In this document: positions 1-64,000 of the stretch, piece after piece | How positions within the stretch are numbered: the first letter of the stretch is position 1 | Layout: every line of letters starts with the position of its first letter | Origin: an uncultured Candidatus Rokubacteria bacterium | GTDB taxonomy: Bacteria; Methylomirabilota; Methylomirabilia; Rokubacteriales; DASRDR01 | Direction: 5' to 3' | DNA: 64,000 bases | Assembly: GCA_963826115.1 (NCBI GenBank) | Contig: CAWGVS010000005.1 | Location: forward strand, 64,001 to 128,000 | The notes under the pieces: model-generated | The model's database searches: none | Seen by the model: the letters and a program-made list of their open reading frames with translations, nothing else | What the model was told of the DNA's origin: nothing | Translations under genes and position numbers: made by a program

Positions 1-154
1 GGGACAGGGTCTTCCAGATGAGCCCCACGTCGTCCTCGTCGCCGTCGTAGTGACCGCGCGGGTGGAACTCGGGACCGAGCGCCACGCTGGCGAGCGCGAG
101 TCCGAGGACGACGAGGAGAACGGCTGAAACGACGCATGCTTCGCCGCGATGCAT
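1..154 (-). CDS. Small membrane/exported protein with YDGDEDDVG motif (3' end outside window); putative paralog of the RAPPA leader at 40384-40698
   Basis: Not in the ORF track. My translation: MHRGEACVVSAVLLVVLGLALASVALGPEFHPRGHYDGDEDDVGLIWKTLS..., a hydrophobic helix followed by the same acidic motif as 40384-40698 (YDGDADDVG). TAGGAT lies 5 nt before the ATG. Confidence 0.65.
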   Translation of the reverse strand, partial: MHRGEACVVSAVLLVVLGLALASVALGPEFHPRGHYDGDEDDVGLIWKTLS

Positions 155-202
155 GGCCAATCCTAACACGGGGACCGCCGCTCCCGTTGCTTGCCCGCCG
201 CG

Positions 203-232
203 TTGTGAAGCGACCCGCGGCGGTGCTATGGT
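203..232 (+). promoter_or_regulatory. Putative sigma70 promoter (leaderless) for the RAPPA leader ORF
   Basis: TTGTGA (203-208), 18 nt spacer, TG-n-TATGGT (224-232); GTG start 6 nt downstream. Confidence 0.45.
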
Positions 233-238
233 GGCGCC

Positions 239-799
239 GTGCGGCTCCGTGTGATCCGGCTCACGCTCGCGCTCTCCCTGACTCTCGCCGCGGCGCCTGT
301 CTGGGCGCACGGGATCAACGGGCCCCTCGCCCTCGACGATCTTCGCGAGCCCACCGTCGCCGTCGTGGGCCCGAGCGCGGAGCCCGCGCGCGCGCCGGAC
401 GCCGCTATGCCGGCCCACCTCACCGCGGCGCCACGCGGGCGCCTCGCCGGCGGCGACGGCCTCGCGGCGGCCGCGGGCGTCCTGATCGCGGCGGCGGGAC
501 TCGTGGGCCTCACGCGCGGCTGGCGGCGAGACCCGCGGCGGGCGATGGCGACGGCCACGGCCGCCCTGGTCCTGGGGTTCGTCGTCGAGACCACGCCGCA
601 TCTGGTCCACCACAGCCTGGATCCCGACAAGGGCGCCGGCTGCCAGGTGCTCCAGACTGTCGAGCGCAGCCAGGCCGCGCTCGGCACGCCCGACGTCGTC
701 CCCGCCGAGACGCCGAGTCGCCTGGTCGAGACGCCGCCCCGCGAGACGGCGCCGACCCTCGCCGCGCCCGCGGCTGTCGGTCGCGCTCCGCCCGCCTAG
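239..799 (+). CDS. Exported/membrane leader protein with His/Cys cluster and C-terminal RAPPA (putative ribosome-arrest peptide)
   Basis: Signal peptide (AAAPVWA-HG), two TM segments, PHLVHH...GC motif, Pro-rich linker, ends VGRAPPA*; lies directly upstream of copCD. Confidence 0.75.
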   Translation: MRLRVIRLTLALSLTLAAAPVWAHGINGPLALDDLREPTVAVVGPSAEPARAPDAAMPAHLTAAPRGRLAGGDGLAAAAGVLIAAAGLVGLTRGWRRDPRRAMATATAALVLGFVVETTPHLVHHSLDPDKGAGCQVLQTVERSQAALGTPDVVPAETPSRLVETPPRETAPTLAAPAAVGRAPPA

Positions 800-897
800 C
801 CCGCTCCTCCTTCTCGCAGTTTCCATCGTCGCGCGACCGCGCGGGACCGTTCCGCGCTCGCGCAGAATCGTCGAGATTCACGAAGGAGCGATCCATG
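800..897 (+). promoter_or_regulatory. Putative anti-SD/SD sequestering structure between the leader and copCD
   Basis: CGCTCCT (802-808) is complementary to AGGAGCG (884-890) and CTCCTTC (807-813) to GAAGGAG (882-888); inner GC hairpin at about 831-863. Confidence 0.55.
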
Positions 898-2880
898 GAG
901 CGCCCGGGGCCGGACTTCCGGCCGCCGCCACCCGTGCCGGGCAGTGCCGCGTCGCCGCCTTTCCGACGTGCACGTGCCACGTCATCCGTCACGCGGCGCG
1001 GGCTCGTGGCGGCGGTGGTCGCCGTCGCCTGGGCCCTGCCTGCGACGCCCGCGGGGGCGCACGCCGTCCCGGCCGCGATGGAGCCGCCACCGAACGCGCG
1101 TCTGGACCGCGCGCCCGGCGAGGTGGTCATCCGCTTCACCGAGCGCGTCGAGGCGCGTCCCAGCAGCCTGGAGGTGCTCGACGCGCGCGGCCAGCGTGTC
1201 GAGCAGGGCGCCGCCGCCGTGGTCCCTGGCGATCCCTGGCGGTATCGCGTCGCGCTCCCGGCGCTGCCCGACGGCGTGTACACGGTGGCCTGGCGCGTGC
1301 TCTCCGCCGACGACGGCCACGTCACCAGCGGCGCCCACGTCTTCACGGTGGGCGCCGCCGGGGCGCCGGGCGGCGAATCTGCGCCCACCCTCCGGAGCGG
1401 AGTGGGAGGGAGGCCGTTCGCGCGGTGGCTGGTCGGGCTCGGCGGGGCGCTGCTCCTCGGCGCCCTCGTCGCCGGACCGCTCCTGGGCCTCGGGGGGCTC
1501 GGTGGAATGATCGTCCTGGGAGGGATCGCGGTGGCCGCGGGGGCCACGCTCGACCTCGCGCTCCAGGCGCGAGACCTGGCTGGCGAGCGCCCGCTGGCCG
1601 GCGTCCTCGCAGCGCTCCTGCTCAGCCCGCCCGGCTACGCCGGCCTCGCTCGCATCGGTCTCGTCGCGCTCCTGCTCGGCCTCCTCGGCCTGCGTGGCTC
1701 GCGGGCGCGAGCCGGCGATGGCCGAGCGCGGGTCGGTGCCCTCGTCGCGATGGCCATCGTGGCGACGGGCGGCCTCGTGAGCCACGGCGCGGCCGCGGCC
1801 GAGGGGCGAGCGCTCGCGCTCGGCGCCGAGGCGCTCCACCTCCTCGCGATGGCGTCGTGGGTCGGCGGGCTCCTCTGCTTCGCGACGGTCTACTGGCGCG
1901 CGGGCGCCGCGGGGACGGCCGATCCGGAGACCGAGCGCCTCGTCGTGGCGATCCCGACCTTCTCCCGGCTCGCGGTGTTCGCGGTCGCGATCATCGGGGT
2001 GAGCGGTCTCCTCCTCGCGCGCCTTCACCTCTCGGCGTGGAGCGAGCTCCTCGACACCACGTACGGCCGGTGGGTCGGGGCCAAGGTCGCGGTCTTCCTG
2101 GCGATGATGGGGCTCGGCGCGTGGCACCAGTGGGGCGTCGAGTCGCGGCTCCGGCGCGCGCTGGCTCGCGGCCTCGCGGGGTCGGGCGCGGTGTCGCTCT
2201 TCCGGCGCACGGTCCGGATCGAGGCGGCCCTCGGCCTCGCCGCGCTCGGACTGGCCGGCGCGCTGGGCGTGACGGCGCCGCCCTCGGGGTCGTCATCGGC
2301 GGGGGTGGTGGAGACCCCGGCGGCCGCGCCGGCGGGCTTCACTCACGAGCGCGCCCTCGACGCGGCCCGTATCCGGCTCGAGATCACGCCCGTTCGGCCC
2401 GGGCCGAACGCGATCCGCCTGACGGTCACCGATCCCGCGGGCCGTCCGCTCGCCGACGCCACGGCCGCCCTCGTCCAGGTGACGCCGGCCGACGCCAGCG
2501 TGGGCGCCGTCTCGTTCCAGCTCGATCGCGCGGCGCCGGGCGTCTTCACCGCGCCGTCCGCGGTGTTGGGGTTCGCGGGCCGCTGGAGCGGACGCCTGGT
2601 CGTCCAGCGGACGAACGCCTACGACGTGAACGACCGGTTCGACCTGGTCGTGGCCGAGGGCGTTTCCGACCACGCCCACGTTCATGCCGCCGCGCCCGCC
2701 GTGGCGGCGACCGCCCCGCGCCGCGGGACGCCCTTGGACCGCGCCACCGTCTCGGTCGCCCTGGCGGCCGCGGTCGCCTCACTCGTGCTCTTCCTGCGAA
2801 GCGGCCGTCAGCTTGACGCGGCTCGCCGCCTCGTGTCCGACAACCCACAACCGCCGGCGTCCGCGCCGGCCCGGAGGTGA
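895..2880 (+). CDS. copCD: CopC-CopD fusion copper uptake/resistance protein (YcnJ/CutJ-like) with C-terminal Ig-like domain and TM anchor
   Basis: SD GAAGGAG then ATG at 895; mature N-terminus HAVPAA, WRVLSADDGH CopC motif; CopD helices with LVSH and HLLAMASWVGG; HAHVH near the C-terminus. Confidence 0.85.
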   Translation: MERPGPDFRPPPPVPGSAASPPFRRARATSSVTRRGLVAAVVAVAWALPATPAGAHAVPAAMEPPPNARLDRAPGEVVIRFTERVEARPSSLEVLDARGQRVEQGAAAVVPGDPWRYRVALPALPDGVYTVAWRVLSADDGHVTSGAHVFTVGAAGAPGGESAPTLRSGVGGRPFARWLVGLGGALLLGALVAGPLLGLGGLGGMIVLGGIAVAAGATLDLALQARDLAGERPLAGVLAALLLSPPGYAGLARIGLVALLLGLLGLRGSRARAGDGRARVGALVAMAIVATGGLVSHGAAAAEGRALALGAEALHLLAMASWVGGLLCFATVYWRAGAAGTADPETERLVVAIPTFSRLAVFAVAIIGVSGLLLARLHLSAWSELLDTTYGRWVGAKVAVFLAMMGLGAWHQWGVESRLRRALARGLAGSGAVSLFRRTVRIEAALGLAALGLAGALGVTAPPSGSSSAGVVETPAAAPAGFTHERALDAARIRLEITPVRPGPNAIRLTVTDPAGRPLADATAALVQVTPADASVGAVSFQLDRAAPGVFTAPSAVLGFAGRWSGRLVVQRTNAYDVNDRFDLVVAEGVSDHAHVHAAAPAVAATAPRRGTPLDRATVSVALAAAVASLVLFLRSGRQLDAARRLVSDNPQPPASAPARR

Positions 2881-2886
2881 GAAGCC

Positions 2887-3453
2887 ATGCGCGCGATATC
2901 GACGATGACGTGGAGCCTCGCGGCCCTCGTGGCCCTGCTTGGTCTGGCCGGTCCGGCCGCCGCCCACCAGCGGCAGCTACTCCAGGTGGGAGGAACGGAC
3001 TACCTCCTGGTCGTCGGCTCGCTCGACGAGCCTGTGTTCACGGGCGACAAGAGCGGCGTCGACCTGACGGTCCTCGTGCCGGATCCGGGGGCCCCCATGG
3101 ACTCGCGCGCCGAGAAGGCGAAGCCGGTCGAGGGCCTGGAGAAGACGCTGAAGGTGGAGGTCAAGGCCGGCCCGCACGCCCGAGTGTTCGAGTTCGAGCC
3201 CAGGTTCCGGGCGCCGGGCCGGTACGACGCGGTGTTCTTCCCGACCGTGGCCACGACGTACACCTACCGCCTCTTCGGAACGATCAACGGCGCGCCGTTC
3301 GACGTGGCCTTCGTCTGCAACCCCGGCGGCCACATGGCCGGCGAGGACCGGAGCGTGGTGAAGGTGTCCCAGGACGTCACGCGGAAGGGCCTCACCGGAA
3401 GCTTCGGGTGCCCGCGGGCCCGGAGCGAGGCGGAGTTTCCCCCGACGAGGTAG
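2887..3453 (+). CDS. Secreted hypothetical protein, His at predicted mature N-terminus (possible Cu-binding)
   Basis: Signal peptide ending AAA-HQR; beta-rich body; 6 nt after the copCD stop. Confidence 0.7.
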   Translation: MRAISTMTWSLAALVALLGLAGPAAAHQRQLLQVGGTDYLLVVGSLDEPVFTGDKSGVDLTVLVPDPGAPMDSRAEKAKPVEGLEKTLKVEVKAGPHARVFEFEPRFRAPGRYDAVFFPTVATTYTYRLFGTINGAPFDVAFVCNPGGHMAGEDRSVVKVSQDVTRKGLTGSFGCPRARSEAEFPPTR

Positions 3454-3508
3454 CTGGGCCGCGAGCGGCTCCGGCGAAGGTCGATCGGCGACTGCGTCGG
3501 CCCGGAGG

Positions 3509-4450
3509 CTACGGGCCGGGCCGGCGCAGGAGCCGCTCGCGCCGGCCCAGGCGCGTGAGGCGGAGCCACTCGCGGAAGCCCGCGGCGTCGCGGCGAACGA
3601 CCAGGAAGTACCAGCCGAAGGTCGCGAAGTCGAGCCACCCCAGGAGGCGACGCCCCGGCTGGGTGGCCAGGTAGCCGCGGTTCCGGAACGTGTAGTACCG
3701 CTTGCCGGAATCCCCGGGGTCGTGGACGTAGTAGCGGCCGCCGAGGATCGGCCAGGACTCGGACTGACCGCTCGGATGGAGCATCGCCGCGGTCAGGCAC
3801 GTGCCGAAGGCGAGCCCGGACCTGAGCGCCCGGCGGTACACGTCGACCTCGTCGCCCCGCAGGAAGAGCCGGTAGTCGGGCACGCCGAGGACGTCGAGCG
3901 CCTCCGCGCTGAAGAGCGCGCCGTTGAACAGGCACGCGTAGCCGGGCACGAACTCCCGCTCGCTGAGCTGGTCGGGCCGGGCGAGCCAGCGCCGCCCTCG
4001 CCGCATCAAGAAGGACAGCTGCGAGGGGTCGTCCGCGCTGACCACGACCGGGGCCACCATCTGGAGCCCGCGTCGGGCGGCGCAGCCCAGGAGCTCGGTC
4101 AGGCAGCCGTCCGTCGCGGGCCGGCCGTCGTCGTCGGCGAACCAGATCCACGACGCGCCGAGCGCGAGCGCGGTCAGCGCGCCGAGCGCGAATCCGCCGG
4201 CGCTGCCGAGATTCCGCCGCGACGGGACGTACGTGGAGGGTCCGGGATACGCGGCGACGAGCGCCCCGACCGCCTCGTCGGCGTCGTTGTCCACGACCAC
4301 CAGGCGGTCGATCGGGCGCGTCTGGCGGGCCAGAGTCCCGAGGAGCGTCTCGAGGGCGGCCCGGCGCCGCCACGTGACCACGACGGCCGCCACCGACCCC
4401 ACCGGGAGCCCCGGCGTCGCCGCCGAGACCGGCTCGCCGGCCGGCGTCAC
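3509..4450 (-). CDS. GT2 glycosyltransferase, GlfT1-like galactofuranosyltransferase
   Basis: VVVDND, NLGSAGGF, WFADDDGRP, LFNGALF, FLRGDEVD, YTFRNRGY motifs; GTGA overlap with the upstream gene. Confidence 0.85.
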   Translation of the reverse strand: MTPAGEPVSAATPGLPVGSVAAVVVTWRRRAALETLLGTLARQTRPIDRLVVVDNDADEAVGALVAAYPGPSTYVPSRRNLGSAGGFALGALTALALGASWIWFADDDGRPATDGCLTELLGCAARRGLQMVAPVVVSADDPSQLSFLMRRGRRWLARPDQLSEREFVPGYACLFNGALFSAEALDVLGVPDYRLFLRGDEVDVYRRALRSGLAFGTCLTAAMLHPSGQSESWPILGGRYYVHDPGDSGKRYYTFRNRGYLATQPGRRLLGWLDFATFGWYFLVVRRDAAGFREWLRLTRLGRRERLLRRPGP

Positions 4451-5340
4451 GCGCGGGCAGTCCGGGGGCGGAGGTAGCGGTAGACCGGTCGCGCGAGCGC
4501 GGCCGGCAGGAGCCGCAGCCCGAGGTACGCTCCCGTCCAGACGACATTGCCGGGGGAGGCCATGCAGAGCTCGTTCATCGCGCGGAGACGGGCGCGGAGC
4601 TCGGTCATCGCCTTGCTCCACGAGGACCGCCGGCGGAAGAGGTCGCGGGAGACCCGGTACCGGAGGAGGGGCTCCTCCAGGTTCGCGAAGGTCCAGCCGT
4701 AGCGCGTCAGGTCCACCCAGAGATGCATGTCCTCCGAGGGGTGGGTCGAGTAGCGAATGCCTTCGCTGAAGACCTCGGCCCGGAACACGACGGTCGGGTG
4801 CACGAACGGCGTCCGCTTGACGAGCTCCCGCTTGAGCGTGCCGTCGTCCGGTGGCAGGAGCTTCACGAGCTCCTCGCCGGTGTCCTCGTCGAACTCGAGG
4901 CAGCCGGCGCCCAGCACGGCGACCTCGGGGTGGCGCTCCAGGAAGGCGAGCTGCTTCGCGAGTCGCTCGGGATGGCAGACGTCGTCCGCGTCCATGCGCG
5001 CGATCACGTCGCAGCCGTCGCGGAGGGAGTCGTCGATCAGCCGGTTGAGCCCGGCGCCCAACCCCCGGTTGGCGGCCGCGAACTCGACGCGCACCCGCGG
5101 GTCGTCGAGCGCCTCGAGGAACGCGCGGACGCCCGTCTCGACCGGCCCGTCCACGTAGATCCGCAGCACGAGATCGGCGAACGTCTGTTCGAGGACGCTC
5201 CTGACGGCGTCGCGAAAGGGCCCCGGCCGGTCGCCGGCGTAGACGCACATGACGACCGACACGGTCGCCCGGCCGGTCGCCGGCGCGGCCGCCTCGAGCT
5301 CGACCGGGCTCGCGCTCTTGACCGTCCCGCCCGGCGTCAC
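4447..5340 (-). CDS. GT2 glycosyltransferase (AmsE/WbbD-like)
   Basis: SVVMCVY, YVDGPV, NRGLG, ARMDADD, FVHPTVVFR, EDxxLW. Confidence 0.85.
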   Translation of the reverse strand: MTPGGTVKSASPVELEAAAPATGRATVSVVMCVYAGDRPGPFRDAVRSVLEQTFADLVLRIYVDGPVETGVRAFLEALDDPRVRVEFAAANRGLGAGLNRLIDDSLRDGCDVIARMDADDVCHPERLAKQLAFLERHPEVAVLGAGCLEFDEDTGEELVKLLPPDDGTLKRELVKRTPFVHPTVVFRAEVFSEGIRYSTHPSEDMHLWVDLTRYGWTFANLEEPLLRYRVSRDLFRRRSSWSKAMTELRARLRAMNELCMASPGNVVWTGAYLGLRLLPAALARPVYRYLRPRTARA

Positions 5341-5463
5341 GACGTTCCGTCTCGCCGGGCCTGCCGTCTGTCCGACGAAGGACCGGCGCCAGCGTGCGCC
5401 TTCGGGGCGGAGTTCACGATGATCATGCGGGCGCCGCATTGAAGCACCGCGCCCCGGATCACG

Positions 5464-6096
5464 TCAAGGAGCGCGGGCGCCGGGCACGCCGGCGCGGGGG
5501 CCCAGGGGATGGGCCGCGTCCCACCAGGCCGCGGCCGCGGATCCGGCGGCTCCGAGGGCGAACCCGGCGAGGACGTCCAGGGTCCAGTGCGCGTCGAGGA
5601 CCATGCGGGAGATTCCGATGGCCAGGGTCATCGTCACGACGGCGAACGCGATGACGCCCCGGAGGAGGGGCCCCAGCCCCGACCGGCCGACCAGGTAGAG
5701 CGTGGCCACGGCGAACGCCGCGACCGCGGTGGCGTGGCCGCTCGGGAATCCCAGCGCCGTCCCTCGGGGCCGGAGCCGGCCCACGAACTCCTGCAGCGCC
5801 TCGCCGGCCAGGGGCGCCACGACGAGGGCCAGGCACCAGAGCCACCAGCGGCGCCGGGCGTGCCGGGAGACGGCCAGGAGGAGGAGCACGCCGGGGGCGA
5901 TGCCCCACCACGTCCCGAGCGGCCGGATGGTGCGGGCGAGCGACCGGAGCTCCCGCGACGACGCGCCGCGGACGGCCGCGCGCAGGAGCGCCTCTCCCGG
6001 GACGACGCCGGTCATCGCCAGGAGCGCGGCGACGAGGACCACGCCGGCCGCCCAGAGCGTGGCGAGGCGCCAGGCGCGCGCCGAGGCGGGCGTCAC
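5464..6096 (-). CDS. PAP2 family membrane phosphatase
   Basis: GRLRP, GFPSGHA, SRMVLDAHWTLDV motifs; multiple TM segments. Confidence 0.85.
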   Translation of the reverse strand: MTPASARAWRLATLWAAGVVLVAALLAMTGVVPGEALLRAAVRGASSRELRSLARTIRPLGTWWGIAPGVLLLLAVSRHARRRWWLWCLALVVAPLAGEALQEFVGRLRPRGTALGFPSGHATAVAAFAVATLYLVGRSGLGPLLRGVIAFAVVTMTLAIGISRMVLDAHWTLDVLAGFALGAAGSAAAAWWDAAHPLGPRAGVPGARAP

Positions 6097-6100
6097 GGCC

Positions 6101-6868
6101 TCACGCGCGGTCGCGCGCGGCGCCCTGCCAGTCGAGGCGCCGTCCCACCACGTGGACCAGGGAGTAGACGAGGAACGACAGGAGCGCCGCGAGGAGCGCG
6201 ACGGCGTACACCTGGTCGCCGCGGTACTGCTGCATGGCCCGGTTGATCACGTAGCCCAGCCCCGAGCCCGAGATCATCCACTCGGCGGCGATGGCCACGA
6301 TGATGCTGCCGCTCCCGGTGATCTCCTGGGCGGAGATGATGTACGGGAGCGCGTAGGGGAGGCGCACGTGGAGGAACGTCTCGAGGGCGCTGGCGTTCAG
6401 CACGCGCATGCGGTCGAGCACCACCGGGTCCGCGGCGAGGAGGCCCCGGTACGTGTTGACCATGACCGGGAAGAAGCCCGCGAGCACCACGATGGCGACC
6501 TTCGAGCCGAGCGTGTCACCGAGCGCGAGCGACAGGACCGTGACGAGGGCGACGTAGGGCACGTTGCGCAGCATGATCGCGGCGGGCATGACCAGCTGGC
6601 GCGCGAGCGGCAGCGCGACCAGGAGCGCGGCCAGCCCGATCCCGACCAGGTTCGCGAGAACGTAGCCCACCGCGGCGGCCTTCAGTGTCTCGACGAGGTG
6701 GTGCGTGATCAGCCCGCGGTCGGCGATCAGCGCCTGGAGGACCCGCTCGGGCCGCGGGATGACGAAGGCCGGGAGGCCGGTGGTCAGGATCGCGAGGTAC
6801 CAGAGGGCGAGGATCGACACCAGCGGCATCGTGACCTGGAGCAGGACCCGGGCGAGGGCGCGTATCAT
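6101..6868 (-). CDS. ABC transporter permease (SsuC/TauC/NitT type)
   Basis: About 6 TM segments, FFPVMVNT, VRLPYALP, AEWMISGSGLG; ATGA overlap with the ATPase. Confidence 0.9.
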   Translation of the reverse strand: MIRALARVLLQVTMPLVSILALWYLAILTTGLPAFVIPRPERVLQALIADRGLITHHLVETLKAAAVGYVLANLVGIGLAALLVALPLARQLVMPAAIMLRNVPYVALVTVLSLALGDTLGSKVAIVVLAGFFPVMVNTYRGLLAADPVVLDRMRVLNASALETFLHVRLPYALPYIISAQEITGSGSIIVAIAAEWMISGSGLGYVINRAMQQYRGDQVYAVALLAALLSFLVYSLVHVVGRRLDWQGAARDRA

Positions 6869-7629
6869 CGGCCGCCCGGCGTCCCGGCGCGCGACGGCCC
6901 GAAGAGCAGCCGTCGGATGTGGGCCGTCGTTTTCACGAACTCCGGGTCCTGGCGGAAGTCGGGGCTGCGGGGCCGGGGGGTCGGCACCCGGACCAGCTCG
7001 AGGACGCGGCCCGGCGCCGGCGAGAAGACCAGCACGCGGTCGGCGAGCAGTACGGCCTCGTCGATGTGGTGGGTCACGAACAGCACGGTCTTCGGCCGGC
7101 GCGCGAGCTCCTGCCCGAGCCACTCGCCGAGCTCCTCGCGCTTCATCTCGTCGAGCGCCGAGAAGGGCTCGTCCATCAGGAGCACCGGCGGGTCGTGGGC
7201 CAGCGCGCTGGCGATGTTCACCCGCTGGAGCATGCCCCCCGACAGGTGGTGGGGGCGCTTGCCCTCGTGCCCGGCGAGGCCGAACTCCCGGAGGAGCTCG
7301 GCCGCCGGGAAGCCCTCGCGCCGGGCGATCCGCTGCGTGAACACGACGTCGTCGATGGCGCGCTTCCAGGGCAGGACCGCGGGCCGCTGCGACACGAGGC
7401 CCAGGAGGCGCTGCCCGCGGGCGGCGCCGGCGGTCTGGGCGCCGACGCGGACCCCGCCGGTCGACGGGGATTCGAGGTCGGCGACGATGCGGAGGAGCGT
7501 GGTCTTCCCGCAGCCCGATGGGCCGACGAGGGCCACGAACTCGCCGGCGTCGACCGCGAGGTCCATCCGGTCGAGCGCCAGGGTCTCTCCGAAGCGGCGG
7601 GAGACGCCGTCGATCGAGATCGGCAGCAC
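6865..7629 (-). CDS. ABC transporter ATP-binding protein (SsuB/TauB type)
   Basis: GPSGCGKT, LSGGM, LLMDEPFSALD, FVTH. Confidence 0.92.
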   Translation of the reverse strand: MLPISIDGVSRRFGETLALDRMDLAVDAGEFVALVGPSGCGKTTLLRIVADLESPSTGGVRVGAQTAGAARGQRLLGLVSQRPAVLPWKRAIDDVVFTQRIARREGFPAAELLREFGLAGHEGKRPHHLSGGMLQRVNIASALAHDPPVLLMDEPFSALDEMKREELGEWLGQELARRPKTVLFVTHHIDEAVLLADRVLVFSPAPGRVLELVRVPTPRPRSPDFRQDPEFVKTTAHIRRLLFGPSRAGTPGGR

Positions 7630-7713
7630 CGGCTCAGGCTCCGATCCGCCGGCGTGCGCGCCGGCCGGCGCGCGAGGGCGCCCGGCGAGCGTCCCCCGCG
7701 GCTCGCCGCGCCG

Positions 7714-8769
7714 TCAGCGCTTGATGCCCGGATTGAACCCGTTCGTCATCATCTCCTCCGTCGGGACGACGCGCGGGATCTGCTCGTACTCCTTGTAGAA
7801 GGCCATCATTTCCTCCCAGACCGCGGGGTTCATCCAGAGGAGGCCGTTCTTCTTGGTGTCCTCGCTCGTGAACAGGGCGTTCTGGATCTTCCAGCGCCAC
7901 GCCAGCTTGTCCGCCTTCTCGACCTGCTCGGGGAAGCTCGCCACGAGCTGCACCGTCTCATCGGGGTTGTCGAGGATGTACTGCATGCCCCGGGCGAGCG
8001 CCCGCATGTAGCGCCGGACCAGGTCCGGGTTCTCGCGCACGGTCTTGCCGGTGGCGAAGATCACGTCGGAGTAGCTCCGGATCCCCCAGTCGGCGTAGCG
8101 CATGGCCTTCCAGGTCTTGCCCTTCAGGCGCGCGGCCGCGTCGGGCTTGGCGATCTCCTGCTCGATGAGGAACGGCTGGTTCGTCACCCACCCGGTGAAG
8201 AAGTCGACGCGGCCCACCAGGAGCGGCTCGGCGTTCGCCTGGACGACCTCGACCTTCACCTTGGAGACGTCCACGCCGTGCTTCTTGGCGAACGCCTTCA
8301 GGAAGATCTCGCCGTCCGACTGCATCCCGAGGACCTTGCCCTCGAGATCCTTCGGCTTCGGGTCGGGCTCGCCCGGGCTGCCGAGCGTGATGTAGCTGTA
8401 GGGCCCCTTCTGGAGCAGGGTCCCGACCGCCACCACGTCCACCGGGTCCTTGGCGAGCCGGGCCTGGAAGACGTTGTTGCCGCCGGCCGTGATCCCGAAC
8501 GTGGCCTGGCCGGCCCCCACGATCGGCACCGGGTTCTTGCCGGGGCCGCCGTCCATGATGCGGTGCCGGATGCCTTCCTCGGTGAAGAAGCCCTTGGCCT
8601 CGGCGACCATGACGGGGGCGAATTCCCCGTTGCGGAGCCAGCCGAGCTGGGTCCGGACCTCGACCTGGGCCAGGGCCGGAGAGGGCGCCATCCAGCCGAG
8701 GCCCGCCAGGAGCGCGAGGGCGAGCGAGAGCGCGAAGCGAGAGCTAGCCATGGCGTCGGTCTCCTCCAT
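7714..8769 (-). CDS. ABC substrate-binding protein, NMT1/THI5-like
   Basis: Signal peptide; QLGWLRNGEFAP, AKGFFTEEGI, GGPG, YSDVIFAT; start may be ATG at 8751. Confidence 0.85.
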   Translation of the reverse strand: MEETDAMASSRFALSLALALLAGLGWMAPSPALAQVEVRTQLGWLRNGEFAPVMVAEAKGFFTEEGIRHRIMDGGPGKNPVPIVGAGQATFGITAGGNNVFQARLAKDPVDVVAVGTLLQKGPYSYITLGSPGEPDPKPKDLEGKVLGMQSDGEIFLKAFAKKHGVDVSKVKVEVVQANAEPLLVGRVDFFTGWVTNQPFLIEQEIAKPDAAARLKGKTWKAMRYADWGIRSYSDVIFATGKTVRENPDLVRRYMRALARGMQYILDNPDETVQLVASFPEQVEKADKLAWRWKIQNALFTSEDTKKNGLLWMNPAVWEEMMAFYKEYEQIPRVVPTEEMMTNGFNPGIKR

Positions 8770-9691
8770 AGCGGGCGTTGGGGGCGAACTCGCGGAAGAG
8801 CGAGCCGCTGCGGTCGGCGCAGTGGCAGCTCGCCGAGCCGTCGGGCTCCGCCGCGGACTCGGCGAGGGCCTCGATCACCATGCGGCCCATGGCGGGCCCG
8901 CAGCGGCGGTAGATGGCGCGGAGGTCGGCGTGCTCGAACTCCCCGAGCCCCTCGGCCGGGTTGACCACGATCGAGAGGATGCCGAGACACATGCCGTGCA
9001 TACGGGCGAGCCGGAACTCGGGGCCGGCCGTCTTGCCGACCAGGTCGAGCCCGAGCCGCCGATAGATCCGGTCCTCCGTCGGCGTCTCGAACCAGGGGCC
9101 CGGCGTGTGGACGTACAGCGCGCCGGCCTTGACCTTCGGCTGCGCGCCGTCGCCGGCCAGGGCCGCCAGGCCGGCCAGCCCGCGCTTCGCGGCGCCCTCG
9201 AGGCTCGCGGCCAGCCGCGGGCACATGGGATCCCGGAACCGGATGAGGCCCGGCGGGACCGGACGCGGCACGACGCCGGAGAGGTCGAGGACGTCGCCGA
9301 CCACGGCGAGGTCCCACGGCCGGAGGTCCTCCGAGACCCCGCCGGTACTGTTGTCCACGAGCACGCGGCGGACCCCCGCGCGCGCCAGAACGTCGAACAC
9401 GCGCTCGCTGGCCCGCGCGCTGTTGCCCGGCGCGTCGGAACGGTTCTCCGGGTCGATCCCGTGCATCCAGACGTACAGGTAGTCCGTCGAGCGACCGGCG
9501 AGCCGGTCGGTCAGGCGGCAGAGCCGGAACGGCGGGGACGGGCCGTACGGCGTGGCGAGCTGGATGTCCGCCCGGACCACCTCGACCGAGAGATGCGGGT
9601 GTCCCGCCAGCGCGCCGTCCGGGTAGGGGAAAGCCCACGTGCCGGACCCGCCGATGTGGGCGAGCGGTACCTGGGGCGGCTCTGGCGTCAC
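8744..9691 (-). CDS. MTAP/PNP-family nucleoside phosphorylase (divergent)
   Basis: IGGSG, TPYGPS, GPWFETPTE, DLVGKT..PE motifs; start inferred at GTG 9691, downstream of a TTGTGG-18-TATCCT promoter-like site. Confidence 0.8.
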   Translation of the reverse strand: MTPEPPQVPLAHIGGSGTWAFPYPDGALAGHPHLSVEVVRADIQLATPYGPSPPFRLCRLTDRLAGRSTDYLYVWMHGIDPENRSDAPGNSARASERVFDVLARAGVRRVLVDNSTGGVSEDLRPWDLAVVGDVLDLSGVVPRPVPPGLIRFRDPMCPRLAASLEGAAKRGLAGLAALAGDGAQPKVKAGALYVHTPGPWFETPTEDRIYRRLGLDLVGKTAGPEFRLARMHGMCLGILSIVVNPAEGLGEFEHADLRAIYRRCGPAMGRMVIEALAESAAEPDGSASCHCADRSGSLFREFAPNARYGGDRRHG

Positions 9692-9844
9692 GTGGTCGGT
9701 GTCCGTGACCGGATCGGGGAGCGTCCCGCGCACGACGCGCGGGGGTGGGCCCGTCCGGGCGGGCCCAGGATAGTCGAGGACTCGCGCGGTCCACAAGGGG
9801 CCGGCGGCCGCCCGGCTCGCTCGGACGCGCCGGCGCCGCGGGCG

Positions 9845-10273
9845 TCAGTTCATCCGGAGACCCGGGACGTGGAACTCGAGGACGCGCAGCACGAAGGTGG
9901 CCTCGCGGCCCATTGGCGTGAGCTCGACGGCGAACGGGATGGTCGGATCGCCGAACTCCGACCGGAGGTACGTGGTGCCGCGGCTGACGATCCGGCCGTC
10001 CGCGTCCAGACCGAAGAGCGCGAGCGTCAAACGGGCCTCGGCGTCGATCGACGGGACGATGCGCCCCACCGCGCGGACCACCGTGGGCTCCTGCTGGAGA
10101 GCGTAGCGGATGGTGAAGAGCTGCTCGTTCACGCGCAGGGGGAGCTCTGCCGGAACGTCGACCCGGGGGCCGGTCGCGCACCCCGCCAGGAGAGCCAGCG
10201 CCCCGCCTGCGCTGAGCGCCCGGAGGGTGCGGCGCGAGGGACGGGGGCTCGCGGACGATCGCCGGGCGGTCAT
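9845..10273 (-). CDS. Hypothetical lipoprotein
   Basis: Arg-rich N-region, lipobox LLAGC, beta-rich body; ATGA overlap with EamA. Confidence 0.7.
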   Translation of the reverse strand: MTARRSSASPRPSRRTLRALSAGGALALLAGCATGPRVDVPAELPLRVNEQLFTIRYALQQEPTVVRAVGRIVPSIDAEARLTLALFGLDADGRIVSRGTTYLRSEFGDPTIPFAVELTPMGREATFVLRVLEFHVPGLRMN

Positions 10274-11232
10274 GTCGACTGCTTCCTCGGCGTTGCGCCG
10301 GCGCGTGCCCCGGAAGACGATTCGGACGCCTTGCCCCGGAGACCGCGGACGAGGATGGCCAACCCGCTCACGACGAGGACCAGGGCACCGAGCTCCGGCC
10401 ACCCCACGGGCTCGCCGAGGAGCAGCGCGCTCCCGAAGAGGCCCACGATCGGGATGCCGAGCGTGCCGATCGCCGCGACGCTTGCCGGGAGGATGGCCAC
10501 GAGACGGAACCAGGCCCAGTGGCAGAAGATCGCGCCGACGAACGTGGCGTACGCCGTGCCGAGGAGCGCGACCGACGAGGGCACTGTCGGCCAGAGCGGC
10601 GCCCCGCGGTGGCTCAGGACGGCCAGGCGGATCGCCTCGCCGACGACGATCGGGACGCCGCCGAGGAGGACCTGCCAGCCGGTCAGGAGCGCCGTCGGCA
10701 TGGTCCAGCGATACGTCTTGATGAGCACGGTGCCGACGGCCCAGGCCATGGCCGCCGCCAGCATGACCAGCGTGCCGGCCGGGGCGGCCCGGAGCGCCCC
10801 CGCCTCGGGGGCGAGCAGCGAGGCGAGGCCGAGGAGACCCAGCCCGAGCGCGACGAGACGGTCCAGGGTGATCCGCTCGCCCACCAGGAGGCGGCCGAAG
10901 ACCACGGTCCAGAGCGGCATCGTGTAGCCGAGGATCGCCGCCCGGCCGGCCTGGATCAGGGTGAGCCCGTAGGCGGAGCAGAGATGCCAGGCCGTGATGT
11001 TGAAGAACGCCACGACGCAGAGGGGCCACCGCTGGTCGCGGGGCACGCGGAGGCTCTGGCCGCCCGAGCGGACCAGGGCGAGGAGCCCGCCGCCTCCCAC
11101 CATGAGGCAGATCGTCCGGAACGTCCACGGATCGATCTCGCGGAGCGCGACCTTCATCGCCGGCCAGTTGCTTCCCCAGAGCACGGTGAGCGCGCCCAGG
11201 AGGAGCAGGCCGCCGAGCGGCAGAGTGCTCAC
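10270..11232 (-). CDS. EamA/DMT family transporter
   Basis: WGSNWPAMK, 10 TM segments, AILGYTMPLW, LLGEP. Confidence 0.9.
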   Translation of the reverse strand: MSTLPLGGLLLLGALTVLWGSNWPAMKVALREIDPWTFRTICLMVGGGGLLALVRSGGQSLRVPRDQRWPLCVVAFFNITAWHLCSAYGLTLIQAGRAAILGYTMPLWTVVFGRLLVGERITLDRLVALGLGLLGLASLLAPEAGALRAAPAGTLVMLAAAMAWAVGTVLIKTYRWTMPTALLTGWQVLLGGVPIVVGEAIRLAVLSHRGAPLWPTVPSSVALLGTAYATFVGAIFCHWAWFRLVAILPASVAAIGTLGIPIVGLFGSALLLGEPVGWPELGALVLVVSGLAILVRGLRGKASESSSGARAGATPRKQST

Positions 11233-11290
11233 CGGGCGCGGTCGGGACGCAGGGCGCGGGCGCGCGGGCGCCCCCGGTCGAGCGTGTCCG

Positions 11291-13291
11291 TCAACGGGCT
11301 CCGCGCGCGAGCGTGTCGACGATCGTGTCGACGTCGTAGACACACCCGCCCCACGTGCCGCCGCCCACCGCCTGGAGCGCCGCCCAGAGGCGGGTCTCCG
11401 GCGGGAGGTCGGGGTCGGCCGCGAGGTCGGGCCGGGGCGCCCGGCTGGCGAGGACGCGCGCCCCCTCGGCGGGGTCCCACTCGCGGTCCCCGTGGCCGAC
11501 CAGGTCGATCGAGCCCTCGAGCCGGTTGCGGTCGACGACGATCCGCACGCGATCGCCCTCGACCAGCTTGCCGACGGGTCCGCCGGCCAGGGCTTCGGGC
11601 GCGACGTGCCCGATGCACGCGCCGGTCGACACGCCGGAGAAGCGGGCGTCCGTCAGCACCGCGACGTGCTTGCCGAACGACAGGTGCTTGAGGGCGGCCG
11701 TGATCTGGTAGATCTCCTCCATCCCGGTCCCCAGCGGCCCCCGGCAGATGAGGACCAGGACGTCGCCCGCCTTCACGCCCTCGGGCCCCGTGCTCTTGAT
11801 CGCGGCGATCGCGGCCCGCTCGGTGGTGAACACGCGCGCGGGCCCGGTCTTCCGGTAGACGCCGTCGGCGTCGACGACGGACGGATCGATGGCGGTGCTC
11901 TTGATGACCGAGCCCTCGGGGGCGAGGTTGCCGCGCGGGAAGGTGATCGTGCTGGTGAGGCCCCGCGCGCGCGCCTGCTCCGGCGACATGATCACGTCGT
12001 CGGCGTCGACCCCGTCCTGCGCGCGGAGACGCTCGCGGAGCGCGCGCCGTCGCGCCGAGCCCTCCCACCAGTCGAGCGTTCGCCCGAGCGTGTCGCCGGC
12101 CGCGGTGAGACAGTCGAGCTCGAGGAGACCAAGCCGCCGGAGGTGGAGCATGACCTCGGGCACGCCGCCGGCCATGAAGACGCGCACCGTCGGGTGGTAG
12201 CGCGGCCCGTTCGGCAGCACGTCGACGATCCGGGGCACGCGGCGGTTGATCGCGGTCCAGTCGTCGACGGTGGGCCGCCGGAGCCCCGCCGCGTGGGCGA
12301 TCGCCGTCAGGTGGAGGAGGAGGTTCGTCGACCCGCCGAAGGCGGCGTGGACGGTCATGGCGTTCCGCACCGCGGCGTCGGTCAGGATGTCGCGCGTCGC
12401 GAGCCCGCGGGACTCCAGCGCGACCAGCGCCCGAGCGGAGCGTCGCGCCATGTCGAGCCAGATCGGCTGGCCCGACGGCGCGAGGGCCGAGTGGGGCAGG
12501 GCGAGCCCGAGCGCCTCGCCGACGACCTGGGACGTCGCCGCGGTGCCGAGGAACTGGCAGCCGCCTCCGGCCGAGCCGCAGGCGCGGCAGCCCATGTCGG
12601 CCGCGCGCTCGAGCGTGATCTCCCCGTGGGCGAAGCGGGCGCCGATCGACTGCACGGTGCCGGCGTCCTCCGCGTCGCGAGCGGGCAGCGTCACGCCACC
12701 GGGAACGAGGACGCACGAGAGGCTTCGCATGCCCGCGAGCGCCATCATCATTGCGGGGAGGCCCTTGTCGCATGTGGCGACGCCGAGTACGCCCCGGCGC
12801 GTGGGCAGGGAGCGGATGAGGCGCCGGAAGACCTGCGCGGCGTCGTTCCGGTACGGGAGGCTGTCCATCATGCCCACCGTGCCCTGGGTCCGGCCGTCGC
12901 AGGGGTCGGTGACGAAACCGGCGAACGGCAGGCACTCGAGGCCGCGCAGCTCCTCGGCCGCCGCCTGCATGAGGAGCCCCACCTCCCAGTGCCCCGTGTG
13001 GTAGCCGAGGGCGACCGGTCGGCCGTCCGGCGCGCGGATGCCGCCCTGGGTCGAGAGGATGAGGAACTGCGGCCGTCCGAGCTCCCGCGGGTCCCACCCC
13101 ATGCCCGCGTTCTGCGTCCATCCGAAGAGGTCGCCGCTCGGCCCGTCGAGGAGCATCTCGGGCGTCAACGGCAGCCGGCCCGCCGGCCCGGCGCCGACGG
13201 TCGTGACCTCGAGGAGCCCGCGCGCGTCCGCGTCGCTTCCGACGATCTCCTCGAATGCGATGCTCGTGCCCAGGCGTTGCCGTCCGCTCAT
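11291..13291 (-). CDS. yagF: YjhG/YagF family D-xylonate (IlvD/Edd) dehydratase
   Basis: [54 protein letters not shown]. Confidence 0.88.
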
Positions 13292-13360
13292 TGGTCGCTC
13301 CTCCGCGCGCTCGCCGGTGGCGGCGCTCCGCCAGTGTACACGGGCCTCGCGGCCCGGGGG

Positions 13361-15004
13361 CTACCGGTCGGCGCGGAGCGCGCGCTCGGCCAGGGCCGGC
13401 GGGAGCCCGCCGCTCCCCGCGAGCCGGTCGTGGAAGCCCCGGAGGCTCGGGGCGTCGCGCCGGTCGCCGAGGTACCGGTCGCGGATCGCCAGGATCTCGA
13501 GGCAGCCCACCAGGTACGCCGACGCCTGGGTGGGCCACGCGGCGTAGCGCGCGACCTCGGCTCGCGCCGTCGGCTCCGTCAGGTTCGCCCGCTCCATCAT
13601 GAATCGCCGGGCGTCGTCGAGCGTCATGTCGCCGGCGTGGAGGCTCGTGTCGACGACGATCCGGGCCGCGCGGAAGAGGAGCGCCTCGACCTGGAACAGC
13701 TCGTGGCGCGGATCGGTGAAGAATCCCTGCTCCCGCATCATCTGCTCGGCGTAGAGGGCCCACCCCTCGCTGAAGTAGGGCGTGCGGAACGTGAGGCGCA
13801 CCGGGCTCGGGTGCGCCTTCATCGTGACCAGATGCCAGTGGTGGCCCGGGTAGGTCTCGTGAACGGCGGTGGTCGGGATGCCGGCGTGGCTGTTGTTCTC
13901 GAGGCGCTGCCGGACCTCGTCCGGGTCCGCGCCGTCCGGCGGGAACGGGACGAAGAAGTGGCCGCGCCGGGACGGCGAGAACGGGGGCGGGCTCGCGTAG
14001 GACGCCACCGCCAGCACCGGGCGCTGGAAAGGCGGCGACGGCTCGACGTCGCACTCCTCGCCCTCGGGGAGGGTCACCAGCTCGCGCTCGCGGAGGAACG
14101 CCCGGGCGCGCTCGGTCCAGTCCGCGTAGGCGACGCGCATCGCCTCGGGGGACGCGGGATGGTCCCGGTTCAGCTCGGCGAGCACGGCCGGCCAATCGTC
14201 CGACCCGGCCACGCGCCGGGAGAGATCGCGGAGCTCGGCCGAGAGCCGCTCGTACTCGCGGCGCCCGCGCTCGCGGAGGGCGCCGGCGTCGAGCGGGACG
14301 TGCTCCTTGTCGCGGAGCAGCCGGCTGTAGCGGGACTCGCCGAGGGCGAAGTCGCCGCCCGCCCGGCCGCGGAGGTCCTCGAGGAAGAGCGCGAACTCCT
14401 CGAAGGCCCTCGCGGCGACCGCGCCGGCCTCGGCGAGCGCGGTCCGGAGGTCGGGGTCGCGCGCCTCGGCGGGGAGCAGCACGCCCACGTACCGGGCGCC
14501 GGCGCGCGCCTGGCCGATCGCGCGGTCGACGAACACCGGAGCGACGAGCGCGGGATCGAGGTTCCGCCGCCCGTGGTCGAGCATCTCGGGGATCCCGCGG
14601 AGCCGGGCGACGGCGTCGCGGACGAGCGCGGGCTCGGGGCGCAGGCGATGGAGGAAGAGGCCGAAGACCCCGTGGAGCCCGGGCCCCAGGTAGACCTCGG
14701 GCTGGCGGCGCCACGCGGCCCACTCGGCGGTGATCGCGCGTCCGGCCAGGACGGAGAGGACGAGGTCGCGGTCGACGCGCTCGCCGGCCGTGAGCCCGTC
14801 GTCGGGGACGGCACGGAAGCGCTCCCGCCAGGCGTCGCTCCGGCGGCGCCGCGCCTCGAACGCCGTGGCGGACAGATCGTCGAGGCGCCCGTCGTACTCG
14901 GTGAGGCCGAGCCCGCTCGCCATGACCGGCGAGGCCTCGCGCTCCTCCGCGAGGAACTCCCGGCACAGCGCGCCGAACGGGGTCAGACCTTGCTTCGGGG
15001 ACAA
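13361..15004 (-). CDS. DUF885 family protein (metallopeptidase-like)
   Basis: HETYPGHH, FSEGWALYAE, RAARIVVD, PTQASAY; start approximate (TTG 15004). Confidence 0.85.
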   Translation of the reverse strand: MSPKQGLTPFGALCREFLAEEREASPVMASGLGLTEYDGRLDDLSATAFEARRRRSDAWRERFRAVPDDGLTAGERVDRDLVLSVLAGRAITAEWAAWRRQPEVYLGPGLHGVFGLFLHRLRPEPALVRDAVARLRGIPEMLDHGRRNLDPALVAPVFVDRAIGQARAGARYVGVLLPAEARDPDLRTALAEAGAVAARAFEEFALFLEDLRGRAGGDFALGESRYSRLLRDKEHVPLDAGALRERGRREYERLSAELRDLSRRVAGSDDWPAVLAELNRDHPASPEAMRVAYADWTERARAFLRERELVTLPEGEECDVEPSPPFQRPVLAVASYASPPPFSPSRRGHFFVPFPPDGADPDEVRQRLENNSHAGIPTTAVHETYPGHHWHLVTMKAHPSPVRLTFRTPYFSEGWALYAEQMMREQGFFTDPRHELFQVEALLFRAARIVVDTSLHAGDMTLDDARRFMMERANLTEPTARAEVARYAAWPTQASAYLVGCLEILAIRDRYLGDRRDAPSLRGFHDRLAGSGGLPPALAERALRADR

Positions 15005-15050
15005 GTCAGTCGGAGCAGCCGGATTGTCCGGATGACGAAGGCTGACCCGG

Positions 15051-16388
15051 TCAGCTGGCCTCGATCCGGCTCGCGAGCCAGCGCGCGGTGCGCAGGAGGC
15101 GGGCGTCGCCGTGCCGGGTGCCGACGAGCTGGATCCCGATCGGGAGCCCGTTCGAGGCGTGCATGAGGGGGAGCGTGATCGCCGGCATGCCGGCCAGCGT
15201 CCACAGGGTGCAGAAGCTCGGGTCGCCCGTGGACTCGAGGCCGTGCGGGGCCGGGCCCGGCGCGGCCGGCGTGAGGATCGCGTCGCAGCGCTCCTGGAAG
15301 AGCTCCGCGAGCCCCTCGGCGAACGCCTCCGCGCGGCGGCGCGCCAGCTGGTAGTCGAGGGCCGTGACCTCCCGGCCGCGTCCGAGCTGGGTCCGGAGGG
15401 CCTCGGACAGGCGGTCACGCCCGACGGTCCACTCGCGGTCGAGGCTGGCCGCCATCTCGGACTCCATGATCAGGCGGTGCCACTCGAAGGCGTCGGCGGA
15501 CTGGACGAGCTCGACCTCCTCCATCCGGTCGCCGAGGAGGCCGGCGAGCTCCGCGAACGCCTCGCGCGTGTCGCCGTCGACGCGGTCCCAGCGCGCGGTC
15601 TTGATGAGGGCGAGCATCGGCGGGATCGGCGGCTCCTCGGCCCCGACGGCGCGGAGCGGCACGCGCGCCCGCGGCCGGGAATCGGGGTCGCGCTCGTCGA
15701 AGCCGATCAGCTCCTCGGTCACGAGGGCGACGTCGTCGAGCGTCCGGGCGAAGACGCCCACGGTGTCGAGGGAGCGGCAGAGCGGGAGCACGCCGTGCCG
15801 CGGGATCAGCCCGTGGGTCGGCTTGAAGCCGTAGACGCCGCAGAACGCGGCCGGCCGGATCACGGAGCCATTGGTCTGGCTGCCGAGCGCGACCGGCACC
15901 ATTCCGGCCGCCACGGCGGCCGCCGAGCCGCTCGACGAGCCGCCGGGTGTGTGGGCGGGGTTGTGGGGGTTCCGCGTCTTGCCCGGCGCGTAGGCCGCGA
16001 ACTCCGTCGTCACGGTCTTGCCCACGATCACGGCGCCCGCGGCGCGGAGCATCGACACCACGGTCGCGTCCCGGGACGGCGTCCGCCCCGCATGGAGCAC
16101 CGACCCGTTCTCGGTCGGCATGTCGGCGGTGTCGATGATGTCCTTCACCCCGACCGGCACGCCGTGGAGCGGCCCGAGCGGACGGCCCGACAACCGGTAC
16201 TCGTCGGCCGCGGCCGCCTGCGCCCGCGCGAGCTCGGGGTCGAGGAACGCCCAGGCCCGGACGTCCGGGTCCACCGCCTCGATGCGGGACAGGCAGGCCT
16301 CGACCAGCTGGACGGAGCTGATGACGCCGTCCCGGACGAGGCGCGCCCCGTCGGTGGCGGAGAGCGCGTAGAGGTTGGTCAGGTCCAT
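15051..16388 (-). CDS. Amidase signature family enzyme
   Basis: GVKD, PGGSSSGSAAAV, GSQTNGSVIRPA (Lys-cisSer-Ser triad). Confidence 0.92.
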   Translation of the reverse strand: MDLTNLYALSATDGARLVRDGVISSVQLVEACLSRIEAVDPDVRAWAFLDPELARAQAAAADEYRLSGRPLGPLHGVPVGVKDIIDTADMPTENGSVLHAGRTPSRDATVVSMLRAAGAVIVGKTVTTEFAAYAPGKTRNPHNPAHTPGGSSSGSAAAVAAGMVPVALGSQTNGSVIRPAAFCGVYGFKPTHGLIPRHGVLPLCRSLDTVGVFARTLDDVALVTEELIGFDERDPDSRPRARVPLRAVGAEEPPIPPMLALIKTARWDRVDGDTREAFAELAGLLGDRMEEVELVQSADAFEWHRLIMESEMAASLDREWTVGRDRLSEALRTQLGRGREVTALDYQLARRRAEAFAEGLAELFQERCDAILTPAAPGPAPHGLESTGDPSFCTLWTLAGMPAITLPLMHASNGLPIGIQLVGTRHGDARLLRTARWLASRIEAS

Positions 16389-16422
16389 CGGATCGCGACC
16401 GGCCCGCGGCGTTCCCGTGGCC

Positions 16423-18444
16423 TCAGCTGCCGTACAGGAACTCGGGCAACCAGAGCGTCATGCCCGGCCAGATGTACATGAACGCCAGGCACACGAGCAC
16501 GATGATCATGTACGGCATCATGCCGGCGAAGATCTGGTTCAGCGTGACGTGTTTCGGCGAGACGCCCTTCAGGTAGAACGCGGACATCGCCACCGGCGGC
16601 GAGAGGAAGGCGGCCTGGAGGTTCACGGCGACCATGGTGCCGAACAGGATCGGGTCGACGTGGAAGTGGCTCAGGAGCGGGATGAAGATCGGACAGAAGA
16701 TCACGATGATCTCCGTCCACTCCAGCGGCCAGCCCAGCAGGAAGATGATGAGCTGCGCCGTGATCTGGAAGCCCAGCGGCGAGAGGTTCATGCTGAGCAC
16801 CCACCGCTCGATCAGGCCCTGGCCGCCGTGGAGCGCGAACACCGCGGAGAAGAGGGCCGAGCCGACGAACAGCCAGCACACCATGGCCGTCGTCTTCGCG
16901 GTGAGGAACGTCGACTGCTTGAGGTTCTCCCGGAGCTCCTGCGAGGTGCGGAGATGCCAGATGCCCGGGACCACGGTGCCCAGGAAGGTCCCGCCGATCG
17001 CCGCCGCCACGAGCAGCGACGCGAACGGCTCGCCCTCGTACCAGCCGAGGACCAGGCCGATGATCGCGCCGACCAGGCTCCACCAGAGAACCTCGCGGGC
17101 GTACTTCGCCATCACCGCCAGGTAGAGGGCGCCGAGCGCGCCGATCGCCGCCGACTCGGTGGCGGTGCAGATGCCGAACAGGATCACGGCCAGCACGATG
17201 AAGGTGAGGACCGCGAGCGGCACGACCGAGGCGATCAGCTCCTTGAGGATCTGGAGCTGCTCCCCGTCCATGCGCCAGAAGTAGGTCAGGAGGAGGAGGG
17301 CGGAGAAGGCGACGAGACCCCAGTACCACTGGTAGAAGTGGGCCGGGACCTTGTCGCCCGTCGCCGCGACGGGGGCTGCCGCCGAGCCCACCTCCTCGAG
17401 TCCTGCGTCGGCCGCCCGCGCCGGCTCGCTGTCCTTCACCTCGGTCTCCGCCGAGCCGAGCTCCTGCGGCGCCTCGTCGGCGGGCGGCGCCGGGGTGGCC
17501 GTTGCCGGCGCCGTCGGAGCCGCCCGGCGGACGGGCGCCTGACTGGCCTCCACGGCGGGCGCCGCGTTGTAGACGACGACGTACCACCAGGTCGCCGCAA
17601 ACGTGCCGAACGTGAGCAGGACCGGGACCGTCACCGCCAGCACGTTCTTCACGATCGTCCCGTAGCTCGCCTGGAGCCCGTGCACGAGCCCCGGCCGCAC
17701 GAGCGCGGCCAGGAGGCCGGGGACGACGCTGCCGGACCGGCCCCCCTCGAGGCGCTTCAGGTAGTCCGGGACGTCGAGGCGGAACTGGTCCGGGGGGAGC
17801 TTGGGCGCGATCTTCGGGTTGATGAGCGCCCAGCCCAGGATGTAGGCGAGGTAGAGGAACGTGAGGAAGAACCCCGGCAGCATCGCCGCCGCGTAGAGCT
17901 TGACGATCGACTGTCCCGACACGGCGGCGTAGACGATCAGCATCACCGAGGGCGGGATCAGGATGCCCAGCGTCCCGCCTGCGGTGATCACGCCCGAGGC
18001 GAGGCGCACGTCGTAGCCAGCCTTCAGCATGGGCCGCATCGCGATGACGCCCATGAGGACGACGACCGCGCCCACGATGCCCGACGCGATGCCCCAGAAG
18101 GCGCACACGAGCAGCGTCGTCACCGCCAGGGACGCCGGCACCCGCCGGAAGGCGAGCTGGACGCTGTGGAACATCCGGTCGACGAGCGCCGCTCGCTCCA
18201 TGATGTAGCCCATGAAGACGAACAGCGGCACCGACAGGAGGGTGTCGTTCGTCATCACGCCGTACGTCCGCTGCACCATCAGGTCGAAGATCTGGTTCTG
18301 CCACCAGTACTGGCCGTGGGTCCAGAAGGCGAGGAAGCCGAAGATCATGCCCAGGCCCATGAGCGTGAACGCGGTCGGAAAGCCCATCATGATCGCGATC
18401 ACGATGAGGCCGAGCATCGTGAGGCCGAGCCGGGGATCGCTCAC
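16423..18444 (-). CDS. dctM: TRAP transporter large permease with internal insertion
   Basis: PLFVFMG, GGTLGILIPPS, ATESAAIG, QAAFLSPP; Ala/Pro-rich insertion. Confidence 0.9.
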   Translation of the reverse strand: MSDPRLGLTMLGLIVIAIMMGFPTAFTLMGLGMIFGFLAFWTHGQYWWQNQIFDLMVQRTYGVMTNDTLLSVPLFVFMGYIMERAALVDRMFHSVQLAFRRVPASLAVTTLLVCAFWGIASGIVGAVVVLMGVIAMRPMLKAGYDVRLASGVITAGGTLGILIPPSVMLIVYAAVSGQSIVKLYAAAMLPGFFLTFLYLAYILGWALINPKIAPKLPPDQFRLDVPDYLKRLEGGRSGSVVPGLLAALVRPGLVHGLQASYGTIVKNVLAVTVPVLLTFGTFAATWWYVVVYNAAPAVEASQAPVRRAAPTAPATATPAPPADEAPQELGSAETEVKDSEPARAADAGLEEVGSAAAPVAATGDKVPAHFYQWYWGLVAFSALLLLTYFWRMDGEQLQILKELIASVVPLAVLTFIVLAVILFGICTATESAAIGALGALYLAVMAKYAREVLWWSLVGAIIGLVLGWYEGEPFASLLVAAAIGGTFLGTVVPGIWHLRTSQELRENLKQSTFLTAKTTAMVCWLFVGSALFSAVFALHGGQGLIERWVLSMNLSPLGFQITAQLIIFLLGWPLEWTEIIVIFCPIFIPLLSHFHVDPILFGTMVAVNLQAAFLSPPVAMSAFYLKGVSPKHVTLNQIFAGMMPYMIIVLVCLAFMYIWPGMTLWLPEFLYGS

Positions 18445-19142
18445 GACTTCCGCCCGTCGTCCTTGAGCGCCTGCTCGTGCACGACGCTCTCTTCCATGAC
18501 GCTCCGGTGCCGGGCCGCCTCGTCGATGGCCTTGGCGCTGTCCATGGCCGCGCGGCGGGATTCCTCGTCCACGTACTGGCTGTGCCCGAGCTGGGTGTCG
18601 ATGACGTCGATCTCCTCGACGTCCTCGATGCGGACGGGCCAGGAACCGGTGCGGATGCACATGACGCAGCGGACGATCTCGGCCACGCCCTGGAGCAAGA
18701 CCAGGGCGCCGGCGATCGGGATCACCGACTTGAAGTGGTACACGGGCGGCCCCTCGGCGGTGACGGTCGAGTGCTCCCCGATTCGCCAGGAGTCGCCGGC
18801 ATACCCGTAGCCCGCGTAGATCAGGGCGATGATGCCCGGCATGAAGAAGAGGACGTAGAGGCTCAGATCGAGCATGGCCTGCACGCGCGGCTTCAGGTAG
18901 ATGTAGACGAAGTCGGCGCGCACGTGTCCGCCCTGGGCGAGCGTGTAGGCCCCGCACATCATGAAGAGCGTGCCGTACAGCATGTTGTTGAAGTCGAAGA
19001 TCCACGCGGTCGGCGCGTTCAGGATGTAGCGCTTGAAGACCTCGATCGACACCACGAACGTCAGCGCCACGATCAGCCACGCGAACAGCTTCCCCGACAG
19101 GTAGCTGAACCGGTCGATGGTGCGAATCAGACTGGCCATCAT
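18441..19142 (-). CDS. dctQ: TRAP transporter small permease
   Basis: 4 TM segments, NAPTAW, GHVRADF. Confidence 0.9.
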   Translation of the reverse strand: MMASLIRTIDRFSYLSGKLFAWLIVALTFVVSIEVFKRYILNAPTAWIFDFNNMLYGTLFMMCGAYTLAQGGHVRADFVYIYLKPRVQAMLDLSLYVLFFMPGIIALIYAGYGYAGDSWRIGEHSTVTAEGPPVYHFKSVIPIAGALVLLQGVAEIVRCVMCIRTGSWPVRIEDVEEIDVIDTQLGHSQYVDEESRRAAMDSAKAIDEAARHRSVMEESVVHEQALKDDGRKS

Positions 19143-19179
19143 GGCCTCACGGGATCGGCGCGCATGTGGCGTCGGACGG

Positions 19180-19225
19180 GCGACCGGCCAGCGGTCCGGT
19201 GGTGGCCGGACGGCTGGCCGGTCGC
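19180..19225. terminator. Long GC hairpin between dctP and dctQ (mRNA stability/attenuation)
   Basis: GCGACCGGCCAGC...GCTGGCCGGTCGC inverted repeat with inner GTCCGG/CCGGAC. Confidence 0.55.
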
Positions 19226-19243
19226 GGTTCCGTCACGGACGGG

Positions 19244-20371
19244 CTAGCTCTTCTTCGCGAAGTAGTGGTTGTACGCCATGCGCCGGCTGACGTTCGTGTC
19301 GAGGTCCCACTTCACCGCGCGCTCGGCGAACTTCTTCTGCGACTCGGTGATCTCCTTGAACAGCGGATTCTCGCCCGCCTTCTTGGTCGCCACCTCGTCG
19401 TACACGTCCAGCTGCTTCTGCAGCACCGCGTCCGGCGTCTTGAAGAACCGGACCTTGTCCTTGACCTGGAGCTCGATGTAGTCCTTCGAGTACCGATCGA
19501 CGGCCTTCCAGGACATGTCCGCCGAGGCCGCCTCGACGGCGCTCTCGATGATCACCTTCATCCTGTCGGGGAGCGCGTCGAACTTGGTCTTGTTGAACGT
19601 GATCTCGAGCTGCTCGGCGTTCTGGTGGTAGCTCTGCAGCATGCAGACCTTCGCCACGTCCGGGAACCCGAGGATCCGGTCGGACGTGGCGTTGTTCCAC
19701 TCGGCCGCGTCGATCAGGCCGCGGTCGAGCGCGGGCACGATCTCGGGGCCCGGCAGCGCGTTGACCGCCGCGCCGAGGGCGGTGAACACGTCGATGGAGA
19801 TGCCGACCGTGCGGAACTTCAGCCCCTTGAAGTCGTCGGGCTTGGTGATCGGCTTCTTGTACCAGCCGAGCGGCTGGGTCGGCATCGGGCCGTAGGGGAA
19901 GGACACCACGTTCGCGCCGATCGACGCGTAGAGCTTGTTCAGGAGCTCCTTCCCGCCGCCGTACTTGTGCCAGGAGAGGAGCATGTTGGCGTCCATGCCG
20001 TAGGCCGGGCCCGAGCCCCAGAGCGCGAGCGCGGTCTGCTTCCCGTAGTGGTACACGAGCACCCCGTGGCCGCCGTCGAGGGTGCCCTTCGACACGGCGT
20101 CGAGGAGGCCGAACGCCGGGACGACGGCGCCCGCCGGCAGCACCTCGATCTTGAGGTCGCCGCCCGTCATGTCGTTGATGCGCTTCGCGAAGTCGAGCGC
20201 GTACTCGTGGATGATGTCCTTCTGGGCCCACGTGCTCTGCCATCGCATGTTGATCGGGCCCTGCGCCTTCAGGACGCTCGGGAAGCCGAGCGCCGCCGCT
20301 CCGACGGCGACGGCTGCGCCCTTGAGGAACTGCCGGCGCTCCGCTGCGGGCTTCACCTGCGCATCGCTCAT
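19244..20371 (-). CDS. dctP: TRAP substrate-binding protein (TakP-like, 2-oxoacid binding), Tat signal
   Basis: RRQFLK Tat motif; WQSTW, LDAVSKGTLD, GLKFRT, DAAEW. Confidence 0.9.
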   Translation of the reverse strand: MSDAQVKPAAERRQFLKGAAVAVGAAALGFPSVLKAQGPINMRWQSTWAQKDIIHEYALDFAKRINDMTGGDLKIEVLPAGAVVPAFGLLDAVSKGTLDGGHGVLVYHYGKQTALALWGSGPAYGMDANMLLSWHKYGGGKELLNKLYASIGANVVSFPYGPMPTQPLGWYKKPITKPDDFKGLKFRTVGISIDVFTALGAAVNALPGPEIVPALDRGLIDAAEWNNATSDRILGFPDVAKVCMLQSYHQNAEQLEITFNKTKFDALPDRMKVIIESAVEAASADMSWKAVDRYSKDYIELQVKDKVRFFKTPDAVLQKQLDVYDEVATKKAGENPLFKEITESQKKFAERAVKWDLDTNVSRRMAYNHYFAKKS

Positions 20372-20489
20372 GCCGCACCTCCTTGTGCCCTAGGGGTTCA
20401 CCGATCGGATGGTGGCGCGTCGCGACGGACTGGATCCGACGGTCGGGCGTGAGACGGCGTGCTCCGCGCCGGTCCGTCGATTGGGCGTC

Positions 20490-20519
20490 ATTCTACCGTC
20501 ACGCTTCGCTCCGTCGCAA
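20490..20519 (-). promoter_or_regulatory. Putative sigma70 promoter of the TRAP operon
   Basis: TTGCGA, 18 nt spacer, TAGAAT on the minus strand. Confidence 0.5.
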
Positions 20520-20629
20520 GACAAGGCGGCACCCGCCCGTCGCCGTCCCGGCCGCGCCGGCTGTCCCGGGAACGCCGCGCGCCCGCGGAGGGTTCCGGCC
20601 CCGGTCCGGCCGTCCGGCCGCGGCGCCGG

Positions 20630-20658
20630 TTGACGAGCCGCGCCGGCTGACCCAGGAT
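20630..20658 (+). promoter_or_regulatory. Putative sigma70 promoter of the PLP lyase/Rieske operon
   Basis: TTGACG, 17 nt spacer, CAGGAT; ATG 8 nt downstream. Confidence 0.4.
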
Positions 20659-20666
20659 GGCGGGCC

Positions 20667-21887
20667 ATGGCCACCCCGCGCCCCCCCGAGAGCGGCTGGC
20701 GCGAGCTCTGGCCCCTCGACCCCGCGGTCACCTTCCTGAACCACGGCTCGTTCGGGGCCTGTCCCCGCGCGGTGCTGGACGCGCAGAGCCGCCTGCGCGA
20801 CCGGCTCGAGAGCGAGCCCGTCCGGTTCCTGGGCCGGGAGCTGGAAGGGCTCCTGGACGGCGCCCGGGCGGCCCTCGGGGCGTTCGTCGGCGCCGCTCCC
20901 GACGACCTCGCCTTCGTGCCGAACGCCACCACGGGCGCCAACACGGTCCTCCGGTCGCTCGATCTCGGGGTCGGGGACGAGCTCCTCGCCACCGACCACA
21001 CGTACAACGCCTGCCGGAACGCGCTCGACGCCGTGACGGCGCGAGCGGGGGCGCGCGTCGTGGTGGCGACCCTGCCGTTCCCGGTGGCGGCCCCGGACGA
21101 GATCCTCGACGCGGTCCTCGGCCGGGTCGGGCCCCGGACGCGCCTGGCGCTCGTCGACCACGTGACGAGCCCGACCGGGCTCGTCCTCCCGATCGAGCGG
21201 CTGGTGCGCGAGCTCCAGTCGCGCGGGGTCGACGTGCTGGTGGACGGCGCCCACGCGCCCGGGATGGTCCCGCTCGACGTCGAGACCCTCGGCGCCGCCT
21301 ACTACACGGGCAACTGCCACAAGTGGATCTGCGCGCCGAAGGGCTCGGCGTTCCTTCACGTCCGGCGCGACCGCCAGAAGGGCATGCATCCCCTGGTGGT
21401 CAGCCACGGCGCCAACTCGCCCCGCTCGGACCGGTCGCCGTTCCGGCTCGAGTTCGACTGGACGGGCACCGCGGACCCGACGGCGTTCCTCACCGTGCCG
21501 GAGGCGATCCGGTACATGGGGTCGCTCCTGCCGGGCGGCTGGCCGGCCCTCATGGCCCACAACCGGCAGACGGCGCTCGCCGCGCGCGATCGGCTCGCGG
21601 CCGCCCTCGGCGTGCCGGCGCCCGCCCCGGACTCCATGGTCGGGACGCTCGCCGCGCTTCCGGTGCCGCCCGGCTTCTTCCCGGCCGCGCCGCCGCGGAC
21701 GGGCGACCCGCTCCAGGCCGCGCTGTTCGACCGCTTCGGGCTCGAGCTGCCCGTCTTCACGTGGTCCGCGCTCTCGTGCCGCATCCTCCGTGTGTCGGCC
21801 CAGCTCTACAACACCGCCGCGGACTACGAGCGCCTCGCCCAGGCGCTCGGCGCGCTCGGGCCCGGCCGCCGTCCGTCGGGTGGATGA
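20667..21887 (+). CDS. Aminotransferase class V PLP enzyme (CefD/EgtE/L-cysteine desulfhydrase-like)
   Basis: FLNHGSFGACP, VDGAHAPG, GNCHKW (PLP Lys), RVSAQLYN. Confidence 0.88.
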   Translation: MATPRPPESGWRELWPLDPAVTFLNHGSFGACPRAVLDAQSRLRDRLESEPVRFLGRELEGLLDGARAALGAFVGAAPDDLAFVPNATTGANTVLRSLDLGVGDELLATDHTYNACRNALDAVTARAGARVVVATLPFPVAAPDEILDAVLGRVGPRTRLALVDHVTSPTGLVLPIERLVRELQSRGVDVLVDGAHAPGMVPLDVETLGAAYYTGNCHKWICAPKGSAFLHVRRDRQKGMHPLVVSHGANSPRSDRSPFRLEFDWTGTADPTAFLTVPEAIRYMGSLLPGGWPALMAHNRQTALAARDRLAAALGVPAPAPDSMVGTLAALPVPPGFFPAAPPRTGDPLQAALFDRFGLELPVFTWSALSCRILRVSAQLYNTAADYERLAQALGALGPGRRPSGG

Positions 21888-23047
21888 GGGACGGGGTGGA
21901 CCTCTTCGACCCCGTCCGCTACCAGGGGGTCCGGCGTCCGGTCGGCGAGGCCGAGACGCTGCCCGCGTGGTGCTACACGTCGCCCGAGTTCTACGCGCGC
22001 GAGGTCGATCGCATCTTCTCGCGCGGGTGGCACTTCGTGGGGCGCGCCGACGAGCTGCCGGAGACGGGGAGCTACCTCGCCGTCGATACCCCGACGGGCC
22101 CGCTGCTCCTCCTCCGGGACGCGGGCGGGCGGGTCGGCGCCTTCGCCAACACGTGCCGCCACCGCGGGGCCCGCCTCCTCGAGGGCCGCGGCCGCTGCCG
22201 GACCATCGTCTGTCCCTACCACGCCTGGACATACGGGCCGGACGGGCGGCTCCTGGGGGCGCCGGGGATGCAGGACCGTCCCGGCTTCGACCCCGCCGAC
22301 TGGGGGCTGACCCGCGTGCGCTGCGAGAGTTGGCAGGGCTTCGTCTTCGTCGGCGTTGACGAGACCGGCCCCGGGCTGGTCGAGCACCTCGGCGACCTTG
22401 CCGAGAAGCTCGGGTCGTACGACTTCGACCAGATGGTCTGCGTGCGCCGGATCGACTACGACCTCGCCGCCAACTGGAAGCTGATCGTGGAGAACGCGAT
22501 GGAGGAATACCACACCGGCGCCGTCCACCACGCGAGCCTGGGCCAGCAGTACGCGGTCCAGGAGGAGACGCGCGGCCACTGGGACGCCCTCTACATTCCG
22601 CAGGAGACGAGCATCGCGGTCCTGCCCGGCGAGACCGCGCCGTTCCCCCACGTCTCCGGGCTCCGGGGGCGGCCCGCCCACGGAACGTACTTCACGATGC
22701 TCCACCCGGCGACCCAGTTCGCGTGCACGCAGGACGCCATGTGGTGGCTGCGCGTGCTCCCCCTGGGGCCCACTCGCTCGCGCCTCGGAGTCGGGTTCTG
22801 CTTTCCGCGGACCACCGTGGCGCGACCGGACTTCGAGGCCGGCGTGAAGAAGTACATGCACCGGTGGGAGACGGGGATCGCCGAGGACAACGCGATCTGC
22901 GAGGCGCAGCAGGCCGGGCTCGCGTCCGCCCTCCGGACCCCGGGGCCGTTCGCGCTCCGCGAGCCCGCGGTTCACCGCGTGAACAACTGGGTGCTCGACC
23001 AGGTCCTCGACGGGCTGCCGGGCCGGCGCCGGGTGCCGACGCCATGA
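21884..23047 (+). CDS. Rieske non-heme iron oxygenase alpha subunit (choline monooxygenase-like)
   Basis: CRH...CPYH Rieske motif; NWKLIVEN-EEYH..VH; EDNAICE. Confidence 0.9.
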   Translation: MRDGVDLFDPVRYQGVRRPVGEAETLPAWCYTSPEFYAREVDRIFSRGWHFVGRADELPETGSYLAVDTPTGPLLLLRDAGGRVGAFANTCRHRGARLLEGRGRCRTIVCPYHAWTYGPDGRLLGAPGMQDRPGFDPADWGLTRVRCESWQGFVFVGVDETGPGLVEHLGDLAEKLGSYDFDQMVCVRRIDYDLAANWKLIVENAMEEYHTGAVHHASLGQQYAVQEETRGHWDALYIPQETSIAVLPGETAPFPHVSGLRGRPAHGTYFTMLHPATQFACTQDAMWWLRVLPLGPTRSRLGVGFCFPRTTVARPDFEAGVKKYMHRWETGIAEDNAICEAQQAGLASALRTPGPFALREPAVHRVNNWVLDQVLDGLPGRRRVPTP

Positions 23048-23712
23048 CCAACCAGGTCGTCCTCGCGTTCAAGGTCATGACGCTCGTGTTCGCGGCGCTC
23101 GCGTCCATCATGAACCCGCCGGCGAACGTGCCGATCTTCCTGGCGAGCACCGCCGGCTCCTCGACGGACGTGCGGAAGGCCCTGTCGTGGCGGATCGCGG
23201 TCAACGTCTTCATCATCCTGGTCGTGTCGATGTTCGTGGGGTCCTACATCCTCAACTTCTTCGGACTGTCGCTCCCGGTCGTGCAGGTCGGCGGCGGCCT
23301 CCTGATCATGTCGTTCGGCTGGACGTTTCTCCACCAGCGGGAGGAGGACGCCTCGGCGCCCAGCGCTCAAACGTGGAAGCCCGAAGAGCTGGCGACGCGG
23401 GCCTTCTACCCCTTGACCCTGCCGCTCACGGTCGGGCCCGGCTCGATGTCGATCGCCATCGCGCTCGGCGCCAACACGTCCCAGGCCGGGCTCTTCTACG
23501 GCGGCCAGCTCGTGGCGATGGTGACGGGGGTCGCGCTCGTCGCCCTGTGCATCTACCTCTGCTACCGGTACGCCGAGACGATCGCGCGCGTGCTCGGAAA
23601 GACGGGCACGAGCGTCCTGTTGCGCCTGTCGGCGTTCATCGCGCTCTGCATCGGCGTCCAGATCCTCTGGAACGGCCTGACCGCCCTCATCCGGGCCATG
23701 CCGAAGGGGTAG
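23044..23712 (+). CDS. MarC family membrane protein
   Basis: SIMNP, FYPLTLPLTVGPGS, 6 TM segments. Confidence 0.88.
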   Translation: MTNQVVLAFKVMTLVFAALASIMNPPANVPIFLASTAGSSTDVRKALSWRIAVNVFIILVVSMFVGSYILNFFGLSLPVVQVGGGLLIMSFGWTFLHQREEDASAPSAQTWKPEELATRAFYPLTLPLTVGPGSMSIAIALGANTSQAGLFYGGQLVAMVTGVALVALCIYLCYRYAETIARVLGKTGTSVLLRLSAFIALCIGVQILWNGLTALIRAMPKG

Positions 23713-23751
23713 CGCCCGCCGCGCTATAGTGGGTCTCGAGGACCCTTGCCG

Positions 23752-24732
23752 ATGACCGGTGCCGCGCCGCACATCCTGGCGGACGACATCCAGGACGCCC
23801 GGGCCTGGCGGCGAGACACCCTGTCGCGCCGGGACTGGCTGGTCGAGGTCCCGCCGCGCTGCGTGGACGAGCTGGACGCCGTCGTCCGGACGCTCCGCCG
23901 CGATCCGCTCCCGACGCTCCTCCTTCACCCCGACCAGTTCGCGATGTCCGCGTGCGCCGAGCTGATGGGGACCGTGCGGACCCGTCTCCGCGACGGGATC
24001 GGGCTGGCGGTCGTGAGCCGGCTCCCCGTGGAGCGTTACGAGGCCGAGGAGCACCGCGCGCTCTGCTGGCTCCTGACCCAGCTCCTCGAGCGCCCCGTCG
24101 CCCAGGCGTGGAACGGCGCGATGCTCTACGACGTCCGCGACACCGGCCGCACGCTCGAGTACGGCGTCCGGCGGTCGATCACCAACCTGGACCTCACGTT
24201 CCACACCGACGGCCCGTGGCTCGACGTCCCGCCACACCTGGTCGGCCTCTACTGCGTGAACCCCGCGCAGGAGGGCGGCGTGAGCCGCTTCGTCAGCTTC
24301 GGCACCGTGCACAACGAGCTCCGGCGCCGCCACCCGCGCCTCCTGTCGCGGCTGTACCGGCCGTTCCCGTGGGACCGGCAGGCCGAGCACGCGCCGGGGG
24401 AGCCGAAGGCGGGCGCCCAGCCGATCTTCCAGTACGACGGCCGCGCGCTCGTCGGGCGCTTCAACGAGCGGCTGATCGAGTCGGGCGCCGAGCTGGCCGG
24501 CGCGCCGCTCGACGCGGAGGGCCGCGACGCGCTGGAGGCGATGCGCGGCGTCGTGGACTCGCCCGCCCTGTGGGTGGAGTTCACGATCGAGCGCGGGCAG
24601 ATCCAGTACCTCAACAACCGCGCGTTCGCGCACAGCCGGACCGACTTTCGCGACGCCTCCGAGCCGGAGCGGAAGCGCCACATGATCCGCGTCTGGACGC
24701 GCGAGGAGGGACGCCGCACCTTCTATCCCTGA
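23752..24732 (+). CDS. TauD/TfdA family Fe(II)/2-oxoglutarate dioxygenase
   Basis: FHTD...NN.AFAHSR..RHMIRVW; TATAGT upstream. Confidence 0.88.
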   Translation: MTGAAPHILADDIQDARAWRRDTLSRRDWLVEVPPRCVDELDAVVRTLRRDPLPTLLLHPDQFAMSACAELMGTVRTRLRDGIGLAVVSRLPVERYEAEEHRALCWLLTQLLERPVAQAWNGAMLYDVRDTGRTLEYGVRRSITNLDLTFHTDGPWLDVPPHLVGLYCVNPAQEGGVSRFVSFGTVHNELRRRHPRLLSRLYRPFPWDRQAEHAPGEPKAGAQPIFQYDGRALVGRFNERLIESGAELAGAPLDAEGRDALEAMRGVVDSPALWVEFTIERGQIQYLNNRAFAHSRTDFRDASEPERKRHMIRVWTREEGRRTFYP

Positions 24733-24802
24733 GCGGGGTCCCGGCGGCGCCCGCCGCGGCCGGTCACGCCGCCTCCAGTCTCTTGCCCCGGGAGGTCCGC
24801 CG

Positions 24803-25234
24803 ATGCGATCGCTCTTGTCGACCGACCCGAGCCTGATCCAGCTCGTGCTCCGATGGACCCTCGCCGTCGTCATGTTCCCCCACGGCGCCCAGAAGGCCCT
24901 CGGGTGGTTCGGGGGACACGGCTTCAAGGGGACGATGGCGTACTTCGGGCAGAAGTTCCCGGCGCCCCTCGGGCTCCTCGCCATCGCGGCCGAGTTCCTC
25001 GGCCCGATCGGTCTCGCCCTCGGGCTCCTGACGCGCGTGGCGGCGCTCGGGATCGCGTGCGTCATGGTGGTCGCGACGCTGACGGCGCACGCGCCGCACG
25101 GGTTCTTCATGAACTGGACCGGCAAGCAGAAGGGCGAGGGCTTCGAGTTTCACCTGCTGGCGCTGGGGATCGCGATCGCGCTGATCCTGGGCGGCGGCGG
25201 GCTCTGGTCTCTCGACGCGCTCCTCGCGCCCTGA
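24803..25234 (+). CDS. DoxX family membrane protein
   Basis: FPHGAQK, AEFLG, GFFMNW, GEGFEFH, WSLD. Confidence 0.9.
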   Translation: MRSLLSTDPSLIQLVLRWTLAVVMFPHGAQKALGWFGGHGFKGTMAYFGQKFPAPLGLLAIAAEFLGPIGLALGLLTRVAALGIACVMVVATLTAHAPHGFFMNWTGKQKGEGFEFHLLALGIAIALILGGGGLWSLDALLAP

Positions 25235-25341
25235 GGACCGGCCGCGCCCCGCTCGCCCCGACGCACCCCTCGCAGTAAGATCGAGGCGGTGCGCTCGACC
25301 AGATCTCCGTTCTCCGCCCGATTCCCCGAGGGAGCCTCGAC

Positions 25342-27639
25342 ATGACCCAGGGTTCATCCATCGGCCGGTCCGTCCGCCGCCTCGACGGCGGGGAGAAGGT
25401 CACCGGCCTCACGCGCTTCGCGGGCGACGTCCAGCTGCCGCGCATGGTCCACGCCCGTCTCGTCCTGAGCCCGCACGCCCACGCGCGGATCACGCGCATC
25501 GACGGCCGCGCCGCCGCGGCCCGGGCCGGCGTGCTCGGCGTCTTCGCCGCGGCCGACCTCGGTCTCGTCAACGTCGACCCGACCGCGCGGAGCAAGTCGC
25601 CGCTGGCCCTCGACCACGCGCTCTTCGTGGGACACCCCGTGGCGGCGGTCGTGGCCGAGACGGCGGCCATCGCCGAGGACGCGGCCGCCCTCGTCGAGGT
25701 CGACTACGAGCCGCTTCCGGCCGCGCTGGAGGCGCTCGCCGCGATGCGGCAGGACGCGCCGCGCGTGCGCGCCGCGGCCGCCGCGGGCGGCGAGGCGGAG
25801 CTGGCCATGCACGGCGCGGCGACCGGCGGCGAGCGGCTCCGCGAGACCGTCGGCCCGAACGTCGTGAGCACCCAGCGCTTCCACCGGGGCGACGTGGCCC
25901 GGGGCTTCGCCGAGGCCGATGTGGTCGTCGAGCGCCGCTTCGAGACGCCCATGGTGCACCAGGGCTACCTCGAGCCGCGCGCGGTCGTCGCGGACGTGGA
26001 CCCCCTCGGGGCGCTCACCGTGTGGACCGCGACCCAGGCGCTCTTCTTCACGCGATCGGAGGTCTCTGAGGTGCTCGGGCTGCCCGAGCATCAGGTGAAG
26101 GTCGTGGCGACGCCCCTCGGGGGCGGATTCGGCGCGAAGTTCGTGCTCCTCGAGCCCCTCGCCGCGGCGCTCGCGCTGCGCCTCCGCCGGCCGGTCTCGG
26201 TCGTCATGACCCGCACCGAGGAGTTCCTGTCGACGACGCCGGCCCCGCCCGCGGTGATCGAGCTCAAGGTCGGAGCGCGCCGCGACGGGACCCTCACCGC
26301 CCTCGAGGGCCGGGCGGTGTTCGACGCCGGCGCCTACGCGGGCGCGCCGCTCGGCATCGCGCTCCTCCTGATGGGCAGCTATTACCAGGTGCCGAACATC
26401 GAGCTCCGCGGCTACGAGGTGCTCACGCACAAGCCCGGTAACGGCGCGTACCGCGCGCCGGGCGCGGTGCAGGGGACCTTCGCGATCGAATCGGTCATGG
26501 ACGAGCTCGCGCGGGCGACCGGGCTCGACCCGATCGACCTCCGGCTCCTCAACGCGTCGCGGCCGGGCGACCCGATGGTGACCGGCCAGCCCTGGCCGAA
26601 GATGGGCCTCGTGGAGTGCCTGGAGCGGCTCCGCGAGGAGCGCGGCCGTCGCGCCACGCGCCGCCGCCGCCCGCGAACCGGGCGGTACCGGCGGGGATCG
26701 GGGGTCGCCGTCGGGGGCTGGATGGGCGGGGTCGAGCCCGCCAACGCCGCGTGCCGCCTGGACCGCGACGGGACGGTCAGCATCCTCGTGGGCACCGTCG
26801 ACATGAGCGGCACCAACACCGCGTTCGCCCAGATCGCCGCCGAGGCGTTCGGCATCCCGTTCGAGGACGTCCGCGTGATCAACGGCGACAGTGACACCGC
26901 GCCGTACGCGGGGGCGAGCGGCGGCAGCAAGATCACCTACACCGTGGGCCTGGCCGTGGAGCGCGCCGCCCGCGAGGCCCGGCGGCAGCTCCTCGCCATC
27001 GCCGCCGACCGGCTCGAGGCCTCGATGGAGGACCTCGAGATCGTCGACCGCGCGGTGCGCGTCCGCGGCGTCCCCGCGCGCGCCGTCGCCCTCGGCGACC
27101 TCGCCAAGGCGAGCATGCAGTTCGGCGCGAAGTACGAGCCCGTGTACGGGCGGGGCGGGAGCGCGACGGTCGCGCGCTCGCCGGCGTTCGCCGCCCACTG
27201 GAGCGAGGTCGAGGTGGACACGGAGACCGGCGCGGTCCGGGTGACCGGCCACCTGGCCGTGCAGGACGTCGGGCGGGCCATCAACCCGGCGGCCGTCGAG
27301 GGACAGATCCAGGGCGGCGTGGTGCAGGGGATCGGCTGGGCGCTCCTCGAGCGGATGCCGTACGACGAGGCGGGCCAGCTCCTCGCGGCGACGCTGATGG
27401 ACTACGCCTTGCCCCAGAGCGACCAGGTGCCGAGCGTGGAGTCCGTCCTGCTCGAGGTGCATTCCGACCACGGCCCCTTCGGCGCCAAGGGCGTGGGCGA
27501 GCCGCCGATCGTCGGCGTGCCCGCCGCGATCGCGAACGCGGTCGCCGCCGCGACCGGGCATCGGTTCACGTCGCTCCCGATCACGGCGCACGAGGTCGTC
27601 GCGGCACTGGACGGCCACGCCGGCGGCCGGGCGGGCTGA
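25342..27639 (+). CDS. Xanthine dehydrogenase/CoxL-family molybdopterin-binding subunit
   Basis: HQGYLEP, GGGFGAK, AYRAPG, VEGQIQGG, GAKGVGE. Confidence 0.92.
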   Translation: MTQGSSIGRSVRRLDGGEKVTGLTRFAGDVQLPRMVHARLVLSPHAHARITRIDGRAAAARAGVLGVFAAADLGLVNVDPTARSKSPLALDHALFVGHPVAAVVAETAAIAEDAAALVEVDYEPLPAALEALAAMRQDAPRVRAAAAAGGEAELAMHGAATGGERLRETVGPNVVSTQRFHRGDVARGFAEADVVVERRFETPMVHQGYLEPRAVVADVDPLGALTVWTATQALFFTRSEVSEVLGLPEHQVKVVATPLGGGFGAKFVLLEPLAAALALRLRRPVSVVMTRTEEFLSTTPAPPAVIELKVGARRDGTLTALEGRAVFDAGAYAGAPLGIALLLMGSYYQVPNIELRGYEVLTHKPGNGAYRAPGAVQGTFAIESVMDELARATGLDPIDLRLLNASRPGDPMVTGQPWPKMGLVECLERLREERGRRATRRRRPRTGRYRRGSGVAVGGWMGGVEPANAACRLDRDGTVSILVGTVDMSGTNTAFAQIAAEAFGIPFEDVRVINGDSDTAPYAGASGGSKITYTVGLAVERAAREARRQLLAIAADRLEASMEDLEIVDRAVRVRGVPARAVALGDLAKASMQFGAKYEPVYGRGGSATVARSPAFAAHWSEVEVDTETGAVRVTGHLAVQDVGRAINPAAVEGQIQGGVVQGIGWALLERMPYDEAGQLLAATLMDYALPQSDQVPSVESVLLEVHSDHGPFGAKGVGEPPIVGVPAAIANAVAAATGHRFTSLPITAHEVVAALDGHAGGRAG

Positions 27640-28895
27640 TGGCGGCGACGCGCGAAGCGGCGGCGGCCTCGCCGGAGCTTCGCCAGCGGGTTCTGGGGCG
27701 GATCGACGACGACGAGGTCGTCCGGCTCGCCCAGGACCTGATCCGGATCCCGTCGTTCACGACCGAGGAGACCCCCTGCGCGGAGTGGCTGGCGAACTAC
27801 CTCGCCGACCAGGGCCTCGAGGTGGAGCTCCAGGAGATCGAGCCGGGGCGGAAGCAGGCCGTGGCCCGCCTCCGCGGCACGGGCGGCGGCCGGTCGATCA
27901 TGCTCAACGGACACATCGACATCGATCCGCTCGCGAGCGGCTGGACCCGCGATCCCTTCGAGCCCTGGATCGCCGAGGGTCGCCTGTACGGCCACGGGAT
28001 CTTCAACATGAAGGCGGGCGTGACCGCGAACATCATGGCCGCGCTCGCGCTCCGCCGGGCGGGCGCGCCGCTGCGGGGCGACGTCGTGGTGGCGTGCGTG
28101 GCCGCGGAGCTCAACAGCGGGATCGGCACGATCCACGCGATCCGGCACGGCGGGCGGACGGACATGGCGGTCGTCTCCGAGCCGTACGGCGCCGACACGA
28201 TCCTCACGAAGCACACCGGGACCATGGACGTCGTGGTCCACACGCTCGGGCGGGCAACGCACATCAGCAAGAAGGAGCAGGGCGTGGACGCCATCGGGCT
28301 GATGATCCGGGCCATCGGCGCGCTGAACGCCATGCGCTTCACCCACGTCCACGACCCGGACCTGCCGGGCCTCCCGCGCCTGAACGTCGGCTCCATCGTC
28401 GGCGGCCGGGGCCGGAGCCACGAGCTGCGCGGCGCCTACACGGTCAGCGACCACTGCACGGCGTACGTCAACGTGCGCTTCAACGCGAGCCAGACCGGCG
28501 AGACCATCCTCGCCGACTTCCGCCGGACGCTCGACGGGCTCGCGGCCGAGGACCCGACCTTCCGGTACGAGATCGAGTTCCCGCCCGCGCTCGAGCGCGG
28601 GCTCGGGCGGCTCGCGAAGGCCGCGGTCGACGTGCCGAAGACCGAGCCCGTCGTGCAGATGGTGCGGTGCAGCCTCCACGCCCTGACCGGGCGCGAGCCC
28701 GAGCACTTCGGGGTCCGGCTGCCCCAGAGCTACGCCGGGAACGACACGACGCACCTCTGGGCCGCGGGCATCCCGTGCTGTCTCTACGGGCCCGGCGGCG
28801 GGTATACGGACTACCATGACGTGCACGTCACCCTCGCGGACCTGTTCCTGTGCACGAGGGTCCTGGCCCTGACCGCGCTGGAAGCGGCCCTGTGA
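27639..28895 (+). CDS. M20/ArgE-DapE family deacylase
   Basis: LNGHIDI, LYGHG..NMKAG, AAE, VSEP, GRATH, YGPG; acidic metal ligands partly substituted. Confidence 0.85.
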   Translation: MAATREAAAASPELRQRVLGRIDDDEVVRLAQDLIRIPSFTTEETPCAEWLANYLADQGLEVELQEIEPGRKQAVARLRGTGGGRSIMLNGHIDIDPLASGWTRDPFEPWIAEGRLYGHGIFNMKAGVTANIMAALALRRAGAPLRGDVVVACVAAELNSGIGTIHAIRHGGRTDMAVVSEPYGADTILTKHTGTMDVVVHTLGRATHISKKEQGVDAIGLMIRAIGALNAMRFTHVHDPDLPGLPRLNVGSIVGGRGRSHELRGAYTVSDHCTAYVNVRFNASQTGETILADFRRTLDGLAAEDPTFRYEIEFPPALERGLGRLAKAAVDVPKTEPVVQMVRCSLHALTGREPEHFGVRLPQSYAGNDTTHLWAAGIPCCLYGPGGGYTDYHDVHVTLADLFLCTRVLALTALEAAL

Positions 28896-30046
28896 CGGGC
28901 GCGGCCGACGTGCGCTACGTCGACCCCGCGACCGGCCGCACGTATCCCCTGGCCGAGCCGCGATGGTGCGGTGACGACGGCCACTACCTGAACCTCGAGC
29001 CCGGGCCGGGGCTCGGGCGGGACGACATCGACCCGGGCCAGGACTCGGTCTGGCGCTACGCGAAGGCGCTCCTCGTCGACCCGGGCGACGCCGTCAGCAT
29101 GGGCGAGGGCTGGACGCCGCTGGTCGCGGGCACGTGGGCCGGCGCCCCCGTCCTGTTCAAGCTCGAGTTCCTGATGCCGACGGGGTCGTTCAAGGACCGC
29201 GGCATGACGGTGATGGTGAGCTACCTGAAGAGCCGCGGCGTCGACCGCGTGCTCGAGGACTCGTCGGGGAACGCCGGCGCGTCGCTCTCCGCCTACGCGG
29301 CGCGGAGCGGCCTGTCGTGCCGCATCCTGGTGCCCGAGACGGCGTCCTACCCGAAGATCGCCCAGATCGCCGCGTGCGGCGCCGACGTCGTCACGATCCG
29401 GGGCTCGCGCCAGGACGTCGCCGAGGCCGCGCTCCGGCAGAGCGCGGACATCTTCTACGCGAGCCACAACTGGCAGCCGACGTTCGTGGAGGGCGTGAAG
29501 ACGCTCGCGTACGAGCTGTGGGAGCAGCTCGCCTTCAACGCGCCCGACAACGTCGTCGTGCCCCTCGGCTACGGGAGCAACGTCCTCGGCTGCGAGCGCG
29601 GCTTCGACGAGCTCCTCCGGCGTGGCGAGATCGTCCGGCGGCCGCGGCTCTTCGGCGTCCAGGCGGCGAACTGCGCCCCCTACCACGCGGCCTTCCGGGC
29701 GGGGGTCGAGCACCTCGTGCCCACGACGATCGCGCCGACCGTCGCCGAGGGCATCGCCTCGGCCAAGCCCACGCGGGTGGCCGAGGTGCTCCGCGCCGTG
29801 CGGGAGAGCGGGGGCAGCGTGGTGACGGTCGACGAAGCGGAGATCGTGGAGGCGCTCGGGACCCTGGCGCGCAAGGGGCTCTACGTGGAGCCCACGTCCG
29901 CGGCGGCCGCGGCGGGGCTCGGCCGGCTCCTCGAGACGGGCGCCATCCGGCCCGACGAGACGACCGTGCTCGTCCTGACCGGATCGGGCCTCAAGGCGTC
30001 CGCGAGCATCGGCGAGCTCCTGAAGCTCGGCGCGCGGGGCGACTGA
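28892..30046 (+). CDS. thrC: Threonine synthase-like PLP enzyme
   Basis: GEGWTP, PTGSFKDRG, SSGNAG, VEPTSA, LTGSGLK. Confidence 0.85.
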   Translation: MTGAADVRYVDPATGRTYPLAEPRWCGDDGHYLNLEPGPGLGRDDIDPGQDSVWRYAKALLVDPGDAVSMGEGWTPLVAGTWAGAPVLFKLEFLMPTGSFKDRGMTVMVSYLKSRGVDRVLEDSSGNAGASLSAYAARSGLSCRILVPETASYPKIAQIAACGADVVTIRGSRQDVAEAALRQSADIFYASHNWQPTFVEGVKTLAYELWEQLAFNAPDNVVVPLGYGSNVLGCERGFDELLRRGEIVRRPRLFGVQAANCAPYHAAFRAGVEHLVPTTIAPTVAEGIASAKPTRVAEVLRAVRESGGSVVTVDEAEIVEALGTLARKGLYVEPTSAAAAAGLGRLLETGAIRPDETTVLVLTGSGLKASASIGELLKLGARGD

Positions 30047-30050
30047 GCCC

Positions 30051-30374
30051 ATGCGGCTGACGCCGACCGAGCTCGACCGCCTGGCGATCTTCACCGCCGC
30101 CGAGCTCGCCCGCCGCCGGCGCGCGAAGGGCTGGCGGCTCACGTATCCGGAGGCGCTGGCGCTCATCTGCGACGAGATGCACGAGGCCGCGCGCGGGGGC
30201 GCGTCCTACGCGGAGGTCGTCCAGACGGCCCGCGGCGTCCTCACCGAGGACGACGTGCTGGACGGGGTCGCCGATCTGGTCGGCACCGTGAAGCTGGAGT
30301 GCCTGTTCGGAGACGGCACCCGAGTCCTCCACGTGGAGCGGCCGATCGGGCCGGGCCGGCGGCCGACGGCATGA
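30051..30374 (+). CDS. ureA: Urease gamma subunit (divergent)
   Basis: MRLTPTELDRL, LTYPEA, FGDGT. Confidence 0.88.
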   Translation: MRLTPTELDRLAIFTAAELARRRRAKGWRLTYPEALALICDEMHEAARGGASYAEVVQTARGVLTEDDVLDGVADLVGTVKLECLFGDGTRVLHVERPIGPGRRPTA

Positions 30375-30769
30375 GGCCGGGGGAGGTCCTGTTCGCCGAG
30401 GGGACGATCGTCCTGAACGCCGGCCGGCCCACCGTCGAGGTGAGCGTGACCAACACCTCGGCGCACACGATCTTCATCAGCTCCCACTTCCCGTTCTTCG
30501 AGGTGAACCGCCGGCTCGAGCTCGACCGCGCCCGGGCCTGGGGCATGCACCTCGACATCCCTGCCGGCGACGCGGAGCGCTGGCGCCCGGGCGAGACCCG
30601 GATCGTGCGGCTCGTCGCCTTCGGGGGCGCGCGCGCGGTGCGCGGGTTCAACGGGCTCACGGACGGCCCGGCCACGCCCGAGCGCCTGGCCGGGGGCCTC
30701 GCGCGGGCCCGCGCGGGCGGGTACGCGCACCGGGATGCGGGCGCCCCGGAGGCCTCCCGTGGCCGGTGA
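30371..30769 (+). CDS. ureB: Urease beta subunit (divergent)
   Basis: MRPGE, LNAGR, SHFPFFEVN, LDIPAG, GFNGL. Confidence 0.88.
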   Translation: MRPGEVLFAEGTIVLNAGRPTVEVSVTNTSAHTIFISSHFPFFEVNRRLELDRARAWGMHLDIPAGDAERWRPGETRIVRLVAFGGARAVRGFNGLTDGPATPERLAGGLARARAGGYAHRDAGAPEASRGR

Positions 30770-32429
30770 GCTGACGCGCCCCGAGTACTCGGGGCGCTAC
30801 GGGCCCACCACCGGCGACCGCGTGCGGCTGGGGGACACCGACCTCCTCCTCCGGATCGACCGCGACGAGTCGAGCTACGGCGACGAGGTGCTGCGCGGCT
30901 GGGCCAAGACGTTGCGCACCGGGATCATGACCAACGCCGAGCTGCCGGCGGCGAGCGAGCTCGACCTCATCGTCACGAACGTGATCGTGATGGACCCCGT
31001 CCTCGGCATCTTCAAGGGGAACATCGGGGTGAAGGACGGCGTGATCGTCGGCGTGGGGCGCGCCGGCAACCCGGACGTCGTGGACAACCCGGACCTCCTG
31101 ATCGGCTCCAACACGGTGCCGGTGTACGGCCAGGGCTACATCGCGACGCCCGGCGGCATCGACACCCACGTCCACCTGGTCCAGCCGCGCCTCATCCCGG
31201 CCGCGCTGGCCGCGGGCATGACGACCCTGATCACCGGCGGCCTCAACGAGAACCCGGCCTTCAACCTGGACCACATGTTCCTTGCCTTCGAGGGGTTCCC
31301 GGTGAACCTCGGCGTGCTCGGCCGCGCCGCCAGCTACGTGGCCGCCCCGCTCGAGCGGCAGATCGAGTCGGGCGCGTGCGGCCTCAAGGTGCACGAGGAC
31401 TACGCGGGGTACCCGAGCATCGTCGACGCGGCGCTGACCGTCGCCGACGCCTACGACGTCCAGATCGCGATGCACACCGACGGCCTCAACGAGTCGTGCG
31501 AGCTCCACGAGACCGTCGCCGCGATCGCGGGGCGGAGCATCCACGCCTACCACGTGGAGGGGATCGGCGGCGGCCACTCGCCCGACATCCTGGCGATCGC
31601 GGGGATCGGCCACGTCATCGGGTCCTCGACGACGCCGACGGTGCCCTACGGCCGGAACGTCGCGGCCGAGCACCACGCCATGATGTGGTCGGTCCACGGC
31701 ATGAACCCGCGCGTCCCGAGCGACCACGTGATGATCGCCGACCGGATCCGCGAGTCCACGATGCGCGCGGAGAGCGTGCTCCACGAGCTCGGAGCGATCA
31801 GCATCATCAACTCCGACTCCCAGGGGATGGGGCGCATCGGCGAGGTGATCCGCCGGACCTGGCAGCTCGCCCACCAGATGAAGCGCATGCGGGGCGAGCG
31901 CCCGCCGCACGACAACCCGCGGATCCTCCAGTACCTCGCGAAGTACACGATCAACCCCGCGCGGGCCCACGGCGTGGACCGCTGGGTGGGCTCGCTCGAG
32001 GCGGGCAAGAGCGCGGACATCGTGCTGTGGCGTCCGGAGTTCTTCGGCGTGAAGCCGGAGGTCGTGATCAAGGGCGGCTATCCGGCGTGGGGCGCGCTCG
32101 GCGAGGGCAACGCGTCCGTCTCCCAGACCGAGCCCCAGATCTACGGCGCGCACTGGGGCGGCAGCGGGCTCGCGGCCGCGAGCCTCAGCATCGACTTCGT
32201 CTCGGCCGCCGCGGCGGCCGGCGACTTCCGGCGCCGGCTCGGAACCCGACGGCGGGCGATCCCCGTGGTCGGCATCCGGCAGATCGGCAAGCGCGACATG
32301 CTCTACAACCAGGCGAACCCCCGGATCGAGATCGACCCCGGCTCGGCCGACATCCTGATCGACGGGAAGCCGCTCCCGCCCTTGCCCGACGACGACCTCC
32401 CGCTGAACCGCCGCTATTTCCTGACGTAG
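30759..32429 (+). CDS. ureC: Urease alpha subunit-like amidohydrolase (divergent)
   Basis: YGPTTGDRVRLGDT, GIDTHVH, GLKVHED, MHTD, YHVEG, SDSQGMGR, KYTINPA. Confidence 0.9.
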   Translation: MAGELTRPEYSGRYGPTTGDRVRLGDTDLLLRIDRDESSYGDEVLRGWAKTLRTGIMTNAELPAASELDLIVTNVIVMDPVLGIFKGNIGVKDGVIVGVGRAGNPDVVDNPDLLIGSNTVPVYGQGYIATPGGIDTHVHLVQPRLIPAALAAGMTTLITGGLNENPAFNLDHMFLAFEGFPVNLGVLGRAASYVAAPLERQIESGACGLKVHEDYAGYPSIVDAALTVADAYDVQIAMHTDGLNESCELHETVAAIAGRSIHAYHVEGIGGGHSPDILAIAGIGHVIGSSTTPTVPYGRNVAAEHHAMMWSVHGMNPRVPSDHVMIADRIRESTMRAESVLHELGAISIINSDSQGMGRIGEVIRRTWQLAHQMKRMRGERPPHDNPRILQYLAKYTINPARAHGVDRWVGSLEAGKSADIVLWRPEFFGVKPEVVIKGGYPAWGALGEGNASVSQTEPQIYGAHWGGSGLAAASLSIDFVSAAAAAGDFRRRLGTRRRAIPVVGIRQIGKRDMLYNQANPRIEIDPGSADILIDGKPLPPLPDDDLPLNRRYFLT

Positions 32430-32441
32430 CGTCCGGGCCGC

Positions 32442-33809
32442 TTAGATCCTCGCCATCCGCCTGACCAGGGCGAGCGTGTCCGTCCAGAACGCCAGGGACG
32501 AATGCATGTCCGAAACGACTTGTTCGATCGCGTCGACGAACTCGTCGATCTGCGCCTGAGTCACGATCAGGGGTGGCGCCACCTTGAGCACCTTGAAGTC
32601 GTTGCCGCAGACCTGCGCGAGGACGTTCCCGCACCGGAACAGCCGACTGACCAGCACCTGCCCGAAGAGTCCGGGGTGGACCTTCGTGAGCGTCTCGAAC
32701 GAGGCGCGAAGTCGCAGGGACCGCGGACTTCTGAACGCGATGCCCGAAAGGAGGCCGAGGCCGCGGACCTCGGAGACCATCTCGTAGCCCGCGAGGCGGC
32801 GGGCGAGGTGCTCTCGCAGGGAGTCGCCTGCGATGGTCGCCCGGACGCCGAGCCCCTCGTCCTCGAGCACGTCGAGGGTGGCCAGCCCGGCCCGCATCGC
32901 GAGCCCGTTCTCGCTGTACGTCGAAGTGTGGACGAAGGCCCGGCTGAGCGAGCTGTACACGGAGTCGAAGACGGCGTCCGAGAAGAGCACAGCCCCGCTC
33001 GGCACGAGGCCGCCGCTGAGCGCCTTCGCAAGGACCACCATGTCCGGATCGAGCTTGAAGTGATGCGCGGCGAGGAAGGGACCGGTCCGGCACAGCCCCG
33101 TCTGGACCTCGTCGAGGACGAAGAGCGTCCCGGTGTCGCGGCAGAGTCCCTGGGCGATCTCGAGATAGCGATGATCGGGCAGGCGGATCCCGTTCTCGGC
33201 CTGCACCGGCTCCACGACGAAGGCCGCGTGCCGCTCCGTCATGAGCTCGGCGGCGAGGGCGTCCTGATCCCCGAACGGGACGGCGACGGCGTGGGGCAGC
33301 AGGGGGCCGAATCTTTCGGCCCAGAAGGGATTGCTCATCAGCGACAGCGCGCCGCACGTGAGCCCGTGGAAGCCGCCCTCGGCGTGAAGCAGGCCGCTCC
33401 GCCCCGTGTGTGCGCGTGCGAACTTGATGACAGTCTCGATTCCCTCGCTGCCGGAGCTCGCGAAGTACGCTTTGGTGAGACGTCCCCCGGCCTTGGCGCA
33501 GAGACGCTCGGCCAGGCGTCCGGCGGCGTCCGGGGCGTGGCTCTGCAGCATGGCCGGACCGTGGCGGTCGAGCTCGTGCTTGAGGGCCGCCACCACGCGG
33601 GGATGATTGTGACCCACGTTGTGCACGCAGTAACCGGACAGGAAGTCGAGGATCCGTCGCCCATCCGCCGTGAAGAGCTCCGTGCCCTCGCAGCGTGTGT
33701 ACTCGACGTTCATCTGCATGAGATCGAGGACGCGCACCCACTGCGGGTTCAGGTGTCTCGAATACGGCGAGACGGTAGCCGGCCTGGGAGCCTGGGCGAA
33801 CAGTCGCAC
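32442..33809 (-). CDS. Aminotransferase class III (HpnO/ArgD-like)
   Basis: LDFLSGY, GHNHP, SGSEG, FHGLT, DEVQTG, LAKALSGG, HTSTY. Confidence 0.88.
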   Translation of the reverse strand: MRLFAQAPRPATVSPYSRHLNPQWVRVLDLMQMNVEYTRCEGTELFTADGRRILDFLSGYCVHNVGHNHPRVVAALKHELDRHGPAMLQSHAPDAAGRLAERLCAKAGGRLTKAYFASSGSEGIETVIKFARAHTGRSGLLHAEGGFHGLTCGALSLMSNPFWAERFGPLLPHAVAVPFGDQDALAAELMTERHAAFVVEPVQAENGIRLPDHRYLEIAQGLCRDTGTLFVLDEVQTGLCRTGPFLAAHHFKLDPDMVVLAKALSGGLVPSGAVLFSDAVFDSVYSSLSRAFVHTSTYSENGLAMRAGLATLDVLEDEGLGVRATIAGDSLREHLARRLAGYEMVSEVRGLGLLSGIAFRSPRSLRLRASFETLTKVHPGLFGQVLVSRLFRCGNVLAQVCGNDFKVLKVAPPLIVTQAQIDEFVDAIEQVVSDMHSSLAFWTDTLALVRRMARI

Positions 33810-33839
33810 GACGAGCCCTCCTTGCGAGTGGAAGTGCGA

Positions 33840-34997
33840 TCAGACCGTCAGCAGTCGCCAGCCGAGAGTGCAGAGGCCTTGCGCGACCTCGCCGGGCGAC
33901 GTGAGAGCGCCCACGTGCATGGCGAGGAGGCGCGAGAAGAGCGACGGCTCAGTCGCGAGCGCCCGCAGGGCCCGGCGCCTGAGCCACCTCGAGCGGTCCA
34001 TCGCCACGAGGAGCCGTCCCACCAGCGCGGGATGGCGGCGGACGCGCCGGTGGGCGCTCTCGTAGCCGGAGAGGTCCCCGGCCCTCAGGGCCTTCCCGAG
34101 GTGGAGCGCCTGCTGGAAGAGGATCGACAGACCCTCGCCCGTGATTCCGTCGAGCGAGCCCGATGCCTCGCCGACGAGCGCAACTCGATCGCGGGAGACG
34201 GCTCGCAGGCGACGCGACGTGGACGGGACTCCCCGCTCACGGCTCGTGGCCGGCGCCCCGCCCAGGCGCCGCGCCAGGAAGGGGCACGCGCCCAGCAGGC
34301 GGTCCAGCCGGAGACTGGGGTCCCGCGAGATGAGCGCGACGCACACCTCGCGGGGCGCCACGGGCGTCACGACGACCTGGGCTCCCTCGCACCAGTAGAC
34401 CTCGACGACGTCCGTCCACGGCGTGACCCCGAAGTGCTGACGGAACCCGAAGCGGCGGGGCGGGGCTGCCGGCCCGAGCCCCGCCCATCGACGCACCTGC
34501 GACGCCTCCCCGTCGGCCCCGACGATCCAGCGGGACGCGATCACGCCGGTGTCGAGCGCGAGCCCGTGCGGTGTCAGCCCGCGCACGCGGGTTTGCCACG
34601 CCAACTTCACGCCCACGGCTTCGGCGCGCTCGATCAGCAGACGGTGGAGCGTGGTGCGTCGGATCCCGCGACCGGGCTCCCGTCGGAAGTTGGCCTCGAC
34701 GGACAGATCGGGGTCGACGAACCGGATTCCGCGGAACGGCATGGACTCGTGGGGCGGAATCGAGACGCCGAGTCCGCGCAGCGCGGCGACTCCGTTGGGC
34801 ATCACTCCTTCGCCGCAGGCCTTGTCGATCGGCGGCGCCGCCCCGTCCAAGACGATCACCTCGAGGTTGTGCTGGCGCGCGGCGATGGCCGCGGCGAGGC
34901 CGGCCGGCCCGCCCCCCACGACCAGCACGTCCGTCTCAGGTGGGAGATCTCCGCGGCGGGACGGGCGGCGCCCCCGAGTCTCGGCGAGCGTCATCAC
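33840..34997 (-). CDS. FAD-dependent oxidoreductase (geranylgeranyl reductase-like)
   Basis: VVGGGPAG, DKACGEG, GADG, GEASG.LDGITGEG. Confidence 0.88.
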   Translation of the reverse strand: MMTLAETRGRRPSRRGDLPPETDVLVVGGGPAGLAAAIAARQHNLEVIVLDGAAPPIDKACGEGVMPNGVAALRGLGVSIPPHESMPFRGIRFVDPDLSVEANFRREPGRGIRRTTLHRLLIERAEAVGVKLAWQTRVRGLTPHGLALDTGVIASRWIVGADGEASQVRRWAGLGPAAPPRRFGFRQHFGVTPWTDVVEVYWCEGAQVVVTPVAPREVCVALISRDPSLRLDRLLGACPFLARRLGGAPATSRERGVPSTSRRLRAVSRDRVALVGEASGSLDGITGEGLSILFQQALHLGKALRAGDLSGYESAHRRVRRHPALVGRLLVAMDRSRWLRRRALRALATEPSLFSRLLAMHVGALTSPGEVAQGLCTLGWRLLTV

Positions 34998-35578
34998 GGC
35001 CGATCGTCGGCATGCAGGCGGGCCTCGGTTCTGAGGCTGACTTCGGCCACCGGGGCGACGCGGAGGAAGAGGAGGCTCGGGTTACGTAGCCCCCAAGCGA
35101 CGTAGGGAATCTCGAACGCGGTCTCGGCGGAGACCGTCTCGCCGGCCACCCGGGCCTGGACCGGCAGGGTGAGGGAATGGTCCACCCCGTGCAGGTTCAG
35201 CACTCCCGCGAGCAGGAACTCGGACGGGCCAGAGCGTGCGAGGGCTCCCACGACCCGGGTGGGTCGAAACGTGGCGACCGGGTAGCGGTCGGTCTCCAGT
35301 ACGCTCCCGTGCATCTCGTGGTCGCGTAGACGATTGCCGGTGCCCGCCCGGCGGAGGTCGATCGTCACGTGGCCCGAGGCCGTGCCGCTTTCGGGATCGA
35401 AGCGGATCTCGCCGGACTCGAGCGCCAGCAACCCGTCGATGGTGTGGCCCGTCGCCTTCACCGCGAACGTGAGGCTCGTCTTGTCCGGGGCGAGCGTGAG
35501 GACGCTGGGCTCCGTCGATGCGGTGAGCGGACAGAGCAAGAGCGCGGTCGCCGCAAGGCCGCCTCGCCACCTGACCAT
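34994..35578 (-). CDS. YceI family (polyisoprenoid-binding) protein
   Basis: Signal peptide, TGNRLRDHEMH..LETDRYP, LNLHGVDH. Confidence 0.85.
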   Translation of the reverse strand: MVRWRGGLAATALLLCPLTASTEPSVLTLAPDKTSLTFAVKATGHTIDGLLALESGEIRFDPESGTASGHVTIDLRRAGTGNRLRDHEMHGSVLETDRYPVATFRPTRVVGALARSGPSEFLLAGVLNLHGVDHSLTLPVQARVAGETVSAETAFEIPYVAWGLRNPSLLFLRVAPVAEVSLRTEARLHADDRP

Positions 35579-35706
35579 GCCGGTCCTCCCGTGTTCGAGT
35601 GAGCTCGGTACGCGCGCCCGCGTTCCCCGGGGCTACGCGAGACCCTAGCGCGCGGAGATGAACCCGAGGTGAACGGCGCCTCCCGGTCTCTCGAGAGGCC
35701 CAGCGG

Positions 35707-35712
35707 TATAAT
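35707..35712 (+). promoter_or_regulatory. -10 box of a leaderless response regulator transcript
   Basis: Perfect TATAAT 6 nt before ATG 35719; no SD. Confidence 0.55.
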
Positions 35713-35718
35713 CGGCGC

Positions 35719-36387
35719 ATGCGCGTGCTCGTGGTGGAAGACGAGCATCGACTGGCGGATCGACTGGCCCGCGGCCTTCGCGAGGAGGGCTTTGCTGTCG
35801 ACGCGGCGCCGACGAAGGCGGCGGCCGGAGACCTTGCCAGCGGAACGGACTACGATCTCGTGCTGCTCGACCTCAAGCTGCCCGACGGGTCGGGCCTCGA
35901 GCTCCTCGAGGAGTGGCGCGCGCAGGGCTTCCAGGCCCCCATCCTCGTCCTGACGGCGAAGGACCTGCTGGATGACAAGCTGAAAGGCCTGAGAGCGGGC
36001 GCGGATGACTACCTGACGAAGCCCTTCTCCTTCGCCGAGCTGCTGGCTCGGGTCCAGGTGCTCTTGCGGCGATGCGCCGCGCCGCCGCAGAACGTCCTGG
36101 AGATGGGCGATCTCCGGGTGGACCGCACCGGACGTCAGGTGGAGCGGGCCGGCCAGGCCATCGAGCTGACGGCCAAGGAATTCGCGCTACTGGAGTACCT
36201 GACGCTTCACGCCGGACAGGTCCTGTCGCGAGCGACGATAGCCGAGCACGTGTGGGACGACGGCTACGACGCGCAGAGCAACGTCATCGACGTCATCGTG
36301 AGCCGCCTGCGGCGGAAGCTCGAGGCCCATGGCGACCGGCTGATCCACACCGTTGGGGGCGTCGGCTACACGCTACGGAGCGGGTGA
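35719..36387 (+). CDS. OmpR/CusR-family response regulator
   Basis: VVEDE, LLD, GADDYLTKPF, winged helix (LTAKEF, VIDV..SRLRRK, GVGY). Confidence 0.93.
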   Translation: MRVLVVEDEHRLADRLARGLREEGFAVDAAPTKAAAGDLASGTDYDLVLLDLKLPDGSGLELLEEWRAQGFQAPILVLTAKDLLDDKLKGLRAGADDYLTKPFSFAELLARVQVLLRRCAAPPQNVLEMGDLRVDRTGRQVERAGQAIELTAKEFALLEYLTLHAGQVLSRATIAEHVWDDGYDAQSNVIDVIVSRLRRKLEAHGDRLIHTVGGVGYTLRSG

Positions 36388-37814
36388 GCCGACGCATGCG
36401 CTCGGCGCGATCCCTGCGCGCGGCGTTCACCTGGTGGTTCGCCGGGACCCTCGTGATCCTCTACGGGGTGGTGGCGACCGCCGTCTGGCTGCACTCGCGC
36501 GCCAGTGACCAGCAGTACGCGATCTTGACTCTCAAGGCCGAGGGCGAGGCGGTCGCCAGCTACCTGGCGGCCACGGGACGGGTGGACGCGCCCGAGTTCA
36601 GCGCGCGGGAGACCGCGCCGTTCCCGATCTGGTTCCGCCTCCGGCAAGGATCGCGCGTCCTCGCGGAGACGCCGGGCACTCCGGGCCTGGCGGTCCGATC
36701 CTCCGGTCTCGCGCGGGACGAGCTCCTCACGGAATGGGCGCCGTCCATCAAGGGGCCTTATCTCAGCGTGCATCACGCGATCGGCGGGCCCCTCCAGGGC
36801 GCCACCCTGGAGGTCATCGCGCCGACCGCGTCGATCCTCGCCGCCGAGCGCCGGCTCGGCGCCCTCCTGGGTCTGGGAGGCATCATCGTCATACCGCTGG
36901 CGGCTCTCGGTGGCCGGCTGCTCGCGCAGCGCGCGCTTCGCTCGGTCGATGGACTGGTGACGCGGATCCGCGCCCTGGACTCGAGTCGCCTGAGCGACCG
37001 CCTCGTGCTGCCGCCGGGGACCGTCGAGGAGGTCGCGGTTCTGGCCAGCGCGTTCAATGATCTCCTCGGCGCTCTGGAGACGAACGTGGAGACGATGCGG
37101 CGCTTCACGGCCGACGCCTCGCACGAGATCCGGAACCCGCTGAGCGTGCTCCGCATCGGACTGGAGGTGGCGCTCCGGCGCCCGCGCGAGACGGCGGAAT
37201 ACCGGAAAGTCATCCAGGAGAACCTCCAGGAGATCCAGCGGTTGCAGGCGGTGCTGGAAGGATTGCTCGCGCTCGGGCGCGAGATGCCGGGCACGCCCTA
37301 TCCGCTCGTGTCGGGGGCAGTGGACTTCTCGGCCCTGCTCGCTCGGACAGCGGAGACGTTCGCGACCGTGGCGGCCGAGCGCCGGATTCGCATTGAGAGC
37401 GACATCGCGCCGGGACTGGTGGTCCAGGGAGACGCGCACCTGCTCCGCCTCGCCGCGTTCAACCTGATCGACAACGCGCTGAAGCACAGTCCCCCGGATG
37501 CGGCCGTCCACGTGACACTGCGTGCCCGCACCGGCGAGTCGCAGCTGGTGATCGCCGATCAGGGGTCGGGCGTGGCGCCCGAGAACCGCGAGCGTCTGTT
37601 TCGCCGCTATGGCCGGACCGAGCGGACCGACGAGCCCGGTGTGGGCGGGCTCGGCCTGAGCGTGGTGGCGTGGGTCGCGGAGCGCCATGGGGGACGCGTG
37701 CGGCTCCTCGACACGGCCCGCGGCGCGGCATTCGAGCTCGTGTTGCCGGACTCGACGCTCGCGAAGCGCCTCCCTGCGGTCGCCGCGGCCCCATCCGTTA
37801 CAGCAGGACGCTGA
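36384..37814 (+). CDS. Sensor histidine kinase (TM-HAMP-HisKA-HATPase, CusS-like)
   Basis: FTADASHEIRNPL, NLIDNALKH, DQGSG, GLGL. Confidence 0.9.
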   Translation: MSRRMRSARSLRAAFTWWFAGTLVILYGVVATAVWLHSRASDQQYAILTLKAEGEAVASYLAATGRVDAPEFSARETAPFPIWFRLRQGSRVLAETPGTPGLAVRSSGLARDELLTEWAPSIKGPYLSVHHAIGGPLQGATLEVIAPTASILAAERRLGALLGLGGIIVIPLAALGGRLLAQRALRSVDGLVTRIRALDSSRLSDRLVLPPGTVEEVAVLASAFNDLLGALETNVETMRRFTADASHEIRNPLSVLRIGLEVALRRPRETAEYRKVIQENLQEIQRLQAVLEGLLALGREMPGTPYPLVSGAVDFSALLARTAETFATVAAERRIRIESDIAPGLVVQGDAHLLRLAAFNLIDNALKHSPPDAAVHVTLRARTGESQLVIADQGSGVAPENRERLFRRYGRTERTDEPGVGGLGLSVVAWVAERHGGRVRLLDTARGAAFELVLPDSTLAKRLPAVAAAPSVTAGR

Positions 37815-38126
37815 TCGGCTCGGTCGACCGACCGTGGTCTCACCGCGCTCCGCCAGCAACGGGAGCCGGCGCCACGCGCCGAGAGGGCGAGAGATCGTTC
37901 CGGGCCTTCGCGCGAAGCGCCTCCGACCCCCGCCGGGCCGGCGGCGAGCTTTCCCATGCCCAGCCCTTCGGGGCACCCGAGCGTAGTCTTCGACCTCCAC
38001 ACGAAGTACGCTGCGCAAGCCCGCGATTCCAAAAGACTCTCTAGCTAGCTCAGGACTTCGTCGCAGCCTGACGCCGGGGTTACCCTTCGCCATCGGCAGT
38101 TTCGGCGACGGCCCCGAGGAGGGGCA

Positions 38127-38436
38127 GACGGAGGCCGGCGATGCGGAACAGCGGGAGGACGCAGTCGCTCAGCCCCGGAGCGGCCTAGCCCTAGCGGGCT
38201 CCTGCTCCGGGCCCACGAATGCGGCCGGCCGCGGCCAGCACCCCCCTCTGGGGCGGCGGCTTCTGGCTCGACTCGCTCGACCTGCTGGACCTCATGCTGG
38301 CGTGCGACGCGACGTTCGGCCCGGTGTTCCAGAGCGCCCCGCGATCGGTGATGGCGAACGTCAAGACGGTCGGCGACCTCGTCGCGATCGTCGAGGCCCG
38401 ATCCCGCCCCTGACGACCGCGCTCGGGCCGACGGCC
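38127..38436 (+). repeat. Repeat A, copy 1 (contains ACP-like fragment)
   Basis: Near-identical to 42273-42567, with substitutions and small indels. Confidence 0.9.
38219..38413 (+). pseudogene. Acyl carrier protein fragment
   Basis: WLDSLDLLDL (phosphopantetheine Ser), TVGDLV; N-terminal helix missing. Confidence 0.6.
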
Positions 38437-38449
38437 CCGCCATGTGCCG

Positions 38450-38569
38450 TCCTTGACGGGGCCTGCCCCGAACGCGTACCGTCGGATGACGCTGGCCGGA
38501 GCGGGCTTCATCCGCCAGCCCCCTCTGGAGGCCGAACGGCCGAGAACGGGCTTTATGTTGCCTATTCCC
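38450..38569 (+). repeat. Repeat B, copy 1 (120 nt)
   Basis: Matches 42150-42269 with 5 transitions. Confidence 0.92.
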
Positions 38570-39024
38570 TCGGGACGCTCATCGACGAGAAGCCGGGGCA
38601 GAACGAGATCCTCCACACGTTCGGCCTGATGGTGACCGCGGACGAGGTGCCCAAGGACGCCAAGGTGGACACGCCGGCGGAGATGTTCACCTTCATCGAG
38701 CAGCGCTCCCTCCGGTCGGAGCGCCGATTCACCGTGGTGGAGTCCACATTCCGCCCCGACTCGTCGCTCGGCGCCGAATGCGTGCGCTTCGACGCCGTCG
38801 TCGAGGAGCGGAACAATCCCAACGGGCGCGGCCTCGTCCTCGTTGGTGTCCTGCGCGACAACCTCTTCTGCCGGCACCCCAGGGCGCGGACGCCCACGTT
38901 CGTCCTGATCAGCGCGAGCGAGCGCTACGTCCAGGGCACTGTGACCGGCCCGCTCCTCATCGACGCGCTGCGGTCCGAGTGGGAGCCATCGGTGCGGAGC
39001 GTCCAGTTCATGCCCCGCCCTTGA
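38450..39024 (+). pseudogene. C-terminal part of a split/frameshifted hypothetical lipoprotein
   Basis: Protein-like frame (LYVAYSLG...CVRFD...FCRHP...SVQFMPRP) with no plausible start; a lipobox-bearing N-terminus sits before repeat B copy 2. Confidence 0.5.
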
Positions 39025-39182
39025 TCCTGACCGGCGGGCGCGGCGTCCTGCCCGTCTGGTCTACGGCATTCCCCCAACAGAGCTCTGGGGACGACCCGGC
39101 GTGGGATGGAGCGGCACCGGTGAAGGCGGGCCGAACGCTCGTGACCAGGAGTGTCATCAAGTGCTGGGCGTCGGCTCCCTTC

Positions 39183-39428
39183 ATGAAGCGCCCAATGCTC
39201 GCGCTGTGGATCGCCGCTGTGATCCCGCTATCCGGCTGCAATCCGGTCGGAGCACTCGGTGCGTGGGAGGGTCCCTTCCTCCTCGTTGCGCTGAGCCCCA
39301 CCCCGCCGACGGACCAGCTCTCCAGCGTGCGGCTGCCATACACGCTCCGGCCCCACTTCACGGACGAGGTCGCGAACTACCAGTGGACACAGATGTCGAG
39401 ACCGAGGGGGGATCGTTGGGACGCGTGA
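39183..39428 (+). CDS. Small hypothetical lipoprotein (possibly truncated)
   Basis: MKRPMLALWIAAVIPLSGC lipobox; GTGA overlap with the next gene. Confidence 0.45.
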   Translation: MKRPMLALWIAAVIPLSGCNPVGALGAWEGPFLLVALSPTPPTDQLSSVRLPYTLRPHFTDEVANYQWTQMSRPRGDRWDA

Positions 39429-39850
39429 GGAGTCGGGCGGTCCGTTTCGGAATCGGGCTCCTTGCTCTCCTAGCGGTCTTGCAGTTCGTGCCGACGGCGA
39501 GAACCAACCCCCCAGAACGGGAGCCCCCGGTGGCGCCGCCCGCCGTGCACGCGATTCTCGTGCGCTCGTGCTACGACTGTCACTCCAACGAGACCCGGTG
39601 GCCCTGGTACTCGCGGATCGCTCCCGCCTCGCTCCTGATCTCCCGCGACGTCATCGAGGGGCGCCGGGAGCTCAACCTATCGACTTGGAGCCAGTACGAT
39701 GCGCGGCGCAAGACGCGGAAGCTCCGGGAGATCGGCGAGCAGGTGGAGCAGGGCAAGATGCCGCAGTGGTACTACCTGCTCCTGCACCCGGACGCGCGGC
39801 TGTCGACAGAGGATCGTCAGCTCCTCGCCGACTGGGTGAAGCGGCCGTAG
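39425..39850 (+). CDS. Heme-binding (Haem_bd) c-type cytochrome domain protein
   Basis: TM anchor, RTNPP, SCYDCHSNETRWPWYS, GKMP..YLLLHPDA. Confidence 0.85.
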   Translation: MRSRAVRFGIGLLALLAVLQFVPTARTNPPEREPPVAPPAVHAILVRSCYDCHSNETRWPWYSRIAPASLLISRDVIEGRRELNLSTWSQYDARRKTRKLREIGEQVEQGKMPQWYYLLLHPDARLSTEDRQLLADWVKRP

Positions 39851-40383
39851 TCGTCGCGGCCATCGGCCCTGAGCCGCGAGCATGCGCTGGGCGAAGCACG
39901 ACGAGCCATACGCACCCGGCAGTGCCTTGTGGCCCTGCTCCTGCTCACCCTCCCCGGGTGCATGGACTCGGGCGGTGCCGCGTCGTCCACGCCGCGCCTC
40001 CGCACCGACGTCGAGTGGATACTTGAGGGTATCGAGCTCCGCACCGCGGCCGGGCATGAAGCGATCGGTAGGGCGCCTCGCGCCTGACCCCGCCGCCTCG
40101 GCGCCGGTACTGGGGGCAACGCGGCGCGTCGTCTCCAGGAGCCGTTCGGTGAACGGAACCGCCGGGCGTTCTGTCTGACCTCTCGAGATCGATTCAGGGG
40201 GGCGGGTCACGCCCGGGTTCTGGCCGGTACTGGGCCTCCCCTGAGCCTGCGCGCCGGTCGCATCGCCCGGGCCGGCGGCACACGCGGCGGCCCCGGGGCC
40301 GACGTGATGCGCCCGTCACCATCGTTCGCGCCATCGGCGAGGCTTGACAACTGTGCAGCAGTGGGACGAGCCTTAGGGATGTC

Positions 40384-40698
40384 ATGACGCGCAGCATTCA
40401 GTTCGCGGTGATGTCGCGTCTCCTCGTGGCCTTGCTCAGCCTCATCGCATTCGCGGCGGGCTTGGTCAGCGTGTGCCTGCCCGACGATCCTCATCAGGCG
40501 GCGTATTACGATGGGGACGCGGACGACGTTGGAATCGCTCAGGAACGCCAGACTCTGGCGTTCCACATCGCGGTCGTTCAGCCGGTCGTCCAACTCGCCC
40601 CTCTCCCCCCTTCGCATCGCGAGGGCGTTCAGAGCCCCAAAGCCCGGGCAGACGTCTCGGCCCCCTCGCGCCCCGAAGCTCGCGCGCCCCCGGCGTAA
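40384..40698 (+). CDS. Small membrane leader protein with YDGDADDVG motif and C-terminal RAPPA
   Basis: Single hydrophobic helix, acidic motif, Pro-rich linker, ends EARAPPA*. Confidence 0.7.
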   Translation: MTRSIQFAVMSRLLVALLSLIAFAAGLVSVCLPDDPHQAAYYDGDADDVGIAQERQTLAFHIAVVQPVVQLAPLPPSHREGVQSPKARADVSAPSRPEARAPPA

Positions 40699-40957
40699 TC
40701 CGCTCAGCCTTCTGACCTAGAGCCGGGGCGGGCACCGAGACGGCGTCGACCGTCCGGGGTCCAGCCTCAGGCGTTTCCTGGTTACTTGGGGCGAGTTGGG
40801 AGAAGCCATGGCTGGCCGTGCCCAGGGGAGCGGAACGACACCGGGACAACTGCGTCGTAGACCGTCTGCTCAGAGTTGACGCCGCCGTTCGGGCTGGTGA
40901 CCTGGCGTCTCTTGGTAGCAGACGGCCCCGCAGATCGTTCCCTTTGAAGCGCAGGGA

Positions 40958-42037
40958 ATGCGTGACGGAGGCTCAAGAATGCGGATAAGATGCTCCGCTC
41001 GCCGACGACTCTTCGGATCGTTCGCCGATACCGATGTGGCGACTGGGAGCGCGCGCCGCATCCGCGATTCGGCTCGAAGGCGATTCGCCCGGTCGAGTCC
41101 GCGTCTCCTCGTGCTCGGCGCATGCATCTGCTTGGGCGCGTGCGGCGAGCCGGGGTCGGGCAGCCGCGCCGTCGGCGCTCTTACCGGGTCCACAGCGCTC
41201 CCCGAAAGTACGCTCCCAGCCGACCGAGGAGCTGCCGAGGCGCCGCGGCCGCGCAGCGGGCTCAGCCAGAGCGCCGCTCCCCCCCGGGTACAGCACGTGA
41301 TCACGGTGGTCCTCGAGAACACGGACTACGAACAGGCGCTCGCACAGCCGTTCCTGGCCCAACTGGCGCGCAATGGAGGGCTACTGACCAACTACTCGGC
41401 CGTCACACACCCGTCCCAGCCCAACTATTTCGCCTTGACCGCGGGAAGTACGTTCGGAGCGTCCAACGACGGTGTGACGCTCGATGCCCGTCACATTGGC
41501 GACCTGGTAGAGGCCAAGGGGAGAACCTGGAAGGCCTACGCCGAGCAGTACCGGGGGCAGTGTGATACGGGGGCGACATCTGGCAACTACGTGCGACGCC
41601 ACGAACCGTTCATCAGCTTCAAGAACGTCCAGTCGAACCCGTCGCGCTGTCAGCGGATCGTGAACGCGGCTCAGTTGCAGACGGACGTCACCCAGGGCAC
41701 GCTGCCGAGCTACGCCCTCTACGTTCCGGACCTCAAGAATGACGGCCACGACACGGGCGTCGGTCGGGCCGATCGATGGCTCGCGTCGACGTTCGGGCCA
41801 TTGCTGCAGGACCCGCGCTTTCGCCAGAACACTCTGCTCGTGGTGACCTTCGACGAAGGACAGCGGGGGAATCACGTCTACACCGTCGTGTCGGGCGATG
41901 CCGTGGCGCCGGGATCCACATCGAACGCCCCGTACAACCACTTTAGCCTCCTGCGGACGACGGAACAGGTCTTGGGGCTGGGCACCCTCGGCCAGGCTGA
42001 TGCCACCGCGCCGGTCATCACGGGGATCTGGCACTGA
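40958..42037 (+). CDS. Phosphoesterase family acid phosphatase (lipoprotein; start uncertain)
   Basis: LGAC lipobox, VVLENTDY, THPSQPNY, RHEPF, NDGHD, VTFDE, YNHFSLLRT. Confidence 0.85.
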   Translation: MRDGGSRMRIRCSARRRLFGSFADTDVATGSARRIRDSARRRFARSSPRLLVLGACICLGACGEPGSGSRAVGALTGSTALPESTLPADRGAAEAPRPRSGLSQSAAPPRVQHVITVVLENTDYEQALAQPFLAQLARNGGLLTNYSAVTHPSQPNYFALTAGSTFGASNDGVTLDARHIGDLVEAKGRTWKAYAEQYRGQCDTGATSGNYVRRHEPFISFKNVQSNPSRCQRIVNAAQLQTDVTQGTLPSYALYVPDLKNDGHDTGVGRADRWLASTFGPLLQDPRFRQNTLLVVTFDEGQRGNHVYTVVSGDAVAPGSTSNAPYNHFSLLRTTEQVLGLGTLGQADATAPVITGIWH

Positions 42038-42149
42038 GTAACAAGCTCGCCGCTCCGTTCTTCCTGTCGGCCAGTTCGTGCTGGCAGGTTGCGGGGGCGC
42101 TCCTCTTCCTTTCGCACTCGATCCTCGACGGCTGCGACGGCGAGTTGGC

Positions 42150-42269
42150 TCCTTGACGGGGCCTGCCCCGAACGCGTACCGCCGGATGACGCTGGCCGGA
42201 GCGGGCTTCATCCGCCAGCCCCCTCTGGGGGCCGAACGGCCGAGAACGGGTTTCATGTTGCCTATCCCC
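42150..42269 (+). repeat. Repeat B, copy 2
   Basis: Matches 38450-38569; preceded by an FVLAGC lipobox-coding stretch. Confidence 0.92.
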
Positions 42270-42272
42270 CAG

Positions 42273-42567
42273 GACGGCGGCCGGCGATGCGCGGAACAGG
42301 GGGAGGACGCAGTCGCTGAGCCCCGGAGCGGCCGAGCGAGCTCCTGCTCCGGGCCCACGAATGCGGCCGGCCGCGGCCAGCACCCGCCTCTGGGGCGGCG
42401 GCTTCTGGCTCGATTCGCTCGACCTGCTGGACCTCATGCTGGCGTGCGACGCGACATTCGGAGAGCGCCCCGCGATCGGCGATGGCGAACGTCAAGACGG
42501 TCGGCGACCTCGTCGCGATCGTCGAGGCCCGATCCCGCCCTTGACGGCCACGCTCGGGCTGACCGCC
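42273..42567 (+). repeat. Repeat A, copy 2 (frameshifted ACP fragment)
   Basis: Matches 38127-38436; 11-nt deletion (CCCGGTGTTCC) within the ACP-like part. Confidence 0.9.
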
Positions 42568-42586
42568 AGGGAGCGCCCGCCGCCGG

Positions 42587-43957
42587 TCAGAACTGGAGCG
42601 CGCTCAGCATGGCGTCCGCCCGGGCGTCGGCCTCGGTGAGCGGCGCCAGATCGAAGCGCTTCTCGATGAGCCGGAGGATCGAGGTCGTGTCGTAGGACGT
42701 GTGGTCCACGAAGCCCCGCTTGGCGAAGGGCGACACGATGATCGTCGGGACGCGGGTGCCCGGACCCCACCGGTCGCGCACCGGCGGGGCGACGTGGTCC
42801 CAGAATCCGCCGTTCTCGTCGTAGGTCACGATGACCAGCATTTTCGACCACTGCGGGCTCTTCTCCAGGCGCTGCAGGATCTCGCCCGTGTGCCGGTCGC
42901 TCGAGACCACGTCGCTCGCGCTCGGATGCTGGTTGATGCCGCGTCGCGGCTTGTAGAAGGCGACGGCCGGCAGGCCGCCGCGGTCGATGTCGGCGAGGAA
43001 GTCCGTGAGGTCCTTGAGGTGCCTGGCGCGGTCGGGATTCCCTTTCTGGAACCGGGCGAAGAACGCGAACGGCTGGTGATGGAAACTGAACGTCCCGCCC
43101 GGCGCCGTGCCGGCCTCGGCCTCGTTCCAGCCCCCGGTGTACCAGGCCCAGTCGATGCCCTTTTCGCTCAGGCGGTCGCCGATCGTGGGCATGGTCTGCA
43201 CGGGCAGGAGGAGCGCGCGGTCGAGCTGCAGGTTGTGCGGGCCGCCCACCGGCTCCATCGTGTTCACGCCGAAGCCGTCGGGCGTCACCGCGCCGTCGGA
43301 GACCATCGTCCCGGAGGCGTCGAGCCGCGCCACGATCCGCTGGGGCGCCTCCCGGTACACTGGCGTGCAGGCGCAGACCAGCCAGAAGTGGTTGAGGAAC
43401 GAGCCGCCGAACGCCGCGTGGAAGAAGTTGTCGGCGAGCGTGTATCGCCGCGCGTAGTCCCACAGCATGAGTCGCGACGCGTCCCAGTGCCCCATCGCAT
43501 AGCCCTTGGCGTCCGAGATCAGGGCGAAGCGATTCATCTTGCCGCCGTTGATCTGGGCCTGCTGCTGGTAGTACGCGTGGATCAGGCTGCCGAGCTGCTG
43601 ATCCGGGCGGTAGAAGCGGTCCAGGGAGAAGGCCCCGTTCGGGAGGCGCTCGGTGATTCGCGCGTAGGGGACGGGCGGACTCGGGCGGAGGTCGAGCGGC
43701 GGGGGGAGGAACGCGTACGGCTGGTCCAGCCCGTCGACCTGGATCGCCGCCGCGCCGGCGTTGGCGAGGCCGTTGGCGCCCGGGAACGCGCCGAAGAGGT
43801 GGTCGAAGCTCCGGTTCTCGAGATAGATGACGACGACGTGCTCGATCTTGGCGAGGCCGTCGAGATCCTGGGCGCGGGTGGCCACGCAGGCGAGCAGCGC
43901 CAGTCCGGCGCCGGAGAGGAGCGCGCGGCCGAGCCACTTCCACGCGACACGCGTCAT
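42587..43957 (-). CDS. acpA: Acid phosphatase AcpA / phosphoesterase family
   Basis: VIYLENRSFDHLFG, DNFFHAAFGGSFLNH, HHQPF, TYDENGGFWDHVAPP, GPGTRVP. Confidence 0.9.
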   Translation of the reverse strand: MTRVAWKWLGRALLSGAGLALLACVATRAQDLDGLAKIEHVVVIYLENRSFDHLFGAFPGANGLANAGAAAIQVDGLDQPYAFLPPPLDLRPSPPVPYARITERLPNGAFSLDRFYRPDQQLGSLIHAYYQQQAQINGGKMNRFALISDAKGYAMGHWDASRLMLWDYARRYTLADNFFHAAFGGSFLNHFWLVCACTPVYREAPQRIVARLDASGTMVSDGAVTPDGFGVNTMEPVGGPHNLQLDRALLLPVQTMPTIGDRLSEKGIDWAWYTGGWNEAEAGTAPGGTFSFHHQPFAFFARFQKGNPDRARHLKDLTDFLADIDRGGLPAVAFYKPRRGINQHPSASDVVSSDRHTGEILQRLEKSPQWSKMLVIVTYDENGGFWDHVAPPVRDRWGPGTRVPTIIVSPFAKRGFVDHTSYDTTSILRLIEKRFDLAPLTEADARADAMLSALQF

Positions 43958-43997
43958 GAGGCCTCCGTTCGCCCGGGACCGTCCCGGATGTCCCATC

Positions 43998-44585
43998 CTA
44001 CCGCGGCTCGTCGACGTCGCTGGACGGGGCGGCGCCGGGCGGCGATGGCTCGCCGCGCGCCTCCGGCACCAGCTGGTGGAACAGGCTCGACTCCCGCATG
44101 TAGAACCCCTGCGTGTGGAAGGAGTCGGCCAGCTTCAGGTAGCGGTAGTCGATGTGGTGGCCGAGCTCGTGGAGCAGGGTCCGGAGGTAGGTCCGGAACG
44201 CCACCACGCGCCGCTGCCGCGCCGTCCGCATCCAGAGCTGGACCTTCGGGAGACGCCGGTCCGTCGTGTAGAGGCCCTGGAGCTCGCCCCAGTGGCCGTG
44301 CGGACGCGCGGCCAGCACCTCGACGCGGCAGGGGCCGATCCCGAAGGCGCCGGTGAGGGCCGTGAACAGCATCTGCGACGCGACCTGGATCGCGCGGCGG
44401 TCCTCGGACATGAGGGCGGCGTCCAGCGCCGCCACGTGCCCGTGGAGCCCGGCGGCGCCGGGCAGGCGCAGGCTCGTGACCGCGTCACTGTCCCGGTAGA
44501 TGCGCTGCTGAGCGCGGGTCAGGCGGTCGTAGTAACCGAATCGGCGCGGCGGCGGGGGCTTGTCAGGCACGGCGTCGTCGAGCAC
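43998..44585 (-). CDS. Hypothetical zincin-like protein (HExxH)
   Basis: TLLHELGHH...SFHTQGF, an SprT/WLM-like arrangement. Confidence 0.7.
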   Translation of the reverse strand: MLDDAVPDKPPPPRRFGYYDRLTRAQQRIYRDSDAVTSLRLPGAAGLHGHVAALDAALMSEDRRAIQVASQMLFTALTGAFGIGPCRVEVLAARPHGHWGELQGLYTTDRRLPKVQLWMRTARQRRVVAFRTYLRTLLHELGHHIDYRYLKLADSFHTQGFYMRESSLFHQLVPEARGEPSPPGAAPSSDVDEPR

Positions 44586-44644
44586 CGGCCGGACCCCTCG
44601 CGCCTGACGGGGCCCGGCCGGCGTCTGATCGCGCGCTCAGCGGC

Positions 44645-45781
44645 TCAGTAGGTCTGCCGCCCGATGAAGGCCCACTTCCCGTCCTTCACCTGGAGGTACA
44701 CCTGGTCCTTCGCCTCGCGCTCGCGCTGGTCGTTGAACGAGAAGGTGCCGGTGACGCCGCCGAACGTCTTGGTGGCCGCGATGGCGTCGCGGATGGCGTC
44801 GCGGTCGGTCCCGGCCTTCTCGATCGCGCCCAGGATGATGCGCGCGGCGTCGTACGTGGTGGCGTGGTACGGCTCGGGCTTCTCGCCCGGGTGGAGCTTC
44901 TGGTACATGGTCACGAAGTTCCTGACGACGGGCGCCGGGTCGTCGGCGTTGAACTCGGTGTTCACCGCGAGCCCCTCGGAGTTGCCCTTGCCGGCGAGCT
45001 CGATGAACTTGTCCTCGTAGAGAGTGCCGGTGCCGACCAGCGGCGCGGTGATCCCGAGGTTCCGCGCCTGGAGCGTGAGCAGCGCGCCGGTCGTGTAGTA
45101 GGTCAGGATGGCGAGCGCCTCGGGGTTGGCCGCCTTGACCTTGGTGAGCTGGGCCTTGAAGTCGGTGTCCTTGTCGTTGACGACCTCGAGGGCCGCCACG
45201 CGGGCGCCAAGCTTCTCGAGCTCCTTCACGAAGTAGTCCTTCGTCTGGATGCCCCAGTCGTTCTGGACGTACACGACGCCCACGTTCTTCTTGCCGAGCT
45301 TCTTGACCGTGTACTGGGCGAGGTCGGGCACGTAGACGGAGATCGGCGACCACATCCGGAACATGTACTTGCCGCCCTGCTTGGTGAGCTCCGTGTGGGA
45401 CGCCGACGGCGTGATCGTGGCCAGGCGCGCCCGCGTGTAGATCGGGATGGCCGCGAAGCAGGCCGACGAGGAGTAGTGGCCGAGGACCGCCAGGATGGCG
45501 TCGTCCGAGGCGAACTTCTGGGCGACGGTGGCCGCGTCCTTCGGGTCGCCCTTGTCGTCCTCGACCCGGATGACGACCTTCTTGCCCTTGATCCCGCCCT
45601 TGGCGTTGACCTCGTCCGCGGCGAGCTGGGCGCCCTCCGAGAACTGCTTGCCGATCTGGGCGAGGTTGCCGGTCATGGGGGCCGCGACGCCGATGACGAT
45701 GTCCTGGGCGGCGGCGGGACTCGCCGGCAGGGCGGCCGCCACGGCCAGCAGGAGGATTCCGAGGACACGCAGCATGCTCAT
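44645..45781 (-). CDS. Branched-chain amino acid ABC substrate-binding protein (LivJ/K-like)
   Basis: Signal peptide, PMTG, GGIKG, DDKGDP, NDWG, GVTGTFSF. Confidence 0.9.
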   Translation of the reverse strand: MSMLRVLGILLLAVAAALPASPAAAQDIVIGVAAPMTGNLAQIGKQFSEGAQLAADEVNAKGGIKGKKVVIRVEDDKGDPKDAATVAQKFASDDAILAVLGHYSSSACFAAIPIYTRARLATITPSASHTELTKQGGKYMFRMWSPISVYVPDLAQYTVKKLGKKNVGVVYVQNDWGIQTKDYFVKELEKLGARVAALEVVNDKDTDFKAQLTKVKAANPEALAILTYYTTGALLTLQARNLGITAPLVGTGTLYEDKFIELAGKGNSEGLAVNTEFNADDPAPVVRNFVTMYQKLHPGEKPEPYHATTYDAARIILGAIEKAGTDRDAIRDAIAATKTFGGVTGTFSFNDQREREAKDQVYLQVKDGKWAFIGRQTY

Positions 45782-45791
45782 GTGAGTCTCC

Positions 45792-47096
45792 TCACGCGGT
45801 TCGGGTTCGGGGACGGGGGAGCAGGGTGTCTCGATCGAGGACCCGCCCTCGCACGACCACCGTCCGGATGGCCCGGGCGTCGGCCAGGCGGCGGAGCGGG
45901 TTGCCGGAGACGAGGACGAGGTCGGCCTGGGCGCCCGGCGCAATCCGGCCAAGGTCGGACCGTCCGAGCGTGTCGGCGGCCGCCGCCGTGGCCGCGCGCA
46001 GGACGGCGGCGTTCGACAGCCCGGCCGCGCGGAGCCGCAGGAGCTCCTCGTGGTAGAGGAACCCGGCGCACGGCTTCAGCGCGTCCGTGCCGACGAGGAC
46101 CCGGCCGCCGAGCCGCGCGTAGTCCCGGATGAAGCGCTGGTAGCGGGCGCGGCCGCGCGCCCACTCGGCGAAGTCTCGCGCCGTCCACGCGGCGCTGAAG
46201 AAGCGCTGGCCGAGCCAGCCCAGGAGGTCCCGCCGGGCGTCGGCCGGCAGGCGCCGCGTGTCGCCGTCCCGCCGGACCCGGGCGGTGTACCGGCCCAGGA
46301 TCCCGTCCATCCCGGCGAGCGTCGGCACGAGGTACGTCTCGTACTTCAGCATCTGGTGGCCGAGGCGCTCGAGCCGCCCGCGGTCGGCCCGGGCCCAGAG
46401 GCGCCCGAGCATGGCGGAGCGCTCGGGGATCGACCGGTACCGGAGGAGCGCGGTCTCCGGAAGCGCGCCGGGCGCCTCGGGGAGCCGCGAGGTGTTCTCC
46501 AGGCCGTCGAAGCCGAGGGACACCGCCTCCCGGGCGGTGAGGCTCCACGTCTGCCCCGTCACGCCGATCCCGTGCCGGTGCGCCTCGTCGACGGCGGCGC
46601 GCGCGACCTCGAGCGCCGGCTTCTGCGTGAGGATGATCCCGTCGACCCGGTACTCCGCGCGGAGCCGCTGGACGGCCAGGCGCGCCTCCGCCGCCGAGTA
46701 GAGCGGCCACGACATCGCCGGGTAATCGGGCGAGACCCCGTCGAGGAGCGGGCCGAGCGAGAAGACCCGGGGACCGGGCGCGCGGGCGCTCTCGATGGCC
46801 TCGCGCAGCGCGAGCACGGCGTCGGGATCGTTCCCGGCGAAGCGGACCGTCGTCACGCCGTTGGCGAGGTAGAGGCGCGCCCCCAGCTCGGAGACCAGGT
46901 GCGAGTGCATGTCGACGTAGCCCGGGAGGAGCGTGCCGCCCCGGCCGTCGATCACCCGGGCCTCGCGCGGGGTCGTCAGCTCGCCCACGACCACCTCGCG
47001 GATCCGCGCCCCTTCCACGATCACCGACGCGCGCTCGATCGCGTTTTCCGACACGCCGTCGAAGACGCGCACGTCCCGGACGACCAACAGGCTCAC
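45792..47096 (-). CDS. Amidohydrolase family protein (partly degenerate metal site)
   Basis: LLPGYVDMHSH, ANGVTTVR, VGTD, GRIAPG..ADLVLV.GNP. Confidence 0.85.
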   Translation of the reverse strand: MSLLVVRDVRVFDGVSENAIERASVIVEGARIREVVVGELTTPREARVIDGRGGTLLPGYVDMHSHLVSELGARLYLANGVTTVRFAGNDPDAVLALREAIESARAPGPRVFSLGPLLDGVSPDYPAMSWPLYSAAEARLAVQRLRAEYRVDGIILTQKPALEVARAAVDEAHRHGIGVTGQTWSLTAREAVSLGFDGLENTSRLPEAPGALPETALLRYRSIPERSAMLGRLWARADRGRLERLGHQMLKYETYLVPTLAGMDGILGRYTARVRRDGDTRRLPADARRDLLGWLGQRFFSAAWTARDFAEWARGRARYQRFIRDYARLGGRVLVGTDALKPCAGFLYHEELLRLRAAGLSNAAVLRAATAAAADTLGRSDLGRIAPGAQADLVLVSGNPLRRLADARAIRTVVVRGRVLDRDTLLPRPRTRTA

Positions 47097-47189
47097 GCGT
47101 CTCGACTCATGCCGGACGCCCTCGGGGGGGCTGCGCGGGATCAGCCGGGGCGCGCTCGCCGGCCAAGCGTCTGCGCGAGCGGGAGACCG

Positions 47190-48107
47190 TCACCAGGGGG
47201 CGGTCCATCCGGCGGCGGCGAGCGTCTCGCGAGGAATGATGAGGCGCGCGGCCATGACGGGCCGCGGCGACGTCCCGATGCGGAGCTCGCCCACGATCGA
47301 GAGGAGCATGTACGCCTCCTCGGGATCCATGCCGGCGCCCTGGGCGACGACGTCGATGGCCGCCCGCGTCGCGTCCTCGGTGGCCTCCTCGACGCTCGGG
47401 CCGAAGCCGAGCACCTGGACGGTCCCGTCCACCTCGACGATCGGCCGCGCGATCGCCAGCCGCTTGCGGAGGGTGATGCGCGCCCGCACGGTCGACGTGC
47501 ACTCGACGCCGGTGCCGGTGACGATGCCGTCGCTGATCGCCGCGTGCGGGTCGGCGAAGAAGACGAGGGCGCCCGGTACCATGACCGGGAGGTAGACGCG
47601 GCTCCCTGCCTTCACGTCCTTCTGGTCGAAGTCGCCGCCGTAGGGCCCGGCGTAGGACGGCTTGTAGCCTTCCGGCGGCATGGTCGATACCGTGCCCAAG
47701 TTGGGGTTCAGCGGGATCGGGATCCGCCCGCCGAACCAGGCCCGCCCGTCGCGCACCGGGCAGGCGATCGCCTTCGGCTCCCCGTACTCCTTCCGGAGCA
47801 CGCCGAAGTCCCGCAGGATCGCGGTGATGCCGTCCGTGTGCGGCGTGATCTCCAGGAGATCGATCGCCACGGCGTCGCCGGGCTCGGCCCCGCGGACGCG
47901 CACCGGCCCGGCGACGGGCGCCAGCGGGTGGCCGTCGCACTCGGGGGTGAACGGCGTGGGCACGTCGCGGATGTCGCGGACGTCCGCGAAGGCGCCGCGG
48001 ACCACGAGGGTCACCTCCTCGCCCGAGTCGATCGTCAGGGCGGGGGGCGTGTCGACGTTGACCGAGAAGAGGTACCAGGTCCTGGGCTCGGCCGCGCCGC
48101 CGGTCAT
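47190..48107 (-). CDS. Acetamidase/formamidase family protein
   Basis: GPVRVRGAEPGD, GPYGGDFD, LPVMVPGAL, DPHAAISDG...GVE. Confidence 0.85.
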   Translation of the reverse strand: MTGGAAEPRTWYLFSVNVDTPPALTIDSGEEVTLVVRGAFADVRDIRDVPTPFTPECDGHPLAPVAGPVRVRGAEPGDAVAIDLLEITPHTDGITAILRDFGVLRKEYGEPKAIACPVRDGRAWFGGRIPIPLNPNLGTVSTMPPEGYKPSYAGPYGGDFDQKDVKAGSRVYLPVMVPGALVFFADPHAAISDGIVTGTGVECTSTVRARITLRKRLAIARPIVEVDGTVQVLGFGPSVEEATEDATRAAIDVVAQGAGMDPEEAYMLLSIVGELRIGTSPRPVMAARLIIPRETLAAAGWTAPW

Positions 48108-49114
48108 CGCGACAGCCCTCCCGTCTCCCGGAGGCGCCCGAACACCGCCGGGTTGACCACGCGGTCCGGCCACTCGCCGCGGAGCACTGCGGCCGCCTGC
48201 TTGCTCGCCACGCGCGCGGACAGGGCGCCCGACTCGGTGGACTCGCCCCCGGCGTGCGGCGTCGCGATGACGTTCGGCATGCGGAGGAGCGGGTTACCCG
48301 GGTCGGTCGGCTCCTTCTCGAAGACGTCCAGGCCCGCGCCCGCGATCCAGCCCTCCTGGAGGGCGCGGGTGAGCGCGGCCTCGTCGATGACCCCGCCGCG
48401 GCAGCAGTTGACGAGGTACGCCGTCCGCTTCATGGCCCGGAGCTCGCGCTCCCCCAGGAGGTGCCGGGTCGCCCCGTTCAGCGGGACCTGGACGGACACC
48501 CAGTCCGACCTCGCGAGCAGCGCGTGGAGATCGCCGACCATCTCGACGCCGAGCTCCCGCGGCACGTGCTCCTCCACGTGGGGGTCGTAGGCCACGACGC
48601 GCAGCCCGAACGGCTGGAGTCGCCGGGCCAGCGCCTCGCCGATCGCGCCCAGGCCGATGAGCCCCGCGGTCTCCCCGTCGAGCGTCGTGATCGGCCGGCC
48701 GGCCGGGCGGTCCCACACGCCCTGCCGCATCGCCCGGTCGTACTGCACGATCTTCCGGTTGAGGGCCAGGATCAGGGCGGCGGCGTGGTTCGCGACCTCG
48801 AGGTGGCAGATGTGCGCCGCGTTCGTCACCAGGATGCCCGCGCGGGTGGCGGCGTCCAGGTCGACGCCCTCGAACCCGTGGCCGAACCCGCAGATCACGC
48901 GGGCCCGCTCCATCGCCGCGACCATCGCGGCGTCGACCCGGAAGCCGCCGATCATCACGACGTCGGCGCCGCGGACCGCCTCCCGCGCCTCGGCCGGCGT
49001 CCGGCACTCGACGGAGACGATCTCGACGTCGATGCCGTCGAAGGCGGGCGGCCAGACCTCGTACGGGAACATCTTCGACGAGGGGTGGACCAGCACGACG
49101 CGAGGCTTGGTCAC
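48104..49114 (-). CDS. D-isomer 2-hydroxyacid dehydrogenase (SerA/CtBP-like)
   Basis: GLIGLGAIG, NCCRGG, LDVFEKEP, TPHAG. Confidence 0.9.
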   Translation of the reverse strand: MTKPRVVLVHPSSKMFPYEVWPPAFDGIDVEIVSVECRTPAEAREAVRGADVVMIGGFRVDAAMVAAMERARVICGFGHGFEGVDLDAATRAGILVTNAAHICHLEVANHAAALILALNRKIVQYDRAMRQGVWDRPAGRPITTLDGETAGLIGLGAIGEALARRLQPFGLRVVAYDPHVEEHVPRELGVEMVGDLHALLARSDWVSVQVPLNGATRHLLGERELRAMKRTAYLVNCCRGGVIDEAALTRALQEGWIAGAGLDVFEKEPTDPGNPLLRMPNVIATPHAGGESTESGALSARVASKQAAAVLRGEWPDRVVNPAVFGRLRETGGLSR

Positions 49115-49141
49115 GTGCTCGCTCCTTTCGACGACGGCATG

Positions 49142-49531
49142 TCAGCCGGCGGTGGAGTAGGCGCAGCGGCCGATCGCGACCACCGCGTCGTTGGCGTCCC
49201 GGAGCTCGACGTCGGCCACGCCGACCGTGCGGCCGACCTTGACCGCGCGGGCGAGCGCCCGCAGATCCCCGCGCCGCGCGGGACGGAGATAGTCGACACG
49301 TAGGTCGATGGTCGGCACGCCGCGGCCGAGCTTCGAGGCGATCGCGTAGTCGCCGGCGATGTCGATCAGAGCCGAGATCACGCCGCCGTGGAACCAGTCG
49401 GAGCCGTCGGCGCGGCCCAGCTCGTCCCGCCACGGGAGGCGCATCTCGACCACGCCGTCCTCCGCCCGGACCATCTCGAGCCCGAGGAGCCGGTGGAACG
49501 GCGAGCGGTCGACCTCGAGATGGGTGGTCAT
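49142..49531 (-). CDS. PaaI family thioesterase
   Basis: FHGGVISALID, TIDLRVDYLRP. Confidence 0.9.
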   Translation of the reverse strand: MTTHLEVDRSPFHRLLGLEMVRAEDGVVEMRLPWRDELGRADGSDWFHGGVISALIDIAGDYAIASKLGRGVPTIDLRVDYLRPARRGDLRALARAVKVGRTVGVADVELRDANDAVVAIGRCAYSTAG

Positions 49532-51084
49532 CGCTGGGACTCGAGGGGCGGCAGCTGGGCGGCCTGAGCCTTCAGTGACGAGCGATCGAGCTTGCCCGTC
49601 CCGCCGAGCGGCAGCTTGTCCAGGAAGAAGACGCGCCGCGGGTGGGCGTAGGGGGCGCCGCGCTCGAGGAAAAAGCGCTTGACCTCCTCCTCGTCCGGCG
49701 GGGCCGCGGGGTCCCGGGCCACCACGTACGCGACCGGCGCCTCGCCCTTGGTCGCATGCGGCGCGGGGACGACGCAGGCGTCCTTCAGGCCCGGGTGCCG
49801 GAGGAGGACGTCCTCGACCTCCTTCGGGTAGAGGTTCTCGCCGGCGACGTTGATCATGTCGTCCTTGCGGCCGACGAAGTAGTAGTAGCCCTCCCCGTCC
49901 CGGCGCATGAGGTCACCCGTGTAGAGCCAGCCGTCCCGGATCTTCTGCGCGGTCACCTGGGGCAGCTTCCAGAAGCCCTTGGTGAGCCCCGGGTTCCTCG
50001 TGACGAGCTCCCCGACCTCGTCGACGGCGCAGTCGGTGACGCCGTCGGTCGTCGAGACGATGCGGTTCTCGCAGCTCTGGACGTCGACGCCGCAGGAGCC
50101 GAGCTTCTTGAGCCCGTAGCGCGGATTGGCCATCGGGACCGGGCCGCCCTCGGTCAGGCCGTACGACTCGCCGATCGGCGCCCCGAACACCCGCTGGAAC
50201 TCGATCAGGAGCTCCTCGGGGACCTCGGCGGACCCGCAGAGCGCGTAGCGGATGGACCGGACGCTGTGCCGCGCGAGGGTGTCCTTCTCGGCCAGCATCA
50301 TCTTGTACATGGCCGGCACGCCGGTGAGGTAGGTCACCTTGTGACGATCGATGGCGCGGATCACCTCGACCGGGTCGAAGCCGGGCAGGATGACGAGCGA
50401 GCCGCCCGCCAGGAGGAACGGCTTGACCGCGCCGATCATCGCGTTCTTGTGGTAGAGCGGCACGGCGACCAGCGCGCGCTCGGTGTCGTCGAGGCACGCC
50501 ATCTTCCGGATGATGTCGGCGTTCCACACCTGGCCGCGGTGGGCGAGGAGGACCCCCTTGGGCTTCCCGGTGGAGCCCGAGGTGTAGGGCTGCATGCAGA
50601 CCGAGTCCGGGTCGAGCCGGCGCCGGCGGAAGCGCGGCGACGCGGCGTCGAGCCAGGCGTCCCACCCGATGGCGCCGTCGGCGGGCGGGGCGTCCGCAAC
50701 GACGTGCGCCAGCCCCTTCACCTGGCTCGCGAGGCGTCGGGCCCGCTCGGCCTGGTCGCGGCCCGCGATCAGGACCGTCGCCTCGGCGTCCTGGACGACG
50801 TACGCCAGGGCCTCGTCCCCCATCCGGATGTTCAGCGGGACCGAGACCGCGCCGACCCGCATCGGGCCGAGGAAGGCGGGCAGGAAGCGCCAGTCGTTCG
50901 AGAACATGAGGGCGACGCGGTGGCCGGCGCGCACGCCGAGGCCCGTGAGGGCGTTCGCGGCCCGGTTGCACCAGCCGTCGAGGTCCGCGTACGTGAGGCT
51001 CGTGTCGCCCTGGATGACCGCCACCGACGACGGGGCGAGGCGGAGGGGGATGTCGAACAGGTGGCCCAGGGTGTCGGGGAGCAT
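49528..51084 (-). CDS. Acyl-CoA synthetase (class I adenylate-forming)
   Basis: YTSGSTGKPKG, YGLTE, TGD, GRKDDMI, GKLDR; SD AAGGAG. Confidence 0.92.
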   Translation of the reverse strand: MLPDTLGHLFDIPLRLAPSSVAVIQGDTSLTYADLDGWCNRAANALTGLGVRAGHRVALMFSNDWRFLPAFLGPMRVGAVSVPLNIRMGDEALAYVVQDAEATVLIAGRDQAERARRLASQVKGLAHVVADAPPADGAIGWDAWLDAASPRFRRRRLDPDSVCMQPYTSGSTGKPKGVLLAHRGQVWNADIIRKMACLDDTERALVAVPLYHKNAMIGAVKPFLLAGGSLVILPGFDPVEVIRAIDRHKVTYLTGVPAMYKMMLAEKDTLARHSVRSIRYALCGSAEVPEELLIEFQRVFGAPIGESYGLTEGGPVPMANPRYGLKKLGSCGVDVQSCENRIVSTTDGVTDCAVDEVGELVTRNPGLTKGFWKLPQVTAQKIRDGWLYTGDLMRRDGEGYYYFVGRKDDMINVAGENLYPKEVEDVLLRHPGLKDACVVPAPHATKGEAPVAYVVARDPAAPPDEEEVKRFFLERGAPYAHPRRVFFLDKLPLGGTGKLDRSSLKAQAAQLPPLESQR

Positions 51085-51198
51085 TGCGGGGCGATCTCCT
51101 TCAGGAGCTGGTGGCGATGAAGGGCACGCTGGAGTCCGATTGTACACAGGCGCGTCCATCGCGGGAAAGCGACCACCTGGAGTAGGCTAGGACGCGCG

Positions 51199-54100
51199 AT
51201 GACGTGCCCGGGGTGCGGGTCCGCCGTCCAGGCCGACTTCGCCTTCTGCCCGAGGTGTGGGGGTCCGCTCGCGTCTGCGCGCTCGTCGTCGAGCGGCGCG
51301 GCGCCGGCCCCGCCCGTCGCGCGGGAAGGTGCGCCCGTCGCCGCCGCCAGGGCCGCCGACCGCCAGGCGGAGGGCGACCGGCGGCTGGTCACCGTCCTGT
51401 TCGCGGACCTGGCGGGGTTCACCGCGCTCGCGGAGTCCCTGGATCCGGAGGAAGTCCGCGCGCTTCAGACCGATCTCTTCCGGGAGCTGTCGGGCGCGGT
51501 CGAGCGCTACGACGGCTTCGTCGAGAAGTTCGTCGGGGACGCGGTCATGGCGGTCTTCGGCGCGCCCCGCGCGCACGAGGACGACCCCGAGCGCGCGCTC
51601 CACGCCGCCCTCCTCATGCACGAGCGGGTCGCCGCGCTGAGCGCGCGATGGGAGCCGCGTGTCGGCCGGCCGCTGGCCCTCCACATCGGCGTGAACACCG
51701 GCCCCGTGGTGGCCGGCACCATCGGCGCGGCGTCCGGGGGCGCCTACGCGGTCACCGGCGACACCGTCAACACGGCGTCGCGGCTCCAGAGCGCGGCGCC
51801 CGCGGGCGAGACCCTCGTGAGCCCGTCCACGCGGCAGCTGACGGCGCACGCCTTCCGCCTGGCTCCGGCGGGCGAGATCGCAATGAAAGGGAAGAGCCAG
51901 CCGCTCGCAGCCTTCCGGCTCGCGAACGCGCGCGCGACCCGCCGCTCCGGGCGGGGGCTCGCGGCGCTGGGACTGAGTGCGCCCATGGTGGGCCGGGCGG
52001 CCGAGCTCGGCCAGATGGTCACCGTATTCGACGAGATGCGCCAGGGCGGGGCGCGGGTGGTGAGCGTGACCGGCGAGGCCGGCGTGGGCAAGTCGCGCCT
52101 GCTCCAGGAGTGGCTCGCAACGCTCGAGGCGAGCGGGCGGCTTGCCTCGGTGAGCGTGCGCCACGCCGTGTGCTCCTCGCTCGGCGAGCAGCCCTACGCG
52201 GTGTTCGCCGCCTTCTTCCGGGAAGCGTACGGCGTGGGCCCCGGCGACTCCCTCGAGGTCGCCCGGCAGAAGCTCGCCTCGGGCCTGGTGGCGCTGGGCG
52301 GGGAGGGGGAGGAAGCGGCCACGATCGCGTCGCTCCTCGGATACGTCCTGGGGGTCGAGGACGCCGATCGCTTCCGCCACGTCGAGCCCGAGCAGCTCAA
52401 GCGCCAGATCTTCCTCGCGATGCGGCGCCTGATCGAGCGACGGCTCCGGCAGGGCCCGCTCGTGCTGACCGTCGAGAACCTCCACTGGGCCGACGCCGCC
52501 TCGGCGGAGCTCCTCCAGGTGGTGCTCGACCGGCTCGCGGACCAGCCGCTCATGCTCGTCGCGACCTGCCGGCCGGGCGCGGAGCTCCGGGCCCTCGCCA
52601 CGACCCGCGCCGTGCACACCGCGCTCCGCCTGATGCCGCTGTCGCCGCGCGAGAGCGAAGCCTTGCTGGCGGCCTACCTCGGCGAGTCGACCGCAGGCAT
52701 GCCGCCGCGCCTCCATCAGCTGGTCCTCGAGCGGGCCGGCGGGCAGCCGCTCTATCTGGAGGAGATCCTCCGCGGCCTGATCGCCTCCGGCATCCTCGTC
52801 CGCGGGGAGGCCGGGTGGACGTGCACCGCCGGGGCCGCCGTCGCGGACGTGCCGCCGACCATCCACGGACTCCTGCTCGCCAGGGTCGACCGCCTCCCGG
52901 ACGGCGTGCGGCACGCTCTCCAGGAGGCCGCGGTCCTGGGGCCGGTCTTCGACGCCGCCCTTCTCCGCGAGGTCGCGAGCGACCCCGCCGACTTGGAGCC
53001 CGCGCTGGAGCATCTCCGCGGGGCCGACTTCCTGGAGACCGCGGCGGGACTGACGGACGACGCCGCGGCGGGCGCGCCGCGAGATCGCCGCTACCGGTTC
53101 ACGAACGCGCTCCTCCAGGAGGTCGCGTACCAGAGCCTTCTGCTTCGCCGCCGGATCGAGCTTCACGCGCGGGCGGGTCGGGCGCTGGAGGGCATGGTCG
53201 GCGGGCGTCCGACGCGGCTCGAGGACATCGAAGCCCTTGCTCGCCACTGGGACCTGGGCGGCGACCGGCGCAAGGCGGCGCGCTACCTCGTGGCGGCGGG
53301 CGACTGGGCCCGCAGGCTCTACGCCAACGAGGACGCCATCCAGCACTACGAGCGGGCACTCGCGACGCTCGCCCGGTCCGAGGCACCCGCCGGTGAGGTC
53401 TCGACCATCGAGGAGCGCCTGGCCGACATCCTGACGCCCCTCGGACGTCGCGCCGAGGCGCTCGCGCACTACGAGCGGGTTCTCGCCGCGGCCGCGGCAG
53501 CCGGAGACCGGTCGACCCAGGCCCGGCTCGAACGGAAGCTCGCGACCCTCGCCTGGGATGCGGGCGACCGGCCGGCGGCCGCCGCCCGGCTCCGGGCCGG
53601 GCTCGAGCTCATGGAGGGCCAGCCGGAGGACATCGAGCTGGCGCACCTCTACCACGAGATGGGGCGGCAGGCGTTCCGGAGCGGCGACAACGAGGGCGCG
53701 GTCGCCTGGGCGGAGCGGGCCCTCGCTCAGGCCGAGCGCCTCGGCGCGGCGCCGGCCGGCTCCGACGCGCCGATCCCGGGCGACCGCGCCACCGAGATCG
53801 CCCTCGCCGTGACGCAGGCCTACAACACCCTCGGAGTCGCCCTCGCCCGCATGGGGCGACTCCAGGACGCGGTCGGGCATCTCGAGCGGAGCCTCGCGGT
53901 GGCCGAGGCCCACGAGCTGATGCAGGCGGCCTGCCGCGGCTACACGAACCTGGGCGTCCTCTACAGTACGCTCGATCCCAAGCGCGCCATTGACACGTGC
54001 CTCCGGGGGCTCGAGATGGCGAAGAAGATCGGGGACCTCGGGCTCCAGTCGCGGCTGAACACGAACCTGGCGGTCGCGTACTGCGCGCTCACGAACCGGT

Positions 54101-54441
54101 GCGAGGAGCAGGGACTCACGGCCGCGCACACGGCCCTCGACCTGGACCGCCAGCTCGGCCAGCTCGACCACCTCGCGGTGCCGCTGATCGTGCTGGGCCA
54201 GATCCAGCAGTGCCACGGCGACCCCGAGCTGGCGCTGGGCTACTACCGCGAGGCGCTCGCCCTCGTCGAGCCGACGGGAGAGCCGCAGTTCCTCTTCCCT
54301 TGCTATGATGGCCTGGCCACGCTCTACCTCGACCGCGACGACCACGTCCGGGCCGAGGAATTCATGCAGAAGGCGCAGCAGGTGTGCGAGCAGGCCGGAC
54401 TCGATCCGGAGTCCTTCGTGGTCCTTCCGTTCCTCGAATAG
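51199..54441 (+). CDS. Zn-ribbon + class III adenylate cyclase + AAA ATPase + TPR (STAND-type) protein
   Basis: CPGC..CPRC, FADLAGFT, KFVGDAVM, GDTVNTASR, GEAGVGKS, ENLHWAD, TPR-like C-terminus. Confidence 0.92.
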   Translation: MTCPGCGSAVQADFAFCPRCGGPLASARSSSSGAAPAPPVAREGAPVAAARAADRQAEGDRRLVTVLFADLAGFTALAESLDPEEVRALQTDLFRELSGAVERYDGFVEKFVGDAVMAVFGAPRAHEDDPERALHAALLMHERVAALSARWEPRVGRPLALHIGVNTGPVVAGTIGAASGGAYAVTGDTVNTASRLQSAAPAGETLVSPSTRQLTAHAFRLAPAGEIAMKGKSQPLAAFRLANARATRRSGRGLAALGLSAPMVGRAAELGQMVTVFDEMRQGGARVVSVTGEAGVGKSRLLQEWLATLEASGRLASVSVRHAVCSSLGEQPYAVFAAFFREAYGVGPGDSLEVARQKLASGLVALGGEGEEAATIASLLGYVLGVEDADRFRHVEPEQLKRQIFLAMRRLIERRLRQGPLVLTVENLHWADAASAELLQVVLDRLADQPLMLVATCRPGAELRALATTRAVHTALRLMPLSPRESEALLAAYLGESTAGMPPRLHQLVLERAGGQPLYLEEILRGLIASGILVRGEAGWTCTAGAAVADVPPTIHGLLLARVDRLPDGVRHALQEAAVLGPVFDAALLREVASDPADLEPALEHLRGADFLETAAGLTDDAAAGAPRDRRYRFTNALLQEVAYQSLLLRRRIELHARAGRALEGMVGGRPTRLEDIEALARHWDLGGDRRKAARYLVAAGDWARRLYANEDAIQHYERALATLARSEAPAGEVSTIEERLADILTPLGRRAEALAHYERVLAAAAAAGDRSTQARLERKLATLAWDAGDRPAAAARLRAGLELMEGQPEDIELAHLYHEMGRQAFRSGDNEGAVAWAERALAQAERLGAAPAGSDAPIPGDRATEIALAVTQAYNTLGVALARMGRLQDAVGHLERSLAVAEAHELMQAACRGYTNLGVLYSTLDPKRAIDTCLRGLEMAKKIGDLGLQSRLNTNLAVAYCALTNRCEEQGLTAAHTALDLDRQLGQLDHLAVPLIVLGQIQQCHGDPELALGYYREALALVEPTGEPQFLFPCYDGLATLYLDRDDHVRAEEFMQKAQQVCEQAGLDPESFVVLPFLE

Positions 54442-54451
54442 GGAGACGCAC

Positions 54452-55099
54452 ATGACCGCAACCGAGTCCCGACCGCCCGTCCAGCCGGGAGAGCCGGCTC
54501 CCGAGTTCACCCTTCCGGCAGCGAGCGGGGAAGGCTCCGTGTCGCTCGCCCAGTACCGAGGGAAGAGCCCGGTGTACCTCGCGCTCTTCCGCGGGCTCTA
54601 CTGCTCGTTCTGCCGGCGGCACGTCGTCCACCTGGGATCGATCGCCGAGAAACTGCGAGAGGTGGGCGTCCAGACGCTGGGCGTGGTCGCCACGGATCCC
54701 GAGCGGGCGCGTTTCTACTTCAAGTTCCGTCCACCCAAGATGCCGATGGGTGCCGATCCGGACCTCAAGACGCACCAGACGTATGGGCTGCCGAACTTCC
54801 CGCTCTCGGCCGACGCGTTGGGCGTCGGAAATGCCGCGGCGGCCCGGGAGTTGCGCCACCTGAACCAGCCGGTGCCGGCCGAGCCGCTCCAGGCCTTCAT
54901 GAAGCTGGACGGGTACGAGGCGACTCCGGCCGACAACGACGACTTCAAGCGCCATCAGGTGCAGCTGATCGGCACTTTCCTCCTCGATCGGGGCGGTATC
55001 GTGCGCCACGCCTTCGTGGAGTGCGCCCAGGGTGGTCCCGCCGCATTCGGCGAGATGCCCTCGGCGGAGCAGATCCTGGCGAGCGCGCGGGCGCTCTGA
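54452..55099 (+). CDS. AhpC/TSA (peroxiredoxin-like) protein
   Basis: PGEPAPEFTLP, FRGLYCSFCRR, GTFLLDRGG. Confidence 0.82.
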   Translation: MTATESRPPVQPGEPAPEFTLPAASGEGSVSLAQYRGKSPVYLALFRGLYCSFCRRHVVHLGSIAEKLREVGVQTLGVVATDPERARFYFKFRPPKMPMGADPDLKTHQTYGLPNFPLSADALGVGNAAAARELRHLNQPVPAEPLQAFMKLDGYEATPADNDDFKRHQVQLIGTFLLDRGGIVRHAFVECAQGGPAAFGEMPSAEQILASARAL

Positions 55100-55126
55100 C
55101 GTCCCGAGACGGTGAAGCGCCGCCGG

Positions 55127-56728
55127 TCAGGCCGGCGGCTTGAGCCCGACGACGTTGAACGTTGGGACCGGCCGGGAGAGGCCGCGGAGCGAGAGCGCGC
55201 CGACCTCCTCCGCCTGGATGAGCTCCTCGGTCGCGGCAGCGACGCGCGAGGTGATCAGGACCTGGCCGCCCTGCGCCTCCGCGCAGAGCCGCGCGGCGAG
55301 GTTGGTAACCGTGCCGATCGCGCCGTAGTCCCAGCGGCCCTCGAAGCCGATCGCGCCGATCGTCGCGTAGCCCTGGGCGATCCCTACGCCCAGGTCCAGG
55401 TCGTGGCCGCGCTTCCGCCAGACCCCCCGGAGCTCGCGGACGCGGTCCCGCATGGCGGCGGCCATCCGGACGGCGCGCTCGGCGGGGTTGTCGACGGGCA
55501 CCGGGTCGTTGAAGAAGACCATCATGCCGTCGCCGGCGAACCGCTCGAGCGTGCCCTCGTGCGCGAGGATGAGCTGTCCCATCGCCTCGTGGTACTCGCG
55601 GAGGACCCCCATCACCTCTTCCGGCTCCGCCGTCTCCGCGAAGGCGGTGAAGCCGCGCAGGTCGAGGAAGACGACGGTGATCTCGCGGCGGTGCGTGCGG
55701 AGCGGGTCGCCGGCGCCGCCGGCCACGATCAGCTCGGCGAGCTGGGGCGAGAAGAACCGCTTCAGCCGGCCGAGTCGCTCCACCTGGGCGACCTGGTCCT
55801 GGACGCGCTGCTCGAGCGTGCGATTCCACTCCGCCAGCTCGGCCGAGTGCCGCGCTTCCTGGTCGCGCAGACGCTTCTTCTCCAGGCACGCGCCGATGCG
55901 GGCCCGGAGCAGGACGGGGTCGCACGGCTTTGGCAGGTAGTCCTCGGCCCCGAGCTCGATCGAGCGGACGACGCTGGCGGCCTCGTCGAGCGCCGAGATC
56001 ATCAAGACCGGGATGTGGCGTCGCTCCGGATCGCGCTTCAGACGCTCCAGCACGGCCGGCCCGTCGAGGTCGGGCATCATGACGTCGAGCAGGACGAGGT
56101 CGACCGGCTCGACCTGGAGGAGCGCGAGAGCTTCGAGACCGCCCTTTGCCGCCCGGACCTGGTGCCCCTCGCGCGCCAGGCGCCGCGAGAGGAGCGTGCG
56201 ATTCTCCTCGTCATCGTCGACGACCAGGATCGTCGCCGGCGCGACGGCGGGGCCGTGAGTCACCACCGTCGTCTCGGCACCCGGCCCCGGGTGGAGCGGG
56301 GGAGCGGTGGGGGAGCTGAACGGCGCGCCCGGCAACGTTGCCGTGAGGCCGCCCCGGACCAGCGTCCTGAGCCTCGTCAGCGCCGTCGCGATGCGCTGCG
56401 CGTCGGAGGCGACCGTGGCGCTCTGGCCGTCGCCAGCCAGGCGCCCGAGACGGTCCACGGCCTCGCCGAGCCGCGCGAGGGGCGCCTCGAGTGCGGCCGT
56501 GAGGCGGCCGCGGTCCGGCGGGCCTTCGCTGACGCGGACGGCGGAGAGGGACTCCTCGACCACCGCCAGTAGCGCCCGGCCGTCGCCGAGGACCCGCCGG
56601 AGCTGGGTCGCGAGCTCTCCGCCTTCATCCGCGTCCTCGAGCAGCATCTCGCTGTAGCCCAGGATGTGATTGAGCGGCGTGCGCAGCTCGTGCCGGAGGT
56701 GCGCGAGCCCGCCCGGGTCGCCGGTCAT
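55127..56728 (-). CDS. HisKA-like phosphoacceptor + receiver + class III adenylate cyclase
   Basis: [16 protein letters not shown]; LVVDD/LLDVMMP/KP receiver; FLDLRGFT, AGDGMM, IGTVTNLAARL. Confidence 0.9.
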   Translation of the reverse strand: MTGDPGGLAHLRHELRTPLNHILGYSEMLLEDADEGGELATQLRRVLGDGRALLAVVEESLSAVRVSEGPPDRGRLTAALEAPLARLGEAVDRLGRLAGDGQSATVASDAQRIATALTRLRTLVRGGLTATLPGAPFSSPTAPPLHPGPGAETTVVTHGPAVAPATILVVDDDEENRTLLSRRLAREGHQVRAAKGGLEALALLQVEPVDLVLLDVMMPDLDGPAVLERLKRDPERRHIPVLMISALDEAASVVRSIELGAEDYLPKPCDPVLLRARIGACLEKKRLRDQEARHSAELAEWNRTLEQRVQDQVAQVERLGRLKRFFSPQLAELIVAGGAGDPLRTHRREITVVFLDLRGFTAFAETAEPEEVMGVLREYHEAMGQLILAHEGTLERFAGDGMMVFFNDPVPVDNPAERAVRMAAAMRDRVRELRGVWRKRGHDLDLGVGIAQGYATIGAIGFEGRWDYGAIGTVTNLAARLCAEAQGGQVLITSRVAAATEELIQAEEVGALSLRGLSRPVPTFNVVGLKPPA

Positions 56729-57090
56729 CGGGTGAGGAGGACCTCGATCTTGCCGAGGAGCCGGTCGAGCTCGATCGGCTTCGTGTCGAAGTCGTCGCAT
56801 CCCGCGTCGAGGGCCTTCTCGCGGTCGCCCGCCATCGCGTGCGCGGTGAGGGCGATGATGGGGATCGCCCGGGTGGCCGGGTCGGCGCGGAGCTCTCGCG
56901 TCGCCTCCCACCCGTCGAGGACGGGCAGGCTCATGTCCATCAGCACGAGGGCCGGCCGCTCGGCGCGCGCCTTGTCCACGCCCTCCCGACCGTCCACCGC
57001 GACCACCACCTCGTAACCGCGCTTGGTCAGGCGCCGCGAGAGCATGTCGCGGTTCATCTCGTTGTCCTCGATGAGGAGGATCTTCGCCAT
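56725..57090 (-). CDS. Single-domain response regulator (DivK-like)
   Basis: LIEDN, LMDMSLP, LTAHAM, DTKP. Confidence 0.92.
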   Translation of the reverse strand: MAKILLIEDNEMNRDMLSRRLTKRGYEVVVAVDGREGVDKARAERPALVLMDMSLPVLDGWEATRELRADPATRAIPIIALTAHAMAGDREKALDAGCDDFDTKPIELDRLLGKIEVLLTR

Positions 57091-57138
57091 CAGGCTCTCC
57101 TCGCTGGGTTGGCCCACGTCCCCACCGCGCGTGTCATC

Positions 57139-60100
57139 TCAGGCGGGTCTCCGGATCCGCCGACCGTGGCGGGCCGACGCGGCGACCAGGTCGCGCACCT
57201 CGCCGAGGAGCGTCTCGCGGCTCAGCGCGCCCTTCTGGAGGACGCGCGCCACGTACCCGTTGAGGCGCTCGTGGTCCTCGGAGGAGAGGTCCTTCGCCGT
57301 GATGACGACGATCGGTACGGAGCGCCACGCGGGGTTCTCCCGGGCGGCGGCGACGAAGTCGAATCCGTCCATCTCGGGCATCATGAGATCGAGGAGAACC
57401 ACGCCGGGCACGCTCTCGCGGAGCCGGTCCAGTGCCGCGCGGCCGTTATCAGCCTCGATGACGGCGTAGCCTTCCCGCTCCAGCATCCGCCGCGCCAGCT
57501 CGCGGAAGTCCGGATCGTCGTCGACGACGAGGACAGGGAGGTCCTGGCGGTAGCGCCCGAGCACGGCCACGAGACGCTCGCGATCGATCGGCTTGGTCAG
57601 GTAGTCGGCGGCCCCGAGGGTATACCCGAGATTCCGGTCGTCGAGCATGGTCAGCATCACCACGGGGATGTCGGCCAGCTCCGCGTTCGCCTTCAGCGCC
57701 GCGAGCACGGACCAGCCGTCCATGCCGGGCATGAGGACGTCGAGCGTGATGACGTCTGGTCGGAGCTCCCGGGCGCGCCGCAGGCCCTCCTCTCCGCTCG
57801 ACGCCGTGACGACGCGGAACCCTTCCTTGCCGAGGAATCGCGACATCAGGTCGCGTACCGCCCCGTCGTCGTCGACCACCAGCACGGTGTTCGCGCCGGC
57901 CGATGCCGGCTCGCTCTTCGCGGGCGCCGGCGGCTCGCGCTTGGCGTCCGTCACCTCCGCCGGCAGCCGGATCGTGAACGTGCTGCCGCGTCCGGCCTCA
58001 CTCACCACCGTGATGTCTCCGCCCATCATCCGGCAGAGGCGGCGCGAGAGCGCGAGCCCGAGCCCCGTTCCCCCGTAACGCCGGGTGGTCGAGGCATCCG
58101 CCTGTCCGAACTCCTGGAAGAGCCGGCCGATCTGCTCCGACGTCATGCCGATGCCGGTATCGCCTACCGCGAAGACGATCGCGGCGCCGTCCTGCGCCGC
58201 GTCCCGGCTGACGGCCACCGACACGACGCCGCGCTCGGTGAACTTGCACGCGTTCGACAGGAGGTTGAAGAGCGCCTGTCGGAGCTTGGTGAGGTCCGCG
58301 CGCATGGCGCCGACATCCGGGGGGCAATGGACCTCGACCCGGTTCGCGTTCTTCTGGGCGAGAGGCTCCAGCACCGCGGCGACGTCGCGCACGAGCGGCG
58401 CGACCTCGAAGGACTCCAGATAGAGCTCCATCTTTCCCGCTTCGATCTTCGACAGGTCGAGCACGGCGTTGATGAGCTCGAGGAGGTGCTTGCCCGCGGC
58501 GTGGATGCGCTGGAGGTCCGGGAGGAAGCCCTCGGCGTGCTGGTCCTGCGCTTCCTCCTGCAGCATCTCGCTGTAGCCGATGATGGCGTTCAGAGGCGTG
58601 CGGAGCTCGTGGGACATGTTGGCCAGGAACTCCGACTTGTGGCGGCTGGCGACCTCCAGCTCCCGGCTCTTTGCCTCGATCTCCCGGAAGAGCCGCGCAT
58701 TCTGGATGGCCAGGGCGGACTGTCCCGCGAAGGTTTGGAGGAGATTCACGACCTCGTCCGGGTACAGACCAACCGCCTGCCGCCACACGGTCAGCACGCC
58801 CAGGATCCGGTTCTCCGACAGGAGCGGGACCGCCAGGACCGAGCGGTAGCCCCGCTGGAGCAGGACGGTCCGGAGCCGGGTCGCGCTGTACGAGCGCTCG
58901 TCGGTGATGTCCGGAAGCTGGACGGGCTCGCGCCGGAGCGCGGCCTGGCCCGTCGCACCCTCTCCGAGACGGAGCGGCTCTGCGCGTAGCACCTCCAGCA
59001 GCTCGTCGGGCATCTGGTGGCTGGCCTGGAGCTCGAAAGCCTGCGTCGCCTCGTCGTACTCGTAGACCACGCCGCCACCCGCGCCCGCGAGCTGGACCGC
59101 GCGGCTCACGATGGTCGTCAGGACGGTGGGCAGATCCAGGGTGGAGCTGACCGTGCGGCTGACGGCGCTCAGCGCCTGCAGCTCCTCGACCGACCTGGTG
59201 AGCTCCCCGGTTCGCGCCTGCAGCTCCGTCAGGAGGCGGACGTTCTCGATGGCGATGACGGCCTGGTCGGCGAAGGTGGTCACCAGCTCGATCTGCTTGT
59301 CGGTGAACGGCCGTACCTCCGACCGCCACATTGCGAACACGCCGATGAGCACCTGCTCCCGGAGCATCGGCACGCCGAGAAGGGTCCGGATGTTCCCCAT
59401 GCCAGGCGCCTCGCTATTCTTGTGGCGCCAGTCCGCGTCCGCCTGAGCGTCGGGGATCTGGGCCGTCCGTCGATCCAGAGCGACCCGGCCGACGACCGAG
59501 CCATCGCCGGCGCGAATGGGGTGATCGCGGGTGAAGTCTCTGAATGCGGAAGGCGCGTTGTAGTCCGCGGCCAGATCGAACAGCTGGCCGCTCGATCGGA
59601 AGATGAACCCTTGCTGCGCGCCGCACAGCCGCGTCGCGTTCTCGACCAAGGTCGCCAGGACCGGCTGGAGGTCGAACGTCGACCGGCTGATGACCTTCAG
59701 AACCTCGCTGGTGGCGGTCTGCTGCTCGAGGGCCTCGGTGAGATCGCGGTTGCGCGCGTCCAATTCCTTGAACAGGCGCACGTTCTCGATGGCGATGACC
59801 GCCTGATCCGCGAACGTCTCCAAGAGCTTGATCTGCTTGTCCGAGAACGGGCGGACTTCCATGCGGCGGATCAGGATCGCGCCGAGCGCCTGGCCCTCGC
59901 GCAGAAGGGGCGTGGCCAGCGTGGTGCGGTGGCCCGTGAGCCGCTGGGTCTCCCGGCCCACGGGGTACTCGGCCTCCGATTCGGCCATGAGGTCATGGAC
60001 GTGAATGGTTCTTCGGTCCACGACGGCACGACCCGTCACCCAGCCGCGGCCGATGGGCCTCGCGGGAGGACTGGGGATTGGCCCGAACGAGGCGGCCGGC

Positions 60101-63100
60101 CGCAGGAGATCCCCATCCGCGCGGAAGATCTGCGCGTCGTACGCGTCGCAGAGCCGCGCGGCGTTCTCGGCCACGGCGGCGAGCACCGGCTGGATGTCCG
60201 TCGGCGAGCTGGAAATGACCCGCAGGATCTCGCTGGTGGCGGTCTGCTGCTCGAGGGCCTCGCTGAGGTCCCGGTTGCGAGACTCCAGCTCCTGGAACAG
60301 GCGGACGTTCTCGACGGCGATGACCGCCTGGTCGGCGAACGTCCGCACGAGCTCGATCTGCTTGTCGCTGAAGGGGCGAACCTCGCTGCGTCGGATCATG
60401 AGGACGCCGATCACGGCGGCCTCCCGGAGCATCGGGACCGCAAGGATCGTCCGGACCTCGTCGCCCCGCTCCGAGGTCGCCCAGGTGTACTCGGGGTCGG
60501 CCATGGCGTCGGCGATGTGGACGACGCGGCGCTCGAGCAGGGCCCGTCCAGTGGCTGACTCGCGCCCGGGCCGGTGGGGATTCCGCCGGACGACCTCCAC
60601 GAACTCCGGGGCCTCTCCGCAGGCCGCCGCCATACGGTAGACGTCCCCGTCCTGCCGGTAGATGAAGCCCTTGTCGGCGCCGCACAGCCGCACCGAGCTC
60701 TCGAGCAGGCTCTCCAGGACGGGCTGGAGGTCGAACGTCGACCGGCTGATGACCTTGAGGACCTCGCTGGTGGCCGTCTGCTGCTCGAGGGACTCGGTCA
60801 GATCCCGGTTGCGGGCCTCCAGTTCCTGGAACAGGCGGACGTTCTCGATGGCGATGACGGCCTGGTCGGCGAAGGTCTGGAGCAGCGCGATGTGCGCCGG
60901 TGAGAAGGGCTTCGGTTCGCGTCGCGCGACATTGATGGAGCCGATCGACTCACCCTCGCGCATGAGGGGGACGGCGAGCATGGCCCCCCAGCCTGTGTCA
61001 TTCAGTTGCGAACGAGGATACGCGGGATCCTCGATGAGATTCGGCACGTGGACAACCGCACGGGTGAGGATCGCGCGGCTGGAGGTCCGGCGTGGATCTG
61101 GAGGCATTGGATACTGGTTCTCTAGGAAGCGCCTGCCGGCGGGCGTCTGCCCGTGATGAGCCACCAGGTGCACGAGGGTGCCGTCGAATCGGAACACGGC
61201 GCTGAACACTCCGTCGCACAAGCTAAGGGCGCTGCGGGCAATCACGTCGAAGACCGGTTGGACGTTCGTCGGTGATCCGGAGATGACCCGAAGAATGTCA
61301 CTCGTGGCTGTCTGCTGTTCCAGTGCTTCCGCAAGATCACGGTTCCGAGTCTCGAGCTCCATGAACAGCCGGACGTTCTCGATGGCGATGACCGCCTGGT
61401 CGGCGAAGGTGGTGACCAGCTCGATCTGCTTGTCGGTGAAGGACTGGGCGGAGTTCTTCTCGACCGTGATGACGCCGATGACCGCGCCCTCGCGGAGCAT
61501 GGGCACGGCCAGGATCGTCCGGTCCCCGGCCACGGAGGTCCGGTCTGGGTCGCTCCGGTCCACCTCGGCCCAGCGATACTCGGGGTCGGTCGCCGCATCG
61601 CGGACGTGGACTGCGCGGCGCTCGAGGAGGGCCCGGCCCGTCGCCGAGGTGCGGTCTAGGGCGATCGGGTGCTTCCGGAGGAGCTCGATGTACTCCGGCG
61701 CGCCCCCGTAGTGGGCCGCGACGACGTAGTGATGGCCGTCCTGTCGGTAGATCGCGCCGTGGCCCGCCCCGCACAGCCTCACCGCGCTCTCGACGAGCGT
61801 CTGCAAGACGGGCCCGAGGTCGAACGTCGACCGGCTGATGACCTTGAGAACGTCGCTGGTGGCCGTCTGCTGCTCGAGAGACTCGGTGAGGTCCCGGTTT
61901 CGGACTTCGAGCTCCCTGAAGAGGCGGACGTTCTCGATGGCGATGACGGCCTGGTCGGCGAAGGTCTTGATGAGCGTGAGTTGGCGCTCCGAGAAGGGCC
62001 CGGGCTGCTTTCGCGCGACCAGGATGGTCCCGATGGGGCGGCCGTCTCGAATCATCGGCACCGCGAGCCCGCCGCGCCAGCCGCCGGCGACGGCGATGGC
62101 CGGCGCGTACTCCCGATCCGCGAGCAGATCTGGCACGTGGACCAACGTTCCGCTCAGGATGGCGCGGCCCGTCAGCTGTTGCGGGCTTGGGCGCATCGGG
62201 TACATGCGGTCCACCGCGGCCAGCGCTTCCGGAGTGTAGTCGTGCTGCGCGACCGGGCGGTGAATCATCTCGCCATCGAACAGATTGACCGCCCCGAAGA
62301 GCCCGCTGCAGAGGCGAACGGCGCTGCGGACGATTGTGTCGAAGACCGGCTGGATGTCCGTCGGCGAGCTGGAGATGACCCGAAGGATCTCGCCAGTTGC
62401 GGTCTGCTGTTCGAGCGACTCGGCCAGGTCGTGGTTGCGCGCCTGCAGCTCCGTGAACAGCCGGACGTTCTCGATGGCGATGACGGCCTGGTCGGCGAAT
62501 GTCTTCAGAAGCTCGACCTGCGCATCCGAAAAGTATCCGGATGTCCGCCGCCCGACGAAGATCACCCCGACGACCTGTCCGTCGCGAAGCATCGGCACTC
62601 CGAGACAGGCGCGGTATCCGCCAGCGCGTGCGGCCTCCTTGGTCTCGTAGTCCCGGTCGGCGAGCACGTCCTCGACGTGGACGATGGCTTGGCGCCGGAA
62701 CGCCCGCGCGGTCACCGTCTCGGCGTCGGGGGCCATCGGGAACGCTCGCCGGACGGTCTCCACCTGCGCCATGCCGCGGAGGGTGGCGAGCTGGATCAGG
62801 TTCCCGTCGAACCTGGATACGACGCTGACGTCGGCGTTGCACAGCCGTTCGGCGCGCTCTCCGATGATGTCGAAGACCGGCTGGACGTCCGTCGGGGAGC
62901 TGCTGATCACGCGGAGGATCTCACTGGTCGCCGTCTGCTGCTCGAGGGATTCGGTGAGGTCGCGGTTCCGGGTCTCGAGCTCCTGGAAGAGGCGCACGTT
63001 CTCCACGGCGATGACCGCCTGGTCGGCGAAGGTCTCGAGCAGCTGGATCTGAGCCCGGGTGAACGTCCCCGGTTCGGCGCGTATGACGACGATCGCGCCG

Positions 63101-64000
63101 ATGGGACCGCCCTCGCGCAGCATCGGCACGGCAAGCACGCCTCGGAAGCCGCCGGCCCGACCGATTTGCTGCACGTACTCGGGGTCCGCCAACAGGTCCT
63201 CGACGTGGACGACGGACTGCGTGAGGATCGCCCGACCGGACATCATCCGGCGATCCGGAGGCATCGGGAACGCGCGCTGTAGCGCCTCGAGGACCTCCGG
63301 CGTGCAGTTGTGGTGAGCCGTGAGGTGCACCAGGGTGCCATCGAATTGGTGTGCGGTACCGTACGATCCACCACACAGCCTCACGGCGCTTCGCACGATC
63401 GTGTCAAAGACCGGCTGGACGTCCGTGGGCGAGCTCGAGATGACGCGGAGGATCTCGCTGGTTGCTGTCTGCTGCTCCAGGGATTCGGTGAGGTCGCGGT
63501 TCCGGACCTGCAGTTCCTGGAACAGGCGGACGTTCTCGATGGCGATGACGGCCTGGTCCGCGAAGGTCTTCACGAGGTCGACCTGCCGCTCGCTGAACGG
63601 TCTGACCTCTCGCCGCCACGTCGTGATCACGCCGATCACCGCGCCCTCACGGCGCATGGGGACGGCGAGGACGGTCCGCGGGTTCTCCGTTCCGTGCGCG
63701 CGCGTCGGCGAGTACTCGGGATCAGCCAGCACATCGGGGACGTGGACCACCTGGCCCTCGAGCGCGGCCCGCCGTGTCGGCGTCTCCCGGCTCGGACGAA
63801 CACGCTGGGTGTCGAGCTGCGCCGCAAACTCGGGTGTTGCCCCCTCGTGCGCTGCCGTCCGGAGCACCTCGCCGTCGGAGAGGAACACCGCGGCAATCTT
63901 CGCCTCGCACAGGCGCGTGACGCTCCGCAGGATCGTCTGGTAGATCGGCCGAAGGTCGCTCGGCGAGGTGCTGATCGCACGGAGCACCTCGCTGGTCGCG
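57139..64000 (-). CDS. Giant cytoplasmic hybrid histidine kinase: >=10 GAF + HisKA + HATPase + 2 receivers (5' end outside window)
   Basis: Nine FADQAVIA(I/V)ENVRL repeats plus one [14 protein letters not shown]; [29 protein letters not shown]; frame open at the window edge. Confidence 0.93.

Follow-up and report, generated by a model that had tools for sequence, protein, structure and literature searches.

The window, a stretch of 64,000 nucleotides from an uncultured Candidatus Rokubacteria bacterium, encodes a protein of 186 residues that is probably a regulatory leader of the RAPP arrest-peptide type, similar to CruR of Bordetella, and that ends 95 nt upstream of a gene for a CopC-CopD fusion (Table 1). 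A preliminary description of this DNA had proposed that a ribosome-arrest leader with a RAPP ending controls copCD. This now seems very likely: R(A/G)PP, its C-terminal position, HxxHH...C and a spacing of 46 residues are all conserved. The conserved motif, the spacing and the copper or uptake genes in the neighbourhood thus give good support to a metal-sensing arrest leader. To our knowledge, copper control by a nascent chain has been tested in few organisms only. It is also a recent subject: CruR dates from 2022, CutF from 2023-25, and a survey of RAPP/RGPP proteins from 2025. The family described here would extend it to an uncultivated soil phylum, more than half of whose sampled genomes carry the family.

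Table 1. Features of the leader, the intergenic RNA and the downstream gene (positions in the window).
Feature	Position	Strand	Details or basis
Probable promoter	203-232	+	-35 TTGTGA at 203-208, 18-nt spacer, extended -10 TGcTATGGT at 224-232
Leader ORF	239-799	+	GTG at 239 to TAG at 797-799; 186 aa, C-terminus ...AVGRAPPA
Signal-peptide-like N-terminus, aa 1-23	239-307	+	MRLRVIR, hydrophobic stretch, VWA/HG; helix 2-23 in model
Two predicted hydrophobic helices, about aa 73-97 and 99-119, with the Arg-rich loop RGWRRDPRR between them	455-595	+	AlphaFold2, hydropathy, charge count
Putative metal site PHLVHHSLDPDKGAGC, aa 120-135 (H121, H124, H125, C135)	596-643	+	Conservation
Pro/Ala/Thr-rich linker, 46 residues from C135 to R182	644-781	+	Length fixed, sequence unconserved
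Putative RAPP arrest motif: R182 CGC, A183 GCT, P184 CCG, P185 CCC	782-793	+	Conservation in homologues
CU-rich, G-poor tract (CCCGCUCCUCCUUCUCGCAGUUUCCAUC) directly 3' of the stop	800-827	+	Candidate anti-SD and/or Rho loading site
GC-rich intergenic hairpin without a following U-run	831-863	+	-24 kcal/mol
Shine-Dalgarno (SD) GAAGGAGCG at 882-890 and ATG at 895-897 of the CopC-CopD gene	882-897	+	Sequence; GGAG/GGGAG core in 9 loci
Gene for the CopC-CopD fusion protein of 661 aa; weak FixH-like domain at its C-terminus	895-2880	+	Pfam

The probable leader family and its conserved core

The reading frame ending in GRAPPA had been delimited correctly, and a putative promoter lies just upstream of it. 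Across nine aligned homologous loci (alignment A4) the T/G/T of the -35 does not vary, nor does GTGCTA..GTG, and this conservation makes a promoter role probable; a strict consensus scan of window positions 1-1200 returned no promoter. The leader GTG comes 6 nt past the -10, the CGTGC at the start is invariant in the nine loci, and no SD-like purine run is seen in the 6 nt separating the -10 from the GTG. The leader mRNA is possibly leaderless because the start codon follows the -10 so closely.

The protein has the sequence shape of an exported one, in agreement with the signal peptide, mature N-terminal His and two transmembrane (TM) segments attributed to it previously. The cleavage context AWA/HG is conserved among the long homologues, and cleavage after VWA in the window protein would make His24 (308-310) the first residue of the mature form. 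AlphaFold2 models helices at 2-23, 73-97, 99-127 and 133-148 and leaves the remainder disordered (mean pLDDT 62, with 74-87 over residues 71-130 and less than 50 at 152-170), so that the model is overall a helical hairpin plus disorder. The loop at 92-103 is probably cytoplasmic, since it holds five Arg/Lys. Taken with the charge distribution, these features point to a signal peptide followed by TM segments, and hence to the N-terminal localisation signal expected of RAPP-like arrest peptides. Such regulatory arrest peptides are reportedly the subject of work by Sakiyama in 2021 and Morici in 2024.

The His-containing motif and Pro-rich spacer noted earlier are also present: PHLVHH occupies residues 120-125 and is followed by C135, and nine Pro fall within residues 150-186. 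Homologues with as little as about 30% identity still carry the His/Cys motif and the RAPP ending; the preliminary description had proposed to check the conservation of RAPP and HxxHH. In 52 homologues P120, H121, H124, H125, D128, D130, G132 and C135 do not vary. Among 47 diverse members the same is true of H121, H124, H125, R182 and P184, with C135 at least 90% conserved. In the small window protein (<300 aa) the R-A/G-P-P motif stands at 182-185 of 186, and 50 of the 52 close homologues end in (C/R/x)GRAPP(A/V). The other two (P0029 and P0037) and locus L005 lack an in-frame RAPP ending, and look frameshifted. A regular expression found the His motif in 95 of 98 proteins retrieved, missing P0079 (LHSVHH with RAPP), and R[AGS]P[PT] after the motif in 93: 81 RAPP, 8 RGPP, 3 RAPT and 1 RSPP. 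The tail beyond PP is a single residue in 69 proteins. The proteins searched include two long repetitive chance matches (P0087, P0092), a fused or frameshifted protein (P0054) and a 51-aa fragment (P0058).

The distance between the two motifs is nearly fixed. In 92 Cys-bearing relatives, which keep PH(L/S)(V/A)HH...C and the C-terminal R(A/G)PP, the spacing from Cys to Arg is 46 in 79 proteins, 45-48 in 11 and 61 in 2; it is 46-49 in the 51 leader ORFs taken from loci. The linker columns themselves mostly have no majority residue (consensus of alignment A2, the 47 diverse members). Synonymous changes occur at the third positions of the motif's Ala and Pro codons while the residues stay fixed, and RAPP thus seems to be under selection at the peptide level. 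Short forms with a single TM segment retain only TM-PHLVHH-C-linker-R(A/G)PP, which is for this reason the likely functional core. These natural minimal versions (~100 aa) are well suited to in-vitro arrest and force-profile assays.

The family was seen only in Methylomirabilota/Rokubacteria, in 83 of 151 sampled genomes (81 of 149 without the unpublished G029 and G101, which contribute to this tally and to no locus or sequence analysed here). Its relation to DUF2946 is faint. The window leader matches no Pfam family at E<=1 and no NCBIfam model, and Pfam searches with 47 family representatives returned no DUF2946, only weak TM-type noise (DUF4131, Wzy_C, MerC; E >= 0.0016). The window protein is thus unrecognised by PF11162 (DUF2946) and, as the preliminary description had noted, lacks CxxC, having a single conserved Cys (C135) after H121-x-x-H124-H125; neither the CxxC of CruR nor the CxxxC of CutF is conserved in the family. 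The best DUF2946 match in the same genome scores 14.5 bits, away from the leader, for a gathering cut-off of 23.7 bits, and in the genome search two distant family members reach 25.0 (L053) and 23.2 bits (L055). Among five weak PF11162 matches in the phylum, two belong to the leader family and one (L054) is another RAPP leader. The remaining two (L056 and L057) seem to be spurious: they contain stops or lack a plausible reading frame. In the ESM Atlas, DUF2946 is the nearest named cluster (0.82), which we take as a lead only. The family does share with DUF2946 a C-terminal RAPP at a spacing of 45 +/- 1-2. The HMM scores look like a twilight-zone relationship, and the family resembles a branch, as yet unannotated, of the stalling leaders already known to sense copper.

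The 661-aa protein downstream matches the Pfam models of CopC (5.5e-19), CopD (2.3e-19) and FixH (2e-05), and the NCBIfam CopD and CopC models below their cut-offs. The genome encodes two further paralogues of the leader. One is upstream of SCO1, itself followed by an ORF that reads as PCuAC-like (named from its translation, with no model match); the other is upstream of a secreted protein of unknown function and of an ORF read as CopC-like. In relatives, the downstream genes encode TonB, TonB-dependent receptors and BBP2 porins. As with RAPP-like leaders, the gene that follows is co-directional and functionally related to the presumed signal (CopC-CopD, SCO1, TonB, receptor, porins), and these functions are uptake or delivery. 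Neither efflux or detoxification genes nor sec or yidC genes were identified downstream among the loci examined. Hundreds of 'hypothetical proteins' encoded before CopCD, SCO1, TonB-receptor and porin genes could be reannotated as regulatory leaders.

RNA elements around the stop codon

The GC hairpin that had been placed between an anti-SD and the SD is real: its z-score is -2.56 and only 3 of 200 shuffled sequences fold equally well. The RNA of 760-910 as a whole is no more stable than shuffles (z -0.51), and a scan around the leader found no terminator-like or intrinsic terminator site. By reading, GC-rich inverted repeats are also visible at a similar place in other intergenic regions.

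Nucleotides 802-813 had been described as complementary to the SD at 882-890. This is partly correct: CUCCUUC (807-813) can pair without mismatch, over 7 bp, with GAAGGAG (882-888), but 802-813 is not one continuous complement. The best duplex of 800-820 with 877-894 has an energy of -14.0 kcal/mol. A second complement lies within the Arg-Ala-Pro codons, where CGCUCC (784-789) can pair with GGAGCG (885-890), a sequence that recurs at 897-902.

We compared composition and codon use in 39 loci, having dropped near-duplicates (L010, L011, L012, L013, L016-L019, L024-L026), a locus in which copCD is missing (L002) and the frameshifted L005. A pyrimidine-rich, G-poor tract spans -20 to +30 of the stop, with a pyrimidine fraction of 0.64-0.74 at +1..+30 vs 0.47-0.55 farther on. 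The motif codons contain CTCC in 24 of the 39 loci; of 101 control triplets, 10 do. The first Pro codon of the motif is CCT in 17 of 39 loci, whereas this otherwise rare codon makes up 13 of the 295 Pro codons elsewhere; an effect of the tRNA on arrest could be an alternative cause of this bias.

The simplest form of SD masking, in which the stalled ribosome covers the anti-SD and frees the SD, does not fit the window well. The arrest footprint would end at about nt 803, and CUCCUUC at 807-813 would therefore not be covered. The computed probability that the SD is unpaired is 0.09 in free RNA, 0.12 with the arrest footprint and 0.26 with a terminating ribosome. Blocking 785-815, the folding check suggested earlier, raises it to 0.30 only, because a second pyrimidine tract (815-827) takes over. 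When the footprint is blocked in 16 loci, the SD opens by at least 0.1 in 9 of them, many of which are near-identical, so that only about 4 of 11 independent lineages show the effect; in several the SD becomes still less accessible.

Across the family, the positional and codon signals favour SD masking. Tests of SD placement and of SD matching were confined to 26 loci in which the SD, the start codon and a signal-peptide-like N-terminus of the downstream ORF were all plausible; several high-GC loci have spurious long frames. In 13 of these 26, the stretch that best complements the SD begins within -26..+15 of the P site, where 4.8 are expected under uniform placement. On average, an SD also pairs better with its own arrest site than SDs of other loci do (mean energy reached in 4 of 5,000 permutations and run length in 19 of 5,000); the window itself ranks 21 of 26 and its copCD subgroup 12-26. 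Fisher and permutation figures overstate significance, because the loci are phylogenetically related. RNAalifold chose the CU tract and the SD as the closing helix of nine intergenic regions. In alignment A3, 92% of the cells of this helix are paired, for a shuffled mean of 88% and with 26 of 500 shuffles as high, which is mostly an effect of composition.

Proposed mechanism and its alternatives

From these observations we infer arrest, copper binding, a polarity and an output route. The leader would be exported, with the helical hairpin as its anchor and PHLVHH...C at the periplasmic end of the second helix. The motif suggests that peptide-bond formation would stall with R182-A183-P184 in the P site and Pro185-tRNA in the A site. 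At this point C135 and H121/H124/H125 would be 49-63 residues from the peptidyl-transferase centre, beyond the tunnel and the translocon, and the invariant 46-residue linker may serve as a ruler that places the metal site just past both. Copper on the His/Cys site, perhaps joined by the mature N-terminal His of the long forms, would compact the emerging chain, pull it and thereby set the duration of the arrest. The arrested ribosome would maintain CopC-CopD expression. It might mask or crowd the CU-rich anti-SD elements, which begin in the RAPP codons and extend to about +30, or keep Rho from acting on this C-rich, G-poor RNA, or do both. Release of the arrest would turn the gene down. Since the downstream genes serve uptake or delivery, the likely polarity is that low copper gives arrest and an active gene, and copper gives release and a silent one. 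YcnJ of B. subtilis, a CopC-CopD fusion, is an importer induced by copper limitation.

A Rho output like that of CruR is equally possible beside SD masking. In its strict version, which we consider tentatively, the arrested lead ribosome would block Rho on a rut site formed by the 3' end of the ORF and the CU tract, its release would lead to termination before or inside copCD, and SD pairing would be secondary. In 78-nt windows, the percentage of C minus that of G has its maximum, a value of +14 to +29, at positions -40 to +40 relative to the stop; this holds for 11 of 11 lineages, in 8 of which the difference is down to +1 or less by position +80. CruR shows the same 'C>G bubble', with experimental Rho termination according to PMC9426467. 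The genome encodes its own Rho (123.8 bits), the lack of an intrinsic terminator in our scan is in line with this route, and with the probable leaderless start right behind the promoter, the first ribosome and the polymerase would be tightly coupled. Against it, Pro/Ala/Thr codons account for part of the C excess, a stable hairpin sits in the short intergenic region (95 nt), and a rut site leaves the CUCC of the arrest codons and the locus-specific matching of the SD unexplained. The codon bias at the arrest site is a concrete handle for distinguishing SD masking from Rho.

The polarity could also be reversed, by analogy with CutF: copper would prolong the arrest and switch copCD on as copper resistance. 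Copper triggers the stalling of CutF and the opening of a stem-loop that shields the SD (as described in 10.1101/2025.02.05.636593), and Pfam names both CopC and CopD 'copper resistance'. We consider this unlikely, given that the genes identified downstream (CopC-CopD, SCO1, TonB, receptors, porins) are for acquisition or delivery, and none in the loci examined for efflux or detoxification.

It is very improbable that the ORF encodes a stable copper-binding membrane protein, such as a chaperone or accessory subunit, with a RAPP that is incidental or merely slows translation without regulatory coupling. The extra periplasmic segment of the long forms, with its conserved mature N-terminal His, and a hairpin modelled at pLDDT 74-87 would suit such a protein, but the N-terminal half is dispensable, many members having a single TM segment, and the linker keeps its length and not its sequence. 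RAPP moreover stands at the extreme C-terminus before unrelated downstream genes, and its codon bias points to a role at the RNA level. A monitor of membrane insertion or secretion capacity (Sec/YidC) in the manner of SecM, MifM and ApdA is hardly credible: the signal peptide and TM segments are there, and pulling by the translocon is a known release of RAPP leaders (PMC10951233), but the loci examined showed no sec or yidC gene downstream, and the invariant His/Cys and copper-related neighbours indicate metal sensing.

A broader design rule may be put forward as speculation. Periplasmic metal-sensing leaders would hold their ligand 45-49 residues from the arrest Arg whatever its chemistry, and arrest codons (CUCC, via the rare CCU/GCU) would be selected to spell an anti-SD; the His-based, TM-anchored family would have arisen separately or diverged from DUF2946 beyond recognition, and would be the main post-transcriptional copper switch of Methylomirabilota. 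The cases at hand are the CxxC of DUF2946, the HxxHH...C of the window family and the Cys-bearing RAPP leader L054, at 47. Under this rule the metal site would leave the translocon exactly as the ribosome stalls, and the stalled ribosome would conceal the regulatory RNA element within its own P/A sites. Since the distance from ligand to RAPP is close to that of DUF2946, the 'ruler' idea is directly testable through linker length.

Comparison with known systems

A close precedent is CruR (Bp2923) of Bordetella pertussis, a DUF2946 protein in which 45 residues, conserved within 1-2, separate the Cys motif from RAPP (PMC9426467). Like CruR as described there, the window leader is a probably exported leader ORF with RAPP at most three residues from the end, a Cys-containing motif at a similar distance (45 in CruR, 46 here), and GC-rich mRNA with an excess of C over G around the stop. 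CruR heads copper-acquisition operons, and TonB-dependent receptors occur downstream of relatives of the window leader. The preliminary description had modelled the switch as SD masking, whereas the output of CruR in that account is Rho-dependent termination and not SD masking. CruR also has CxxC where the window family has PH(L/S)(V/A)HH and one Cys directly after a TM helix, the Cys pair being in effect replaced by a His-rich site on a membrane helix. Finally, CruR is soluble and secreted, and DUF2946 is mostly proteobacterial, whereas the window family is probably membrane-anchored (by one TM, or a signal peptide and two TMs), was found only in Methylomirabilota and is unrecognised by PF11162. 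The supplementary table of PMC9426467 may already list it.

CutF of Rhodobacter capsulatus had been cited as a leader with CxxC and RAPP. It is described with CxxxC and a C-terminal PPP dependent on EF-P (10.1101/2025.02.05.636593). According to this source, it uses a co-translationally exported nascent chain as periplasmic copper sensor, and a stall near the C-terminus gates initiation of the next gene via SD-shielding RNA; the window leader would resemble it in these points, with an SD switch that is putative. It differs in that copper induces its stalling and switches on a detoxifying oxidase, whereas the window family has RAPP, His/Cys ligands and uptake or delivery genes.

The suggestion of an undescribed sensor class was too strong, since RAPP/RGPP leaders with TM segments and His ligands before copper genes appear in a survey of December 2025 (PMC12992588). 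Its text describes small RAPP/RGPP proteins upstream of metal genes (e.g. SLIV_18480 and SLIV_16130 of S. lividans), with YcnI, PCuAC, TonB receptors and 'copper-resistance proteins' as neighbours, and Streptomyces examples that arrest in vitro. By description rather than by sequence, they share with the window family a small TM or secreted protein, a C-terminal RAPP/RGPP, conserved His/Cys as predicted copper ligands and a context of copper genes. The text of the survey names neither the window family nor Methylomirabilota or Rokubacteria, and gives no fixed ligand-to-RAPP spacing or anti-SD codon bias; its supplementary listings may include the family.

ApdA, ApdP and SecM, as presented in PMC10951233, resemble the window leader, as proposed here, in having the P site occupied by RAP and the A site by Pro, a localisation signal and control through mRNA structure. 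These peptides monitor Sec/YidC and precede sec genes, whereas the window leader precedes copper genes and bears a metal motif.

A family of probable His-based arrest leaders in Methylomirabilota

The ORF upstream of copCD probably encodes a RAPP-type metal-sensing arrest leader. Its N-terminus reads as a signal peptide, in which cleavage at VWA/HG would make His24 the mature N-terminus. A weakly conserved segment of about 50 residues follows, and an Arg-rich loop connects two hydrophobic helices. The AlphaFold2 model, built with 52 homologues, has helices at residues 2-23, 73-97, 99-127, and 133-148, the rest being disordered (mean pLDDT 62). If the positive loop is cytoplasmic, the His/Cys block would lie on the periplasmic side. 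Between the -10 element and the leader GTG there is no SD-like run, and CGTGC at the leader start is invariant in the nine aligned loci. The leader mRNA is thus probably leaderless, given a conserved promoter so near the GTG.

Features of the leader loci (positions count within the window unless a homologous locus, L0xx, is named; G000 is the window's own genome)
Feature	Position	Strand	Description
Probable promoter	203-241 region		conserved -35 TTGTGA, extended -10 TGcTATGGT, 6 nt before GTG (A4, alignment of 9 loci)
Leader ORF	239-799	+	186 codons, GTG start, end ...AVGRAPPA-TAG
Conserved His/Cys block	leader residues 120-135		PHLVHHSLDPDKGAGC
RAPP	leader residues 182-185		preceded by Pro/Ala/Thr-rich linker
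SD of copCD	882-890		GAAGGAGCG, strong; precedes copCD ATG
CopC-CopD gene	ATG 895	+	661 aa; CopC, CopD, weak FixH-like domain; 95 nt after leader
188-aa secreted protein	2887-3453	+	after copCD; mature N-terminus would be His (AAA/HQRQ)
L022 leader (G000:C4)	1402-1968		precedes unknown secreted 333-aa protein, then CopC-like ORF
L023 leader (G000:C6)	about 1500-1956		precedes SCO1/SenC (3.3e-43), then PCuAC-like ORF
Recurrent ~330-aa secreted protein	L022:2067-3065		also L027, L042, L044, L050, L053, L055
L054 leader	1480-1839	+	119 aa, single TM, different family, ends SIRAPPTTLS-stop

No model in Pfam or NCBIfam recognises the leader at E≤1. A word-indexed search returned 52 relatives, all of metagenome or MAG origin, and scanning all 1.84 billion representatives with HMMER gave 50 clusters at E≤0.001; where relatives are named at all, it is only as 'hypothetical protein' of Rokuibacteriota/Methylomirabilota. 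In our sample of the phylum, a match was found in 83 of 151 genomes (the only tally to count the unpublished G029 and G101), in 63 of the 98 high-quality ones, and in 34 of 54 genera. The 52 close homologues share P120, H121, H124, H125, D128, D130, G132, C135, A183, and P185 without exception, and 50 of them end in GRAPP(A/V). Across 47 diverse members, which are 28%-66% identical to the window protein, invariance is limited to H121, H124, H125, R182, and P184, with P120, C135, and P185 conserved in at least 90%; of the motifs singled out in the preliminary description, HxxHH is retained as such and RAPP as R(A/G)PP. Many members are about 100 aa long with a single TM and keep only TM-PHLVHH-C-linker-R(A/G)PP, which we therefore take as the functional core.

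At L005:3965-4375 and in the proteins P0029, P0037, and P0054, the RAPP terminus is no longer in frame or the copy is fused with the following frame, probably through frameshifts or assembly errors. The sole locus labelled outside Methylomirabilota, L002, comes from a record named as an Actinomycetota MAG. The L002 leader shares 56% identity across its best-matching segment, and the flanking gene corresponds to the third ORF of the window; a binning error seems more probable than genuine actinobacterial membership.

Relation to DUF2946 and the Cys-to-Arg spacing

The leader lacks CxxC, as first described, and the PF11162 (DUF2946) model matches neither the window protein nor any of the 47 representatives. 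When whole genomes were searched, however, two distant members of the family scored 25.0 and 23.2 bits (cut-off 23.7), and the nearest named cluster in the ESM Atlas, which is a lead only, is DUF2946 at 0.82. We did not assign the family to DUF2946; we see in it either a twilight-zone relative or an analogue that reached the same working plan by convergence.

The His motif was found by regular expression in 95 of 98 fetched proteins and is followed by R[AGS]P[PT] in 93 of these 95 (RAPP 81, RGPP 8, RAPT 3, RSPP 1). The conserved Cys and the Arg are separated by 46 residues in 79 of the 92 proteins with the Cys, by 45-48 in 11, and by 61 in two that are probably frameshifted; the tail after PP is one residue long in 69. 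The 51 leader ORFs taken straight from the loci give 46-49, mostly 48 in the HS(V/A)HH subgroup. The linker keeps its length and not its sequence: most of its consensus columns in the alignment of diverse members have no majority residue, and residues 152-170 have pLDDT <50. On geometric grounds, this ruler would put the putative metal site past the tunnel, about at the outer mouth of the translocon. L054, whose contig also carries a member of the window leader's family, carries a single Cys that, counted on the translation, sits 47 residues ahead of the Arg, and gives a weak DUF2946 match (21.6 bits). Roy et al. (PMC9426467) report 45 residues between CxxC and RAPP in CruR/DUF2946, kept within 1-2 across more than 2,000 proteins and important for regulation; the family described here has the same kind of ruler, 46 residues versus 45. 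These leaders form a distinct family that is His-based, membrane-anchored, and unannotated, and that has a DUF2946-like ruler.

Shine-Dalgarno masking and Rho as possible outputs

A CU-rich tract directly follows the leader stop in all homologous loci, and in 39 loci a pyrimidine-rich, G-poor zone spans the RAPP codons to about +30. CCT encodes the first Pro of the motif in 17 of 39 loci, compared with 13 of the 295 Pro codons elsewhere in these leaders, and the Ala/Gly-Pro-Pro codons contain CTCC in 24 of the 39 loci, as do 10 of 101 control triplets. In 13 of 26 loci, where 4.8 would be expected, the stretch that best complements the downstream SD begins -26 to +15 nt from the P-site codon. 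Arrest sites also pair better with their own SD than with those of other loci (4/5000 and 19/5000 permutations reach the observed values). These statistics are optimistic because the loci are related. The longest perfect runs reach 9 bp (L038, L048). In the window, CGCUCC in the Arg-Ala-Pro codons (784-789) is exactly complementary to two copies of GGAGCG, one in the SD (885-890) and one at 897-902, made up of the last ATG base and copCD codons 2-3; in the centroid fold, it is the second copy that pairs with the Arg-Ala-Pro codons.

The complementarity to the SD initially placed right after the stop is only partly borne out: CUCCUUC (807-813) and GAAGGAG (882-888) are perfect complements. The hairpin proposed between them is stable (831-863, -24 kcal/mol, z -2.56). 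RNAalifold of nine intergenic regions closes on a CU tract:SD helix, pairing in 92% of cells, only modestly above controls (shuffled 88%, slid 58%-85%). Several predictions for the window count against the idea that a stalled ribosome covers the anti-SD and frees the copCD RBS: the arrest footprint, reaching about +15 from the P site at 788, stops near 803, short of 807-813, and the SD has a predicted accessibility of 0.09 when free, 0.12 when arrested, and 0.26 when terminating, folding predictions being weak at ~70% GC. Blocking 785-815, the suggested check, raises it only from 0.09 to 0.30 because 815-827 takes over as partner. With the footprint blocked, the SD opens by at least 0.1 in only about four of 11 lineages, and in the own-versus-cross test the window ranks 21st of 26 and its copCD subgroup 12-26. 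We hold SD masking as the output in the window only tentatively.

The chief alternative to SD masking as the output is the Rho-dependent mechanism demonstrated for CruR. A C>G 'bubble' occupies the same region as the CU tract in 11 of 11 lineages, the genome encodes rho, and a leaderless mRNA would tie the first ribosome closely to the polymerase. SD masking and this route may act together.

Downstream genes and known copper leaders

Two more distant paralogues of the leader occur in the same genome (L022, L023), both reading ALHSAHH...C...RAPPV(P/L)PA-stop with a Cys-to-Arg spacing of 48; the names of the CopC-like and PCuAC-like ORFs behind them are our reading, PCuAC from the translation with no model match. 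In other genomes the leader precedes a CopC-CopD fusion, TonB (7e-22), a TonB-dependent receptor (Plug, 2e-20), a BBP2 porin (8e-30) or, as in L022, the ~330-aa protein. The latter is the commonest gene downstream of HS(V/A)HH-type leaders, begins HG(L/V)xG(K/R)RF(F/L)PxTLxIDDPFVADELSLP after its signal peptide, and has no Pfam match at E≤0.01 in its L022 and L044 copies. For the 188-aa protein after copCD, Pfam and NCBIfam gave nothing at E≤1; in L002, where copCD is missing, its homologue directly follows the leader. No efflux pump, multicopper oxidase, or sec/yidC was identified downstream of the leaders, with ORF calls reliable for only ~26 loci. In three loci, the CopC-CopD frame seems to start at ATT or ATC (L001:4637-4639, L007:4658-4660, L006:4447-4449), at the usual distance from a strong SD, and runs into a signal peptide with a mature HAVP N-terminus.

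Our literature search returned no paper linking Rokubacteria or Methylomirabilota with arrest peptides. Earlier copper leaders are CruR of Bordetella pertussis (2022; PMC9426467) and CutF of Rhodobacter capsulatus (2023, 2025; 10.1101/2025.02.05.636593). A December 2025 survey (PMC12992588) describes small secreted or TM proteins with RAPP/RGPP upstream of copper-related genes in many phyla, with arrest demonstrated for Streptomyces examples; its main text mentions no Methylomirabilota or Rokubacteria, ligand spacing, or SD elements, and its supplements may list members. The genes downstream of our family resemble those of DUF2946 operons and the gene classes described in that survey. This context suggests a CruR-type logic, in which arrest would hold acquisition genes on and copper would release it, a polarity opposite to that described for CutF.

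Follow-up and report, generated by a model that had tools for sequence, protein, structure and literature searches.

The window analyzed in this study, a stretch of 64,000 nucleotides from an uncultured Candidatus Rokubacteria bacterium, harbors at positions 30051 to 32429 of the forward strand a translationally coupled operon of three genes, designated ureA', ureB' and ureC'. The first of these, ureA' (30051 to 30374), encodes a gamma-like subunit of 107 amino acids (Pfam Urease_gamma, 9.4e-33), and its stop codon is overlapped by the ATG of ureB' in the tetranucleotide ATGA. The product of ureB' (30371 to 30769, forward strand) is a beta-like subunit of 132 amino acids when read from this ATG at position 30371 (Pfam Urease_beta, 1.5e-32); the listed open reading frame, which begins at position 30299, represents an upstream extension, homology in relatives beginning at ATG 30371. 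The alpha-like catalytic subunit is encoded by ureC' (30759 to 32429, forward strand), which is matched by the Pfam profiles Urease_alpha and Amidohydro_1. Its open reading frame extends from an ATG at position 30735 (564 amino acids), and a GTG at position 30759, preceded by GGAGG at positions 30748 to 30752, yields a product of 556 amino acids, equal in length to its homologues; this GTG is the likely start.

The operon begins 4 nucleotides past the stop codon of a gene encoding a ThrC-like pyridoxal phosphate enzyme (28850 to 30046, forward strand; PALP, 5.6e-76), for which every threonine synthase NCBIfam model scores under its cut-off. This gene lies directly 5' of ureA' in loci L001 to L004, L006, L009 and L010, is missing from that place in every more distant locus, and is a partner of the cassette only in the close relatives of the window. 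The co-directional genes further upstream (25342 to 28895, forward strand) specify, according to profile matches, a molybdopterin hydroxylase large subunit (25342 to 27639) and an M20 deacylase of the ArgE/DapE type (27639 to 28895); because one or the other is missing in some relatives, neither is part of the conserved unit. For positions 25300 to 33900, no RNA data set was listed as containing the region, the best share among DNA data sets being 0.25.

Membership of the urease fold is evident from matches of the three products to PF00449, PF00547, PF00699 and PF01979 (5.7e-45 for the latter), from the HMMER alignment of UreC' to H. pylori UreB (1e9z; E 1e-154), and from an AlphaFold2 model of UreC' (pLDDT 83), for which Foldseek returned TM scores of 0.91 to 0.93 to 39 chains of solved ureases. 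UreC' scores 687.5 bits in the NCBIfam subfamily model NF009686, above the cut-off of 354, and falls under the cut-off of the equivalog TIGR01792 (624.1 against 680 bits). The metal-ligand and catalytic set, the codons of which were checked between positions 31167 and 31817 (forward strand), comprises H145, H147, K218, H220, D222, H247, H273, G278, H321, R337 and D361, aligned to H. pylori H136, H138, K219, H221, D223, H248, H274, G279, H322, R338 and D362; all are invariant in alignment A1 with the exception of G278, which is present in at least 90% of rows. Six of these residues are the metal ligands, namely, H145 and H147 (HxH), K218 (LKVHED), H247 (MHTD), H273 (YHVEG) and D361 (SDSQ), while H220, D222, H321 and R337 correspond to the catalytic His222 and Asp224, the flap His323, and Arg339 of S. 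pasteurii, whose roles in catalysis are described in PMC7433671. The original prediction that all metal ligands had been kept is therefore upheld by the alignment to H. pylori UreB, and its broader proposal of an enzyme that combines the urease fold and an undamaged metal site with a remodeled pocket is borne out by alignment, Pfam matches and ligands alike.

The same ligand pattern (a TIM barrel with HxH, a carboxylated lysine, two further histidines and an aspartate) defines the binuclear carboxylated-lysine amidohydrolases, among them dihydropyrimidinase, hydantoinase, allantoinase and dihydroorotase. Such enzymes, which need no dedicated GTPase chaperones to load their metal sites, rank next after the ureases in structural similarity to UreC' (TM 0.45 to 0.52), but they are only 13 to 18% identical to it, act as single subunits and are without the urease flap. 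The canonical nickel ureases (UreABC of K. aerogenes and S. pasteurii, UreAB of H. pylori) share with UreC' and its relatives the fold, the three subunits, the six ligands including the carbamylated lysine, and the catalytic His/Asp/His/Arg set; they differ, with 41 to 44% identity for the solved chains, in occupying the other half of the family tree, in several elements of the active site, in the residues which serve UreD docking and nickel passage, and in being accompanied by ureDEFG.

The active site differs in a loop, in the flap and at the place of Ala366. The beta2-alpha2 loop reads GGLNENPAFN (31236 to 31265, forward strand) in place of the canonical GGGTGPADGTNATTITPGRRN, representing a deletion of 10 residues; the predicted replacement of GGGTGPADGTNATTITPG by a GGLNENPA loop shorter by the same number was reproduced when UreC' was aligned to H. 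pylori UreB with HMMER. Placement of the gap within this loop differs between two alignment programs, and no residue of UreC' can be matched with certainty to the NATT alanine (H. pylori Ala169, S. pasteurii Ala170). At the flap tip, WSVHG (31686 to 31700, forward strand) replaces MVCHH in alignments and in clade-wide comparison, such that the catalytic His321 is retained, the second histidine has become glycine and the conserved cysteine has become valine, in agreement with the loss of this cysteine noted previously. Finally, Gly364 (31824 to 31826, forward strand) occupies the place of S. pasteurii Ala366; both this change from SDSQAM to SDSQGM and that from FGGGKT to RGWAKT, likewise foreseen, are seen in the alignment.

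In the solved urea complex described in PMC7433671, the Ala170 carbonyl forms a hydrogen bond with the Ni(2)-bound urea nitrogen, for which the altered elements (the Ala170 loop and Ala366) serve as acceptors. The canonical elements for binding the amide nitrogen, GGGTGPxxGTxATTxTPG and Ala366, are absent from UreC', and it is this side of the pocket, binding the urea amide nitrogen at Ni(2), which appears from the alignments to have been rebuilt. As the changes are fixed across 128 clade sequences, they are not attributable to chance. The contacts of Ala170 and Ala366 involve carbonyls of the backbone, and a loop of reduced length could supply these as well. Furthermore, SDSQGM, YHVEG and the loss of the flap cysteine are also found in plasmid ureases adjoining ureG, ureD and ureF; the substitutions cited in the original prediction are present, and these three are not diagnostic alone.

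UreC' belongs to a widespread, uncharacterized clade of soil bacteria, which was assessed using 128 sequences for UreC' counts, 92 for UreB' and 105 loci for gene neighborhoods. Median identity is 85% within the clade and 47% to canonical ureases, from which it is separated by 62 alignment positions, and among the 128 sequences conservation reaches 97% or more at 322 of 564 positions. The enzyme is intact and, with dN/dS values of 0.10 to 0.32 in all nine pairs compared, under purifying selection. In a quick tree search with midpoint rooting, all 19 sampled clade sequences fell on one branch (SH-aLRT 100) within a half of the tree that contains no verified urease; nesting among verified ureases, named beforehand as the result that would count against a distinct enzyme, was not observed. 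Across 151 genomes of the phylum of the window, identity to the query had a bimodal distribution, each value being either 77% or more or 56% or less. In the phylum of G004, for which 251 genomes were compared, the clade was confined to G004 itself, all others being at most 56% identical. A literature search, with supplements outside its scope, returned no paper on the clade or on the function of the accessory-less ure(AB)C clusters considered below.

The maturation system of canonical urease is missing from the locus and from the genome. A tblastn search with 11 UreD, UreE, UreF and UreG proteins produced no match in the window, as had been stated, and the recommended genome-wide check by family searches found neither these four proteins nor HypB in a genome estimated to be 99.09% complete. 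Urea carboxylase was likewise not found in this 99%-complete genome. The designation of ureC' as a urease paralog does not hold for its own genome, in which tblastn detected no second ureA, ureB or ureC, so that ureA'B'C' is its only urease-family locus. Across the clade, UreD, UreE, UreF and UreG were found by tblastn in none of 105 loci (approximately 749 kb of flanks; 49 loci with at least 5 kb on a side), whereas the same queries matched nine of 10 non-clade loci, the exception being L107. UreG is lacking in 14 of 22 carrier genomes and scores over its cut-off in eight; in G007, G036, G091 and G122, it adjoins a canonical ureC on another contig.

Loss of these genes is accompanied by replacement of the residues with which their products interact. 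As reported in PMC10121161, Glu177 of H. pylori UreA binds UreD, Phe334 and Asp336 of UreB belong to the nickel tunnel and its gate, mutation of Glu177, Tyr543 or Asp336 abolishes activation, and Y543A abolishes both formation of the UreD complex and activation. In UreB', the Glu177 place is taken by Arg72 (30584 to 30586, forward strand; RFEPG to RWRPG), and a Glu177 equivalent is present in none of 92 clade UreB' sequences compared with nine of nine non-clade loci. Ala538 of UreC' (32346 to 32348, forward strand) stands at the place of Tyr543, a position occupied in the 128 clade sequences by valine (66), alanine (60) or isoleucine (1) and never by tyrosine, which is found in eight of 10 canonical rows. 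The switch II residues at the gate and exit of the tunnel read MIAD (31731 to 31742, forward strand) in place of FA(D/E)S: Phe334 is replaced by methionine in all 128 clade sequences (Met333 in UreC') and the acidic exit residue Asp336 by alanine in 120 (Ala335 in UreC'), while Ala278 is replaced by isoleucine in 125. The UreD-docking, tunnel and gate residues are thus replaced throughout the clade, an observation made here for the first time, and together with the absent genes this argues for maturation without UreDEFG. The joint loss of accessory genes and docking residues also confirms the 2023 activation-complex model cleanly on evolutionary grounds.

Two other systems permit these changes to be placed in context. 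The iron urease UreA2B2 of H. mustelae, which matures without accessory proteins (PMC6737895), carries comparable replacements in its structure (PDB 3qga), namely, Glu177 to Gly, Asp336 to Gln and Tyr543 to Phe, and shares YH(I/V)EG with the clade in place of FHTEG. It is, however, a proven urease with a different subunit fusion, is 42% identical to the UreC' model, and keeps the long loop, HEDW, MTCHH and SDSQAM, such that the canonical pocket (long loop, CHH, SDSQAM) is retained in UreB2 and not in the clade. As UreA2B2 has changed three of the four docking or tunnel residues with its pocket remaining canonical, the loss of chaperones does not explain the rebuilding of the pocket. The second system, the accessory-less ure(AB)C of Streptomyces and other Actinomycetota ("intermediate-loop" groups), belongs to a cluster type recognized in genomics papers (PMC5489568) and occupies the same half of the tree as the clade, with 40 to 54% identity to the query. 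No accessory genes lie within 6 kb of its representative L107, and it shares with the clade the loss of Phe334, of the acidic tunnel residue and of Tyr543, as well as HTDG, flaps of the xVHG type and SDSxGM. It differs in that its loop is approximately 4 to 6 residues shorter than the canonical form rather than 10, its gamma and beta subunits are fused, and the beta part of L107 keeps the Glu177 equivalent; its function is putative, as is that of the clade.

The cassette occurs in many different neighborhoods, often associated with ureide or agmatine catabolism, and no partner gene is conserved across these contexts. An agmatinase gene whose product scores above the TIGR01230 cut-off lies directly downstream in L011, L066 and L072, and hydantoinase-like genes together with M20 genes of the allantoate amidohydrolase or carbamoylase type are present in 12 to 14 loci. 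Such neighbors would be equally natural beside a true urease. Carriers also differ in their complement of ureases. Four of nine in the phylum sample additionally possess a canonical urease with UreG, which suggests that the two enzymes are not redundant. Within f1, the family of the window, UreG was found in none of 10 further genomes, and five of 11 (G000 included) carry the cassette as their only urease-family locus.

It is proposed, at a confidence we place evenly between acceptance and doubt, that ureA'B'C' specifies a chaperone-independent amidohydrolase of the urease fold, whose substrate and/or metal is unlike that of canonical urease. The operon would encode a functional three-subunit metalloenzyme which is presumed to have passed by horizontal transfer between bacteria of soil and groundwater. 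As the enzyme has lost its docking and tunnel residues and the genome has no genes for UreD, UreF and UreG, the binuclear, carbamyl-lysine-bridged center would be assembled without nickel delivery by these proteins, presumably by self-assembly, in which a metal different from chaperoned nickel may be taken up. Catalysis is predicted to follow the urease scheme, in which His220 at metal 1 would polarize the substrate carbonyl and a bridging hydroxide would attack, assisted by the flap His321 as held by Asp222 and Arg337. On the side of metal 2, which accommodates the second urea nitrogen in the canonical enzyme, the Ala170 loop is shortened to 7 residues from the canonical 17, and glycine stands in for Ala366; given this rebuilding, the preferred substrate may be a urea-like small amide rather than plain urea, and/or the metal may differ. 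Plausible candidates are substituted ureas, ureides and related carbamoyl compounds from ureide or guanidino catabolism. The loss of delivery genes and docking residues and the rebuilding of half of the urea pocket together render the label of ordinary urease unsafe.

Several observations count against a different substrate and support instead a strong rival reading, possible though on the doubtful side, in which the clade represents a self-activating true urease, converting urea to ammonia and carbamate without UreDEFG in the manner of Bacillus subtilis and H. mustelae UreA2B2. The changes to loop and flap would then suit unassisted metal entry or another metal (Fe, Mn) rather than another substrate. 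Retention of His220, Asp222, His321, Arg337, Gly278 and both small subunits is expected of a real urease, and accessory-free ureases have precedent in PMC6737895. The varied neighborhoods are easier to reconcile with a common end product, for example urea, than with a single exotic substrate, several neighbors (the agmatinase and the ureide-type hydrolases) make or lead to urea, and family f1 is without another urease. However, UreA2B2 reached accessory independence and an iron site with its loop, HEDW, CHH and SDSQAM untouched, the TIGR01792 score lies under the equivalog cut-off, and a canonical urease is also kept by all four carriers of family f2. Nor does the genome encode a UrtA over cut-off (best score, 103 against 492.75 bits), and no urea transporter occurs among the Pfam- and NCBIfam-annotated neighbor families, the accessory tblastn set having consisted of UreD, UreE, UreF and UreG proteins.

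A further reading, which we consider improbable, retains nickel and invokes an unrecognized or unlinked chaperone, for example a COG0523 (CobW-like) GTPase, in place of UreG, UreF and UreD. A gene of this type (cobW plus CobW_C) does lie within a few genes of the cassette on its downstream side, but in only six of 105 loci, all of one context type, where it adjoins a hydantoinase-like metalloenzyme that is an equally possible client; the lack of any partner gene conserved across contexts also speaks against it. NicO-family Ni/Co transporter homologues are present in the genome, but as this family includes efflux proteins, their presence says little. Decay to a noncatalytic relic is disfavored and very improbable. 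Noncatalytic relatives do exist, in that many representatives of the 50%-identity clusters of the family are without metal ligands, but the clade retains every ligand under the purifying selection described above, the full-length copies examined contain no stops, and the three genes always occur together and are tightly coupled in the operon of the window.

The distinction matters because genomic studies of soil, groundwater and nitrifiers take ureC as the marker for ureolytic potential. The clade, possibly together with the entire accessory-free half of the tree, may, at somewhat less than even confidence, comprise the first urease-fold enzymes with a non-urea physiological substrate and a self-assembling, nonchaperoned metal center. 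Were the substrate not urea, a sizeable share of the ureC genes in soil metagenomes would not report ureolysis, and nitrogen-cycle inferences for Rokubacteria/Methylomirabilota and others would be off. For enzymology, one outcome would be the first substrate change within the urease fold and the other a natural urease without nickel chaperones, attractive for heterologous use. That annotation pipelines name such proteins as ureases, as anticipated, is evident from the passing NF009686 score and from the databases themselves: the clade accounts for more than 120 clusters at 79 to 91% identity, and each one named by its source is called "urease subunit alpha."

Three tightly coupled genes, ureA', ureB' and ureC', fill positions 30051 to 32429 (+) of the window. 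The first of these, ureA' (30051 to 30374, +; Pfam Urease_gamma), begins 4 nt past the stop codon of a ThrC-like gene, and the ATG of ureB' (30371 to 30769, +; Pfam Urease_beta) overlaps the ureA' stop as ATGA. The ureC' open reading frame (+; Pfam Urease_alpha and Amidohydro_1) opens with an ATG at 30735 and ends at 32429; an alternative GTG start at 30759, with a GGAGG at 30748 to 30752, gives a product of 556 aa, the length of nearly all homologues. UreC' scores above the cut-off of the NCBIfam subfamily model NF009686 (687.5 versus 354 bits) and below that of the equivalog TIGR01792 (624.1 versus 680 bits). Its AF2 model (pLDDT 83.2, pTM 0.90) superposes on solved ureases with TM values of 0.91 to 0.93, the closest solved structure sharing 44% identity.

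The contig that holds the window measures 2.1 Mb; the genome totals 6.24 Mb and is 99.09% complete and 5.34% contaminated. The cassette had been described as a urease paralog without maturation genes. Indeed, tblastn with eleven UreD/E/F/G proteins of E. coli O157, Bacillus sp. S3 and Aminobacter pSR3, applied to 115 loci and the window, detected no ureD, ureE, ureF or ureG in the window. The term paralog must be abandoned: as tblastn identified no second ureA, ureB or ureC in the same genome, the cassette represents its sole urease-family locus. Family searches of this 99.09%-complete genome found no UreG, UreD, UreF or UreE_C, nor HypB (best score 22.5 against a 121-bit cut-off) or UrtA (103 against 492.75 bits); for urea carboxylase only biotin-carboxylase-type partial matches were obtained. 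Of the known nickel GTPase chaperones, the two looked for (UreG and HypB) both went undetected; NicO-family proteins are encoded.

The original observation is confirmed and extended: the locus is a member of a conserved, mobile and uncharacterised urease-fold clade. More than 120 clusters with 79 to 91% identity to UreC' emerged from a word-index search, almost all of 555 to 556 aa and, where named, termed "urease subunit alpha". The 167 plasmid-borne ureC matches are each below 60% identity (at most 49% among the 40 matches listed). Among the 128 short-loop sequences of the clade, pairwise identity has a median of 85% and a minimum of 69%, and conservation reaches 97% or more at 322 of 564 positions; median identity to 10 canonical sequences is 47%, with 62 alignment positions distinguishing the two sets. 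Across 151 genomes of the window's phylum, a tally which takes in the unpublished non-carrier G063, identity to the query was bimodal, at 77% or above in 9 genomes and 56% or below for all other matches. In a midpoint-rooted tree of 43 rows (IQ-TREE quick search, LG+G4), all 19 clade rows form a single branch (SH-aLRT 100), to which the likewise short-loop representatives P0121 and P0123 are nearest (support 99), followed outward by "intermediate-loop" groups that include a Streptomyces plasmid copy. The opposite half holds the E. coli O157 and Bacillus enzymes, canonical copies from the window's own phylum and the plasmid ure(AB)C-ureGDF type; the clade does not nest among verified ureases, the outcome that would have spoken against the original reading.

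The accessory queries matched 9 of 10 non-clade loci (L102 to L106, L108, L110, L112 and L114), were without a match within 6 kb of the intermediate-type Streptomyces locus L107, and found no UreD/E/F/G in any of the 105 clade loci within the available flanks (approximately 749 kb searched; at least 5 kb on a side in 49 loci and at least 3 kb in 67). UreG scored above cut-off in 8 of 22 genomes carrying a clade cassette (0/1 for the window's own genome, then 0/5 and 8/16), and in none of the five genus-g1 carriers of the phylum sample. In four carriers (G007, G036, G091 and G122) it adjoins ureD, ureE, ureF and an approximately 50%-identical ureC, on a different contig from the cassette.

One report on H. 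pylori urease (Nim et al. 2023, PMC10121161) describes UreA Glu177 and UreB Tyr543 as used in UreD binding, E177A and Y543A abolishing complex formation and activation, and UreB Asp336 as the exit of a nickel tunnel, with D336A abolishing activation; the tunnel gate comprises UreB Phe334, Arg338 and the 277-GAGGGHAP-284 loop. The Glu177 equivalent (RFEPG) is retained in 9/9 non-clade loci and in 0/92 UreB' proteins, which carry RW(R)PG with Arg in 74 and Ala, Leu, Gln, Gly, His or Pro in the rest. Within the clade, Tyr543 is replaced by Val (66/128), Ala (60/128) or Ile (1/128) and is never Tyr, Phe334 by Met (128/128), Ala278 by Ile (125/128) and the acidic residue at 336 by Ala (120/128), with an Asp one position on; Arg338 and Arg340 are retained. 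The accessory-bearing half of the tree (twelve rows) has Phe-Ala at 334-335 throughout, an acidic 336 in all rows but P0126 (Gln), and Tyr (6/12) or Phe (4/12) at 543, with P0130 and P0142 having neither. The clade thus appears to have given up the nickel-delivery machine in genes and residues alike. The FA(D/E)S and Tyr543 features are missing from the whole accessory-free half, which holds the Actinomycetota-labelled intermediate-loop groups, the Streptomyces plasmid copy and the short-loop clade (P0121 to P0144, L107); freedom from chaperones may date far back and extend well beyond the short-loop clade.

Alignment of UreC' to H. pylori UreB (1e9z; E 1e-154) bore out the motif changes first read from the sequence. 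All metal ligands are kept (H145, H147, K218, H247, H273 and D361), as are His220, Asp222, Gly278, flap His321 and Arg337. Where the canonical enzyme has the loop GGGTGPADGTNATTITPG, UreC' has GGLNENPA, with 10 residues fewer; MVCHH gives way to WSVHG, SDSQAM to SDSQGM, FGGGKT to RGWAKT and HEDW to HEDY. In the urea complex of S. pasteurii urease (PMC7433671), His222 holds the urea oxygen, Ala170 and Ala366 hold the Ni(2)-bound nitrogen through their backbone carbonyls, Gly280 and Ala366 hold the distal nitrogen, and Asp224-His323-Arg339 lock the flap. As the equivalents of His222 and the flap lock are kept, UreC' conserves the metal-1/carbonyl side of the pocket and the flap histidine. It differs on the metal-2/amide-nitrogen side, the loop passing from 17 to 7 residues and Ala366 to Gly, while in the flap Trp, Val and Gly take the places of Met, Cys and His, respectively. 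By residue count, the Ala of NATT, which lies within the deleted stretch, corresponds to H. pylori Ala169 (S. pasteurii Ala170); HMMER places a gap opposite it and MAFFT places Glu172. The amide-binding half of the clade pocket appears to be remodelled.

We regard an altered substrate and/or metal in UreA'B'C' as an evenly balanced proposition. A true urease that activates itself is a tentative alternative: the iron urease UreA2B2 of H. mustelae works without accessory proteins (PMC6737895), and in an alignment reading it resembles the clade in having changed residues at three positions (Glu177 to Gly, Asp336 to Gln, Tyr543 to Phe). Unlike the clade, it has the long loop intact, along with HEDW, MTCHH and SDSQAM; with its pocket canonical, chaperone loss, and even a change of metal, need not entail the rebuilding seen in the clade. 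Maturation by an unknown chaperone is considered improbable, and a relic, with dN/dS at 0.10 to 0.32 in 9/9 pairs, highly implausible. The short-loop clade received no treatment in the literature searched; the sections seen of PMC5489568, PMC2492869 and PMC12342949 mention accessory-less ure(AB)C clusters without separating them functionally.

All three cassette genes occur together in 20 of 21 genome loci, and the neighbourhood comparison, whose counts are of loci, many of them near-duplicate, shows no further gene to be conserved from one context to another. The window-type context features a molybdopterin hydroxylase (8 loci) and a ThrC-like gene (7 loci and the window). A ureide-type context features an AtzE-like amidase (13 loci), an M20 "allantoate amidohydrolase/carbamoylase" (14 loci; NF006769, 477.5 versus 452 bits), an SBP_bac_8 transporter (11 loci), a hydantoinase/dihydropyrimidinase-like protein (12 loci, under cut-offs) and a COG0523 GTPase (6 loci). 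A third type presents, in order, Amidohydro_2, DUF488 (13 loci), the cassette and a PutA-like gene; elsewhere, SBP_bac_5 transporters (13 loci) or an agmatinase immediately 3' of the cassette (L011, L066 and L072; TIGR01230, 194 versus 174 bits) are encountered. The neighbourhoods are nitrogen-compound hydrolysis islands, as compatible with urea itself as with a urea-like product that arises in ureide or guanidino catabolism. The COG0523 (CobW-like) metallochaperone GTPase adjoins the hydantoinase-like gene a few genes 3' of the cassette in L080 (6742 to 8163), with family members in L019, L031, L033, L034 and L095, all of one context type.

Record titles assign carriers to Rokubacteria/Methylomirabilota, Nitrospiraceae, Chloroflexota, Dehalococcoidia, Planctomycetota, Burkholderiales and Gammaproteobacteria, dS is just 0.42 to 0.83 even between copies titled as different phyla, and clade-locus G+C spans 0.55 to 0.72, which together point to horizontal spread among bacteria. 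Carrier G004 lies outside the window's phylum, because its phylum sample was drawn separately. Locus L014, titled "Candidatus Acidoferrum sp.", has a ureC' identical to that of G091 (= G415), placed in the window's phylum, so record titles cannot all be trusted for phylum.

The plasmid ure(AB)-ureC-ureG-ureD-ureF clusters reside on Aminobacter pSR3 and a conjugative IncN Klebsiella michiganensis plasmid (L103, 5337 to 10416; L104, 5308 to 10384), with flanking genes for branched-chain-type ABC transporters and, on pSR3, an ANTAR regulator. In the alpha subunit of these clusters the loop is 3 residues shorter, the flap is Cys-less (MVSHH/MTSHH) and SDSQGM is present. At least one metal ligand (of the HxH, Lys, His or Asp) has been replaced in many 50%-identity cluster representatives of full-length urease-alpha homologues (P0135, P0150, P0151, P0153, P0159, P0161, P0163, P0168, P0179, P0199, P0218 and P0241), which suggests putative non-catalytic "pseudo-urease" lineages.

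Elsewhere in the window, a second amide-hydrolysis cluster (44645 to 48173, -) comprises a Peripla_BP_6 binding protein (44645 to 45952, -), an Amidohydro_1 protein (45792 to 47096, -) and an acetamidase/formamidase-family protein (47190 to 48173, -), upstream of which lie an amidase-signature gene (15051 to 16388), DUF885 and a fused TRAP transporter. The xanthine-dehydrogenase-family molybdopterin large subunit (25342 to 27639, +) has no adjoining FeS or FAD subunit gene and is flanked by a DoxX protein and an M20 deacylase; a TauD-family dioxygenase is encoded at 23746 to 24732. Near the window end, a very large open reading frame (57139 to 63987, -; at least 2282 aa) encodes a hybrid sensor kinase with approximately ten GAF domains, HisKA/HATPase and two receiver domains.
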